Origin: Octopus sinensis
Lineage: Eukaryota
DNA length: 64,000 bases
Assembly: GCF_006345805.1 (NCBI RefSeq)
Contig: NW_021836134.1
Span: 310,001-374,000, forward strand
Reading direction: 5' to 3'
Part shown: positions 1 to 64,000 of the stretch, one piece after another
Position numbering within the stretch: position 1 is the stretch's first letter
Layout: each line of letters starts with the position of its first letter
Position numbers and translations under genes: made by a program
Notes under the pieces: model-generated
The model's input: the letters and a program-made list of their open reading frames with translations, nothing else
The model's database searches: none
What the model was told of the DNA's origin: nothing

Positions 1-45
1 AGCATAATTTTATATTTTTTATTATTTTTTATTTACACGTGTTTG

Positions 46-514
46 ATGCGTTTGTTGGAATTGACTAGGGAACAACTTGAAAAAATTGAGAAATTCCAAA
101 TTTCATCAATAGCTGAGAATTCATTAGACAAGAAACAACGATTTCGATTAAAAGAGCTATCGCAAAAATTTGTTTTTGAAGACGGTAAAGCGTTTTTACT
201 GAAGGGTGACCTAAAATTACGGTTCTTTGCAGTTGAAGATAAGGAACTGAAATTAAAGATAATTGAGGTAGTTTATCTGCTTTATTGAAGTCTGAGCATA
301 ATAAAAACCATTTTGGCCAAGATAGACTTAGTAGTATGTGGAGGAATACTTTCTATAACATAATGAGAGAAGATATCCGCTTTGTTTTAGACAAATGTGT
401 TTATTGTCAAGTATTGGCTATTTATTTATTAGCTAGTCCAAAAAATTGATGGCAACCAAGCCACCTATCACTCCAATCATTGCCAGAGGTCCTAGAGACC
501 GTTATATCGCAGAT
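46..514 (+). mobile_element. Truncated Ginger/GIN-like (Gypsy-integrase-related) transposase gene with two tiny introns
   Basis: Splicing GT-AG introns 268-290 (23 bp) and 411-436 (26 bp) gives ...KIIE-SEHNKNHFGQDRLSSMWRNTFYNIMREDIRFVLDKCVYCQ-SKKLMATKPPITPIIARGPRDRYIAD: an H..H..CxxC integrase Zn-binding domain followed by the start of the rve core. Homology breaks off at ~514. Confidence 0.65.
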
Positions 515-1120
515 GGAAAAAAATGTAATCAAAAATGTTAATATCTCGAGACTTTCTAAAATTTTGAAATAAATAGTTGAAACTTTTAATGTTTTGCATT
601 GTGTCGTATACGGGGTTTTTTAATTAAGTTTTAATAAAACTGTTATTTAGAGTTCCTCTTAACACTAGAAATTGTAATCAGAAAGTATTAAAGATCGTAT
701 TAATCATAAAATCCGAGTCAAATACACTGCGGCCGCAGGCCGCATAGGGCACAGTATCAAATTGACTTCCAACAATTAGGGTTTGGTTAAGATTGTCTTT
801 CGAAATTGATTTTTTACGTTAGAATATTCATATCTCAAATTTTAAAAGTTTACTATTACTATTTTAAAATGAAAAATTGATTATTTTAAAATGGAAACCC
901 TCTAAATATAATAAACAATATAATAATTAATCAATAATTTTCAAAAAGGTTAGGTTTGTTATGTTGTCAATCTTAGTTTTCCAGAAGTCATTAAAACCAT
1001 CAAAAATAGGTTTAAAATTGGACTTAGAAAAAAGTAAGATACTTTTCATATGGACGTAATTGATATTAATGACATTTTGATGCGGTCCATTAATATGCCG
1101 GGTCCATTAATGTGCCGGTG
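515..1120. mobile_element. Probable DNA-transposon remnant interrupting the integrase
   Basis: Non-coding. Ends in a doubled subterminal motif (ggtccattaatatgccg / ggtccattaatgtgccggtg) right where segmental homology starts. Partner TIR not found. Confidence 0.3.
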
Positions 1121-1479
1121 ACATATAATACACATTATTTGAGAACATTCTTCAAATCACTAAAGGTAAAAAAATGTGTGTAGTAAGTAAGTACCATTAG
1201 TAGTCCAACTCTGTCCCAATAACTGGTTATCCAGCATGCGGTCTGTTCAGGACTTCTAAGTGAATACTCGAAAGGTATTAGACAGCAGAGTACTTCCCGA
1301 CATAAAGACGAGGGACTTGATTAAGTTAATTTCCTAAAATATTGTATTGCCTAAGTAAATGAAAAACTATGATCAACATCTTTTAGCCAGATATTTAGTA
1401 TTTGTTGCTAAGTTATCAAACTTTTTTTTACGTAAAATTTAGAAAAACATTTTTTAACATAGCAATAACATAATAAACT

Positions 1480-1990
1480 AATTACGTGATCCGGATTCAC
1501 TTCACAAAGGACCTCATCTTTGCACGGTAATCTTCCCACTAGTCACACAAACCGCAACGAATGAATGGTTGGTTGCAAAGACATAGCCCGGCAATCTGAA
1601 GTTCAGCTTAATCAGATTTTCCAAACGAGCCGCCCCGGAACCTTTGTTTCCATTTGACCAATGTTTGGCTTATTTGCACGCCCTTAGTTGATCCTTCTCG
1701 GTTTTCCTCCTGTTTGATAAATAAGGTTCCCGTAAACCACAAGCATAGGAAAAACATAATTTGATGTATTGAAGATATATGTTTGTGAAGACCGGGTGAG
1801 AACTACTCTTCCATAATCCCAATAAGGTTTCAACAAGTTCATTTATTTTTCGCTTTTCATCACTTTCGCGCTACCAATAGATCGTCAGCGTCCTTCAATC
1901 AACCCCTGATGACAGCATAATCCTCCGAAAGTGTCTTGGGAAGACATCCTCCTGGACGTCCTCTATAAGTTGGATATTCAAAAAATCACT
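1480..1990 (-). pseudogene. Degenerate LINE ORF2 relic (RT end/thumb); copies at ~29960-30710 and ~43400-44150
   Basis: Minus strand gives ADDLLVA (YADD-like) and VFTNIYLQYIKPCFSYACGL...TEKAQLRACK, resembling the C-terminus of the intact LINE ORF2 (YIYVYKTCVQPVLTYG...LEKTRRFAMK). Stops and indels present. Confidence 0.5.
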
Positions 1991-2809
1991 TTTGAGGACA
2001 TTATTTTCTTAACATTTATTTCAAAAATGTAAATAAAAATTCAAAAAATTCAATTTTAAAATTTCATTATAAAAAGTTTATTTACAACAAAAACAAAATA
2101 AGAATTTAAATCAAGAAAATTTGGTGTGTATCTTCTGCTTGTTTCAACAAATTTAGATACAGCATTAATTTATACGTCAATTTCGTAGGTTATCAATTAA
2201 AAAAAGTACTGAGATTTTAAACATTTTAACTAAATGAGTTCAAAATTTCGAAAAATTATTTCTGAGCTGATAACGATATGTTTGAAGTTTTACAAAATAT
2301 CAAATCAACAAATAATATTCCTTGTGTTCCTTAATATCTTCAAAGTTTTATGCTACTATAAAATCAGAAATGAAATCAGTGTACGATTTAACAAAAACTG
2401 GATTAAGCATGGATTGCTGAATCAAAAAAAGTTCAGATGATTGTTGAAGGAGAAACGAGTTAGTACAAACTTGCGGGAAATGCTATGTCAAAAACATTGA
2501 GGATGTTGGCAGTAGCTATCGCTGAAATTAACTCTGCTTTAAAGGAGATCCAAATGGCATTCGAAATTGTCTAAGCTCAAAGTTTATCAGGACTTTTCCG
2601 TTTTTACATTTTTCGACGGGTTCTTCGGACAGGATTAGGAAACAATTTCTTCCGATTCTGTTTCAGTAAAAACCACATTTTTAGAGGTCTCTCTTTATGG
2701 ATTCCATTCGTTTTGTTGTAGATTAGTTTAATAATTGAGTGGTTTGTTTCTTTGACTATTCAGGAGGTTTTTAGAAAAAAGTTAAGATTTAGAATCAATA
2801 ATGTGCAAA

Positions 2810-3110
2810 GAGAATAAATTGACTGTTTTTAGAAAAATGGCAATTGAAATTCTTTGTAGGAATCATGATGATTCACTTTGCTCACATTTACGCGAAGAAA
2901 TCCTACTTCTGAGGTCATAGATAAAATTTCCTGCATCTCCAAAGACTTCAACTAAGACGGGAGCAAAAAATGATGATATGAGAGAGTTTGATATTTGTCG
3001 ATTTTCACACGCTCCCTGCGTGCGCAAGGAATACGGCCGAAGAGATAATTTTCAACACAAAAAACTTGCCTTTGTAGATCGCATCCCACACAAGTGACAT
3101 ACCTTTTTAG
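2810..3110 (-). pseudogene. Degenerate CRE-type RLE retrotransposon C-terminus; copies at ~31575-31875 and ~44970-45270
   Basis: Across frameshifts: VWDA..., KIDKYQTLS, FAPVLVEVFG...FIYDLRSRISSRK...FLQRISIAIF, matching the C-terminus of the CRE copies at 6737-7099 and 15694-16224. Confidence 0.6.
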
Positions 3111-4679
3111 AATAGGAAGATTGTCTTTTGTCATCACTTTAATGATAACTATAAACTATTCTTCATTATTTATTTTTACTGGAGAATTCGTACTTATTAA
3201 GTTTGATATCAAATGAATTTTCTCTTCAATACGAAGAAAAAAAATTGACTGAGAACCTAATCATTTAAGAGTTTTAGTAATTTGTCTTTAAGAAACTAAG
3301 CTCAACAAGGATTTCGATGAGATTATCTTAGTTTAATATTTTATTTATTTGGGTTAACAATACTCAATTTAACTATCATTAATTGATGTTTCTTCATATA
3401 AGACAACTACTCCGAGGACCGATCACGTCTCGACACCTCTCCTAATATTATTGTAGTAAGAAAGCCGACTCCTCTGGCAGGTCAACTGACACTTGAAATT
3501 ACTCTTTCCTAACGATAAGATTATTTTCTTCTTCCGCAATTTGTTGTTGTCAACCTTAATGCAATGCATGGATAGCGATCATGCTTGCCAACGTTTCTTG
3601 ATTGTCACTAATTGGATGTATCCATTAGTCCAGATATTTAATTTTTTATGTAGGACTATAACTTGTTCACTATTCTATCCCATGTAAATACGACAAGGAC
3701 TATTGTGACTGTGCCAAATTGTCCAGCAAGTAGATTATACTTGTAAAATTTATCTACTTCGACTTGCTTTAAGTTGTCTTTAAATGTAAACACGACTTCA
3801 AATATTGTTATCTATTTTTATATTTTATGAAACACATTGGCTTGTTTTCAAGGCCATGTCTACTTTCGTGTCAACAGGACTATTTGCCACGATCACTAAC
3901 CTACCTAAATAATACATATAAATCTCATGTCTTTTTAAATGAAGGAATTTCCAGTCCTGATTAATGCGATTCTTAAATGGGAAGACGACCACATTGCATC
4001 AAAAAGCTTGCATGATGGAAATGATGGCATCATATCGAACTAATGGGATGTCTATTTTTTTAATAACTACTGATATAATATCAATAATATAAAATTCAGG
4101 TATAAAAAATTATCCTAATAGAAAGTGTTATCCGGCATCAGTAAGTAAGAGTCATCCTTATATCAGAATCATGACTGACTTAAGAATCATCATCTGCCAT
4201 AAAATCAATTTAACAAATAGACGTCAATTGTATATAACTTTAGCTAGACTATTTAATTTAGATTCTCAGTCCCGATTATTGGAAATCTCTTTCCTTCTCT
4301 TAAATAACAAGCGAGATAACTTTACTAACGTTATTTTGCAGTGTGCTTATTAATAATAAATAACACAACAAATAATTAATAATCAAATTTTAAAAATATT
4401 ACTAAACACGTTAAAAAAAATTATATAATTTAACTTTAAATAGGAAACACAGAAACTAGGCAGTCATTTCTTAGATCCTAAACTGGAATGTATAAAAGAT
4501 GCACCTCTCTAGCAACAGGAGAGAGACTCCTATTCAGAAACTAGGGTAGTGTTGAGATCCTAACACCAGTGGTGTTGGCAAGCTTTGTGAGATATTAGCT
4601 AAAATGAACTTGTACAAAACAGAAGTACAAAATTCTAAACCTGTTTTTTTCAGAGATCAGCTACAACTAATTCTTTTTT

Positions 4680-4990
4680 CGCGAAGTCGATCAAAAATGT
4701 CGTCCCAAATCCTCTATAAGAGAGAAAGAACCACGTCAATTTTGGAGGAGATTCTAGAGGCCAAATTGAATATGTTTTGTCACATTCTCCGGATAGATAT
4801 AGATACCCGCACAAACTCAGCGCCATGTAGGATCACTTTTCTTTGGACGCAATACATTTCAGAGGCTGCTCAAAGACAACAGTGTCGTCTGTCCTTCACG
4901 AGGACTTCAAAAAAATTGAGAAGCGCTTTAAGGATAACGAGGATCTTTACATGTTACGCGACCTGGCTCGAATATAACAAAACATAGAAA
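4680..4990 (+). pseudogene. Degenerate RTE-like LINE ORF2 3' end; copies at ~33690-33960 and ~46900-47180
   Basis: ILYKRERTTSILEEILEAKLNMFCHILRIDIDTRTN resembles the RTE-type C-terminal 'LY.RT...I...I..RRL.W.GHI.RM' motif. Confidence 0.45.
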
Positions 4991-5854
4991 GGTGACTTCA
5001 CATGCCTACTGACATCGCGTAGTGCTAATAAGAATATGAATTCAGCTCAAAAGGAATTGAAAAAACTTATTTAGTGAGCATGATCTACATAAATAATTTC
5101 AATATGTTTCAATTATAATTTTTTGAGAATTTATTAATGACCAAAGGACCAGGGTGAACTTGTTAATTATAATTCCCATGATCCTCGATGCACTTCGCAA
5201 GAGACGGAGATCCTTCGGAAAGGTTCGATCGACCTGTGAAAAAGATTTCCCTTGGGTCAGATTTCTACAAGTTCTTTTTCGGTAGGGATTAGGTGCCCTC
5301 TGAGCGTTTTCATATCCAATTGAAGTTCCAACTAACATGGTAAACCACATTACGCCACGCTGAGATCCGGCAGGTAGGAGATTCCCATTCACAGGACTCG
5401 TCGCCTCACGTTAATTCTACATAAACTGTCGTTTATTTCCTCTTCATACATTTAACAATTGTATGATAGATAAGCATTACATGCTTTAAAATCAATAATT
5501 TCAATCTGACTGTGATGAACGGGTGTACCAATTTTATCAGGATTATGAAGTTTCTCAATTTTTTAAAAAATTTCTATTAAGTTACTTGAACAAGCTGGCT
5601 TTTTCGACAACTCTCGGTCGCTGTGCTCAACGAAAATACGCACCCCGGCGTCGTTAAGCTGACTCTTAGGCTCTCGATTATTCTCTTAGCTACTTATCTA
5701 GCTAGCATCTAATTTTGTTTTTGATTTTATGATTTATCCCAAAAAGAAATTATTTGAAATAATCTAATAGTCAATCATTATACAATTTTAATACAATTGA
5801 TAATTAATTTTCCGACCATTATTCTAAGAGTTATTAATGATTTAATTGGCAATT

Positions 5855-7152
5855 CTACGACCAATCCGCCATTCGTATTCTTAATTCCAAGAGGAATGCC
5901 CTTTCTTCCCTTTGTGATAAACTTGCAGATATTGATCCCCACCCTGCTTATTTCATTCTCAAAAATTATCTTCTGATCCCGAAAATCAATTATGTCCTAA
6001 GGAGTTCCCGCTGCTTTTCTATTCCTATTGCCTTGGATTCTTTCGACGCTCTGGTGCGTTCTTCCGCTGAGAAGATTTTTAATGTCAAGTTTGATGACGT
6101 TGGTTGGTGTCAGGCCAAACTTCCTGTATCCTCTGGCGGTCTGGGGCTTCGCTCCGCGCTCGACCTTTCTCTTCCCGCTTTCCTTTCATCTTCTTCAGGA
6201 TTGTATCTTCTTGTCCATAAGATTCTTGAAAAATCACCCGAATCAACTTTGGACTCTGATATCAATTCTGCACTCTTGCTTTGGAAGGAAAAGCATTTTG
6301 TCTTACCGTCAGAACGATCTCTCCAACGTGAATGGGACAAAATTATTTGTGAATATTACGTTGACTCGTTGGAGCGTCTCTTGGACCAGCACAGACTAGC
6401 TTGCTTCCGTGCCAGTCGCCAACCGTATTCTGGCTCCTGGCTTAACTGCCTTCCCACGACCCATTTGGATACCTGCCTCGACTCTGATGCCCTCCGTTTT
6501 AAAATATGCCTTCGTCTGGGATTACCGATTTGTAATCCCCACCCCTGCCGGTGTGGATCAACGATGGACACATACGGGCTCCATGCCCTTTCCTGCAAGA
6601 AAAGCGCAGGTCGCATACCTCGTCATTCGGCTCTTAACAAGATCATTCTCCATGCCCTCGAAAAAACAGGGTATCCTTCTGTCCTTGAGCCAATTGGTCT
6701 TGACCGTGGTGATGGAAAAAGGCCTGATGCTCGACGTTGTTCGCTTTCAACGCTGGTAAACCACTAGTTTGGGATGCCACGTGTGTTGATTCCTTCTCCA
6801 AGTCGGCCATCAACGAATCCGCCTCTCTGCCCGGGTCCCGTGCTAATAGGGCTGAACATACAAAATCCGAAAAATACCGGGGCTTGTTAGACGGCTTTTG
6901 GTTTTGGCCAATTGTTGTTGAGACTTCGTGCGTCTTTGGCACAAAGACAGTTGATCATCTAAAGAAACTTGGCCACCTCTGTTCTTTACGCTCCAAGGAT
7001 CCTAGGGAATTTACTTTCCTAATCCAAAGGATCCTGTTGGCCGTTGTGCGTGGGAACAGCTGTTCCATCCGGCTTGCTGGCCGATTAATTTCTGATTAAT
7101 TTGGCTTTCCATATTTTTTTAATAAATACCTATGAAGACTAAAAAAAAAAAA
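5855..7152 (+). mobile_element. 5'-truncated CRE-clade non-LTR retrotransposon (restriction-like endonuclease)
   Basis: 11-bp TSD aattggcaatt (5844-5854 / 7153-7163) and poly(A) at ~7140-7152. Encodes LPVSSGGLGLR, CCHC knuckle (CRCG...HALSC), RH, KRPD, WDAT and VVET motifs with frameshifts near 5940 and 6735. Empty site in copies B (~34880) and C (~48100). Confidence 0.9.
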
Positions 7153-7435
7153 AATTGGCAATTTGTTAATCTACATTTTGTTAATGATAAAATAGATTAA
7201 ATAAAAACCAATTTTTGTAATAAAAAACTACATTTGCTGACTCATAAACGTATTTTTCAAATGAACTAAATATCTGTAGAAATTTTTTTTCTTAAATAAA
7301 AATACATTAAATAGAAAAATGATAATGGTCAAATTCTTTTCATCATTAATTAATCATTTGTGGGTAATATTAAAAAAATTAAATATTAAATTATGGTTAG
7401 AAAAATCGAGATAATCAAATTAGAATTAAATTAGA

Positions 7436-9002
7436 TTAAGTTGATATTTTTTGGAGAATGATCTGATAAATATCAATTCCTCGCAAAAACGTATCAACAT
7501 TTAGATACTCATCATGGTCATGAGGAAGCACAGGAGTGTTATTCATCGGGGAAAAGTTGAGAACTGGAATTCCAGTCTATGTATTGTTAGATTTAATAAT
7601 GTACTCCACGAAGATATCTTGCATCAGTTCCTGCCGGAAAAATCATGACCTGTGTTTCCAGTTCACTAAAGTTTTTTATCAAAAATTTAAAATTGAAATA
7701 TAATTTAACTCAATTATTGATTAAAACTCACAGTTCATCAATAGCAGAAAAAAACGATTTACAAAACGGGGAATCAAGGGACGAAGGTTGAATTTGTTCA
7801 CTATCCTGTCAAATATTACAAAAATTCAAATAAAACATAAATTTATTGATAAAAATCTCATTTTTTTCAGCTTCAGGAAAAACCTGATCACAAATTTCAG
7901 TAAAACTTGTGGTTGAAGGTAATCGTAAATCAAATGCTTCAAATAGCTTAAATAAGAAAAAAAACTGGCAGAAAGAGTGGCCGGGATAACGTTTGTCTGT
8001 ACGCCGCCTTCAAGAACAGTTAAATTGACAGTTGTTACATCTCCCAGTTTCATCCCGGGATTTCTAAAATTAACAGTTTCATAACAACTCTTCAAGTTTT
8101 CGTCTTTCATTATTGCGGAAAGATTGTACTGCAGCGAGACAGTTTGCCTATAATTTAAAACCTAAAATTTATTACCATCTTCTCTCCTGCAGTGTTCTCC
8201 AAAAAAGTGACCCATGGCCTGGGTTTCCATGACACGTCAATTTGAATGCTATAAATCATTCAAGTCAAAAAAAATCAAACGCATTACAGTTCTTTCGCCA
8301 TAAAAAACTGAAAACGTTGCATTTGGGGATGCAATTCCTACAACTCTTAGTGACATAATAAAACACCTTCATCAAGGGCAAAACCAATGTTGAGAGATTT
8401 AAAATACTCACTCTTCACAAACGTCGCCATTCCGGTCAGTCCACCGATTTCCTCATCTGATAACAATAAAATAAAAATTATAAACCTGGTACTACGCTGA
8501 CGTATATAGTTCGGCGGGAAACATAACCTTCTTCGATGAGTTTTCTGATTGCTTCTAAATATCTGACGTCAGTAAATTAAAAAATACTGAATTGTGACAC
8601 ATTTCATATCCTAACCACATTTATAATATATTTAAACCTGACTTCCACGTGCATAGATGTTCCCATTATTGTCCATTTCTGCACCAAATGGATCAAATGT
8701 CCACTTCTCCTTAAAATATTTGAATTTACACATAAATACTCTGTACACTGGAACAACGTCCATGTGGGAATTCAGTAAAATTGATTCCGCTTCAGGGTCG
8801 TTCCCTTGCCACTTTATTACAAGAATCAGCTTTGTTGGATAAAATTCCAAAACGGTAGGCTGAAGCCCTATTCCAAGGGCTAAATCAGAGAGAAATTTAA
8901 CCGCAGGACCTAAAAATGCTTTTTATTTAATAGAATGTCACCATAATCAGGATCTGGTTGGACTGTTGGAAATCGCAGATATTCACGGAATGCGTCGACC
9001 AT
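7436..9002 (-). CDS. ACY1: Aminoacylase-1 (M20 family), copy A, ~13 introns; two apparent 1-bp homopolymer deletions
   Basis: Spliced: [20 protein letters not shown]...[11 protein letters not shown]...IYARGSQDMKC...PDEEIGG...ALDEG...GNPGHGS...GGVQTNVIP...[10 protein letters not shown]...[18 protein letters not shown]...IST*. Relative to copy C it lacks one base in a T run (~8205) and one at ~7842. Confidence 0.9.
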
Positions 9003-9617
9003 TTGATTAATAATTTATAACAAATTATGAACTTATATTATGATTAAAACAATTTAATATAAGTTAATTTATTTGTCAAAAAGTTAAAAAACAAACAAAA
9101 CTCAACAGGTTTTAAGCTGACTAATCATTATAATCAATTGGAATTTTTGGGATTAGTTTATTAATTTTGTTTTTCATTGAAGTCCTTTACTTTGTCATTT
9201 AACTCTAGTCTCACTATCTTGTAGGAGCTTGGTGTCAATTAAGGATCATGTAGCTTTTAACACCAAATAAAGCGTTCGGCTCCCACATGGAAAATATCTT
9301 TATGCAAAAGCAATTGAACAAGTTAGTAAAAGAACAAGAGACTAAATAAAATGAAAAGCTGTAATTAACTTTTATGATTAATAAATTTCCTGCCAAACAT
9401 TTTTTTATGTTAAAACGACATAAATAAAGTTCATTTGTAAAAAAGTAACTTATGTGTAAATCTACGCTGAAGTAAATAATAAGAGAAAACATAGAATGCT
9501 GGGCTTAGAACGAGAATCAGACGTTTAGAGTCTTCCACCATTTATCACCTCTATCGGGAAACAAAAATCCTGCCTATTGCTGACCATCTTGAAATGCACG
9601 GGCTCCAAGTTCTAGAT

Positions 9618-10645
9618 CAGGGGTCTCCAAACTTTTGACAACGCGGGCCGGATAGAATATTTGGTAGATGACCGTGGGCCATAGTGTAAAATCAATTAGA
9701 TTAATAATGCTCCTAATTTTTTAACTACGACTAAGAAGACAGAATAACAAAAAAGATTTAAACATTAGCTTTTAATGAGAATGATGAAACTGATTTCGTT
9801 TTATATATTTTATTGTAATAAGGCGTCAAGTCTGTTGTCCCGATTATCAAAAGCAACTTTAAGTGCTCATCCGACAAGTTTGCTCGATATTTGGATTTTA
9901 CATATTTCATTCTTGAAAATGTTTGTTCACAAATGTATGTTGTATCGAAAGTAGATATAAATCCCCATGCGTATCGTTTCAAAATTGGAAACTTATTAGA
10001 ATTTAAATATTTATAAAATTGAATAATATTCTGTTTTTCATATTTATCTTTCAGAATATTATCTGATTGGAGTTCAATTATTTAAGTTGAAGATAACTTA
10101 AATAGTTTCGGCTTCGCATTGAAAAGGATTTTCAAATAACCTTTAATGAATGAAACTATAAAAAAAACCTTATCTCATCGCTTCTCTTGTCAAGGTCAGA
10201 AAATCGTTCAAGAAATTGTTTCTTCAAATCCTTAATTATTTGGGTACCAAATTCGACAGGAAATTCACAAACGTTTTCTTTACAGAAATTTTCGCAAAAT
10301 GCGAAATGAACATAGTTTTTATTTTTGAGTTGTTTTCCAAAAAGCACTAGTTTTTACTTGAATGCCTTGACATGTGTGAATAAATCACAAATAAGAGCAT
10401 ATTCACCTTCAAAACTAAAATATAATAAATTAACCTTGCAAATTGAGATTTAATTCATTCATATGGCCTGTAATGTCCACGAAAAAAGCCAATCTACAAA
10501 GCCATTCTGTGTCTGACAAAAGTGGTTCTTTTCGGTTTTTCTTTATGAGAAACAAATCTATTTCCTTTCTTATTGCCAAAAAAAGATATTTACAACAGCC
10601 GGGCCGGATTAAATCACATGGCGGGCCGGGGTTTGGAGACCCCTG
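9618..10645 (-). mobile_element. Non-autonomous hAT (Charlie-like) element
   Basis: TIRs CAGGGGTCTCCAAAC / GTTTGGAGACCCCTG; 8-bp TSD ttctagat (9610-9617 / 10646-10653, Charlie-type NTCTAGAN). Internal minus-strand transposase remnants include the dimerisation motif FDTTYICEQTFSRMKYVKSKYRANLSDEHL. Confidence 0.92.
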
Positions 10646-10899
10646 TTCTAGATGAATCCTCGACTGCTTATAACCAGGCTCGTAATATTCTCAAATCTCC
10701 CAACAAAAGAAAATTATGTGCTACCTGTGCTGATTTGGAAAAAATTTTGTTGAAAATCTCGTTGGGAAATAGAGGAAAAAAAGATCAGCATTAATACCTG
10801 ACTTTATCTCCATGAGGGCCACCCAGAGAAAATCATAAAAAATACTCCAAGAATCAATTGGAGGATCTCCATCTTAAATCGAAAACGACGACTAAAAAA

Positions 10900-12110
10900 A
10901 CGTTTAAAAATTTACTGGAACTGGTGGCGCTCTTTATGGAGGACAGCCACCAAAACTTGACGAGATGAGCGTTTTTACGCTTATCAACCCCCGGTCAATT
11001 CGGAACGGGCTACAGAGCTAAGCTACTTGGTTAGATCGGTAAACATATTGGTTGTTAATAAAACAAAGCTTAAGGAAAAGCAGCATCACAAAATCCATGG
11101 TTTTCAGTCGATTGATATCCCATGGCGACCTGACATTATAAAGACAATCTAATGGTGAGGGACTTGAAAATCGTTGAAGAAATTTGGCGAACTAATTGCA
11201 TTGAAACTACTAACATTCCTTGGATGGATATCTGTAGGAGCTATGTACTCCAAAGCAATAAAGAATTAACCAAATCTTATTGAAGAATTTTTCCAAAACA
11301 ATGATGGAGGAATTCTAATAGCAGACCTTAACGCAAAACACACATCGTACTGGTGTGCTAATACAAATTCGGACGGTCATATACTCCTCAGATTATCGAA
11401 GAACTGCGGCTTTAGTGTTTTGACCTTACAAGAACCAAACCATTTCTCTTGTTATGGGGAGGATTGTATTGAAGTTTTTCTTGTATCGGCTGATCTTGTT
11501 CATCAATGCAGCATACCAAGAATTTAGATAAACATTGGTAGTGATCACCTACCTCAATCTTTATGTATGCAAACATCATCTACGATATGCGAAGATCTTT
11601 TCATCGGATATGATACGTCTCGGACAATCTGGTCTGACTTCGAGATATCAATGAAAATGCATTTGATACCGTATCCAATAGAAAACATCTCCTCAAATAT
11701 AAAAATTGAAAAACTCGATAAAATTCTCAGAGAAGCTAAACTGGATTTTCTCCAAAAATCTTCGGTCAGAAAATACATCATGTCAAATAGTAACAGAAAA
11801 ACCCGGATTGACGAATCTTTGGGAAAACTTATAAAATGGAAGGGAAACCTTGAAAAGAAGCTAAGACGATCCATTGACACCATATATTGCATTCGTCTTC
11901 GGGATAAGATTCGTACCGTGAAAACAGAGATAAATGATGTCGCAAAAATCATTCAGACCTTGCTATGAAGAGACAATGCTAAAAACTGAATAAGAAAAAC
12001 CCTCATTTTTGGAAGGTTTTCAACAGACTAAGTAATATGGAAAACAAAGGAGAAGAGATCCGACTAAAAACAACTGAAGGAATAACTATCCCGCTAGGAT
12101 CCTAAAAACT
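10900..12110 (+). pseudogene. Degenerate APE-endonuclease/linker relic related to the intact LINE; second copy ~51370-52590
   Basis: ADLNAKHTSYWCANTNSDG...IGSDHLPQSL...EDLFIGY aligns to LINE ORF2 (GDLNAKNVSYGCETTNMDG...IGSDHVPQT...EDLFIGY). In-frame stops present. Confidence 0.75.
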
Positions 12111-12380
12111 AGGATCCTAGAAAATGAGAAATTTCTGAAATCGTTATTTATTTTCAGGATTAAGATCTATTCGTAAATTGATTAGAATACAGCGAATTGC
12201 CAGATCAGTAGCTGCGAGCAATTGGTCACATTACTTCGTTTTTCTTGACGTTGATATTTCTATCCTCCAGAACTCCCTGGTAAAGTTGCCCAACGCAGTC
12301 ATACAGACATTTTGTATCTTTCACATAGTGCAAGTTGGTCTGAGATTTTTCTGAGTCCCTCTTGAAGCAAAAAACATCGA

Positions 12381-13124
12381 CCATATATTGCTTTGTCGAA
12401 TTCTGCAGTCGAGAAGACGGAGAATATGTGATGGCCCAATTAAGCAACATTGAATTATACGGCAAGAAAATACGAATAAAATGGGCAGCCGTGCCAAACA
12501 AGCAAGACACAAGCAGTAATGAACTATTCTTCACCCACAGAACATTTTCACATATTCGTGGGGGATATCAGTCCAGATATCGACAACGAAGCACTCCGTA
12601 GGGCATTTGCTCAGTTCGGGGAGATATCGTAATGGAGGTGTGACATGGCAGGGACTGCAAGGTCGTGGTTGATCCAGTCACACAAGTTTCGAAGGGATAT
12701 GGGTTCATCTCCTTCATTCACGAAGAGGATGCTTCCCGTGCTATTCTCCAAATGAATTCTCAGTGGCTTGGGAGTCGGCCAATTAGGACTAATTGGGCCT
12801 CACGGAAAGTGTGTCCCACAAAGGACCGTTCTTATAGACAAATATCAGCTCAGACAACTCAGACTAATTCGACTGTCTATGTGGGGGGACTGCCTCCTGG
12901 ACTTGTTTCGGAAGACACGCTTAGAGCTGTTTTTTCCCATTTTGGGCAGATTCTTACAATTAGAGTGTTTGTCCAAAAGGGATATGCTTTTATTCAGTTG
13001 TATTTGGTGTTTTGATGGCAGATTTGATCGGAAGGAGAGTGCTGTTCAGGCTATTCATTCTGCACATTCACTTTCCATTGGTGGCTTTCCTCTCAGGTGT
13101 TCTTGGGGGAAGGAATTTTATTAA
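12381..13124 (+). CDS. TIA1: TIA-1/TIAR-like triple-RRM protein, 5'-truncated, no C-terminal Q-rich domain
   Basis: Introns 12516-12540, 12629-12651 and 12997-13021. Spliced: YCFVEF...IKWAAVPNKQDTS-KHFHIFVGDISP...SKGYGFISF...QWLGSRPIRTNWASRK...TVYVGG...KGYAFI...LRCSWGKEFY*. Confidence 0.88.
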
Positions 13125-13585
13125 CATTTATTAACTTTGCATGTACCTATACGATATGAGTTATGTGAATAAGTATTGAGGAAATAGGCTTGTTTGTACT
13201 AAGTGAATACTGGTTTTTAGTTTATTAGACTTATTGGTTCATAGGGATAGGCAGGTAATCAGATTATTATGGAATAGAATGACTAAGTAGACTAATAAAA
13301 AGCGATATACAACTGGAGAGCCAATGCCACTGATTGGGAGTAACTACATATAATTATATACCTTTAACACTAGCAATAAATTGATGTGTTATCAGAATAC
13401 TATGTAAGGTAGGAATTACCACATAAGACAATTTTGCGAATAGGCGTATAAAAAAGTTATGCCACTACAGACAGTACACAAACGACAGATGGAAGAACCG
13501 GTGGCCGAATAACAAAGCTTTCCTGGGTTCGAATCCCAAGACCACAACTTTTAAGAATTTAAATTTAAAAAACGAAAAAAGTAAT

Positions 13586-14106
13586 TTAAAGTTGGAATTT
13601 AGTCTTGGAATGAACATCGTCAATGATAGAAGCAATACTCTCGTCAGATAATTTATCAGAAAGACTGACATATCAAAAACACAGAAACCTCGGAATCAAC
13701 GCTTTGGCCTGAGAGACTGTAGAAGGGGCCAAATTAGCCAACTGAGCTCGCTCGAATTTATGCAATTCAGGTTTTCCCAAGGCTCTACTCATTCAGAGAT
13801 CCCCGATAACCTGCGGACAGCACTGACTGTTTCCTTTGTCTTGAAGCGACTGAATAAATTGCAGTAATCGAGTGTAGATCGGAAGACTTCGGAGATCTCG
13901 AGAGCATCGTCATCCTGGTTATTGGCATCTTCACTGAAGGAGTATAAGGACAAGTCATACCGATGTTGTAAGAGGATCCTTACTTCTGAAATTAAGATTG
14001 TTTCGGCGTCTTCAAAGTCTATGTTTGTTAGGAGAGTTAAATTTTATATAAAGCCGTCGGTAAAGCATAAATAATCGCTATTTTCTTCTTGTTCGGGTGG
14101 CCTCAT
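13586..14106 (-). CDS. POLR2D: RNA polymerase II subunit RPB4, 4 introns
   Basis: Spliced: MRPPEQEENSDYLCFTDDFEDAETILISEVRILLQHR...ISEVFRSTLDYCNLFSRFKTKETVSAVRR...LHKFERAQLANLAPSTVSQAKALIPSL...IIDDVHSKTKFQL*. First intron 14019-14054 is GC-AG. Confidence 0.92.
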
Positions 14107-14419
14107 AAGAATCAAAACTATTTATTTATTTATTTAATTTAATAATGTTATAATTATTTAAATTAAGTAATATTTGTATTATTAATTTAATTAAATAATT
14201 TAAAAATTACATTTATATTAATAGGAAATTATTATTTAAACGATCATGTATTTTGTTATTATAACATGAAAATATTAAATTTAAAAATTAAGTTTTTTAA
14301 TTTTTTCAACTATTATCTAATATTTAAATGGTTTTTATTTTATTTAAAAATTAAATTTATTTGTTTTAATTATTTAATCTTGTGGTGTTTATTCAATTTA
14401 CAAAGTCAGCCACCCAAAC
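14107..14419. promoter_or_regulatory. Probable bidirectional promoter region (RPB4 / GABPA)
   Basis: 313-bp extremely AT-rich spacer between two divergently oriented start codons. No specific motif identified. Confidence 0.5.
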
Positions 14420-15122
14420 ATGTACAACTCAGAGGAGTGCTCAGAACTGGTTGCGAATTCTCCCAAAAAAAGACAGAATAAAGAACAACTACAATGTTTG
14501 GTGGACATTGACCGCCCAATTTATACAATTCTATCCCTCCTTCGAAGTGAGACTGGTCACCCCCTGAAAGACTATTCTATCCACGTCCAAGACGCCCTGA
14601 TTGTACTAAAATTTTAATTTATCTAAGAATGACACAAATTCGGCAGTCTCCTCTCTTTGTGTGAACCACAATGGGCCGGTCGAAGTGCTGGTCGAAGTTC
14701 AGCATGGTTTTATTATTTATAAATAACTCAGAATTGAGATCTGTAAACGTGTTGGACGTTGTTTCAGTGAGGCAGAACAGAGGAGTGCAGTTGTGGCAGT
14801 TTTTGTTGGATATGCTGACAGACTATCGATGTTTGGAGGTCATTCGGTGGGTGGGGGACAACGGAGAGTTCAAATTAGTCAATCCTGAGGTGGTTGCTCA
14901 TTTGTGGGGGGTCAGGAAGAACAGAGGAACTATGACTTATAGCAAACTGAGTCGTGCTTTGCGTTATTACTATCAAGGGGACATGCTTGCTAAGGTTGGT
15001 CTTTCTATTTTTAGGGTTAGGTCACTGGGAAGAGGTTTGTTTATAGATTTGTGTGTGATTTGAAGACAGTTGTGGGGTATTCTTCTGCTGAGTTAAGTCT
15101 TCTTGTTAATTCTGTTGAATAA
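14420..15122 (+). CDS. GABPA: GABP-alpha-like ETS transcription factor (~208 aa), 3 introns
   Basis: Introns 14603-14627, 14707-14731 and 14995-15020. N-terminal ubiquitin-like OST region (VDIDRPI...SIHVQD...VNVLDVV), then ETS domain [11 protein letters not shown]...[23 protein letters not shown]...[30 protein letters not shown] (GABPA-diagnostic tail). Confidence 0.9.
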
Positions 15123-15678
15123 TTGCTTTGATTGAATAAATATTTGATTTTTGTTGTTTATTGTGCATGTTATTTTTCTTGCATGTCGTGGCTTCGGGGA
15201 ATTCGGGGAAAGAGCTATTCTAGATGAAGATAAATAATTGAAGGGATAAAAAACTCTGGTGAGTATTCCACGTTCAATAATAATTTCTAAGTAGTGTGTT
15301 TTTAAATTTGGAATAGAAATTTCTCATTTTCTAGGATTTTAGTTTCTAGTTGAATTAAAAGCTTTCCTCTTATGAATTCATGCTCAAGATAATTTGTGGA
15401 TATTTTGCTCTGTTTACACGTGTATTGATCAGTCCTTGTTCTTTCCAACATTGAGGTGTCTTTTAGAACATAGTACTGAAATAATAAATTGTATGTTTAG
15501 CAGATTTGGAAATTATCTAATTCACACATTCAAGTTCATAAAATATTAAATATTGGAAATTTAGTTTCAGCTACTATTTTTTCAACATAAGTTTTTATAT
15601 TTTTTTGTGGAAAGATTTTTATTAACTCCGTCTCTATTGTCACTTGGAACAATTTCCTTTGGTGATTAATGATCAAAT

Positions 15679-16268
15679 GTTGACGAGTACGGTTTGCACC
15701 CCCTCGCTTGCCGGCGAAGTGCCGGTCGCGACCCCTGTCACAGTGAACTCAACTCGATCATACAGAGAGCATTCGCCTCAGCTGGCATCCCGTCAATCCT
15801 TGAACCTGTTGGACTGGATAGAGGGGATGGCAAACGCCCAGACGGGTTGTCCACCTTCCCATACGAGCAGGGGAAATCCCTTATTTGGGATTCTACCTGT
15901 TCGGACACGTTCTCGCTTGGAAATCTCGCTCAGTCCGCCGCCAATCCTGGGCACGCTTCGAGGCAGGCCGAGGACCGAAAGATTCTCAAGTACGGCCATC
16001 TTTCCAACTCGCTGTTCTTTACTTCAATTGCCGTGGAGTCCTCCGGGATTTTCGGCCCCAAGACACTCCGCTTCCTTCGCTCGCTCGGCCGACGGATTTC
16101 AAGGACTAGCCACGATCCAAGAGAGTATTCTTGGCTCCTGGAACGTCTGTCGATTGCTGTGATCCGAGGGAACGGCTTCGCCATTCGCGAGGCTGGCCGG
16201 GTGTCTCGTGAGGCCAGTAATTAGCTTAGCTATCTTTTCACGTCCTTATTAATTTTTTTGGGAAAAAA
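15679..16268 (+). mobile_element. 5'-truncated CRE-clade retrotransposon (second subfamily)
   Basis: 11-bp TSD aatgatcaaat (15668-15678 / 16269-16279), short A tail. ORF VDEYGLHPLACRRSAGRDPCH...GKRPDG...WDSTC...AVESSG...LERLSIAVIRGN. Confidence 0.9.
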
Positions 16269-16712
16269 AATGATCAAATTAGGAATGCAAAGTCATGTGG
16301 ACAGTATATAATACACATTATTTGGGAACATTCTTCAAATCATTAAAGGTAAACAAATGTGTGTAGTAAGTGAGTACCATTAGTAGTCCAACTCTGTCCC
16401 AATAACTGGTTATCCAGCATGCGGTCTGTTCAGGACTTCTAAGTGAATACTCAAAAAGTATTAGACAGGAGAGTACTTCCCGACATGAAGACGAGGGACT
16501 TGATTAAGTTAATTTCCTAAAATATTGTATTGCCTAAGGAAATGAAAAACTATGATCAACCTCTTTTAGCCAGATATTTAGTACTAGCTCAGCAGTTCGC
16601 TTCGCTCACTGCGAGCTAGCTCCTGCGGAGGCCCTGCTCGCTACGCTCGCAGTTTCCTTAAATAACTATAAATTTATGTAGATATATAAATGCGACCTGC
16701 TTTGATATAACC

Positions 16713-19700
16713 TTATTCTAAGGCCTGTGGATAAACGATGTTTGCAGTCCGTCCATCCTTGGCAAATATAAATAAATTTTCTCTTCTACCTACCCTTGAG
16801 CACCCCACATACAGCTGGCCATGTGAAAAGCACTCGTTCTCTAAAAATAAGCCTACTACCTTTAAAGACTGTCCCTGGGCCTTGTTTATTGTCATAGCAA
16901 AACTTATCTTCAGCGGAAATTGTAGTCTCTTAAATCTAAAAGGTAATTCTTCCGAAATCAGAGGTATTCGTGGGATATAAACATCCTCACCTCTGTAATT
17001 ACCTGTTAATATTGTCGCTTCTATTACGTTAGCCATCAAATTCTTGATAACCAACCTTGTACCATTGCATAATTTAGGTGGCGCAAGATTGCGGAGTAAC
17101 ACAACCGGTACACCTATTTTTAATTTCAATAGATGATTCGGCATTCCAGATGGATCTAAGGAATTTAAAAATTCTACAGGATATTCGCAGGCCCTTTCAT
17201 GGTCCATAATAACGTCGACCGATTTATATATTCTTTCTCTGCCAGGGATTTTCATTAATAAATCTAAATTTATATTAAGTACCTCATCATTAAGTGGAGC
17301 TAATATAGCTCGTTCACGCAGCCAGTCGAAATTCACGTAGTGTTCAGATAGTTCGGAATAGACGGCATTCAATAATTCTTCTGCTGTTTCTACGAAAATA
17401 CATAATTCTTCCGGTAGCCTAATTTTCTGGTCTTGCATTTCTGAAGTGATTGCCCCATTTCCAATATCTAGAAGGATTTGTGGGAATATGCTATTAACGC
17501 CTTGTAAATGTGCACGTACATTTACATCTAAGCTTACCTTTTTCACGTGTGTCCACAAATATGACGATTTGAGGCAGGCATTCAATTCATCCGCAGGCGG
17601 CCCTCTTTGAATAATTGGCAGCGTCTGTCTAAAATCACCTGCCAATACAACTATTGCTCCCCCAAATAAATGGTCGCTACAATTCTTGATATCTCTATAT
17701 GTTCGATCAACTGCTTCGAATGCGCCTTTATGAGCCATCGTACATTCATCCCAAACAATTAACCTAGAATGCATAATTCTATTACCCGTAGTTGAATTTT
17801 TTTTTACATTACAAACCGGTTCAGTAGTATATGAGAGATTCAACGGAATGTTGAATGTCGAATGTGCGGTTCGACCGCCATCTAAAAGAGTTGCAGCAAT
17901 TCCAGAAGATGCAACTGCTAAAGCTAGTTTATTTTCGCTTCTGACCTTAGCTAATAATAGATTTAGAAGATAGGTCTTACCTGTTCCACCCGGTGCATCA
18001 ATAAAAATGATAGAACCGTTTTCTTCTTGGATGACTCGATTAATTTCTCTGTATACCTCCAACTGGCCAGTGGTTAAGCTTTGTTCTCTTTCTTCCACTA
18101 TTGTTCGAAGTTCTTCTAAATTATAATGCTCATCAAATGAATTAATATTATGAATATCGCTGATTATAAAACCAAATTCACCTATACTCTTACCAACGAT
18201 AGATATTAGCAATCTATCTATCATGATTAATCCAATGTTGAAAATCTCTGCATCGAAACTCAATCTATTCTTCTCTCTTAATATATCTTCACACATGCTT
18301 TCTCGGTGACCTTCCCACAGTTGTTGTGGATTTGCTAACCCACAATGGGCTAGCATCAAAGTAAATAAATACCTTAGTCGCGATGGGGAATCTGCAAGTT
18401 CAGCTTCTGTTAAAGTCTGATTCCAGTGATTATCATCCTCTAAAAGACCTAATTTAAAACAGGCTTCTCTGTATGTTTCGCAGAGTACTCCATCTACAGT
18501 CCGTAGATCAGTGAAAGATTCTGGCCCTCGTACGGTGTGCAAAAGTAACCTAACACAATAACATTCAAAATTATTTGGATGCACTGTATATACTCTACCC
18601 AATGCATCTGCACTTACAATTCCTGAATGTCCATTTACTGGATTTCCTCTTATCCTTCTCTTAAATCTCTTCCCCGCGACATCCCATGTATAATATCTAG
18701 GAACATCAACATAATATATAGTCTTTGCAAATTGATCTGTACGACATAATTCGAAGAATGCCATCAGAGTTGAATTTCTTGCATTTGTAACTTGATTGCG
18801 TGCATTCTGCTCTGTGAAATAAATTCTTTGCCCATTTTCCAGGTGAACCCCTAAATGCATAACCAATGGATATCTTTCATGAATCGGATATCCAAAAATT
18901 CTCCATGCTCCTTCATTACTGCAGATATAGCGTCCATGTTGATAAAAAGTTGGCTCATCACGTTGCTCTATTGAAAAGATTGCCTGATCTGACCCTTTAT
19001 TAATGTACTTACATACATATTTAATTGATCTAATTGAATTACAAAATTCCACATTGATATGTGCATCAAAAATCTTACTTAATAGTGGATTATAAGGCAC
19101 TATCCATCTGTTATCAACTGTTATTTCATTTTCTTTTCCTTCGTGGAGGGTTGCAGTATATCCTCCTTCAGCTGCTCCCCTTCTCTGGTAAAATGGAAAT
19201 CCATTTTCACCTGTTTGCGTGTTAATTATTAAGTTTTTTGGGTACCCTTTAGAACACTTACCATCTTGCATACACGGTGATGATCTGTTATATATGCCAC
19301 ACGGACCATGTATCATATTTCTTTTGATGATCTCGTATAATTCTCTATCTTCATTTGGATTTGGCAATTCTGCCCGTATGCAATCGTCTATCTCTGTAGG
19401 CCTAATTTTAGTTACTAACCATACTAATATATGTATATGTGGTAAACCTCTTTTTTGCCACTCTACTGTATACATGTGGCATCTTGTCTTCCCAAAAATC
19501 TGTCCCTTGCATAGAAGATCAATCATCTTATCGACTTTTTGTTTAAAAACACGTGCTATGATGTCTTGTCTATACTCGACCTTTTGTCCTACAAATATGT
19601 TATCACTAATTTCTGGCCATTTCGGATTACACGTAAAAGTGATAAACAGATCCGGAGTTCCGTAATTTCTAACGTATGTCATAGCATCTTGAGTTCGCTC

Positions 19701-21980
19701 ATGCATATATCTTGGTCCTCCCGTGAATGACGAAGGCAAAATAACCATTTGACCTACATTAGACACATTACCGTCATTCATTATGGCATCTCTTAGATGT
19801 ATATACTCTTCTGCTCTCAGTTTCCGCTGATTCAACCGAATGTAGAGAAGTCTCTCTGCCTCTATTTTCGCATACATATCTACAATAAACTGATTAAATA
19901 ACTGGCCTGTACGATGTAGAATGTTGAATTCCTGCTCTCTTATCATCAACCTATAAGAATAAAATTCCATACAACTGGTTTTTTTAGTAGTAGTTAAACC
20001 AGTCGACGGATTAAAATGCATTACCTTAAAATTGTACCCATCCTCTCCTCTCGGAAATAATAATGGGTACTGAAGTGCATCATATGACCGATGTGTCTCT
20101 GAAATTCTCATTAATCCAGTGGATCTCTTGTTTATTATTATGTCTCTCGAGTCATAGTGTTGACCTACTATTAGAATTCCAACCTGGTTTGACGTTGGTG
20201 CGTTGTATCGACGGCTATGTTCATTTGCAGGTGTCCTATCTGCATGTATAATTACCTTACAATCTTCATCTGCTGTGGATCTCAGAACAGATCTAAAAGA
20301 TGAAATATACGTGTTGCACATTTGCAACATATTTTGCAACGAACTAATAATGTTGCCTCGTAGTCTTGAATCTGCTAGACATCTTCGGTTAGATTGTTCT
20401 TCGTGATTATCTATAAAGTAAATTTGTAAAAATTTAAAATCCTCGCCTTCACTTGGAAGGAGTGAACCCATCCTGTGATACACTTGCCCAAGTACCTTAA
20501 ATGTGGGCATATAGCCCGTCGGATTGAAATTTCCACTTGTACCAAAAGATGTCATCTGAAAAACATTATTGTACCTGCGAATATTATCAACGAAGTGCCT
20601 AGATGATGGTGTATCATTCCTCAACAGTGTTAAAAGAGGCTCAGGAGGCGGGTCTAAAACTGGTAAACGTACCTTTCCGCGACTGCAGCACATTCCGATA
20701 GTTTCCCCCTTAAATTTCATAGCTAAACAAAAAGTACATATCTCCGTTAAAGCACCTACATTACCTAAATTTCTATACTCAATGCCCCTATTATAATTAA
20801 ATCCAGTGTTTTCTAAACCAATAGAATTTGATACCCTACTATTCCTGCGTGAAACTCGTAGTCGATTTTCTGTCTGATGTTCATCCTGAGTTAGTTGGTT
20901 CCTCCTAACTGAATTTCTTCTTGTGTTCCGATCTCGTCGGCATTCCCTTTGTTGTTGTGACTCTTGTTCCCTACTAATAGCCGTTGCCATTCTATCTTGT
21001 TCTTGCCTATGTTCCCTCTGTTCTTGAGTCTCTTGTTCCCTACTAATAGCCGTTGCCATTCTATCTTGTTCTTGCCTATGTTCCCTCTGTTCTTGAGTCT
21101 CTTTTTCCCTACTAATAGCAGTTCCCATTCTATTTTGCTCTTGCCTATGTTCCCTTTGTTCTTCTGTCTCTTGTTCCCTACTAATAGCCGTTGCCATTCT
21201 ATCTTGTTCTTGTCTATGTTCCCTTTGTTGTTGTGACTCTTGTTCCCTACTAATAGCCGTTGCCATTCTATCTTGTTCTTGCCTATGTTCCCTCTGTTCT
21301 TGAGTCTCTTGTTCCCTACTAATAGCCGTTGCCATTCTATCTTGTTCTTGCCTATGTTCCCTCTGTTCTTGAGTCTCTTTTTCCCTACTAATAGCAGTTC
21401 CCATTCTATTTTGCTCTTGCCTATGTTCCCTTTGTTCTTCTGTCTCTTGTTCCCTACTAATAGCCGTTGCCATTCTATCTTGTTCTTGTCTATGTTCCCT
21501 CTGTTCTTGTGACTCTTGTTCCCTACTAATAGCCGTTGCCATTCTATCTTGTTCTTGTCTATGTTCCCTCTGTTCTTGTGACTCTTGTTCCCTACTAATA
21601 GCCTTCCCCATTCTATCTTGTTCCTGCCTATGTTCCCTCTGTTCTTGTGACTCTTGTTCCCTACTAATAGCCTTCCCCATTCTATCTTGTTCTTGTCTAT
21701 GTTCCCTCTGTTCTTGTGACTCTTGTTCCCTAGTAATAGCCTTCCCCATTCTATCTTGTTCTTTTCTGAAATTCCTCATATCATCGGTCTCTTGCCTCCT
21801 TCTTATAGTTGCTCTTAATCTGTTGCATTCTTGTCGATGTTCCTTTTGATCTTGTGACTCGGCTGCCCTTTTCATAGCCATGCGCAATCTATTCTTTTCT
21901 CGTCTAAAATTTGAGATCGAAAACGTCTCATTTGAACTATTTACTTTAATGTTAAATTTATTATCTAGACTAACACTCAT
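16713..21980 (-). CDS. Helitron Rep/helicase (HUH endonuclease + PIF1-like SF1 helicase), 1755 aa, intronless
   Basis: Rep motifs DLFITFTCNPKW, EWQKRGLPHIH and KYVCKYINKG; helicase motifs DAPGGTGKT, WDEC, GDFRQ, TINKAQGQSL and HGQLYVGCSRV. Confidence 0.97.
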   Translation of the reverse strand: MSVSLDNKFNIKVNSSNETFSISNFRREKNRLRMAMKRAAESQDQKEHRQECNRLRATIRRRQETDDMRNFRKEQDRMGKAITREQESQEQREHRQEQDRMGKAISREQESQEQREHRQEQDRMGKAISREQESQEQREHRQEQDRMATAISREQESQEQREHRQEQDRMATAISREQETEEQREHRQEQNRMGTAISREKETQEQREHRQEQDRMATAISREQETQEQREHRQEQDRMATAISREQESQQQREHRQEQDRMATAISREQETEEQREHRQEQNRMGTAISREKETQEQREHRQEQDRMATAISREQETQEQREHRQEQDRMATAISREQESQQQRECRRDRNTRRNSVRRNQLTQDEHQTENRLRVSRRNSRVSNSIGLENTGFNYNRGIEYRNLGNVGALTEICTFCLAMKFKGETIGMCCSRGKVRLPVLDPPPEPLLTLLRNDTPSSRHFVDNIRRYNNVFQMTSFGTSGNFNPTGYMPTFKVLGQVYHRMGSLLPSEGEDFKFLQIYFIDNHEEQSNRRCLADSRLRGNIISSLQNMLQMCNTYISSFRSVLRSTADEDCKVIIHADRTPANEHSRRYNAPTSNQVGILIVGQHYDSRDIIINKRSTGLMRISETHRSYDALQYPLLFPRGEDGYNFKVMHFNPSTGLTTTKKTSCMEFYSYRLMIREQEFNILHRTGQLFNQFIVDMYAKIEAERLLYIRLNQRKLRAEEYIHLRDAIMNDGNVSNVGQMVILPSSFTGGPRYMHERTQDAMTYVRNYGTPDLFITFTCNPKWPEISDNIFVGQKVEYRQDIIARVFKQKVDKMIDLLCKGQIFGKTRCHMYTVEWQKRGLPHIHILVWLVTKIRPTEIDDCIRAELPNPNEDRELYEIIKRNMIHGPCGIYNRSSPCMQDGKCSKGYPKNLIINTQTGENGFPFYQRRGAAEGGYTATLHEGKENEITVDNRWIVPYNPLLSKIFDAHINVEFCNSIRSIKYVCKYINKGSDQAIFSIEQRDEPTFYQHGRYICSNEGAWRIFGYPIHERYPLVMHLGVHLENGQRIYFTEQNARNQVTNARNSTLMAFFELCRTDQFAKTIYYVDVPRYYTWDVAGKRFKRRIRGNPVNGHSGIVSADALGRVYTVHPNNFECYCVRLLLHTVRGPESFTDLRTVDGVLCETYREACFKLGLLEDDNHWNQTLTEAELADSPSRLRYLFTLMLAHCGLANPQQLWEGHRESMCEDILREKNRLSFDAEIFNIGLIMIDRLLISIVGKSIGEFGFIISDIHNINSFDEHYNLEELRTIVEEREQSLTTGQLEVYREINRVIQEENGSIIFIDAPGGTGKTYLLNLLLAKVRSENKLALAVASSGIAATLLDGGRTAHSTFNIPLNLSYTTEPVCNVKKNSTTGNRIMHSRLIVWDECTMAHKGAFEAVDRTYRDIKNCSDHLFGGAIVVLAGDFRQTLPIIQRGPPADELNACLKSSYLWTHVKKVSLDVNVRAHLQGVNSIFPQILLDIGNGAITSEMQDQKIRLPEELCIFVETAEELLNAVYSELSEHYVNFDWLRERAILAPLNDEVLNINLDLLMKIPGRERIYKSVDVIMDHERACEYPVEFLNSLDPSGMPNHLLKLKIGVPVVLLRNLAPPKLCNGTRLVIKNLMANVIEATILTGNYRGEDVYIPRIPLISEELPFRFKRLQFPLKISFAMTINKAQGQSLKVVGLFLENECFSHGQLYVGCSRVGRRENLFIFAKDGRTANIVYPQALE
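20950..21770 (-). repeat. Coding 69-bp tandem repeat (~12 x 23 aa) with 276-bp higher-order duplication
   Basis: Unit QESQEQREHRQEQDRMATAISRE. Units 5-8 recur as units 9-12 (near-identical antisense ORFs at 20964 and 21240, offset 276). Confidence 0.95.
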
Positions 21981-22049
21981 ATCATCGAAACTATATCGTT
22001 TAAATTATTATTTCCTACACTAACTTTTTTACGTTTCGTGCTACATAAA

Positions 22050-22442
22050 TTATCTAAAACCTGTGTATTTTCCAAATATTCTTTGTTTCTCAATAGGTAA
22101 TCCGTTTCCATACACTAAAAATAAATCTAATATTAATACCTCTTTACTGAAGTTATTTTCATCGAAACGGATCGATTGATGATCTTCTGACAACCGATGA
22201 GTAATCTTATTTTCTCTGACATTACATAAGCCTACACTACCTACATTTCCTGCACCTAGATTACCTACGCATGCACCTACACTACCTACACTCCCTGCGC
22301 CCACATTTCCTGCATTTCCTACACCTATATTACCTATGCCCGCACCTACATTACTTACACTCCCCCCAAGCTCAGTTTGTTCGTTTGTTTTAGCATCCAC
22401 GATATCTTCGGTGAAACTCTCCATATTCTGACTACCCACCAT
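22050..22442 (-). CDS. Small Gly/Val/Asn-rich ORF upstream of RepHel (accessory ORF or detached 5' exon)
   Basis: 130-aa ORF with NVGAG/SVG repeats, same strand, stop ~70 bp before the RepHel ATG. No homology recognised. Confidence 0.35.
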   Translation of the reverse strand: MVGSQNMESFTEDIVDAKTNEQTELGGSVSNVGAGIGNIGVGNAGNVGAGSVGSVGACVGNLGAGNVGSVGLCNVRENKITHRLSEDHQSIRFDENNFSKEVLILDLFLVYGNGLPIEKQRIFGKYTGFR

Positions 22443-22492
22443 ACTAATCTTATTTTTTACGCCACGCAGTAATACATATTGAACATTTAACG

Positions 22493-22685
22493 CTCTTAAG
22501 CCTTGTCTTATCTTAATTGCTATCTGAAGTGGTTTGTCTAATCAAGGTCACTAAGCCTATTTCCGTAAACTGTAAAGGGCTCTTAAGCCTTATCTTAATT
22601 GCTATCTGAAGTGGTTTGTCTAATCAAGGTCACTAAGCTAAATTTCCGGAAACTGTAAAGGGCTCTTAAGCATTATCTTAATAGG
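22493..22685. repeat. ~85-bp tandem repeat x2.2 (also ~35790-35985)
   Basis: ctcttaagcc(ttgtc)ttatcttaattgctatctgaagtggtttgtctaatcaaggtcactaag... starts at 22493, 22580 and 22663. Confidence 0.85.
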
Positions 22686-22889
22686 CTGTTAAAAAATTGA
22701 CAGGTTGTTAAAGATAAGTGAAAATAAGAATTAATCTAATTTTAATTCAAAGTAAATAATTTTTAAGTGAAAATAAGAATCAATTAAGAGATCCAGCTCG
22801 ATCTGCGTGCTCGACGGGGCAGGGGTTAGAGCCCAGCAGTACGGTTGCTTCCGCGTTCCGCGCACGGTTTGTTGAAGTGTGCACACACG

Positions 22890-23557
22890 GCGGCAGACAA
22901 ATTTTTAAAGTTTTTTTGTTATTTTCTTTTTTTTATTTTTAAAATTTTTTTTTTTATTTTATGAATTTTTTTTTGTGTGTTTTATTTTTTTTTATTTTTT
23001 GTTTTTTATTGTGTTTTTATTTTATTTTTTATATTTTTTTTCTTTTTTTGTGTTTTATTTTCTTTTTTTTATTTAAATTTTTTGTTTTATTTTTTAATTT
23101 TTTTCTTTTTTGGTGTTTTAGTTTCTTTTTTTATTTAAATTTTTTGTTTTATTTTTTAATTTTTTTCTTTTTTGGTGTTTTAGTTTCTTTTTTTATTTAA
23201 ATTTTTTGTTTTATTTTTAATTTTTTTCTTTTTTGGTGTTTTAGTTTCTTTTTTTTATTTAAATTTTTTGTTTATTTTTAATTTTTTTCTTTTTTTGTGT
23301 TTATTTTCTTTTTTTTATTTTTTAACTTTTTTTTATTTTTTATTTTTTGTTTTTATTTTCTTAGTTTTTTTTTTTTTTGTGTTTTATTTTTTTTTTAACT
23401 TTTTTTTATTTTTTAATTTTTTTTTGTTTTTTTTCTTTTTTTTGATTTTTTTTGGGTTTTATTTTTTTTTTATTTTGTTTAAATTTTTTTATTTTATGTT
23501 TTAAATTTTTTTCTTTTTTTATTTTTTAACTTTTTTGTATTTTTTGATTTTTTTTTT
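22890..23557. repeat. Strand-biased T-rich (A-rich on minus) low-complexity tract with ~62-bp internal repeats; counterpart 36196-36969
   Basis: Very T-rich on plus strand; unit ending ...ggtgttttagtttct is repeated; tract length differs between the two copies. Confidence 0.9.
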
Positions 23558-23685
23558 AGAATAGAATAGAATAGAATAGTGTTTATTGAGCGAAAAGAAA
23601 AAGAAAAACAAGGAAGAAAAACATCGGCGGGGAGATAAAAACAAGGCACCGAAGTGTCTCTTTCCATGCGTATCCCCAATACTAG

Positions 23686-26283
23686 TCATGTTTGACGACA
23701 ATTCTCCAAGACCATCCGGATCGTGGGCACAGAGGATTCTTGTGAGTCTTTTAGCCTTCCGTCAAGTTGTACTCCGTAAGCCAATTTCATAGCGAAACGT
23801 CTTGTCTTTTCCAACTGTTCGATCAGGTAGTCACTCTCCTCCGTACCGTACCAGCCCTCGTAGCCATATGTGAGGACTGGCTGCACACACGTTTTGTATA
23901 CGTAGATGTACGTTTCCGGATCCAGATGGAACCTGGTTAAGCTTTTGAGGATCCTCACACTCCTCTTTCTCTGATTTGCTATATGCTCTACGTACGAGCC
24001 ACGACAGTTAATGGTTGCTCCCAGGTAAGAAAGATTTTTTCTTTTCGAGAGATCCATCACATAGCTACTCATCGCATATGCACAAGACTCCGCATAGCGA
24101 CTCCCTCTCCGCAACCATGAAATGGTGCTCTTCTCCGGTGCTAGGGTCAAACCCTTCTCTATAGTCCACATCTTTAGCGTTGCAATGTATGATTTCAGTC
24201 GTCTCCAAGACTGCGATATCCTTTTCGAGGTATCCATGACCAGGATATCGTCAGCATAGATAACGAGCTTGCCAGTACGTGTCGACGGCAGAGGAATGTC
24301 CGCCAAGAAGAGGTTGAACAGAAGTGGACTCAAGATAGATCCCTGCGGGACTCCCCTTCTAAGTTCCACACACCCCGATAGGCGGTTTCCACAGCGGACA
24401 AATGATTGTCTTCCTGACAAGAAGCTCTCCAGCCATCGATAGGTCTTTATCCCGGCTCCGATGTCATGGATTCTGGAGAGTAGGCCCAGGTGCCACACGC
24501 TATCGAAGGCTTTGGCCAGATCCAGACACACCACAGTTAGCCATGCTTCATTTCTGTCAGCACGGGATAATTGGTGCTCTAACTCCCTGAGGCAGTCCCC
24601 TGTGGATCTTCCTCCACGAAATCCCCATTGTTCAGGTAAAAGCAAATTTTGTGATTCTATATGACCAGAGAGTCTGTTAAAGACAATCTTTTCCATTGTC
24701 TTAGAGAAAGCACAAATGAGGCTAATTGGCCGGTAGTTCTGTGCCAGCAGTGTCGATTTACCAGATTTTGGAATCATTCGAACAATCGTATGCTTCCACG
24801 CCGATGGAAGGTGTCCGAACGTCCAGCTGGCGTGAAACAACATAGTCAATGCTCGTATCAAGATTTCAGGGGCCTTCTTTAACAACTTCGGAGGGATGTA
24901 GTCGAAGCCAGGCGCCTTGTTCTTCAACCCAGCAATTGCCCTTTCAACCTCTTCCTGTGTTATCGCCCCACATAATGGTCCCTCCGATAATTGCGAAGAG
25001 CCAAGCTTCTTCACAATTCGGTCATAAGTCCCTCGTGGAACGGTAGATTCGACCTCTTGAACCTTACTCAGTTGGTTCCTGAGTACTTCCGGGATACGAT
25101 CAGAGGAGATATATTTCCCGTCTGGTTCTTTTAGTGAAATTTCAAATCCTTTGGCATCATTTCTGGTAAGGCGTTGATATGCTTTCCAGAAATTAGGGTT
25201 TCGCTTATCCAGTTTTCTGCATTCAGACCTCCATTTACTTTCGACCTCAGTCTTGGCCATTTTTGCAATAGTAGATTTTATCTTGTCGATCTCCAATTTC
25301 AGGCGGCATTTGATTGACTCAACCCGACATCTTCTCCTGCGATTTTCCAGGGTACCTTTCGTTCTGATCAGAGTGACAAGTTTCGAATTCATCCGCTTTT
25401 GCGTTCCTTTGGGTTTCCATACATTTTTTAATGCATAAACATCCAGGAATTTTATGATTGACGATCTAAGGTGATCATCGAGATTGTCAATATCATCTCT
25501 GCTTCTCAGAGGCTGGGACACGACATTTCGAAGAGAATCCCGCATATATGATTCGAATAAACTCCAGTTCATGTTCACGAGGTTGTAACCAATGAACAAG
25601 TCCTCCGTAACATTCATAGTCATCTTTATCAACATCGTTTGCGGCACGTGGTCAGAGCCAATGTCCGCTTCCAACCTCGGTATGTAACATAAAGGACTAA
25701 TTGATGCCGAGCATAGAAAGAGACCCAAGCGATCAGCCCTGCCTCTGTCTGCATAATGATTCAGTTCTTCCGATGTAAAGACCGAAAAACCCAAGCTACT
25801 GGCCAAGTCCTCAAGGACAGTTCCATCCATATTCGTAGTTTCACATCCATAACTCACATTTTTGGCATTAAGATCTCCTGCTAGGATTGACAGGCAATTT
25901 TCCTCAAAGAACGTCCCAATAACGTTTGAATAGCGCCTTAGCGACTTTGAGTACATTCCCCCGACGGTTAGCCAGCCAGCAGTCGTGTGCAGCTCGAGCA
26001 CAATAAGTTCACAGAGTGACTCCTCCACAATTCTGATGTTTCTTACCTTAAGGTTCGCCCTGTAGTAGACTGAGGTTCCTGTCCCCGCCACTGAGTTTAT
26101 TTTCCATGGTATATTAATAGACTTATAGCCTTCGAATTCCACCCTCGTAGCTTCCTTCAGCTTAGTCTCATTGATAATCAATATGTGAGACTTCGCTGTG
26201 GCCAGCAGGAGCCTCAGCTCCGATGCCCGTCTCGCAAGCGAGCGGGCATTTAGAATTGTCAGAGCAAGGAATCCTTCCGACAT
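23686..26283 (-). CDS. LINE ORF2: APE endonuclease + reverse transcriptase (865 aa)
   Basis: LNARS, INET, GDLNAK and SDH (APE); KAPGFD, YRPISL, QWGFR, LDLAKAFDSV, GVPQGSILSPLLF and YADD (RT). No RNase H recognised. Confidence 0.95.
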   Translation of the reverse strand: MSEGFLALTILNARSLARRASELRLLLATAKSHILIINETKLKEATRVEFEGYKSINIPWKINSVAGTGTSVYYRANLKVRNIRIVEESLCELIVLELHTTAGWLTVGGMYSKSLRRYSNVIGTFFEENCLSILAGDLNAKNVSYGCETTNMDGTVLEDLASSLGFSVFTSEELNHYADRGRADRLGLFLCSASISPLCYIPRLEADIGSDHVPQTMLIKMTMNVTEDLFIGYNLVNMNWSLFESYMRDSLRNVVSQPLRSRDDIDNLDDHLRSSIIKFLDVYALKNVWKPKGTQKRMNSKLVTLIRTKGTLENRRRRCRVESIKCRLKLEIDKIKSTIAKMAKTEVESKWRSECRKLDKRNPNFWKAYQRLTRNDAKGFEISLKEPDGKYISSDRIPEVLRNQLSKVQEVESTVPRGTYDRIVKKLGSSQLSEGPLCGAITQEEVERAIAGLKNKAPGFDYIPPKLLKKAPEILIRALTMLFHASWTFGHLPSAWKHTIVRMIPKSGKSTLLAQNYRPISLICAFSKTMEKIVFNRLSGHIESQNLLLPEQWGFRGGRSTGDCLRELEHQLSRADRNEAWLTVVCLDLAKAFDSVWHLGLLSRIHDIGAGIKTYRWLESFLSGRQSFVRCGNRLSGCVELRRGVPQGSILSPLLFNLFLADIPLPSTRTGKLVIYADDILVMDTSKRISQSWRRLKSYIATLKMWTIEKGLTLAPEKSTISWLRRGSRYAESCAYAMSSYVMDLSKRKNLSYLGATINCRGSYVEHIANQRKRSVRILKSLTRFHLDPETYIYVYKTCVQPVLTYGYEGWYGTEESDYLIEQLEKTRRFAMKLAYGVQLDGRLKDSQESSVPTIRMVLENCRQT

Positions 26284-27440
26284 GGGTGGCTGACCTCCCG
26301 TGGGAGCGCCACCTTTTTCGGTAAAGGGGGTCTGCCTGCTTTCCGTTTGCCACCGGTTTCAGCCGGCTCTGGAGGCGTCCCATCGTCCTCCAGCCGGGCT
26401 TCAGGGCTTGGCAGCTGAACTCCAGATTTTGCTACTGCAGTTTTCTTCACTGCTCTCGCCTTCGGGGCGGCGGGTTTTGTTTCTGGGCATGGGTCCGTTT
26501 GAATTCCCGTGTTAATGAAGCAGGTCTGACTTCCGGATTCGATCAAGTTCTTGACGATAACGTCAGTTTGAACACCAATATCGCATTTCGGATTAAGTAA
26601 CTTCTTCGACCAAGACATTTGTATGCCAGACATTTGTATTGCATTTACACGATTTCTCTTAGTGGGAGTCACTTCCAGTTTCTTCTTTGTCGATTGTTTC
26701 GCCACCGGACAGCCCAACCAGTTCGCCCGGTGTCCATGTGATCCGCAGTTGATGCACGGGAGTTTGACGTGTGTTCCGATCGTACATTGGGTGCGATCGT
26801 GTGCATCACCACACAACAAACAGCGCACTGTCTCTTTACAGTATAACGAGATGTGTCCAAATTTGTAACATCGATAGCATTGCCTCTCGGGATTTTTGTA
26901 CCAGGTAAAACGGATTTGGTTGAAGCCAATTTTAAGACCTAGGGTGATCAACGACTGTGCTTCGTTTCTGTCCTGGATAGTAAGCTTGCCAAGTGGCAGA
27001 TTTTTCCCATTTTTACTAAATCTTTCCAGTTTGAACCCTGGGGATAGCACTTTCGACAAAAGCCTGTGTAGATCCTCGTTATCAACCCAAAAAGGTAGAT
27101 TCCTCATCATTAAGGTCGAATCCCTGGGTGTTCGGTGCTCTATTGTGTGCCCATTGTCACCAAAAGGAAGCTTCATTTCCCAATCGTTTTTAAAAGACTC
27201 GAAATCCCGTTCCGAATTAAAGACAAGTTCGTATGAGCCATCAAAGCGACGGGAGATTCTCGCCTTGAGGGCAGTTTTCGAATTACAGATGATGTTGGCA
27301 ACCTCAATTGAATCAAAAGAGGTGTTTGACACACGTACAATTATCGACACTTTCCGATTTTCTTTTTCTTGTTTGAAATTAACATTAATTTTGCTATTTT
27401 CAATTTTGCTATTTGCACAACCAGAAACGAAACGCACCAT
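26259..27440 (-). CDS. LINE ORF1 (gag-like, three zinc knuckles, 393 aa)
   Basis: CYRCYKFGHISLYC, CLLCGDAHDRTQC, CINCGSHGHRANWLGC. Confidence 0.92.
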   Translation of the reverse strand: MVRFVSGCANSKIENSKINVNFKQEKENRKVSIIVRVSNTSFDSIEVANIICNSKTALKARISRRFDGSYELVFNSERDFESFKNDWEMKLPFGDNGHTIEHRTPRDSTLMMRNLPFWVDNEDLHRLLSKVLSPGFKLERFSKNGKNLPLGKLTIQDRNEAQSLITLGLKIGFNQIRFTWYKNPERQCYRCYKFGHISLYCKETVRCLLCGDAHDRTQCTIGTHVKLPCINCGSHGHRANWLGCPVAKQSTKKKLEVTPTKRNRVNAIQMSGIQMSWSKKLLNPKCDIGVQTDVIVKNLIESGSQTCFINTGIQTDPCPETKPAAPKARAVKKTAVAKSGVQLPSPEARLEDDGTPPEPAETGGKRKAGRPPLPKKVALPREVSHPCRKDSLL

Positions 27441-27444
27441 GCTT

Positions 27445-28205
27445 TCCTTTTTTTATTTTTCGATTTTTTGTTTTTTATTTTCTTTTTTTGTCTTTTGCGG
27501 TGTTTTATTTTATTTTTGATTTTTTAACTTTTTTTTGATTTTTTTCTTATTTTTTTGTTTTTTTATTGTGTTTTTATTTTTTAATTTTTTTTATTTTTTG
27601 ATTTTTTAACTTTTTTTTGAATTTTTCTTATTTTGTTTTTTATTGTGTTTTTATTTTCTTTTTTATTTTTTTAATTTTTTTTTCCTTTTTCATTTATTTT
27701 TTAAATTTTTTTTTTATTTTTGAATTTTTTTTGTTTTTATTTTTTATTTTTTGTTTTTTTTATTTTTTGTTTTTTTTGTGTTTTTTATTTTTTTATTCTT
27801 TTTTTTGTGTTTTATTTTCTTTTTTGATTTTTTTGTTTTATTTTCTTTTTTTATTTTTTAGTTTTTTAATTTTTTGATTTTTATTGTGTTTTTATTTATT
27901 TTTTTATTTTTTAAAAGTTTTTTTATTTTTTAATTTTTTTTTATTGTTAATTTTTTTATTTTTAAATTTTTTTTTATTTTTAAATTTTTTTTTATTTTTA
28001 ATTTTTTTTCTTTTTTTGTCTTTTAGTTTCTTTTTTTTATTTATTAAGTTTTTTTTTTCTTTTTTTGTTATTTCTTTTTAATTTTTTAAGTTTTTTTCTT
28101 TTTTTTTATTTTCTTTTTTTGGGCTTTATTTCTTTTTTTTATTTGTTAACTTTTTATATTTGATTTTTTCGTGTTTCTTTGTAATTTCCTTTTTTTTCTT
28201 TTTTT
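27445..28205. repeat. Second strand-biased T-rich tract (5' of LINE); counterpart ~40857-41625
   Basis: Same composition and polarity as 22890-23557. Confidence 0.9.
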
Positions 28206-28233
28206 ATTTGGGTGAGATGGGGGAAATGCGGAA

Positions 28234-28580
28234 ATGCGGCAGGCAGAGATGCGGCAGGCGGAAATGCGGCAGGCAGAGATGCGGCAGGCAGAGATGCGGC
28301 AGGCAGAGATGCGGCAGGCAGAGATGCGGCAGGCAGAGATGCGGCAGGTAGAGATGCGGCAGGCAAGAAAGCGACAGGCAAGAAAGCGACAGGCAAGAAA
28401 GCGACAGGCAAGAAAGCGACAGGCAAGAAAGCGACAGGCAAGAAAGCGACAGGCAAGAAAGCGACAGGCAAGAAAGCGACAGGCAAGAAAGCGACAGGCA
28501 AGAAAGCGACACATAAAAAAGCGACAGGCAAGAAAGCGACACACAAAAAAGCGACAGGCAAGAAAGCGACACACAAAAAA
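28234..28580. repeat. 15-bp minisatellite, ~23 units, polarised variants (counterpart ~41640-42002, ~24 units)
   Basis: gcggcaggcagagat block, then gcgacaggcaagaaa block, then gcgacac(a/t)aaaaaa variants. Confidence 0.95.
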
Positions 28581-28629
28581 GATTTGATTAATTACCTTAT
28601 TAAGCTGACCGTTTTTTCTTCAGCTTCGT

Positions 28630-29080
28630 TTTTCCTCCTTCGGTTATCTATTAAAAAAATTATTTTTGAATAATAAAAAAGTTTAGGATAAGAGGCATAC
28701 CGAAAATAAATTCTATCTTTACGAAAAACTTCTTTTCTTAAGGTCGTCTTCCCTCCTTCGGTTATCTATTGAAAAAATTATTTTTGAATAATAAAAAAGT
28801 TTAGGAAAAGAGGCATACCGAAAATAAATTCTATCTTTACGAAAACTTAACTAAATAGTTAATATTTTTACGCAAATTCTTCTGATTGCGCTGTCAATGG
28901 GTGGTAAATGTGTTAATGATTGTCCTAATGTGGTTTCAACTATCAAAGTGTTTTTCAAAATCTGTTAATTGCACACTCTATTCAGGTCGTGCGTCAATTT
29001 GTGGTAAATTGTGTTAATGATTGTGCTAATTGGTTTCAACTATCAAAGTGGTTTTTCAAAATCTGTTAATTGCACACTCT
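28630..29080. repeat. Two pairs of direct repeats (~130 bp x2; ~100 bp x2) in the Helitron 5' region
   Basis: ccttcggttatctatt...gaggcataccgaaaataaattctatctttacgaaaa occurs twice; tgtgttaatgattgt...aaaatctgttaattgcacactctat occurs twice. Confidence 0.85.
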
Positions 29081-29267
29081 ATGATAATAGCTTTAATTTT
29101 GATTCATGGTCGTTAATGATATATGCATTTAATTTTAAAGAGAAAAATAGGATGAATTGAATTTCTTTATCGCGAATAATTGGGAGTTCATCATTGTTAA
29201 TATTCTCGCTGTCGTTTTCATCAAGGATATTCTTAATACGTGAGATTTTTGCCTGGAAAGTTTTAAT

Positions 29268-29770
29268 GGACCTCATCATGAATGTCGAGGACATCGTAGT
29301 TATTCATTTTAACCAAAATGCAGAAAATTTTTTTTTAATTTTTTTGGGGGGGAAGGTTTTAAGGACCTCATCATGTAAGTCGAGGACATCGTAGTTGTTC
29401 ATTTTAACCAAAATGCAGAAAATTTTTTTTTGATTTTTTTGGGGGGAAGGTTTTAAGGACCTCATCATGTAAGTCGAGGACATCGTAGTTATTCATTTTA
29501 ACCAAAATGCAGAAAATTTTTTTTAATTTTTTTGGGGGAAGGTTTTAAGGACCTCATCATGTAAGTCGAGGACATCGTAGTTGTTCATTTTAACCAAAAT
29601 GCAGAAAATTTTTTTTTAATTTTTTTGGGGGGGAAGGTTTTAAGGACCTCATCATGTAAGTCGAGGACATCGTAGTTGTTCATTTTGACCAAAACGCAGA
29701 AAAATTTTTTTTAATTTTTTTTGGGGGAAGGTTTTAAGGACCTCATCATGTAAGTCGAGGACATCGTATT
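29268..29770. repeat. ~94-bp tandem repeat, 5 full units + partial (counterpart ~42696-43200)
   Basis: ggacctcatcatg starts at 29268, 29363, 29457, 29549, 29644 and 29738; ttattc/ttgttc variants alternate in the first four units. Confidence 0.95.
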
Positions 29771-29789
29771 GCCAATTTGAAGTTGGTGT

Positions 29790-29855
29790 GCACACACAGA
29801 CAGACAGACAGACAGACAGACACACAGACAGACAGACAGACAGACAGACACACAC
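29790..29855. repeat. (CAGA)n / (TCTG)n microsatellite just inside the Helitron 5' end (also ~43225-43290)
   Basis: Directly visible; a subterminal microsatellite of this kind is known from several invertebrate Helitrons. Confidence 0.95.
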
Positions 29856-32800
29856 CATACCATTTTATTATTAAGATTTGTTGCTAAGTTATCCAAACTT
29901 TGTTTACCTAAAATTTAGAAAAACTTTTTTAACATAGTAATAACATAATAAACTAACCACGTGATCCCGATTCACTTCACAAAGGACCTCATCTTTCACG
30001 GTAATCTTCCCACTAGTCACAAAAAATCGGAACGAATGAATGGTTGGTTGCAAGGACATAGCCCGGCAATCTGAAGTTCAGCTTAATCAGATTTTCCAAA
30101 CGAGCCGCCCCGGAACCTTTGTTTCCATTTGACCAATGTTTGGCTTATTTGCACGCCCTTAATTGAGCCTTCTCGGTTTTCCTCCTGTTTGATAAATAAG
30201 GTTCCCGTAAACCACAAGCATAGGAAAAACATGGTTTGATGTATTGAAGATATATGTTTTTGAAGACCGGGTGAGAACTACTCTTCCATAATCCCAATAA
30301 GGTTTCAACAAGTTCATTTATTTTTCGCATTTCATAAGTATTTTATCTAAATTTTGAGAAAAGCAGAAATCTATATCATTACTCACTTGTAAAATCCTCT
30401 GCATTTTTCACTGTTTTCTTATTGTCTCCTGAATCTTAGGCATAATCTCAAGATTTTAAAAAATGTAAATCATTAGCTGAATAAGCGAGAACTCTTTTTT
30501 TCATTCAAAAGTCGGAACGAAGATCCAATAAATGCAAAAATTGGTAATAAAAAATCACCTTAGTTAAGTTAGTTAATTAATCCACTTTTGCGCTACCAAT
30601 TGATCGTTAGCGTCCTTCAATCAACCCCTGATGACAGCATAATCCTCCGAAAGTGTCTTGGGAAGACATCCTTCTGGACGTCCTTTATAAGTTGGATATT
30701 CAAAAAATCACGTTTGAGGACATTATTTTCTTAACATTTCGATTCGGAAATCTATATTTATTTCAAATGTAAATAAAATTTCAAACAAATTCAATTTTGA
30801 AATTCCATTATAAAAAGTTTATTTACAAAAACAAAAATAAGAATTAGTAGGAATTTAAATCAAGAAAATTTGGTGTGTATCTTCTGCTTGTTTCAACAAA
30901 TTTAGATACAGCATTAATTTATACGTCAATTTCATAGGTTATCAATTAAAAAAAGTACTGAGATTTTAAACATTTTAACTAAATGAGTTCAAAATTTCGA
31001 AAAATTATTTCTGAGCTGATAACGGTATGTTTGAAGTTTTACAAAATATCAAATCAACAAATAATATTCCTTGTGTTCATTAATATTTTCAAAGTTTTAT
31101 GCTACTATAAAATCAGAGATGAAATCAGTGTACGATTTAACAACAACTGGATATTTAATTGCAAATTAAGCATGGATTGCTGAATCAAAAAAAGTTCAGA
31201 TGATTGTTGAAGGAAAAACGAGTTATTACAAACTTGCGGGAAATGCTATGTCAAAAACATTGAGGATGTTGGCAGTAGCTATCGCTGAAATTAACTCTGC
31301 TTTAAAGGAGATCCAAATGGCATTCGAAATTGTCTAAGCTCAAGGTTTATCAGGACTTTTCCGTTTTTACATTTTTCGATGGGTTCTTCGGACAGGATTA
31401 GGAAACAATCTCTTCCGATGCTGTTTCAGTAAAAACCACATTTTTAGAGGTCTCTCTTTATGGATTCCATTCGTTTTGTTGTAGATTAGTTTAATAGTTG
31501 AGTGGTTTGTTTTTTTGACTATTCAGGAGGTTTTTAGAAAAAAGTTAAGATTTAGAATCAATAATGTGCAAAGAGAATAAATTGACTGTTTTTAGGAAAA
31601 TGGCAATTGAAATTCTTTGTAGGAATCATGATGATTCACTTTGCTCACATTTACGCGAAGAAATCCTACTTCTGAGGTCATAGATAAAATTTCCTGCATC
31701 TCCAAAGACTTCAACTAAGACGGGAGCAAAAAATGATGATATGAGAGAGTTTGATATTTGTCGATTTTCACACGCTCCCTGCGTGCGCAAGGAATACGGC
31801 CGAAGAGATAATTTTCAACACAAAAAACTTGCCTTTGTAGATCGCATCCCACACAAGTGACATACCTTTTTAGAATAGGAAGATTGTCTTTTGTCATCAC
31901 CTCAATGATAACTATAAACTATTCTTCATTATTTATTTTTACTGGAGAATTCGTACTTATTAAGTTTAATATCAAATGAATTTTCTCTTCAATACGAAGA
32001 AAAAAAAATTGACTGAGAACCTAATCATTTAAGAGTTTCAGTAATTTGTCTTTAAGAAACTAAGCTCAACAAGGATTTCGATGAGATTATCTTAGTTTAA
32101 TATTTTATTTATTTGGGTTAACAATACTCAATTTAACTATCATTAATTGATGTTTCTTCATATAAGACAACTACTCCGCAGACCGATCACGTCTCGACAC
32201 CTCTCCTAATATTATTGTAGTAAGAAAGCCGACTCCTCTGACAGGTCAACTGACACTCGAAATTACTCTTTCCTAACGATAAGATTATTTTCTTCTTCCG
32301 CAATTTGTTGTTGTCAACCTTAATGCAATGCATGGATAGCGATCATGCTTGCCAACGTTTCTTGATTGTCACTAATTGGATGTATCCATTAGTCCAGATA
32401 TTTAATTTTTTATGTAGGACTATAACTTGTTCACTATTCTATCCCATGTAAATACGACAAGGACTATTGTGACTGTGCCAAATTGTCCAGCAAGTAGATT
32501 ATACTTGTAAAATTTATCTACTTCGACTTGCTTTAAGTTGTCTTTAAATGTAAACACGACTTCAAATATTGTTATCTAATTTTATATTTTATGAAACACT
32601 TGTTTTCAAGGCCATGTCTACTTTCGTGTCAACAGGACTATTTCCCACGATCACTAACCTACCTAAATAATACATATAAATCTCATGTCTTTTTAACTGG
32701 AGGAATTTCCAGTCCTGATTGATGCGATTCTTAAATGAGACCACCACATTAGTTCACTGCTTTATTAACATGACTATTTCTAAGAAAATTCATTAGGTAG

Positions 32801-33155
32801 GTCATTAATTAGTTAAAGCAATTAAAATTCACTTTAATTGCATCAACATACAAGGCATGCATGATGGAAATGATGGCATCATATCGAACTAATTGAATGT
32901 CTATTTTTTAATAACTACTGATATAATATAAAATTCAGGTATAAAAAATTATCCTAATAGAAAGTGTTATCCGGCATCAGTAAGTAAAAGTCATCCTTAT
33001 ATCAGAATCATGACTGACTTAAGAATCATCATCTGCCATAAAATCAATTTAACAAATAGACGTTAATTATATATAACTTTAGCTAGACTATTTAATTTAG
33101 ATTCTCAGTCCCGATTATTGGAAATCTCTTTCCTTCTCTTAAATAACAAGCGAGA

Positions 33156-33301
33156 CCCTGGGACATCGTCGTCTCAGGCCGATCTTGCGGGAAGGATTGA
33201 ACCTTTCAGAAGGATCTCCCTCGTTTGGATCGGCAATCACGGGAATAACTATAATTAACTGGCTTTGCCCGTGTTTGGTCTTTAAATAAATAAAATAAAT
33301 A
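33156..33301 (+). mobile_element. 146-bp retroposed insertion (CRE-like 3' end)
   Basis: 15-bp TSD aaataacaagcgaga (33141-33155 / 33302-33316) and (TAAAA)-type tail; absent in A (~4310). Translates PGTSSSQADLAGRIEPFRRISLVWIGN, weakly similar to the CRE C-terminus. Confidence 0.75.
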
Positions 33302-35159
33302 AAATAACAAGCGAGATAACTTTACTAACGTTATTTTGCAGTGTGCTTATTAATAATAAATAACACAACAAATAATTAATAATCAAATTTTAAAAATATT
33401 ACTAAACACGTTAAAAAAAATTATATAATTTAACTTTAAATAGGAAACACAGAAACTAGGCAGTCATTTCTTAGATCCTAAACTGGAATGTATAAAAGAT
33501 GCACCTCTCTAGCAACAGGAGAGAGACTCCTATTCAGAAACTAGGGTAGTGTTGAGATCCTAACACCAGTGGTGTTGGCAAGCTTTGTGAGATATTAGCT
33601 AAAATGAACTTGTGCAAAACAGAAATACAAAATTCTAAACTTATTTTTTCAGAAATCAGCTACAACTAATTCTTTTTTCGCGAAGTCGATCAAAAATGCC
33701 GTCCCGAATCCTCTATAAGAGAGAAAGAACCACGTCAATCTTGGAGGAGATTCTAGAGGCCAGATTGAATATGTTTTGTCACATCCTCCGGATAGATATG
33801 AATGCCCGCACAAACTCAGCGCCATGTAGGATCACTTTTCTTTGGACGCAATACATTTCAGAGGCTGATCAAAGACAACAGTGTCGTCTGTCCTTCACGA
33901 GGACTTCAAAAATTGAGAAGCGCCTTAAGGATAAGAGTTACGCAATCTGGCTCAGAATATAACAAAACATAGAAAGGTGACTTCACATGCCTATTGTGCT
34001 TCACGTGCTTTGTCATGATAGTTTGTTGTTGTTTTTGTTGCTGACATCGCGTAGTGCTATTAAGAATATGCATTCAGCTCAAAAGGAATTGAAAAAACTT
34101 ATTTAGTGAGCATGATTTACATAAATAATTTCAATATGTTTCAATTATAATTTTTTGAGAAATTTATTAATGACCAAAGGACCAGGGTAAACCTGTTAAT
34201 TATAATTCCCATGATCCTCGATGCACTTCGCAAGAGACGGAGATCCTCCGGAAAGGTTCGATCGACCTGTGAAAAAGATTTCCCTTGGGATCAGATTTCT
34301 ACAAGTTCTTTTTCGGTAGGGATTAGGTGCCCTCTGAGCGTTTTCATATCCAATTGAAGTTCCAACTAACATGGTAAACCACATTACGCCACGCTGAGAT
34401 CCGGCAGGTAGGAGATTCCCATTCACAGGACTCGTCGCCTCACGTTAATTCTACATAAACTGTCGTTTATTTCCTCTTCATACATTTAACAATTGTATGA
34501 TAGATAAGCATTACATGCTTTAAAATCAATAATTTCAATCTGACTGTGATGAACGGGTGTACCAATTTTATCAGGATTATGAAGTTTCTCAATTTTTAAA
34601 AAATTTCTATTAAGTTACTTGAACAAGCTGGCTTTTTCGACAACTCTCGGTCGCTGTGCTCAACGAAAATACGCACCCCGGCGTCGTTAAGCTGACTCTT
34701 AGGCTCTCGATTATTCTCTTAGCTACTTACCTAGCTAGCATCTAATTTTGTTTTTGATTTTATGATTTATCCCAAAAAGAAATTATTTGAAATAATCTAA
34801 TAGTCAATCATTATACAATTTTAATACAATTGATAATTAATTTTCCGACCATTATTCTAAGAGTTATTAATGATTTAATTGGCAATTTGTTAATCTACAT
34901 TTTGTTAATGATAAAATAGATTAAATAAAAACCAATTTTTGTAATAAAAAACTACATTTGCTGACTCATAAACGTATTTTTCAAATGAACTAAATATCTG
35001 TAGAAATTTTTTTTCTTAAATAAAAATACATTAAATAGAAAAATGATAATGGTCAAATTTTTTTCATCATTAATTAATCATTTGTGGGTAATATTAAAAA
35101 AATTAAATATTAAATTATGGTTAGAAAAATCGAGATAATCAAATTAGAATTAAATTAGA

Positions 35160-35573
35160 TTAAGTTGATATTTTTTGGAGAATGATCTGATAAATATCAA
35201 TTCCTCGCAAAAACGTATCAACATTTAGATACTCATCATGGTCATGAGGAAGCACAGGAGTGTTATTCATCGGGGAAAAGTTGAGAACTGGAATTCCAGT
35301 CTATGTATTGTTAGATTTAATAATGTACTCCACGAAGATATCTTGCATCAGTTCCTGCCGGAAAAATCATGACCTGTGTTTCCAGTTCACTAAAGTTTTT
35401 TATCAAAAATTTAAAATTAAAATATAATTTAACTCAATTATTGATTAAAACTCACAGTTCATCAATAGCAGAAAAAAACGATTTACAAAACGGGGAATCA
35501 AGGGACGAAGGTTGAATTTGTTCACTATCCTGTCAAATATTACAAAAATTCAAATAAAACATAAATTTTATTG
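35160..35573 (-). pseudogene. ACY1: ACY1 3' fragment (last exons only)
   Basis: Matches 7436-7845 / 48373-48787; 5' part replaced by the duplication junction. Confidence 0.9.
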
Positions 35574-37097
35574 ACCTACACTACCTACACTCCCTGCGCC
35601 CACATTTCCTGCATTTCCTACACCTATATTACCTATGCCCGCACCTACATTACTTACACTCCCCCCAAGCTCAGTTTGTTCGTTTGTTTTAGCATCCACG
35701 ATATCTTCGGTGAAACTCTCCATATTCTGACTACCCACCATACTAATCTTATTTTTTACGCCACGCAGTAATACATATTGAACATTTAACGCTCTTAAGC
35801 CTTGTCTTATCTTAATTGCTATCTGAAGTGGTTTGTCTAATCAAGGTCACTAAGCCTAATTTCCGTAAACTGTAAAGGGCTCTTAAGCCTTATCTTAATT
35901 GCTATCTGAAGTGGTTTGTCTAATCAAGGTCACTAAGCTAAATTTCCGGAAACTGTAAAGGGCTCTTAAGCATTATCTTAATAGGCTGTTAAAAAATTGA
36001 CAGGTTGTTAAAGATAAGTGAAAATAAGAATTAATCTAATTTTAATTCAAAGTAAATAATTTTTAAGTGAAAATAAGAATCAATTAAGAGATCCAGCTCG
36101 ATCTGCGTGCTCGACGGGGCAGGGGTTAGAGCCCAGCAGTACGGTTGCTTCCGCGTTCCGCGCACGGTTTGTTGAAGTGTGCACACACGGCGGCAGACAA
36201 ATTTTTAAAGTTTTTTTGTTATTTTCTTTTTTTTATTTTTAAAAATTTTTTTTTTATTTTATGAATTTTTTTTTGTGTGTTTTATTTTTTTTTATTTTTT
36301 GTTTTTTATTGTGTTTTTATTTTATTTTTTATATTTTTTTTCTTTTTTTGTGTTTTATTTTCTTTTTTTTATTTAAATTTTTTGTTTTATTTTTTAATTT
36401 TTTTCTTTTTTGGTGTTTTAGTTTCTTTTTTTTATTTAAATTTTTTGTTTTATTTTTTAATTTTTTTCTTTTTTGGTGTTTTAGTTTCTTTTTTTTATTT
36501 AAATTTTTTGTTTTATTTTTTAATTTTTTTCTTTTTTGGTGTTTTAGTTTCTTTTTTTTATTTAAATTTTTTGTTTTATTTTTTAATTTTTTTCTTTTTT
36601 TGTGTTTTATTTTCTTTTTTTTTTATTTTTTAACTTTTTTTTTTATTTTTTTTTTTTTGTTTTTATTTTCTTATTTTTTGATTTTTTTGTGTTTTATTTT
36701 TTTTAACTTTTTTTTTATTTTTTAATTTTTTTTGTTTTTATTTTCTTATTTTTTGATTTTTTTGGGTTTTATTTTCTTTTTTTATGTTTTAAATTTTTTT
36801 TATTTTATGTTTTAAATTTTTTTTCTTTTTTTTATTTTTAACTTTTTTTGTATTTTTTGATTTTTTTTGTTTTTTATTTTCTTAGTTTTTGCTTTTTTGT
36901 GTTTTTATTTTCTTTTTTTATTTTTAAAATTTTTTTTCTTTTTTTTTGTGTTTTATTTTTCCTTTTTTTAGAATAGAATAGAATAGAATAGTGTTTATTG
37001 AGCGAAAAGAAAAAGAAAAACAAGGAAGAAAAACATCGGCGGGGAGATAAAAACAAGGCACCGAAGTGTCTCTTTCCATGCGTATCCCCAATACTAG

Positions 37098-39695
37098 TCA
37101 TGTTTGACGACAATTCTCCAAGACCATCCGGATCGTGGGCACAGAGGATTCTTGTGAGTCTTTTAGCCTTCCGTCAAGTTGTACTCCGTAAGCCAATTTC
37201 ATAGCGAAACGTCTTGTCTTTTCCAACTGTTCGATCAGGTAGTCACTCTCCTCCGTACCGTACCAGCCCTCGTAGCCATATGTGAGGACTGGCTGCACAC
37301 ACGTTTTGTATACGTAGATGTACGTTTCCGGATCCAGATGGAACCTGGTTAAGCTTTTGAGGATCCTCACACTCCTCTTTCTCTGATTTGCTATATGCTC
37401 TACGTACGAGCCACGACAGTTAATGGTTGCTCCCAGGTAAGAAAGATTTTTTCTTTTCGAGAGATCCATCACATAGCTACTCATCGCATATGCACAAGAC
37501 TCCGCATAGCGACTCCCTCTCCGCAACCATGAAATGGTGCTCTTCTCCGGTGCTAGGGTCAAACCCTTCTCTATAGTCCACATCTTTAGCGTTGCAATGT
37601 ATGATTTCAGTCGTCTCCAAGACTGCGATATCCTTTTCGAGGTATCCATGACCAGGATATCGTCAGCATAGATAACGAGCTTGCCAGTACGTGTCGACGG
37701 CAGAGGAATGTCCGCCAAGAAGAGGTTGAACAGAAGTGGACTCAAGATAGATCCCTGCGGGACTCCCCTTCTAAGTTCCACACACCCCGATAGGCGGTTT
37801 CCACAGCGGACAAATGATTGTCTTCCTGACAAGAAGCTCTCCAGCCATCGATAGGTCTTTATCCCGGCTCCGATGTCATGGATTCTGGAGAGTAGGCCCA
37901 GGTGCCACACGCTATCGAAGGCTTTGGCCAGATCCAGACACACCACAGTTAGCCATGCTTCATTTCTGTCAGCACGGGATAATTGGTGCTCTAACTCCCT
38001 GAGGCAGTCCCCTGTGGATCTTCCTCCACGAAATCCCCATTGTTCAGGTAAAAGCAAATTTTGTGATTCTATATGACCAGAGAGTCTGTTAAAGACAATC
38101 TTTTCCATTGTCTTAGAGAAAGCACAAATGAGGCTAATTGGCCGGTAGTTCTGTGCCAGCAGTGTCGATTTACCAGATTTTGGAATCATTCGAACAATCG
38201 TATGCTTCCACGCCGATGGAAGGTGTCCGAACGTCCAGCTGGCGTGAAACAACATAGTCAATGCTCGTATCAAGATTTCAGGGGCCTTCTTTAACAACTT
38301 CGGAGGGATGTAGTCGAAGCCAGGCGCCTTGTTCTTCAACCCAGCAATTGCCCTTTCAACCTCTTCCTGTGTTATCGCCCCACATAATGGTCCCTCCGAT
38401 AATTGCGAAGAGCCAAGCTTCTTCACAATTCGGTCATAAGTCCCTCGTGGAACGGTAGATTCGACCTCTTGAACCTTACTCAGTTGGTTCCTGAGTACTT
38501 CCGGGATACGATCAGAGGAGATATATTTCCCGTCTGGTTCTTTTAGTGAAATTTCAAATCCTTTGGCATCATTTCTGGTAAGGCGTTGATATGCTTTCCA
38601 GAAATTAGGGTTTCGCTTATCCAGTTTTCTGCATTCAGACCTCCATTTACTTTCGACCTCAGTCTTGGCCATTTTTGCAATAGTAGATTTTATCTTGTCG
38701 ATCTCCAATTTCAGGCGGCATTTGATTGACTCAACCCGACATCTTCTCCTGCGATTTTCCAGGGTACCTTTCGTTCTGATCAGAGTGACAAGTTTCGAAT
38801 TCATCCGCTTTTGCGTTCCTTTGGGTTTCCATACATTTTTTAATGCATAAACATCCAGGAATTTTATGATTGACGATCTAAGGTGATCATCGAGATTGTC
38901 AATATCATCTCTGCTTCTCAGAGGCTGGGACACGACATTTCGAAGAGAATCCCGCATATATGATTCGAATAAACTCCAGTTCATGTTCACGAGGTTGTAA
39001 CCAATGAACAAGTCCTCCGTAACATTCATAGTCATCTTTATCAACATCGTTTGCGGCACGTGGTCAGAGCCAATGTCCGCTTCCAACCTCGGTATGTAAC
39101 ATAAAGGACTAATTGATGCCGAGCATAGAAAGAGACCCAAGCGATCAGCCCTGCCTCTGTCTGCATAATGATTCAGTTCTTCCGATGTAAAGACCGAAAA
39201 ACCCAAGCTACTGGCCAAGTCCTCAAGGACAGTTCCATCCATATTCGTAGTTTCACATCCATAACTCACATTTTTGGCATTAAGATCTCCTGCTAGGATT
39301 GACAGGCAATTTTCCTCAAAGAACGTCCCAATAACGTTTGAATAGCGCCTTAGCGACTTTGAGTACATTCCCCCGACGGTTAGCCAGCCAGCAGTCGTGT
39401 GCAGCTCGAGCACAATAAGTTCACAGAGTGACTCCTCCACAATTCTGATGTTTCTTACCTTAAGGTTCGCCCTGTAGTAGACTGAGGTTCCTGTCCCCGC
39501 CACTGAGTTTATTTTCCATGGTATATTAATAGACTTATAGCCTTCGAATTCCACCCTCGTAGCTTCCTTCAGCTTAGTCTCATTGATAATCAATATGTGA
39601 GACTTCGCTGTGGCCAGCAGGAGCCTCAGCTCCGATGCCCGTCTCGCAAGCGAGCGGGCATTTAGAATTGTCAGAGCAAGGAATCCTTCCGACAT
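37098..39695 (-). CDS. LINE ORF2 (APE + RT), copy 2
   Basis: 865-aa translation matches 23686-26283. Confidence 0.95.
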   Translation of the reverse strand: MSEGFLALTILNARSLARRASELRLLLATAKSHILIINETKLKEATRVEFEGYKSINIPWKINSVAGTGTSVYYRANLKVRNIRIVEESLCELIVLELHTTAGWLTVGGMYSKSLRRYSNVIGTFFEENCLSILAGDLNAKNVSYGCETTNMDGTVLEDLASSLGFSVFTSEELNHYADRGRADRLGLFLCSASISPLCYIPRLEADIGSDHVPQTMLIKMTMNVTEDLFIGYNLVNMNWSLFESYMRDSLRNVVSQPLRSRDDIDNLDDHLRSSIIKFLDVYALKNVWKPKGTQKRMNSKLVTLIRTKGTLENRRRRCRVESIKCRLKLEIDKIKSTIAKMAKTEVESKWRSECRKLDKRNPNFWKAYQRLTRNDAKGFEISLKEPDGKYISSDRIPEVLRNQLSKVQEVESTVPRGTYDRIVKKLGSSQLSEGPLCGAITQEEVERAIAGLKNKAPGFDYIPPKLLKKAPEILIRALTMLFHASWTFGHLPSAWKHTIVRMIPKSGKSTLLAQNYRPISLICAFSKTMEKIVFNRLSGHIESQNLLLPEQWGFRGGRSTGDCLRELEHQLSRADRNEAWLTVVCLDLAKAFDSVWHLGLLSRIHDIGAGIKTYRWLESFLSGRQSFVRCGNRLSGCVELRRGVPQGSILSPLLFNLFLADIPLPSTRTGKLVIYADDILVMDTSKRISQSWRRLKSYIATLKMWTIEKGLTLAPEKSTISWLRRGSRYAESCAYAMSSYVMDLSKRKNLSYLGATINCRGSYVEHIANQRKRSVRILKSLTRFHLDPETYIYVYKTCVQPVLTYGYEGWYGTEESDYLIEQLEKTRRFAMKLAYGVQLDGRLKDSQESSVPTIRMVLENCRQT

Positions 39696-40852
39696 GGGTG
39701 GCTGACCTCCCGTGGGAGCGCCACCTTTTTCGGTAAAGGGGGTCTGCCTGCTTTCCGTTTGCCACCGGTTTCAGCCGGCTCTGGAGGCGTCCCATCGTCC
39801 TCCAGCCGGGCTTCAGGGCTTGGCAGCTGAACTCCAGATTTTGCTACTGCAGTTTTCTTCACTGCTCTCGCCTTCGGGGCGGCGGGTTTTGTTTCTGGGC
39901 ATGGGTCCGTTTGAATTCCCGTGTTAATGAAGCAGGTCTGACTTCCGGATTCGATCAAGTTCTTGACGATAACGTCAGTTTGAACACCAATATCGCATTT
40001 CGGATTAAGTAACTTCTTCGACCAAGACATTTGTATGCCAGACATTTGTATTGCATTTACACGATTTCTCTTAGTGGGAGTCACTTCCAGTTTCTTCTTT
40101 GTCGATTGTTTCGCCACCGGACAGCCCAACCAGTTCGCCCGGTGTCCATGTGATCCGCAGTTGATGCACGGGAGTTTGACGTGTGTTCCGATCGTACATT
40201 GGGTGCGATCGTGTGCATCACCACACAACAAACAGCGCACTGTCTCTTTACAGTATAACGAGATGTGTCCAAATTTGTAACATCGATAGCATTGCCTCTC
40301 GGGATTTTTGTACCAGGTAAAACGGATTTGGTTGAAGCCAATTTTAAGACCTAGGGTGATCAACGACTGTGCTTCGTTTCTGTCCTGGATAGTAAGCTTG
40401 CCAAGTGGCAGATTTTTCCCATTTTTACTAAATCTTTCCAGTTTGAACCCTGGGGATAGCACTTTCGACAAAAGCCTGTGTAGATCCTCGTTATCAACCC
40501 AAAAAGGTAGATTCCTCATCATTAAGGTCGAATCCCTGGGTGTTCGGTGCTCTATTGTGTGCCCATTGTCACCAAAAGGAAGCTTCATTTCCCAATCGTT
40601 TTTAAAAGACTCGAAATCCCGTTCCGAATTAAAGACAAGTTCGTATGAGCCATCAAAGCGACGGGAGATTCTCGCCTTGAGGGCAGTTTTCGAATTACAG
40701 ATGATGTTGGCAACCTCAATTGAATCAAAAGAGGTGTTTGACACACGTACAATTATCGACACTTTCCGATTTTCTTTTTCTTGTTTGAAATTAACATTAA
40801 TTTTGCTATTTTCAATTTTGCTATTTGCACAACCAGAAACGAAACGCACCAT
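39671..40852 (-). CDS. LINE ORF1, copy 2
   Basis: 393-aa translation matches 26259-27440. Confidence 0.92.
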   Translation of the reverse strand: MVRFVSGCANSKIENSKINVNFKQEKENRKVSIIVRVSNTSFDSIEVANIICNSKTALKARISRRFDGSYELVFNSERDFESFKNDWEMKLPFGDNGHTIEHRTPRDSTLMMRNLPFWVDNEDLHRLLSKVLSPGFKLERFSKNGKNLPLGKLTIQDRNEAQSLITLGLKIGFNQIRFTWYKNPERQCYRCYKFGHISLYCKETVRCLLCGDAHDRTQCTIGTHVKLPCINCGSHGHRANWLGCPVAKQSTKKKLEVTPTKRNRVNAIQMSGIQMSWSKKLLNPKCDIGVQTDVIVKNLIESGSQTCFINTGIQTDPCPETKPAAPKARAVKKTAVAKSGVQLPSPEARLEDDGTPPEPAETGGKRKAGRPPLPKKVALPREVSHPCRKDSLL

Positions 40853-43800
40853 GCTTTCCTTTTTTTATTTTTCGATTTTTTGTTTTTTATTTTCTTTTTT
40901 TGTCTTTTGCGGTGTTTTATTTTATTTTTGATTTTTTAACTTTTTTTTGATTTTTTTCTTATTTTTTGTTTTTTTATTGTGTTTTTATTTTTTAATTTTT
41001 TTTATTTTTTGATTTTTTAACTTTTTTTTGAATTTTTTCTTATTTTTGTTTTTTATTGTGTTTTTATTTTCTTTTTTTATTTTTTTAATTTTTTTTTCCT
41101 TTTTCATTTATTTTTTAAATTTTTTTTTTATTTTTGAATTTTTTTTTGTTTTTATTTTTTATTTTTTGTTTTTTTTATTTTTTGTTTTTTATTGTGTTTT
41201 TATTTTTTTATTCTTTTTTTTGTGTTTTATTTTCTTTTTTTGATTTTTTTGTTTTATTTTCTTTTTTTATTTTTTAGTTTTTTAATTTTTTGATTTTTAT
41301 TGTGTTTTTATTTTATTTTTTTATTTTTTAAAAGTTTTTTTATTTTTTAATTTTTTTTTATTGTTAATTTTTTTTTATTTTTAAATTTTTTTTTATTTTT
41401 AATTTTTTTTCTTTTTTTGTCTTTTAGTTTCTTTTTTTTATTTATTAAGTTTTTTTTTCTTTTTTGTTTATTTTCTTTTTTAATTTTTTAAGTTTTTTTT
41501 TTTTTTTTTTTATTTTCTTTTTTTTGGGCTTTATTTTCTTTTTTTTATTTGTTAACTTTTTATATTTGATTTTTTCGTGTTTCTTTGTAATTTCCTTTTT
41601 TTTCTTTTTTTATTTGGGTGAGATGGGGGGAAATGCGGAAATGCGGCAGGCAGAGATGCGGCAGGCGGAAATGCGGCAGGCAGAGATGCGGCAGGCAGAG
41701 ATGCGGCAGGCAGAGATGCGGCAGGCAGAGATGCGGCAGGCAGAGATGCGGCAGGTAGAGATGCGGCAGGCAAGAAAGCGACAGGCAAGAAAGCGACAGG
41801 CAAGAAAGCGACAGGCAAGAAAGCGACAGGCAAGAAAGCGACAGGCAAGAAAGCGACAGGCAAGAAAGCGACAGGCAAGAAAGCGACAGGCAAGAAAGCG
41901 ACAGGCAAGAAAGCGACACATAAAAAAGCGACAGGCAAGAAAGCGACAGGCAAGAAAGCGACACACAAAAAAGCGACAGGCAAGAAAGCGACACACAAAA
42001 AAGATTTGATTAATTACCTTATTAAGCTGACCGTTTTTTCTTCAGCTTCGTTTTTCCTCCTTCGGTTATCTATTAAAAAAATTATTTTTGAATAATAAAA
42101 AAGTTTAGGATAAGAGGCATACCGAAAATAAATTCTATCTTTACGAAAAACTTCTTTTCTTAAGGTCGTCTTCCCTCCTTCGGTTATCTATTGAAAAAAT
42201 TATTTTTGAATAATAAAAAAGTTTAGGAAAAGAGGCATACCGAAAATAAATTCTATCTTTACGAAAAACTTAACTAAATAGTTAATATTTTTACGCAAAT
42301 TCTTCTGATTGCGCTGTCAATGGGTGGTAAATTGTGTTAATGATTGTCCTAATGTGGTTTCAACTATCAAAGTGTTTTTCAAAATCTGTTAATTGCACAC
42401 TCTATTCAAGGTCGTGCGTCAATTTGTGGTAAATTGTGTTAATGATTGTGCTAATTGGTTTCAACTATCAAAGTGGTTTTTCAAAATCTGTTAATTGCAC
42501 ACTCTATGATAATAGCTTTAATTTTGATTCATGGTCGTTAATGATATATGCATTTAATTTTAAAGAGAAAAACATAGGATGAATTGAATTTCTTTATCGC
42601 GAATAATTGGGAGTTCATCATTGTTAATATTCTCGCTGTCGTTTTCATCAAGGATATTCTTAATACGTGAGATTTTTGCCTGGAAAGTTTTAATGGACCT
42701 CATCATGAATGTCGAGGACATCGTAGTTATTCATTTTAACCAAAATGCAGAAAATTTTTTTTTAATTTTTTTGGGGGGGAAGGTTTTAAGGACCTCATCA
42801 TGTAAGTCGAGGACATCGTAGTTGTTCATTTTAACCAAAATGCAGAAAATTTTTTTTTGATTTTTTTGGGGGGAAGGTTTTAAGGACCTCATCATGTAAG
42901 TCGAGGACATCGTAGTTATTCATTTTAACCAAAATGCAGAAAATTTTTTTTTAATTTTTTTGGGGGGAAGGTTTTAAGGACCTCATCATGTAAGTCGAGG
43001 ACATCGTAGTTGTTCATTTTAACCAAAATGCAGAAAATTTTTTTTTTAATTTTTTTTGAGGGGGGAAGGTTTTAAGGACCTCATCATGTAAGTCGAGGAC
43101 ATCGTAGTTGTTCATTTTGACCAAAACGCAGAAAAATTTTTTTTAATTTTTTTTGGGGGGAAGGTTTTAAGGACCTCATCATGTAAGTCGAGGACATCGT
43201 ATTGCCAATTTGAAGTTGGTGTGCACACACAGACAGACAGACAGACAGACAGACACACAGACAGACAGACAGACAGACAGACACACACCATACCATTTTA
43301 TTATTAAGATTTGTTGCTAAGTTATCCAAACTTTGTTTTACCTAAAATTTAGAAAAACTTTTTTTAACATAGTAATAACATAATAAACTAACCACGTGAT
43401 CCCGATTCACTTCACAAAGGACCTCATCTTTCACGGTAATCTTCCCACTAGTCACAAAAAATCGGAACGAATGAATGGTTGGTTGCAAGGACATAGCCCG
43501 GCAATCTGAAGTTCAGCTTAATCAGATTTTCCAAACGAGCCGCCCCGGAACCTTTGTTTCCATTTGACCAATGTTTGGCTTATTTGCACGCCCTTAATTG
43601 AGCCTTCTCGGTTTTCCTCCTGTTTGATAAATAAGGTTCCCGTAAACCACAAGCATAGGAAAAACATGGTTTGATGTATTGAAGATATATGTTTGTGAAG
43701 ACCGGGTGAGAACTACTCTTCCATAATCCCAATAAGGTTTCAACAAGTTCATTTATTTTTCGCATTTCATAAGTATTTTATCTAAATTTTGAGAAAAGCA

Positions 43801-46800
43801 GAAATCTATATCATTACTCACTTGTAAAATCCTCTGCATTTTTCACTGTTTTCTTATTGTCTCCTGAATCTTAGGCATAATCTCAAGATTTTAAAAAATG
43901 TAAATCATTAGCTGAATGAGCGAGAACTCTTTTTTTCATTCAAAAGTCGGAGCGAAGATCCAATAAATGCAAAAATTGGTAATAAAAAATCACCTTAGTT
44001 AAGTTAGTTAATTAATCCACTTTCGCGCTACCAATAGATCGTCAGCGTCCGTCAATCAACCCCTGATGACAGCATAATCCTCCGAAAGTGTCTTGGGAAG
44101 ACATCCTCCTGGACGTCCTCTATAAGTTGGATATTCAAAAAATCACTTTTGAGGACATTATTTTCTTAACATTTATTTCAAAAATGTAAATAAAAATTCA
44201 AAAAATTCAATTTTAAAATTTCATTATAAAAAGTTTATTTACAACAAAAAACAAAATAAGAATTTAAATCAAGAAAATTTGGTGTGTATCTTCTGCTTGT
44301 TTCAACAAATTTAGATACAGCATTAATTTATACGTCAATTTCGTAGGTTATCAATTAAAAAAAGTACTGAGATTTTAAACATTTTAACTAAATGAGTTCA
44401 AAATTTCGAAAAATTATTTATGAGCTGATAACGGTATGTTTGAAGTTTTACAAAATATCAAATCAACAAATAATATTCCTTGTGTTCCTTAATATCTTCA
44501 AAGTTTTATGCTACTATAAAATCAGAAATGAAATCAGTGTACGATTTAACAAAAACTGGATTAAGCATGGATTGCTGAATCAAAAAAAGTTCAGATGATT
44601 GTTGAAGGAGAAACGAGTTAGTACAAACTTGCGGGAAATGCTATGTCAAAAACATTGAGGATGTTGGCAGTAGCTATCGCTGAAATTAACTCTGCTTTAA
44701 AGGAGATCCAAATGGCATTCGAAATTGTCTAAGCTCAAGGTTTATCAGGACTTTTCCGTTTTTACATTTTTCGACGGGTTCTTCGGACAGGATTAGGAAA
44801 CAATTTCTTCCGATTCTGTTTCAGTAAAAACCACATTTTTAGAGGTCTCTCTTTTTGGATTCCATTCGTTTTGTTGTAGATTAGTTCAATAGTTGAGTGG
44901 TTTGTTTCTTTGACTATTCAGGAGGTTTTTAGAAAAAAGTTAAGATTTAGAATCAATAATGTGCAAAGAGAATAAATTGACTGTTTTTAGGAAAATGGCA
45001 ATTGAAATTCTTTGTAGGAATCATGATGATTCACTTTGCTCACATTTACGCGAAGAAATCCTACTTCTGAGGTCATAGATAAAATTTCCTGCATCTCCAA
45101 AGACTTCAACTAAGACGGGAGCAAAAAATGATGATATGAGAGAGTTTGATATTTGTCGATTTTCACACGCTCCCTGCGTGCGCAAGGAATTCGGCCGAAG
45201 AGATAATTTTCAACACAAAAAACTTGCCTTTGTAGATCGCATCCCACACAAGTGACATACCTTTTTAGAATAGGAAGATTGTCTTTTGTCATCACCTTAA
45301 TGATAACTATAAACTATTCTTCATTATTTATTATTACTGGAGAATTCGTAGTTGTGAAGTTTAATATCGAATGAATTTTCTCTTCAATACGAAGAAAAAA
45401 AAATTGACTGAGGACCTAATCATTTATAGAGTTTTAGTAATTTGTCTTTAAGAAACTAAGCTCAACAAGGATTTCGATGAGATTATCTTAGTTCAATATT
45501 TTATTTATTTGGGTTAACATTACTCAATTTAGCTATCATTAATTGATGTTTCTTCATATAAGACAACTAGTCCGCTTACCGATCACGTCTCGACACCTCT
45601 CCTAATATTATTATAGTAAGAAAGAAAGCTGACTCCTCTGGCAGGTCAACTGACAGTCAAAATTACTCTTTCCTAAGGATAAGATTATTTTCTTTTGCAA
45701 TTTGTTGTTGTCAACCTTAATGCAATGCATGTGATAGCGATCATGCTCGCCAACGTTTCTTGATTGTCACTAATTGGATGTATCCATTAGTCCAGATATT
45801 TATAATTAATTTTTTATGTAGAACTAGAACTTGGTCACTATTCTATCCTATGTAAATACGACAAGGACTATTGTGACTGTGCCAAATTGTCCAGCAAGTA
45901 GATTATACTTGTAAAATTTATCTACTTCGACTTGCTTTAAGTTGTCTTTAAATGTAAACACGACTTCAAATATTGTTATCTAATTTTGTATTTTATGAAA
46001 CACATTGGCTTGTTTTCAAGGCCATGTCTACTTTCGTGTCAACAGGACTATTTGCCACGATCACTAACCTACCTAAATAATACATATAAATCTCATGTTT
46101 TTTTAAATGAAGGAATTTCCAGTCCTGATTAATGCGATTCTTAAATGGGAAGACGACCACATTGCATCAAAAAGCTTGCATGATGGAAATGATGGCATCA
46201 TATCGAACTAATGGGATGTCTATTTTTTTAATAACTACTGATATAATATCAATAATATAAAATTCAGGTATAAAAATTTATTCTAATATAACATGTTATC
46301 CGGCATCGGTAAGTAAGAGTCATCCTTATATCAGAATCATGACTGACTTAAGAATCATCATCTGCCATAAAATCAATTTAACAAATAGACGTCAATTGTA
46401 TATAACTTTAGCTAGACTATTTAATTTAGATTCTCAGTCCCGATTATTGGAAATATCTTTCCTTCTCTTAAATAATTACAATAAAATAGCAACACAAGCG
46501 GGATAACTTTACTAACGTTATTTTGCGGTGTGCTTATTAATAATAAATAACAGAACAAATAATTAAGCACGTTAAAAAATAGACAAATGTATTATTTAAT
46601 CAAATTTTAAAAATATTACTAAACACGTTTAAAAAAAATTATATAATTTAACTTTAAATAGGAAACACAGAAACTAGACAGTCATTTCTTGGATCCTAAA
46701 CTGGAATGTATAAAAGATGCACCTCCCTAGCAACAGGAGAGAGACTCCTATTCAGAAACTAGGGTAGTGTTGAGATCCTAACACCAGTGATGTTGGCAAG

Positions 46801-48372
46801 CTTTGTGAAATATTAGCTAAAACGAACTTGTACAAAACAGAAGTACAAAATTCTAAACTTATTTTTTTCAGAGATCAGCTACAACTAATTCTTTTTTCGC
46901 GAAGTCGATCAAAAATGCCGTCCCGAATCCTCTATAAGAGAGAAAGAACCACGTCAATCTTGGAGGAGATTCTAGAGGCCAAATTGAATATGTTTTGTCA
47001 CATCCTCCGGATAGATATGAATGCCCGCACAAACTCAGCGCCATGTAGGATCACTTTTCTTTGGACGCAATACATTTCAGAGGCTGATCAAAGACAACAG
47101 TGTCGTCTGTCCTTCACGAGGACTTCAAAAATTGAGAAGCGCCTTAAGGATAAGAGTTACGCAATCTGGCTCAGAATATAACAAAACATAGAAAGGTGAC
47201 TTCACATGCCTATTGTGCTTCACGTGCTTTGTCATTATAGTTTGTTGTTGTTTTTTGCTGACATCGCGTAGTGCTATTAAGAATATGCATTCAGCTCAAA
47301 AGGAATTGAAAAAACTTATTTAGTGAGCATGATTTACATAAATAATTTCAATATGTTTCAATTATAATTTTTTGAGAAATTTATTAATGACCAAAGGACC
47401 AGGGTAAACCTGTTAATTATAATTCCCATGATCCTCGATGCACTTCGCAAGAGACGGAGATCCTTCGGAAAGGTTCGATCGACCTGTGAAAAAGATTTCC
47501 CTTGGGATCAGATTTCTACAAGTTCTTTTTCGGTAGGGATTAGGTGCCCTCTGAGCGTTTTCATATCCAATTGAAGTTCCAACTAACATGGTAAACCACA
47601 TTACGCCACGCTGAGATCCGGCAGGTAGGAGATTCCCATTCACAGGACTCGTCGCCTCACGTTAATTCTACATAAACTGTCGTTTATTTCCTCTTCATAC
47701 ATTTAACAATGGTATGATAGATAAGCATTATATACTTTAAAATCAATAATTTCAATCTGACTGTGATAAACGGGTGTACCAATTTTATCAGAATTATGAA
47801 GTTTCTTAATTTTTAAATGATTTCTATTAAGTTACTTGAACAAGCTGGCTTTTTTTACAACTCTCGGTCGCTGTGCTCAACGGAAATACGCACCCCGGGG
47901 TTGTTAAGCTGACTCTTAGGCTCTCGATTATTCTCTTAGCTACTTACCTAGCTAGCATCTAATTTTGTTTTTGATTTTATGATTTATCCCAAAAAGAAAT
48001 TATTTGAAATAATCTAATAGTCAATCATTTATACAATTTTAATACAATTGATAATTAATTTTCCGACCATTATTCTAAGAGTTATTAATAATTCAATTGG
48101 CAATTTGTTAATCTACATTTTGTTAATGATAAAATAGATTAAATAAAAACCAATTTTTTCAATAAAAAACTATATTTGCTGACTCATAGACGTATTTTTC
48201 AAATGAACTAAATATCTGTAGAAATTTTTTTTCTTAAATAAAAATACATTAAATAGAAAAATGATAATGGTCAAATTCTTTTCATCATTAATTAATCATT
48301 TGTGGGTAATATTAAAAAAATTAAATGTTAAATTATCGTTAGAAAAATCGAGATAATCAAATTAGAATTAGA

Positions 48373-49938
48373 TTAAGTTGATATTTTTTGGAGAATGATC
48401 TGATAAATATCAATTCCTCGCAAAAATGTATCAACATTTAGATACTCATCATGGTCATGAGGAAGCACAGGGGTGTTATTCATCGGGGAAAAGTTGAGAA
48501 CTGGAATTCCAGCCTATGTATTGTTAGATTTAATAATGTACTCCACGAAGATATCTTGCATCAGTTCCTGCCGGAAAAATCATGACCTGTGTTTCCAGTT
48601 CACTAAAGTTTTTTATCAAAAATTTAAAATTAAAATATAATTTAACTCAATTATTGATTAAAACTCACAGTTCATCAATAGCAGAAAAAAACGATTTACA
48701 AAACGGGGAATCAAGGGACGAAGGTTGAATTTGTTCACTATTCTGTCAAATATTACAAAAATTCAAATAAAACATAAATTTTATTGATAAAAATCCCATT
48801 TTTTTCAGCTTCAGGAAAAACCTGATCACAAATTTCAGTAAAACTTGTGGTTGAAGGTAAGCGTAAATCAAATGCTTTTAAATAGCTTAAATAAGAAAAA
48901 AACTGGCAGAAAGAGTGGCCGGGATAACGTTTGTCTGTACGCCGCCTTCAAGAACGGTTAAATTGACAGTTGTTACATCTCCCAGTTTCATCCCGGGATT
49001 TCTAAAATTAACAGTTTCATAACAACTCTTCAAGTTTTCGTCTTTCATTATTGCGGAAAGATTGTACTGCAGCGAGACAGTTTGCCTATAATTTAAAACG
49101 TAAAATTTATTACCATCTTCTCTCCTGCAGTGTTCTCCAAAAAAAGTGACCCATGGCCTGGGTTTCCATGACACGTCAATTTGAATGCTATAAATCATTC
49201 AAGTCAAAAAAATCAAACGCATTACAGTCCTTTCGCCATAAAAAACTGAAAACGTTGCATTTGGGGATGCAATTCCTACAACTCTTAGTGACATAATAAA
49301 CACCTTCATCAAGGGCAAAACCAATGTTGAGAGATTTAAAATACTCACTCTTCACAAACGTCGCCATTCCGGTCAGTCCACCGATTTCCTCATCTGATAA
49401 CAATAAAATAAATATTATAAACCTGGTACTACGCTGACGTATATAGTTCGGCGCGGAACATAACCTTCTTTGATGAGTTTTCTGATCGCTTCTAAATATC
49501 TGACGTCAGTAAATTAAAAAATACTGAATTGTGACACATTTCATATCCTAACCACAATTATAATATATTTAAACCTGACTTCCACGTGCATAGATGTTCC
49601 CATTATTGTCCATTTCTGCACCAAATGGATCAAATGTCCACTTCTCCTTAAAATATTTGAATTTACACATAAATACTCTGTACACTGGAACAACGTCCAT
49701 GTGAGAATTCAGTAAAATTGATTCCGCTTCAGGGTCGTTCCCTTGCCACTTTATTACAAGAATCAGCTTTGTTGGATAAAATTCCAAAACGGTAGGCTGA
49801 AGCCCTATTCCAAGGGCTAAATCAGAGAGAAATTTAACCGCAGGACCTAAAAATGCTTTTATTTAATAGAATGTCACCATAATCAGGATCTGGTTGGACT
49901 GTTGGAAATCGCAGATATTCACGGAATGCGTCGACCAT
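48373..49938 (-). CDS. ACY1: Aminoacylase-1, copy C (apparently in frame), ~13 introns
   Basis: Same exon structure as A, but reads [14 protein letters not shown] and [13 protein letters not shown] in frame. Confidence 0.92.
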
Positions 49939-50330
49939 TTGATTAATAATTTATAACAAATTATGAACTTATATTATGATTAAAACAATTTAATATAAGT
50001 TAATTTATTTGTCAAAAAGTTAAAATAACAAACAAAACTCAAACAGATTTTAAGCTAATAAAGTAAAAAAGGTTTTAAGCTGACTCATCATTATAATCAA
50101 TTGGAATTTTTGGGATTAGTTTATTAATTTTGTTTTTCATTAAAGTCCTTTGCTTTGTCATTTAACTCTAGTCTCACTATCTTGTAGGAGCTTGGTGTTA
50201 ATTAAGGTTCATGTAGCTTTTAACACAAAATAAAGCGTTCGGCTCCCACATGGAAACTATCTTTATGCAAAAGCAATTGAACAAGCTAGTAAAAGAACAA
50301 GAGACTAAATAAAATGAAATTTATTGTAAT

Positions 50331-51116
50331 CAGGCGTCAAGTCTGTTGTCCCGATTATCAAAAGCAACTTTAAGTGCTCATCCGACAAGTTTGCTCGATA
50401 TTTGGATTTTACATATTTCATTCATGAAAATGTTTGTTCACAAAGGTATGTTGTACCAGAAGTAGATATAAATCCGCATGCGTATCGTTTCAAAATTGGA
50501 AACTGATTAGAATTTAAAATTTATAAAATTGAATAATATTCTGTTTTTCATATTTATCTTTCAGAATATTATCTGATTGGAGTTCAATTATTTCAAGTTG
50601 AAGATAACTTGAATAGTTTCGGCTTCGCATTAAAAAAACCTTATTTCATCGCTTCTCTTGTCAAGATCAGAAAATCGTTCAAGAAATTGTTTCTTCAAAT
50701 CCTTAATTATTTTGGTACCAAATTCGACAGGAAATTCACAAACGTTTTCTTTACAGAAATTTTCGCAAAATGCAAAATGGACATAGTTTTTATTTTTGAG
50801 TTGTTTTCCAAAAAGCACTAGTTTTTACCTAAATGCCTTGACATCTGTGAATAAATCACAAATAAGAGCATATTCACCTTCAAAACTAAAATATAATAAA
50901 TTAACCTTGGAAATTGAGATTTAATTCATTCATATGGCCTGTAATGTCCACGAAAAAAGCCAATCTACAAAGCCATTCTGTGTCTGACAAAAGTGGTTCT
51001 TTTCGGTTTTTCTTTATGAGAAACAAATCTATTTCCTTTCTTATTGCCAAAAAAAGATATTTACAACAGCCGGGCCGGATTAAATCACATGGCGGGCCGG
51101 GGTTTGGAGACCCCTG
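50331..51116 (-). mobile_element. Charlie-like hAT, left end deleted
   Basis: Right TIR ...GTTTGGAGACCCCTG plus ttctagat retained; left TIR and adjacent host DNA missing relative to 9618. Confidence 0.85.
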
Positions 51117-52839
51117 TTCTAGATGAATTCTCGACTGCTTATAACCAGGCTCGTAATATTCTCAAATCTCCCAACAAAAGAAAATTATGTGCTACCTGTG
51201 CTGATTTGGAAAAAATTCTGTTGAAATCTCGTTGGGAAATAGAGGAAAAAAAGATCAGCATTAATACCTGACTTTATCTCCATGAGGGCCACCCAGAGAA
51301 AATCATAAAAAATACTCCAAGAATCAATTGGAGGATCTCCATCTTAAATCGAAAACGACGACTAAAAAAACGTTTAAAAATTTACTGGAACTGGTGGCGC
51401 TCTTTATGGAGGACAGCCACCAAAACTTGACGAGATGAGCGTTTTTACGCTTATCAACCCCCGGTCAATTCGGAAACGGGCTACAGAGCTAAGCTACTTG
51501 GTTAGATCGGTAAACATATTGGTTGTTAATAAACAAAGCTTAAGGGAAAGCAGCATCACAAAATCCATGGTTTTCAGTCGATTGATATCCCATGGCGACC
51601 TGACATTATAAAGACAATCTAATGGTGAGGGACTTGAAAATCGTTGAAGAAATTTTTGCGAACTAATTGCATTGAAACTACTAACATTCCTTGGATGGAT
51701 ATCTGTAGGAGCTATGTACTCCAAAGCAATAAAGAATTAACCAAATCTTATTGAAGAATTTTTCCAAAACAATGATGGAGGAATTCTAATAGCAGACCTT
51801 AACGCAAAACACACATCGTACTGGTGTGCTAATACAAATTCGGACGGTCATATACTCCTCAGATTATCGAAGAACTGCGGCTTTAGTGTTTTGACCTTAC
51901 AAGAACCAAACCATTTCTCTTGTTATGGGGAGGATTGTATTGAAGTTTTTCTTGTATCGGCTGATCTTGTTCATCAATGCAGCATACCAAGAATTTAGAT
52001 AAACATTGGTAGTGATCACCTACCTCAATCTTTATGTATGCAAACATCATCTACGATATGCGAAGATCTTTTCATCGGATATGATACGTCTCGGACAATC
52101 TGGTCTGACTTCGAGATATCAATGAAAATGCATTTGATACCGTATCCAATAGAAAACATCTCCTCAAATAAAAAATTGAAAAACTCGATAAAATTCTCAG
52201 AGAAGCTAAACTGGATTTTCTCCAAAAATCTTCGGTCAGAAAATACATCATGTCAAATAGTAACAGAAAAACCCGGATTGACGAATCTTTGGGAAAACTT
52301 ATAAAATGGAAGGGAAACCTTGAAAAGAAGCTAAGACGATGCAGTGACACCATATATTGCATTCGTCTTCGGGATAAGATTCGTACCGTGAAAACAGAGA
52401 TAAATGATGTCGCAAAAATCATTCAGACCTTGCTATGAAGAGACAATGCTAAAAACTGAATAAGAAAAACCCTCATTTTTGGAAGGTTTTCAACAGACTA
52501 AATAATATGGAAAACAAAGGAGAAGAGATCCGACTAAAAACAACTGAAGGAATAACTATCCCGCTAGGATCCTAAAAACTAGGATCCTAGAAAATGAGAA
52601 ATTTCTGAAGTTTGTATGAATTTTGTCAGTAATGTGTCATTTATACTTGTTAGCAACTTGATAATTCCAATTTAGCTAAATTGTTAACTAGACTTTTGAA
52701 ACTTAGTTGTAACCTATCGAAATACATATATAGCTTTTATCAAATAGATAATATAAAAATAAACATTTAGAATGCATTCGCTTTTATTGAAGATTGAAAT
52801 TAAGCCTCTTCCAAAACCATTTCTGTTAAAATAGTATCG

Positions 52840-53320
52840 TTATTTATTTTCAGGATTCAGATCTATTCGTAAATTGATTAGAATACGGCGAATTGCCAGA
52901 TCAGTAGCTGCGAGCAATTGGTCACATTACTTCGTTTTTCTTGACGTTGATATCTCTATCCTCCAAGAATCCCTGGTAAAGTTGCCCAACGCAGTCATAC
53001 AGACATTTTGTATCTTTCACATAGTGCAAGTTGGTCTGAGATTTTTCCGAGTCCCCCTTGAAGCAAAAAACATCGAAATATTCATCGAAATCTTCCATCA
53101 TTTTTAGAACAATATTCTCATTCTCACCAATTATTTTCACGTTTTCAATAAACAACAAATAGTTTGTCAAATATAAGACCGCAACCAGATCACTTTGGTT
53201 AGACACACCTTCCGGAATTTCATATTTAAAATCATACTTAACGGACCCATATAGTGAATCTTCTTGCCGGATTTCTCTTCCTAGTTTTACAGTTTCAATC
53301 CTTTTATTGTTGAGTTTCAA
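52840..53320 (-). other. Unidentified open/near-open reading region; its 3' part is also at 12140-12380
   Basis: 132-aa ORF with a non-ATG track start, natural-looking composition, no recognised motif. Confidence 0.25.
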
Positions 53321-54008
53321 AATAATATTTTATTTGTTGATTAAGGTTTTCACAAAATTTGCGTTCGGAATTCCGGACTGAAAAAGCACGTGATATATAA
53401 ATTCTTATCGAAAAAGTCAAATGTCTTTCTGACATCAATCCAAGTTCCAGGTTATTTTTATACTCTCTATTGACACATTAGATAATTGTCAAAAACGATA
53501 AACACGCCACAACACCACAACAATTTTAAATTATATGAAGATAATGTATCTACTATTAATAATTCCTGTAGCATGTTGAGATAACTCTATTCTTGGTTAT
53601 AAAAATCGAAATAACCTTTATTAAATTGAGCTTTACTATTAATTTTATTCATATTTTCTTTAAATGCCCTTGAAGAATTCAAAATAAATATTCGCAAAAT
53701 TGCATATTTCGGTAGACGGAATACTTAGAATGCAGTAAATGTCAGTTATTGTTTTATTATTTAGAGAATCAATCTCCTAAAACATACAAACAAATATTTT
53801 TATAAAATTTAAAAAAACTGAAAAAGCTCAGTTCTAATTTCTCAAAAGTTCTCCGGTTTAAATATAACTTGTCAGATTATTTGGTATGTAAATCAGGGTT
53901 ATACTCGTTTTAACAATTCTGAGAATGAAATCCACAACTATTACTTCCGCCATTAAATCTAAATAAAATAAAGTCATAAACAATAAAAATGTTTAAGAAT
54001 AAGACCAT

Positions 54009-54524
54009 TTATTTATAAAACCAATTAAATTTTTTAATAATGTCATAACAAAATATCGCGACAAAAAAATCATAGTCAACGTAGTGCCTATGAAAAGTTT
54101 TTCTTCGATCCAATTCCTTAAATGAGTTCAGGATCCTCGATTTTATAACCAAATTAGGTCGATTCGAAGATTTCAGAAATATAGATTTCTTCCCATTTTC
54201 CACTGCAAGGAAAGTAATAAGGAGAAGAAATAATGCCACTGTATTCTTCTGCTGCAGAGAAGATGCAAGTACTGTAGACTTTGGCAGGGCATTGAGACTT
54301 AATTGTTGAATTAAGTAGTCGTTTTTTAATGATAATTCACGATTAGATTCTTCCAGTCTTGCATTTTCTTCTTTTAGCGTTTGAATACGGAATTTGACGG
54401 TGTCAATATATTGTTCAAGAGTCAATTTAGCATTCATTCTATTTCTAATTTTTCGAATTTTCGAATTTTTAAGTGACAAATTTCGTTTACTTCTTAGGTT
54501 CAACATGGTAACGCACAGTAACAC
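54009..54524 (-). CDS. Small bZIP protein with transmembrane segment (CREB3/ATF6-like architecture)
   Basis: RKIRNRMNA...YIDTVKFRIQTLKEENARLEESNRELSLKNDYL (basic region + zipper), hydrophobic TVALFLLLITFLAV, then SRIL (S1P-site-like). True start uncertain (MLNL.. or spliced MSTSKRN..). Confidence 0.65.
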   Translation of the reverse strand: MLLCVTMLNLRSKRNLSLKNSKIRKIRNRMNAKLTLEQYIDTVKFRIQTLKEENARLEESNRELSLKNDYLIQQLSLNALPKSTVLASSLQQKNTVALFLLLITFLAVENGKKSIFLKSSNRPNLVIKSRILNSFKELDRRKTFHRHYVDYDFFVAIFCYDIIKKFNWFYK

Positions 54525-54799
54525 ATCATATTGTACGTAGACATTTTATTATATTAGGTTGACCGTTGATTAATATAAAAATAATATAATTATAGTATAA
54601 TTAAATTATAGTAAAATTACTAAATTTAATTCTGAACTGTTATTATTTCTACACTATAGAATATTGAAATAGAATATTTTAAATCTTTTTTCTGAAATTT
54701 AAATTCTATTAGTTAAAAATAATGTTAACTAAATTGTCATAAATTAAATAATACTAATTCATATAAAATTACAAATTTAAAATTCCTGTTGGTGTGTGG

Positions 54800-57440
54800 A
54801 TGGATAAGTTTGATCATCCAAATGTTAAATAATCACAAATTATATTTAATTTATAGTATACAGATAGACTGAATTTGATGAAAGATTTTTTGGCTAACAT
54901 TGACAGCTCGACAAACGCATATGTAGCTACATTAGAGTCATTTTCCTCTCAACTAAAGAGCATTGAAGATTCATTCTCGTGCATATTTGACAAATCTCCC
55001 TTTCTCACTGAACTGTCATGGTATATCTTTCTCTCACTACATCTCAGCTACGTGGAGGCCCTTAAACAGACCGATTCAATAATCCTTCACTATCAGGTCA
55101 TCAAAAATATAAACAAGATCGGAGTCGACAAAATAAGGCATATTTAATAACAAAATGTCATCCAGCAACGATCTCTCTGAAATGATCAGTGTTTTGGATG
55201 CTGTGAATAAGGCGAAGGACTTTTTCCATTCCAATCGTCCGGAATCCATCGAGACTAAAACCGCTGTATTTTATTTCTCACCAAAAAAGGCAATTTTATT
55301 CGATTCGCTTGTTTCTAAGCTGGAAAATGACATTATCTGTTTTATTAAGGATAATTTCACTCCCGATCAGTCCATTTTTATGTCCAGAACTGCTGATTCT
55401 GTCACAAACACTCCCCAGTCATTTTCCCGCTCTCGGAACTACCACGGAATTGGTCCACCAAACGACGCGGGAATCAATTTTAAGGGTATTTCCCGACTTG
55501 GATTTTCAGTGCGAAATAATTTGGCTGGATATTATTCACGGTCAGCCGACAAAATAAATAAATTGGCAAATTCTTATAACTGGATTAAAGTCAATTTGAA
55601 GAGTAAATTGGACTATTTTATGGATTTATTTGTGACGGCGAGATTTGAGTGTTTACGGACGACTAGTCGACCAGAAACAACCCACCAGACTCCTGCTTCA
55701 GTTGTACTTTTTATTTATTCCAATAGTGTAGTCCCAGTTATCGTAATTTCTCACATTTGAAGTATTTGTTGTGACTTTATGTGATAGGAATATTTCAAAA
55801 TTTTCCCCTTTGAACGCCTCCCAGGCTGCCATTCGTAAAAACGTGGGGGACTTGGATGGTTTTAGTGTCGATTTGCTGGTTCAGTCTTTGTATAATTTGA
55901 CCATTCTGGCCGAGACTGAGCTCGATCTTATTAAAGCCACTTTTTCCCAGTTTGGCAAGTCGCTTGTGAATCAAATATTCAAAATGATAATTATTCCTCG
56001 ACTTGAACCACTCGAAAGTGACTCCAAGGTGGAGAACTAAACATAAAATATAGAATTGGACAATTTGATAATAACATTGGCACATGTGAGGGGATTTCAA
56101 CCGCCTTATCCTCCCTTTTGGGTGGTCTGAGGAATATAAACGAAATTGAGTCAGGCTTCAAGACTTGTGTTCAAAAGAATCAGAATCTTAAAGCATTGGA
56201 GGCATTTTCGTCCAAAATAACTTTCCTATACATCGATCTGCAGAACATGGCAGGAAAAATCATGGAACGACAACTGGAGTTGATAAGGGTTTATTCTGTC
56301 ATATAAATTGCCAGATTGACCCAATAAACAACTCCTCAATGCCCCCAGACGGGAATGTGCATGAGTTGGCTGCCAAGGTATTGGTATAATAAGTCCATTC
56401 AGACAATTGCCGTTTCTAAAAATAATATTTGAGAATAACAGAGCGTGGGGGAGTGTCTGAAAATATATTACCTCAGGCGGAGTGAAGTCTCCTTTTCAGA
56501 GAAATGTGTTTTCCTGACTCATTTGATAGGTTCGGACGTGTCCTTGTCTGCTGCTACTCTTAATGTTGTCGATTTATTGGTAGGTGGGTTGGTTGAATGG
56601 CAGTGAGGGATTTCTCCCACCTTTGGAGGCCAATCTCCTGCAGAAAGCGACCCTTTATGGCGATTCGGGGATAAGAAATGTGTTTCTAATGAACAATTTT
56701 CATATATTCTGAGGAATCTGTCCTTTCTGGTATTTTCCCCGACGAGTGATAGGCATGTCTTGTTTGGCGATTTTGTAGGATAAGATCACAATTCGACTAC
56801 TGGAGGACTCCGAGAGTAGAATAAGCAAGAAGATTGCCAGTTTGAGGGGAAATATTACAAATGTACATTGTTTATTATACATGAAAGATGAGAACATTTG
56901 TTTCAAGCCATTTGAGATTGATGTATACAAATCTGGATCAGAAGTTGTTCTTTTAAATTGTATTATTTTATAGTTGGGGACGGAACGGAAGGGCCATTCA
57001 TAAGATTGCCAAGTTTGAGGGGGAATATTTACAAATGTACATTGTTTATTATACATGAAAGATGGGAACATTTGTTCAAGCCATTTGAGATTGATGTATA
57101 CAAACCTGGATCAGAAGTTGTCTTTTAAATTATATTATTTATAGTGAGGGAGCGGGAACGGAAGGCCATTAAAGACATGTTTAATGTGACTGAGTGCATG
57201 TTATTGTGGTAGGTGTTAATAAGGATTTGGAGGATATTGCCAGATCTCATGGAAATATGTATTTGGCCGACGTCAACAGCGGAAGGATATTGTGCCAAGT
57301 GTTTGTGTACTCGTTGTAAAGAAGTATCAGCAGGAAGTTATGAGTTATGCCAGATTCTCCTTTCTTCGACGCCGACTAAGTATTTTAAGTACGATCAACA
57401 GTCCCTGACTTGTCTTATACGTAAAGTTTATGGAATTTGA
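54800..57440 (+). CDS. EXOC7: Exocyst subunit Exo70, many tiny introns; local duplication/indel noise at ~56830-57170
   Basis: LESFSSQLKSIEDS, AVNKAKDFFHSNRPESIE, LFDSLVSKLEND, PDGNVHELAAK, ERKAIKDMFN and C-terminal PTKYFKYDQQSL match Exo70 landmarks in order. Confidence 0.8.
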
Positions 57441-57468
57441 TTATTTATTAATAAAACTTTTTAATGTA

Positions 57469-58330
57469 CAGTGGTCGTCAAAAAAATTGCTCACCAATGT
57501 TTATGTCTTATATAGCATTATTCTGATTTATTTTTTGTAACATCTTTAAGTAGTATTTTATTATTATACCTTAATTTTTATAATAAAATTTTTCTTTTTT
57601 ATTTATAAACTTAAACAAAAACAAAAAAATTGCAAGACAAAAAACATTAGCACAAATTTGGAAAATCTCATTATCAGTAATTAATATGTCCTCCCCTTGC
57701 TAAATATAAAGAATAACTCCTTTTTCTCATTGAATTTACTAAGTTTTGTAAAAACTTTTAGGAATTGACTGCCAACCAAATTTCATAATAGTTGTCTTAA
57801 GATCCGGTGATTTGATGCGATGGCCAATCAAGAATAATATATTTTTTGGTTTCGAAATATGCCTTAACCAACGAGATGTATGGCATGAGCATTATCCTGT
57901 TGAAAAATAACACGAGGATAAGCCCATTTTTTCAGCTGATTGGTCCAGATTATTAGACAGTAAATTTATAAATATCCAGAGTTCATAGTTTCTTCGATAA
58001 ACCAAATTGCATTACACCACTATACGATATATCCGCCCCCAAATCATAACTCTCCCTACTCCGAATTAACAGTCGGCAACAAATGTGCATTTTTTAACTC
58101 CGTTTTATTTTTTGTAAACAAGCTATGTTTTCTGTTGTTAAAACATCGAACATTGACTCATCTGAGAATATCACCGATTTCCATGTACTATCAGATATCG
58201 ATAAAAAAATCGTAGTGACGCAGACCATCTCGAAATAATATTTTTTGAGAAGCAATGGGTTTCTTTTGCTACACGACAATATACCCATTTTTATTCAAAA
58301 GTTCTCAGGAATTGTCCTAGGGAAACATCA
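57469..58330 (-). mobile_element. Degenerate Tc1-like transposon
   Basis: TA|CAGTGGTCGTCAAAAA end at 57469; minus-strand remnants WKSVIFSDES, QQDNAHA and a decayed WP...E motif. Other end not found. Confidence 0.7.
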
Positions 58331-59754
58331 ATATATGAAAGTTTCTTTAGTTTGGGAACAAATCCACTGCCAACAATGTAGGATGTGAATCGGTTTCATT
58401 ACATAAAAAATTGTATTTGGGGGACTTAGTTTCGGAAGACGTCTGAGCCGGTCTCCGATGCAGTGTTCCAAATTCTCGAAATTTTCGAATATTTAATGAA
58501 ATGTTGGAATACGGCAAATTAAGTATTTTTGAGATCTCTGATATTGATTTTTACCCTCTTTAAAGTACGCAATAATCATCCTTTTTTAAATTCAGTTAAC
58601 TGTTTCTTGGGAGAACGTTGGGATATTATAACAAGAAAGTGAGCAAGTTTTTTTTGTCACGTGATTTAAATTTTTATGCTTTAAATTCCTTATATTAATA
58701 AAATCGCATAATAAATTAATAAACTTAAGAATAGAATAAAAAATGAGCGTGATTGACGTACTGGCAAAATCTGCTGATTGAGAGGTTTTACTGCACATTG
58801 ATCTAATTTTGACTAATTATATGCTGGATAAATATCTTATCAGAAGTTAAACATAAACTTCAAATTGGTTTAAAATCAATAGATGGAGGATAGAGTTTGA
58901 GTATATCGGAATTCGTATGGCATAAATTTTCGATTACGAAGAAAACCAGTTTCTGGGCCCTTGAATATTACTGGTTTCATTCAGAAAGTTCTGATTCAAT
59001 CTATTGGGGCATAATTGTTATGAGTTCTTGTTGATGGATTCAATAAAAATATTCGAAATGACAACTAATCACCTTGGAGTATACCACGTTCAATATTAAC
59101 AGTTTCAAGCCTTTTTTCCAACCTTACGACACTCGCCAGTTCGGAAATCATAAATTTGAGATTTCAAATTTCAAAAATACAATCTGCTGGCAAACAAACT
59201 GTCGATCCTCTATGAAGCAAAAGTAAAGATTATTCCAATTATTTTGACACGGGAGTTGTCTCAAATTTTTGTGAAAGTCATACGAATAAGTTATCCATTG
59301 AAGAAAGAACGAGGACATACATCCAGTAAATTGTGATGAAGAAATGTAAAATGAAAAAAGTTCGTGCCAAACTGACAATCTCGTAGAAGAGAAATTACTG
59401 CCAATCTGGATTCTTATTAGATACTTTAAAATAGAACTGTCATTTTATATTCATCAAAGTTTACTTGATCATTCTAAAAGCAGAAAGAGTAGTAATTCAA
59501 ATAATAAAATAAAACGTACCAAGTCAATCCTTATTTTGTTAAATAATCCCTAGTCTGTAGCTAATCAACAAATTTAAAATCAAAAAAAAATTTTCAAAAC
59601 CTTTCCTATTCAAAATTCGTAGAATACCCAGAAAGTTCTGAATATAAATATTTCAACTATTTTTCATATAAACAAAACTTTTCCTCTACAAACTAAGCCG
59701 TTTTACAATTTGTGATTAAATTATCTCATAAAGTCAAAAATAGTGTAAAATTAT

Positions 59755-60484
59755 TTAATGATTCAAACTCCTCGACTCCCTTTCTTTCATAGCACTTACA
59801 CTTAAGAATGCTTTCAGTTCCTAAACTACCGGATTTCCACCTCACCTGAGAACAGGTTTTTAATTCACTCAATAACTGACACTCTTCAACAACAACACCG
59901 GCCAAAAGACTCTGAATTGTCTCGATCTTTTCCAACATATCAGCCTGTGGATGCATCCCAGATTCCTCCCATTCTTCAACTTGGGCCATCAGTTCAACCA
60001 TTCGTTCAAACTTTGATAAGAAAAAAATAAAAACCCTCGACTTTTTAGTTTTTGAAGTCAATCCAGCCTTCATTGATGAAATGACTGAATTGGGAAACAT
60101 TTCAGTATTCCCCCACGTGGTTAGCAATTCTTGGAGGGTTTGAGACACCTCCTCACTACGATTATAAAAATAAAGTCACTCATTTGAAATAAAAACATTG
60201 CAAAGACTTTTTTGGAATGTTTCGGAAAAATCTCGGCCTCGTTTCTTGCCATTTTGCAGTAAACGGTCACACAGATGTAAGAGATTGATTTTTTTATTTG
60301 GATTGGCTAAAAGTTGAGATGGTGGAATTAAACCTTTGTTGTATTGCTCGTTCCATATTTGTGCGATTTCCTGTTTATTTTTGTGATTTAAAACCACCCA
60401 TTGGCTTATTTTTAGGATGCTATCTTCTGATTCAGTCAACGTTTCGAGTAAATTTTCAAATGCACCACGTGAATAATCAAACAT
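59755..60484 (-). CDS. RPRD1: RPRD1-like CTD-interacting-domain (CID) protein, several tiny introns
   Basis: FENLLETLTESEDSILKISQWVVLNHKNKQEIAQIW...ANPNKKINLLHLCDRLLQNGKKRGRDFSETF...LQELLTTW, then a short coiled-coil region; spliced stop at 59755. Confidence 0.8.
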
Positions 60485-61918
60485 TTAAAGCCTATATATT
60501 AATTTTTATAATAAAAGTTATATTCTACTAAAATCAAATTTAAAAGAATCCAGTTAAAACTTTAACATTACAAAAATAATTGAATTGAGAAACATTGTAA
60601 TTTATAGAAAACTACGTGAGAGCATATCTCCAATCTGTAAAACTTTAAAGTGAGAGACTTTTCCACGACATAATTTTGAAAATAAAAAATCAGGAGAGCT
60701 TTGAGGATGTATGGACCCCTGACGATCATTTCGAATAATGATCGTATTTTTGCCAGGTAGACAACATTACTATTCGAATTATCCAGATTACTAATAATAA
60801 TATTCAAAATCATCCAATAAAGAATTCAAGCTAATCTTTTTGATTAGCTATTCACAATGAGACTATAACGTTGCCAGGGCTCATTCGATTCAAAATAAAT
60901 CAGAATAATGTTGAGCAATGATTGCTAATTAAATGCATGAAATAAATTATGTCCATTAAGACAAATTTACAGACCCTTTTCCGTTTCACTATAAAATTTA
61001 TATTTTCTAGACACACAACAATACAAAATATTTAAGTTTGGAAAATCACCATGTATTTCAGTTATCTACTAGTACAAGAAACGAATTCCGTTTCATTAAA
61101 CATTTCTTCATTCAAAAAACTACAGAAATCAAAATCTCAACGTGTCTCTAGTGATCCTCACAATTAGAGAATAAGTAATTAATTTTAAAATTTGCTTTTC
61201 AGCAATGTCAGGCAAGTTTACTTCATAATCCTTTTACCTCTATTTATTTCCATTTTGAAGTTCTTTTGTTTATCGACAGAAATTATATTCTCGCAATATT
61301 TCCACTGATTTTAATTTTTCGTCAAATGAGTTATTTAAAGTAAAAATATTCTCAAACCAAATTTGTATTTTACTAACATTTTTTCCACTGTTTAGTCAAA
61401 TCAACCGTCTGTATTGGACACTTTCTTTGATTTAAAAAATCATTATTTAAAAAATGAATTATTCAAGTCGTAAATAACAAATTAATCATTAATTACTAGA
61501 CAATTGTATTTTACAAAATATTGTTTACAAGATAGAAAGAAAGAGGAAATGTTGAAAAAAATTACAACAGCAAACATAAACTACCCCTAATTAACTAGTA
61601 TAAATACTTTATCGGCGCTCATTAAAACTTGAAGTAATCTGAAAATGAATAAAGAAACGGATGAATTCTATACAGTTGATTCATTGTATTGTTTCGAGAA
61701 AACTCTTTAAACAAATTCTTTCAGTCAGAACAATGAAACAACAATACAGTCTAACCCGGGGTGGGCCACCAAAGTGTCCCAGAAAGCGGAGGGCCCTCCC
61801 AAACAGGGGTCATGTTCAAACTATTTAATTATAGTTTCATTTAATTTAAATTTCGTTTACTTTGCGAACAAAGAACTCTTTCAAATCTCCATAGTGTTTA
61901 TATGCTGATAATACAATA

Positions 61919-62423
61919 CAGTGCTGGTAGAAAAAAAACCGGTTGTGCAGTACTAACTTTTTTTTGATTGGGCTCCGCAATCTCCAGACAATTTTGATTG
62001 GGCTCCGCAATCTCCAGACATGAACCCAATGGAACATGTTGGGAATGATGAAGCAGAAGTATTCTTTAGATCCTGCAAAAATAACTGGATCTGGAAGTCA
62101 AATTAACAAAAATTTGGAACGAATTGCCGTCTGAAAGTATTCAGAAGTTAATTGATAGTATGCCTAACAGGTCATACGAGCTATTTATATCGAGGATACC
62201 ACACAACATATTAACTGTTGATTTTGTTAACTCTTTTGTTAAAACCGGTTTTTTATCACAAGCAAAAATTTAAATTTTTAAAATTTCGCCGATTATTGAA
62301 ATTTTTTAAAAGTAAAAAAGATATACATATAATCAACTTCAAACTCTTATTCATTTAGAAAATTAATAGCTATCTGCCAAAAAAAGTTAGTAACTGCAAA
62401 CCGGTTTTTTTCTACCAGCACTG
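61919..62423 (+). mobile_element. Internally deleted Tc1 element with intact TIRs
   Basis: TA TSDs; TIRs CAGTGCTGGTAGAAAAAAAACCGGTT / AACCGGTTTTTTTCTACCAGCACTG; remnant DWAPQSPDMNPMEHVW...LIDSMPNR; internal ~28-bp tandem duplication. Confidence 0.9.
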
Positions 62424-62448
62424 TAAGTTGTGCTTTTTTGCTCTATAG

Positions 62449-62580
62449 CAGGGGTGCGCAAGTGCGGCCTAAAAAAAATTACTATATTAATATCGAAAAA
62501 ATAATGCAAAAATGTGCGGCCGTGGAAGAGAAGGAAAAAAATGCTATGCGGCCGCAAACCCAAAAGCTTGCGCACCCCTG
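62449..62580. mobile_element. 132-bp hAT MITE
   Basis: TIRs CAGGGGTGCGCAAG / CTTGCGCACCCCTG; 8-bp TSD ctctatag (62441-62448 / 62581-62588). Confidence 0.93.
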
Positions 62581-64000
62581 CTCTATAGTTTGATATATTT
62601 CAGTCTGTTGTTCTAAAAAGGACTCTAGAAAGCATGGTAGTTGAACACAGACATGGATGAGAGTGAGAGTATCTGCCGAAGAATACCTCTGTTGCTTACC
62701 AGGTTGCAGAAGTGGCATGCTGCCGTGACACGCCGGTGAAGATACACATTTTAAGTCATGTGGTGCATGAATTAATTAATTATGATTAAAATATTCATAG
62801 ACCGTAATATAGTCATGCAAAATCAAATTATGAACTAGAACTAAGAAAATTAAATTCAAAATATTTTTCTGGCATTTAATGAAAACAAAAAACATTTTTT
62901 TTCTGACTTTATGATTCGATTATTCCAACGACGTAGGCAGTCATGTCTTCGACAAACGACTCCTATTCCCCAGAAAAATCAAATAAAATAATAACCCAAA
63001 AATGAGGAATTGACCTTTTAAAAACGTTCTTACTTGAATGGAGTTTATGGACAATTTGGATTCTGAATTTTTCAACAATTCAAATTGTAAAGTTTGCCCC
63101 CATTCATCGCAAATAGAGGTAAATGCGAGACTTTTTATATTATAGTCATTTAGATCAGTGGTTCACAACCTTTATTTTTGTATTATTAGAAATATTTTTT
63201 ATTAAAAAAATAAGATTTTTAATGAGATCCTCGCGGTTGATGAAATTGACAAGTTTTTCAAAATTTATACTTCTTTTCGTAAGTGTAATTCTAATGTCTT
63301 CTCTTTTTCTATGTTAGTTTGTTTCTTTTTTCCGATCATACTATTCAGAGTGCTGAATCCTTGCTCTACGCAGTATGATGTAGGAAAAATAAAATTACTG
63401 GCATCATTTTTTTCATAATTTCGGGAATTTCATTTTTGTAGATTTTTCTGTCCAGAATTGACTCTAGTTTTCGTTTTAAATTTTATTTTGAGTTTTGGTC
63501 GGTCGTTTTTTAGTTCTATTAACTCTTGTTGACATTCATCGTCAGAATCATAATGAATGGCACCCAAGGATTAATCATCAATCAGAAAAGTTTAAATTAA
63601 TTAAATCTTCAAATCTTTTTTTCAAATCTTGTTCCAAAGATTCGAAATGAAATTCAAATTTTCAAATCGTTGTCATCAAAAGTGTGGTCATAAAAATCGA
63701 ATTTTCCAAATTTCTATTACTCAATTAAATTTTCTAAAAAACACGATATTTTCCAACCATAGCCATCAGTTGCGCACGATAAAATATGTTCCAAGGAATA
63801 TTATTTAAGAATAAGATTGAAAACATTTTGAATATGACAATCCTTGGTATCCGTGATTAAAGATTCTAACTCTTCTTGCAGAATAAAATCATCATCAAAA
63901 TATCTGTATAAAAAGTATTTATAAAAAGTAATACCTTACATATGCCATAAAATTGACTGGTTATCAACGATAACTGATTCGTCAAATTGGACTGAAAACT

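What the first reader, a model, noticed from the sequence alone, without database searches (positions are those of the whole stretch)
16584..29876. Complete autonomous Helitron carrying a two-ORF LINE as cargo, with its empty site in the same window
Seen: TC...CTAG termini, A|T insertion without TSD, uninterrupted RepHel, and the pre-insertion site intact at 1400/1401. Inside sits a LINE with open ORF1 and ORF2. Established: Helitrons move by rolling-circle replication and capture cargo. Inference: this composite could move a retrotransposon by a DNA rolling-circle route, making the LINE a passenger rather than an independent mover.
Basis: partly seen in the sequence, partly recalled or inferred. 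Interest (0 to 1): 0.8.

Follow-up and report, generated by a model that had tools for sequence, protein, structure and literature searches.

The report
Young Helitron with a nested LINE
A real, intact rolling-circle transposon (Helitron) in an octopus genome has a complete LINE retrotransposon inside it, but the LINE jumped into this one copy on its own, so this is an ordinary nested insertion and not a Helitron that carries LINEs around.

Summary
Window 16584-29876 (minus strand) is a complete canonical Helitron. It has a 5' TC and a 3' CTAG end, sits between A and T without a target duplication, and has an open 1755-aa Rep/PIF1-helicase frame. A paralogous empty site lies at 1400/1401. The same termini and A|T rule recur at seven or more other loci, and at least 40 copies share an identical 3' end, so the family is young.

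The LINE (23558-27440, 3883 bp) has a CCHC gag-like ORF1, an APE+RT ORF2 and a (TATTC)n tail. It belongs to a young dispersed family of mostly 5'-truncated copies with target duplications in unrelated DNA. In the Helitron it sits full-length in an A-rich minisatellite and is flanked by a 12-bp duplication.

The LINE/Helitron junction sequences occur nowhere else in the 2.7-Gb assembly. Four other Helitron copies carry the same internal site without the LINE, and two more with both ends lack it. The second LINE-bearing copy in the window (35574-43309) comes from a 13.3-kb tandem segmental duplication, not from transposition.

Verdict: one-off nested insertion; co-mobilisation is possible in principle but unsupported. 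Earlier notes of this scan had already reported LINEs inside other Helitrons of this genome.

The parts
16584..29876 (-). Composite element, 13,293 bp: a canonical Helitron with a nested LINE
1400..1401 (.). Paralogous empty site (AGTA|TTTG) in an older segmental duplicate, 95-96% identical in the flanks
16584..16660 (-). Helitron 3' end: subterminal palindrome (stem CTGCGAGC..GCTCGCAG) and terminal CTAG. The last 200 bp are 100% identical in at least 40 other places in the genome
16713..21980 (-). RepHel ORF, 1755 aa, uninterrupted. Helitron_like_N at aa 673-853, PIF1 helicase at aa 1302-1515, Pif1 2B domain at aa 1603-1648
20943..21906 (-). 69-bp tandem repeat inside the RepHel ORF, about 13 copies of a 23-aa unit (REQESQEQREHRQEQDRMATAIS)
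22900..23557 (-). Helitron A-rich minisatellite, the part downstream of the LINE
23558..27440 (-). Full-length LINE, 3883 bp, with a 3' (TATTC)n tail. It is nested in the A-rich array of the Helitron
23686..26283 (-). LINE ORF2, 865 aa, with APE endonuclease and reverse transcriptase domains
26259..27440 (-). LINE ORF1, 393 aa, gag-like, with three CCHC-type zinc knuckles. It overlaps ORF2 by 25 nt
27443..28209 (-). Helitron A-rich minisatellite, the part upstream of the LINE. It ends in AAAAAAAGGAAA(GC), one copy of the LINE target-site duplication
28231..29768 (-). Helitron 5' repeat-rich region: arrays of 15/30 bp, 118 bp, 101 bp and 95 bp (5.5 copies)
29792..29876 (-). Helitron 5' end: TCTTAATAATAAAATGG followed by a (CTGT)n microsatellite
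35574..43309 (-). Duplicate of the 5' 7.6 kb of the composite (equivalent to w22275-29876). It includes an identical LINE at 36970-40852. It lacks RepHel and the 3' end and shares the same right flank, so it is part of a 13.3-kb tandem segmental duplication (22275-35573 / 35574-48787)

Best explanation
A young, autonomous canonical Helitron inserted between A and T into one unit of an older segmental duplication. The family has hundreds of near-identical 3' ends and at least two open RepHel frames in the genome.

At this locus, a full-length copy of a young dispersed LINE then retrotransposed into the Helitron's internal A-rich minisatellite by target-primed reverse transcription. The LINE has an APE+RT ORF2, a CCHC gag-like ORF1 and a (TATTC)n tail. 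The insertion made a 12-bp target-site duplication.

Afterwards a 13.3-kb tandem duplication copied the 5' 7.6 kb of the composite, LINE included, together with 5.7 kb of host flank.

Shown: the anatomy, the termini, the unique junctions, the LINE-free sister copies, the free LINE copies, and the duplicated second copy.

Inferred: the order of events, and that the LINE arrived after the Helitron had landed here.
For: Helitron:
- The TC...CTAG ends and A|T insertion are present here and at seven or more other loci with unrelated flanks.
- RepHel domains are present.
- At least 40 copies have a 100% identical 3' 200 bp, out of 557 candidates.
- A second open RepHel frame, 99% identical, lies at C12599.

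The LINE is an independent mover:
- At least 40 3' ends are 98-100% identical, out of 237 candidates.
- Only 7 full-length 5' ends exist in the genome.
- The copies are 5'-truncated, share one 3' end, sit in diverse flanks and have TSDs of 7-13 bp.

The insertion is a one-off:
- The 5' junction 30-mer is found only at the two window copies.
- Each 3' junction variant is unique.
- The 46-mer just upstream of the site occurs in four other Helitron copies (C2533, C8701, C9004, C9790) that lack the junction.
- The C9004 copy aligns continuously across the LINE site, 87% over 2794 bp.
- Copies C1794 and C12468 have both ends and no LINE.
- The TSD AAAAAAAGGAAA flanks the LINE in copy C.

The second copy in the window shares the same right flank and the same 5' junction, and its LINE shows 0 differences in 3883 bp.
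Against: - Copy B, the one inside the complete Helitron, lacks the 3' TSD copy. About 100 bp next to the LINE's 3' end differ between B and C. I attribute this to slippage in the array but did not prove it.
- The genome searches score only the best candidates and skip simple repeats. The pattern searches allow at most 3 mismatches, so an older or unassembled composite copy could be missed.
- A donor copy that was excised, or that lies in unassembled heterochromatin, cannot be excluded.
- The host flank of the B/C duplicate is 2-4% diverged while the Helitron part is nearly identical. A simple recent duplication does not explain this.
Confidence: 0.88

Rival explanations
1. The composite moved as a unit. 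The LINE entered the Helitron at an earlier donor locus, and the 13.3-kb Helitron+LINE then transposed by rolling circle into this A|T site. The LINE would then be a true passenger.
For: The composite has intact termini and an open RepHel frame. The whole 13.3 kb is absent from the paralogous site as one block. Neither fact tells the order of events.
Against: No other locus in the assembly holds either LINE/Helitron junction. Sister copies with the same internal site are LINE-free. The LINE is 99-100% identical to free copies, so it is a very recent arrival.
Confidence: 0.05
2. The Helitron captured the LINE, as Helitrons capture gene fragments, by read-through or template switching during rolling-circle replication. 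It was not a retrotransposition into the Helitron.
For: Helitrons are known to capture host sequence (established knowledge). The LINE lies in the same orientation as RepHel.
Against: The LINE is complete from the family's own 5' end to its (TATTC)n 3' end, the same ends as in free copies. It is flanked by a 12-bp TSD of Helitron sequence. It interrupts an array that is continuous in a sister copy. These are marks of target-primed reverse transcription, not of capture.
Confidence: 0.02
3. The LINE family prefers this Helitron family's A/T-rich minisatellites as landing sites. LINE-in-Helitron composites would then be recurrent by targeting, not by co-mobilisation.
For: Four sampled copies sit in Helitron-type repeats. 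The window copy is in the A-rich array. L013 is in the 95-bp repeat of a short Helitron. L006 and L015 are in arrays of a related 95-bp satellite, near the A/T-rich part of the monomer. Earlier notes of this scan report other octopus LINEs stacked at fixed Helitron sites (unchecked here).
Against: Most sampled copies lie in unrelated flanks. The sample is biased, because the query held both the Helitron and the LINE, so loci with both ranked first. The insertion points differ. A general preference of the endonuclease for A/T-rich DNA explains the pattern.
Confidence: 0.05

Closest known systems
Canonical (Helitron1-type) autonomous Helitrons of animals, such as Helibat/Helraiser and the recently active Helitron families reported in Octopus vulgaris (PMC13282606)
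   Same: 5' TC and 3' CTAG ends, insertion between A and T without a TSD, a subterminal 3' palindrome, one large Rep + PIF1-helicase protein, and many shorter non-autonomous copies that share the ends.
   Different: The 5' third is packed with minisatellites (95, 101, 118 and 15/30 bp, plus 1.4 kb of A-rich arrays). The transposase carries about 13 tandem 23-aa repeats near its N-terminus. Neither feature changes the class.
Nested transposon insertions (a LINE inside a DNA transposon)
   Same: A full-length retrotransposon with its own TSD interrupts a host element. Sister copies of the host element are uninterrupted. Free copies of the guest element are common.
   Different: Nothing essential. 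Both partners are unusually young and have open frames, so the composite is in principle still mobile.
Helentrons (Helitron2-like elements with an APE endonuclease domain derived from a LINE)
   Same: An APE endonuclease coding sequence of LINE origin lies within the limits of a rolling-circle element.
   Different: Here the APE is part of a separate, complete LINE ORF2 with its own TSD. It is not fused to RepHel. The termini and target (TC...CTAG, A|T) are those of canonical Helitrons.
Helitron gene capture (maize and bat Helitrons)
   Same: Foreign sequence lies between Helitron ends.
   Different: Captured fragments spread with the Helitron and have no TSD. This LINE has a TSD and is present at a single locus.

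Membership tests
Canonical Helitron | 5' TC and 3' CTRR termini | tested here: met
   TCTTAATAATAAAATGG...GCTGAGCTAG is conserved in the window copy and in copies on C12468, C1794, C12465, C10832, C9004, C12470 and C8713.
Canonical Helitron | Insertion between host A and T without a target-site duplication | tested here: met
   The empty paralogue reads AGTA|TTTG. T follows the 3' end in 8 of 8 copies checked. A precedes the 5' end in 6 of the 7 copies with a clean 5' end.
Canonical Helitron | Subterminal 3' hairpin | tested here: inconclusive
   A 12-13-bp stem is predicted about 24 nt from the end, but the fold is only modestly better than shuffles (z = -1.8).
Canonical Helitron | RepHel protein: HUH Rep domain plus PIF1-type helicase | tested here: met
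   Helitron_like_N 2e-60, PIF1 1e-62 and Pif1_2B 5e-17 in one open 1755-aa frame.
Canonical Helitron | Multiple copies at unrelated sites | tested here: met
   At least 40 identical 3' ends out of 557 candidates; different flanks.
Helentron / Helitron2 | APE endonuclease fused to RepHel, with terminal inverted repeats | tested here: not met
   RepHel has no endonuclease domain. The APE belongs to the LINE ORF2, which lies more than 1.7 kb away in its own element.
APE-type non-LTR retrotransposon (LINE) | ORF2 with APE endonuclease and reverse transcriptase | tested here: met
   Exo_endo_phos_2 2e-07 and RVT_1 2e-35. The nearest Atlas clusters are all APE+RT.
APE-type non-LTR retrotransposon (LINE) | 5'-truncated copies that share one 3' end, with variable TSDs | tested here: met
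   Copies start at LINE positions 2 to 3501 and end at 3875-3883. TSDs of 7-13 bp were found in several.
APE-type non-LTR retrotransposon (LINE) | Clade assignment (Jockey/CR1/I group as against L1/Tx1 or RTE) | not tested
   There are only hints: three CCHC knuckles in ORF1 (Pfam zf-CCHC E = 0.05), a (TATTC)n tail, and the PF14529-type endonuclease. No phylogeny was made.
Helitron-captured cargo | The same insert at the same internal breakpoints in several independent Helitron insertions | tested here: not met
   The junctions are unique to this locus. Sister copies are LINE-free.

The most novel reading that the evidence does not exclude
Both partners have open frames and the Helitron ends are intact. 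The composite could therefore be a transposition-competent vehicle that will spread, or in unsampled individuals already has spread, a functional LINE by a DNA rolling-circle route. Alternatively, this Helitron family's A/T-rich minisatellites could act as preferred landing pads for octopus LINEs.
Probability: 0.08. Interest if true: 0.5.

Novelty: new member of a known kind. Interest (0 to 1): 0.15.

Why it matters
It matters little beyond annotation. The locus documents a very young, probably still active autonomous Helitron family and a young LINE family in an octopus genome. It also gives a clean worked example of how to tell nesting from cargo: unique junctions, a TSD, and LINE-free sister copies. 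If the composite were ever found at a second A|T site, it would be a rare case of a retrotransposon moved as DNA. Nothing here indicates that this has happened.

Tried and rejected
- Second copy as independent event. I first took the second LINE-bearing copy (35574-43309) for an independent composite. I rejected this because it has the same right flank, lacks RepHel and the 3' end, and forms part of a 13.3-kb tandem duplication.
- Independent site-specific insertion into B and C. I considered this because the two LINEs show 0 differences in 3883 bp while the overall B/C identity is 97%. I rejected it because the unique Helitron parts are also nearly identical (1 difference in 725 bp) and the 5' junction is identical.
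- w22275 as the true Helitron 5' end. This point is a breakpoint in the tandem duplication and in the C1794 copy, and lies near a deletion joint in a contig of run X8. I rejected it because the C9004 copy runs continuously through that point (q6855-13293). The region is a short-motif repeat that is prone to rearrangement.
- Circle junction reads (CTAG joined to TC). This could not be tested. Only assembled contigs of public runs were on hand, and both ends of the 13.3-kb element do not fit into the 6,000 letters allowed.
- Read laying. It gave no RNA evidence, because no listed run is on record as RNA. It showed only that the 3' 1.2 kb is far deeper than the RepHel body.
- Pfam on the RepHel N-terminus. 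No family matched aa 1-667, which includes the 23-aa repeat.
- Further flanks. The LINE-free state of C2533, C8701 and C9790 therefore rests on pattern presence and absence, not on alignment.
Full report
**Coordinates.** The element lies on the minus strand. I use window coordinates (w). Where that helps, I also use element coordinates, q = 29876 - w + 1.

**1.
- Read on the minus strand, the element begins TCTTAATAATAAAATGG at w29876 and ends ...GCTGAGCTAG at w16584.
- The host sequence on its two sides...CCAGATATTTAGTA and TTTGTTGCTAAGTTATC..., is contiguous at w1400/1401.
- The flanks match that site at 96.4% over 278 bp and 95.1% over 471 bp. This is an insertion between A and T with no target duplication.
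- The same 5' and 3' ends recur at seven or more other loci with unrelated flanks. T follows the 3' end at every copy checked, and A precedes the 5' end at nearly every one.
- The 5.3-kb ORF w21980-16713 is open for 1755 aa. It carries Helitron_like_N (2e-60), PIF1 helicase (1e-62) and the Pif1 2B domain.
- The last 200 bp are 100% identical at 40 or more other places, out of 557 candidates.
- A second open RepHel frame, 99% identical, lies on contig C12599.
- This is therefore a genuine, young, probably still active canonical Helitron family. A predicted palindrome lies about 24 nt from the 3' end, but it is only modestly better than shuffles.

**2. The LINE.**
- w23558-27440 (3883 bp, same strand) holds a 393-aa ORF1 with three CCHC-type knuckles. 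It also holds an overlapping 865-aa ORF2 with APE endonuclease and reverse transcriptase domains (Atlas neighbours are all APE+RT).
- The LINE ends in (TATTC)n.
- A search of the whole 2.7-Gb assembly with the composite returned many copies of exactly this segment at 96-100% identity. They are 5'-truncated to different extents and share one 3' end.
- The 3' 226 bp has 40 or more copies at 98-100% identity, out of 237 candidates.
- Only seven full-length 5' ends exist in the genome.
- Flanks are diverse, and several copies show TSDs of 7-13 bp.
- It is an independent, recently active LINE family. I did not determine its clade. The features point to the Jockey/CR1/I group and away from L1/Tx1.

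**3. Nested insertion, not cargo.**
- The LINE sits in an A-rich minisatellite of the Helitron (w22900-23557 and w27443-28209).
- A sister Helitron 5' region on C9004 aligns straight across the LINE site with the LINE-deleted element, at 87% over 2794 bp. The array was therefore continuous before the LINE came.
- In the duplicated copy C, the LINE is flanked by AAAAAAAGGAAA on both sides. This is the mark of target-primed reverse transcription.
- In copy B, about 100 bp next to the LINE's 3' end are missing, together with that repeat. The most likely cause is slippage in the array.
- The 30-mer across the 5' junction occurs only twice in the genome, both times in this window.
- The two 3' junction variants occur once each.
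- The 46-mer that ends 17 nt upstream of the LINE occurs at four other loci (C2533, C8701, C9004, C9790) that do not have the junction.
- Helitron copies with both ends on C1794 and C12468 also lack the LINE.

**4. The second copy in the window.**
- w35574-43309 repeats q1-7602 of the composite, including the LINE.
- It has the same right host flank, and it lacks RepHel and the Helitron 3' end.
- It is joined on its left to the host sequence that follows the first copy.
- The window thus holds a 13.3-kb tandem duplication (22275-35573 / 35574-48787).
- The two LINEs are identical, with 0 differences in 3883 bp. The unique Helitron parts are nearly so, yet the host part differs by 2-4%. I cannot explain this mosaic. 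Gene conversion with the third paralogue (w1123-12139) and an assembly problem are both possible.
- It does not bear on the main conclusion.

**5. Most likely history.**
- An older segmental duplication came first; its copies are now 4-5% diverged.
- The Helitron then inserted at A|T in one unit.
- The LINE then retrotransposed into the Helitron's A-rich array.
- The 13.3-kb tandem duplication came last.
- The order of the second and third steps is inferred from the absence of any donor with the same junctions.

**6. Comparison with known systems.**
- The Helitron meets the defining features of canonical Helitrons.
- It is not a Helentron, because the endonuclease belongs to the separate LINE.
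- Recently active Helitron families have been reported in Octopus vulgaris (PMC13282606).
- A retrotransposon nested in a DNA transposon is commonplace.
- Earlier notes of this scan on the same genome, which one of them names as Octopus sinensis, report other LINE families stacked inside other Helitrons, and expansion of this family's 69-bp coding repeat. I used these notes as leads only.

**7. Reads.**
- Only assembled contigs of public runs were available, and none is on record as RNA.
- They show the 3' 1.2 kb of the Helitron at much higher depth than the RepHel body, which fits many non-autonomous copies.
- They also show several internal-deletion joints.
- Circle junctions could not be tested.

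**Verdict.** The Helitron is real and well preserved. The LINE is a one-off nested insertion. Co-mobilisation remains possible in principle but has no support. Interest is low.

Noticed in passing
window 22275-35573 and 35574-48787; also 1123-12139: A 13.3-kb tandem duplication lies on top of an older segmental duplication of about 15.2 kb. Divergence between the two young units is a mosaic: 0 differences in 3883 bp in the LINE, about 0.1-0.5% in unique Helitron parts, and 2-4% in the host flank. Gene conversion among the three paralogues or an assembly artefact could explain it.
   Followed up: partly
window 29255-29768; L041 (C1351:1-9999), L042 (C12433:179000-188500): The Helitron's 95-bp 5' tandem repeat is about 80% identical to a free 95-bp satellite. 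That satellite forms arrays of several kilobases or more on unplaced contigs. This is a Helitron-satellite link of the kind known from bivalves and Drosophila.
   Followed up: partly
L006/L041, L015/L042, L013/L035: Three copies of the LINE family lie inside 95-bp repeat units, near the A/T-rich part of the monomer, each at a slightly different point. The sample is biased towards loci that hold both sequences, so no targeting can be claimed.
   Followed up: partly
window 20943-21906: The RepHel ORF holds about 13 in-frame tandem copies of a 69-bp unit coding for a 23-aa charged repeat. Pfam finds no family for it.
   Followed up: partly
window 22200-22370; L031 (C1794) local 6105-6109; run X8 joint 17759/22260: A short-motif repeat region (CCTACACTACCTACA...) is a recurrent breakpoint. 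It marks the start of the tandem duplication, a rearrangement junction in the C1794 copy, and an internal-deletion joint in a contig of another run.
   Followed up: partly
L034-L036 (C9004:229000-251000): A dense nest of this Helitron family. It contains an autonomous copy truncated at q6855 by an inverted short Helitron. That short Helitron itself holds a 5'-truncated LINE, and it in turn truncates a third copy.
   Followed up: partly
G000 C8750:80763-81926, C9004:150672-151520, C7755:783561 and 799388: Pairs of LINE 3' ends (or full-length 5' ends) lie on the same strand, 0.6-16 kb apart. They could be stacked insertions or local duplications. No sequence could be fetched to check.
   Followed up: no
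genome-wide: Nearly all young copies of this Helitron family and of this LINE family lie on small unplaced contigs (C8xxx-C12xxx). The chromosome-sized contigs hold only RepHel relatives of 46-56% identity. The families seem concentrated in poorly assembled, repeat-rich DNA.
   Followed up: no
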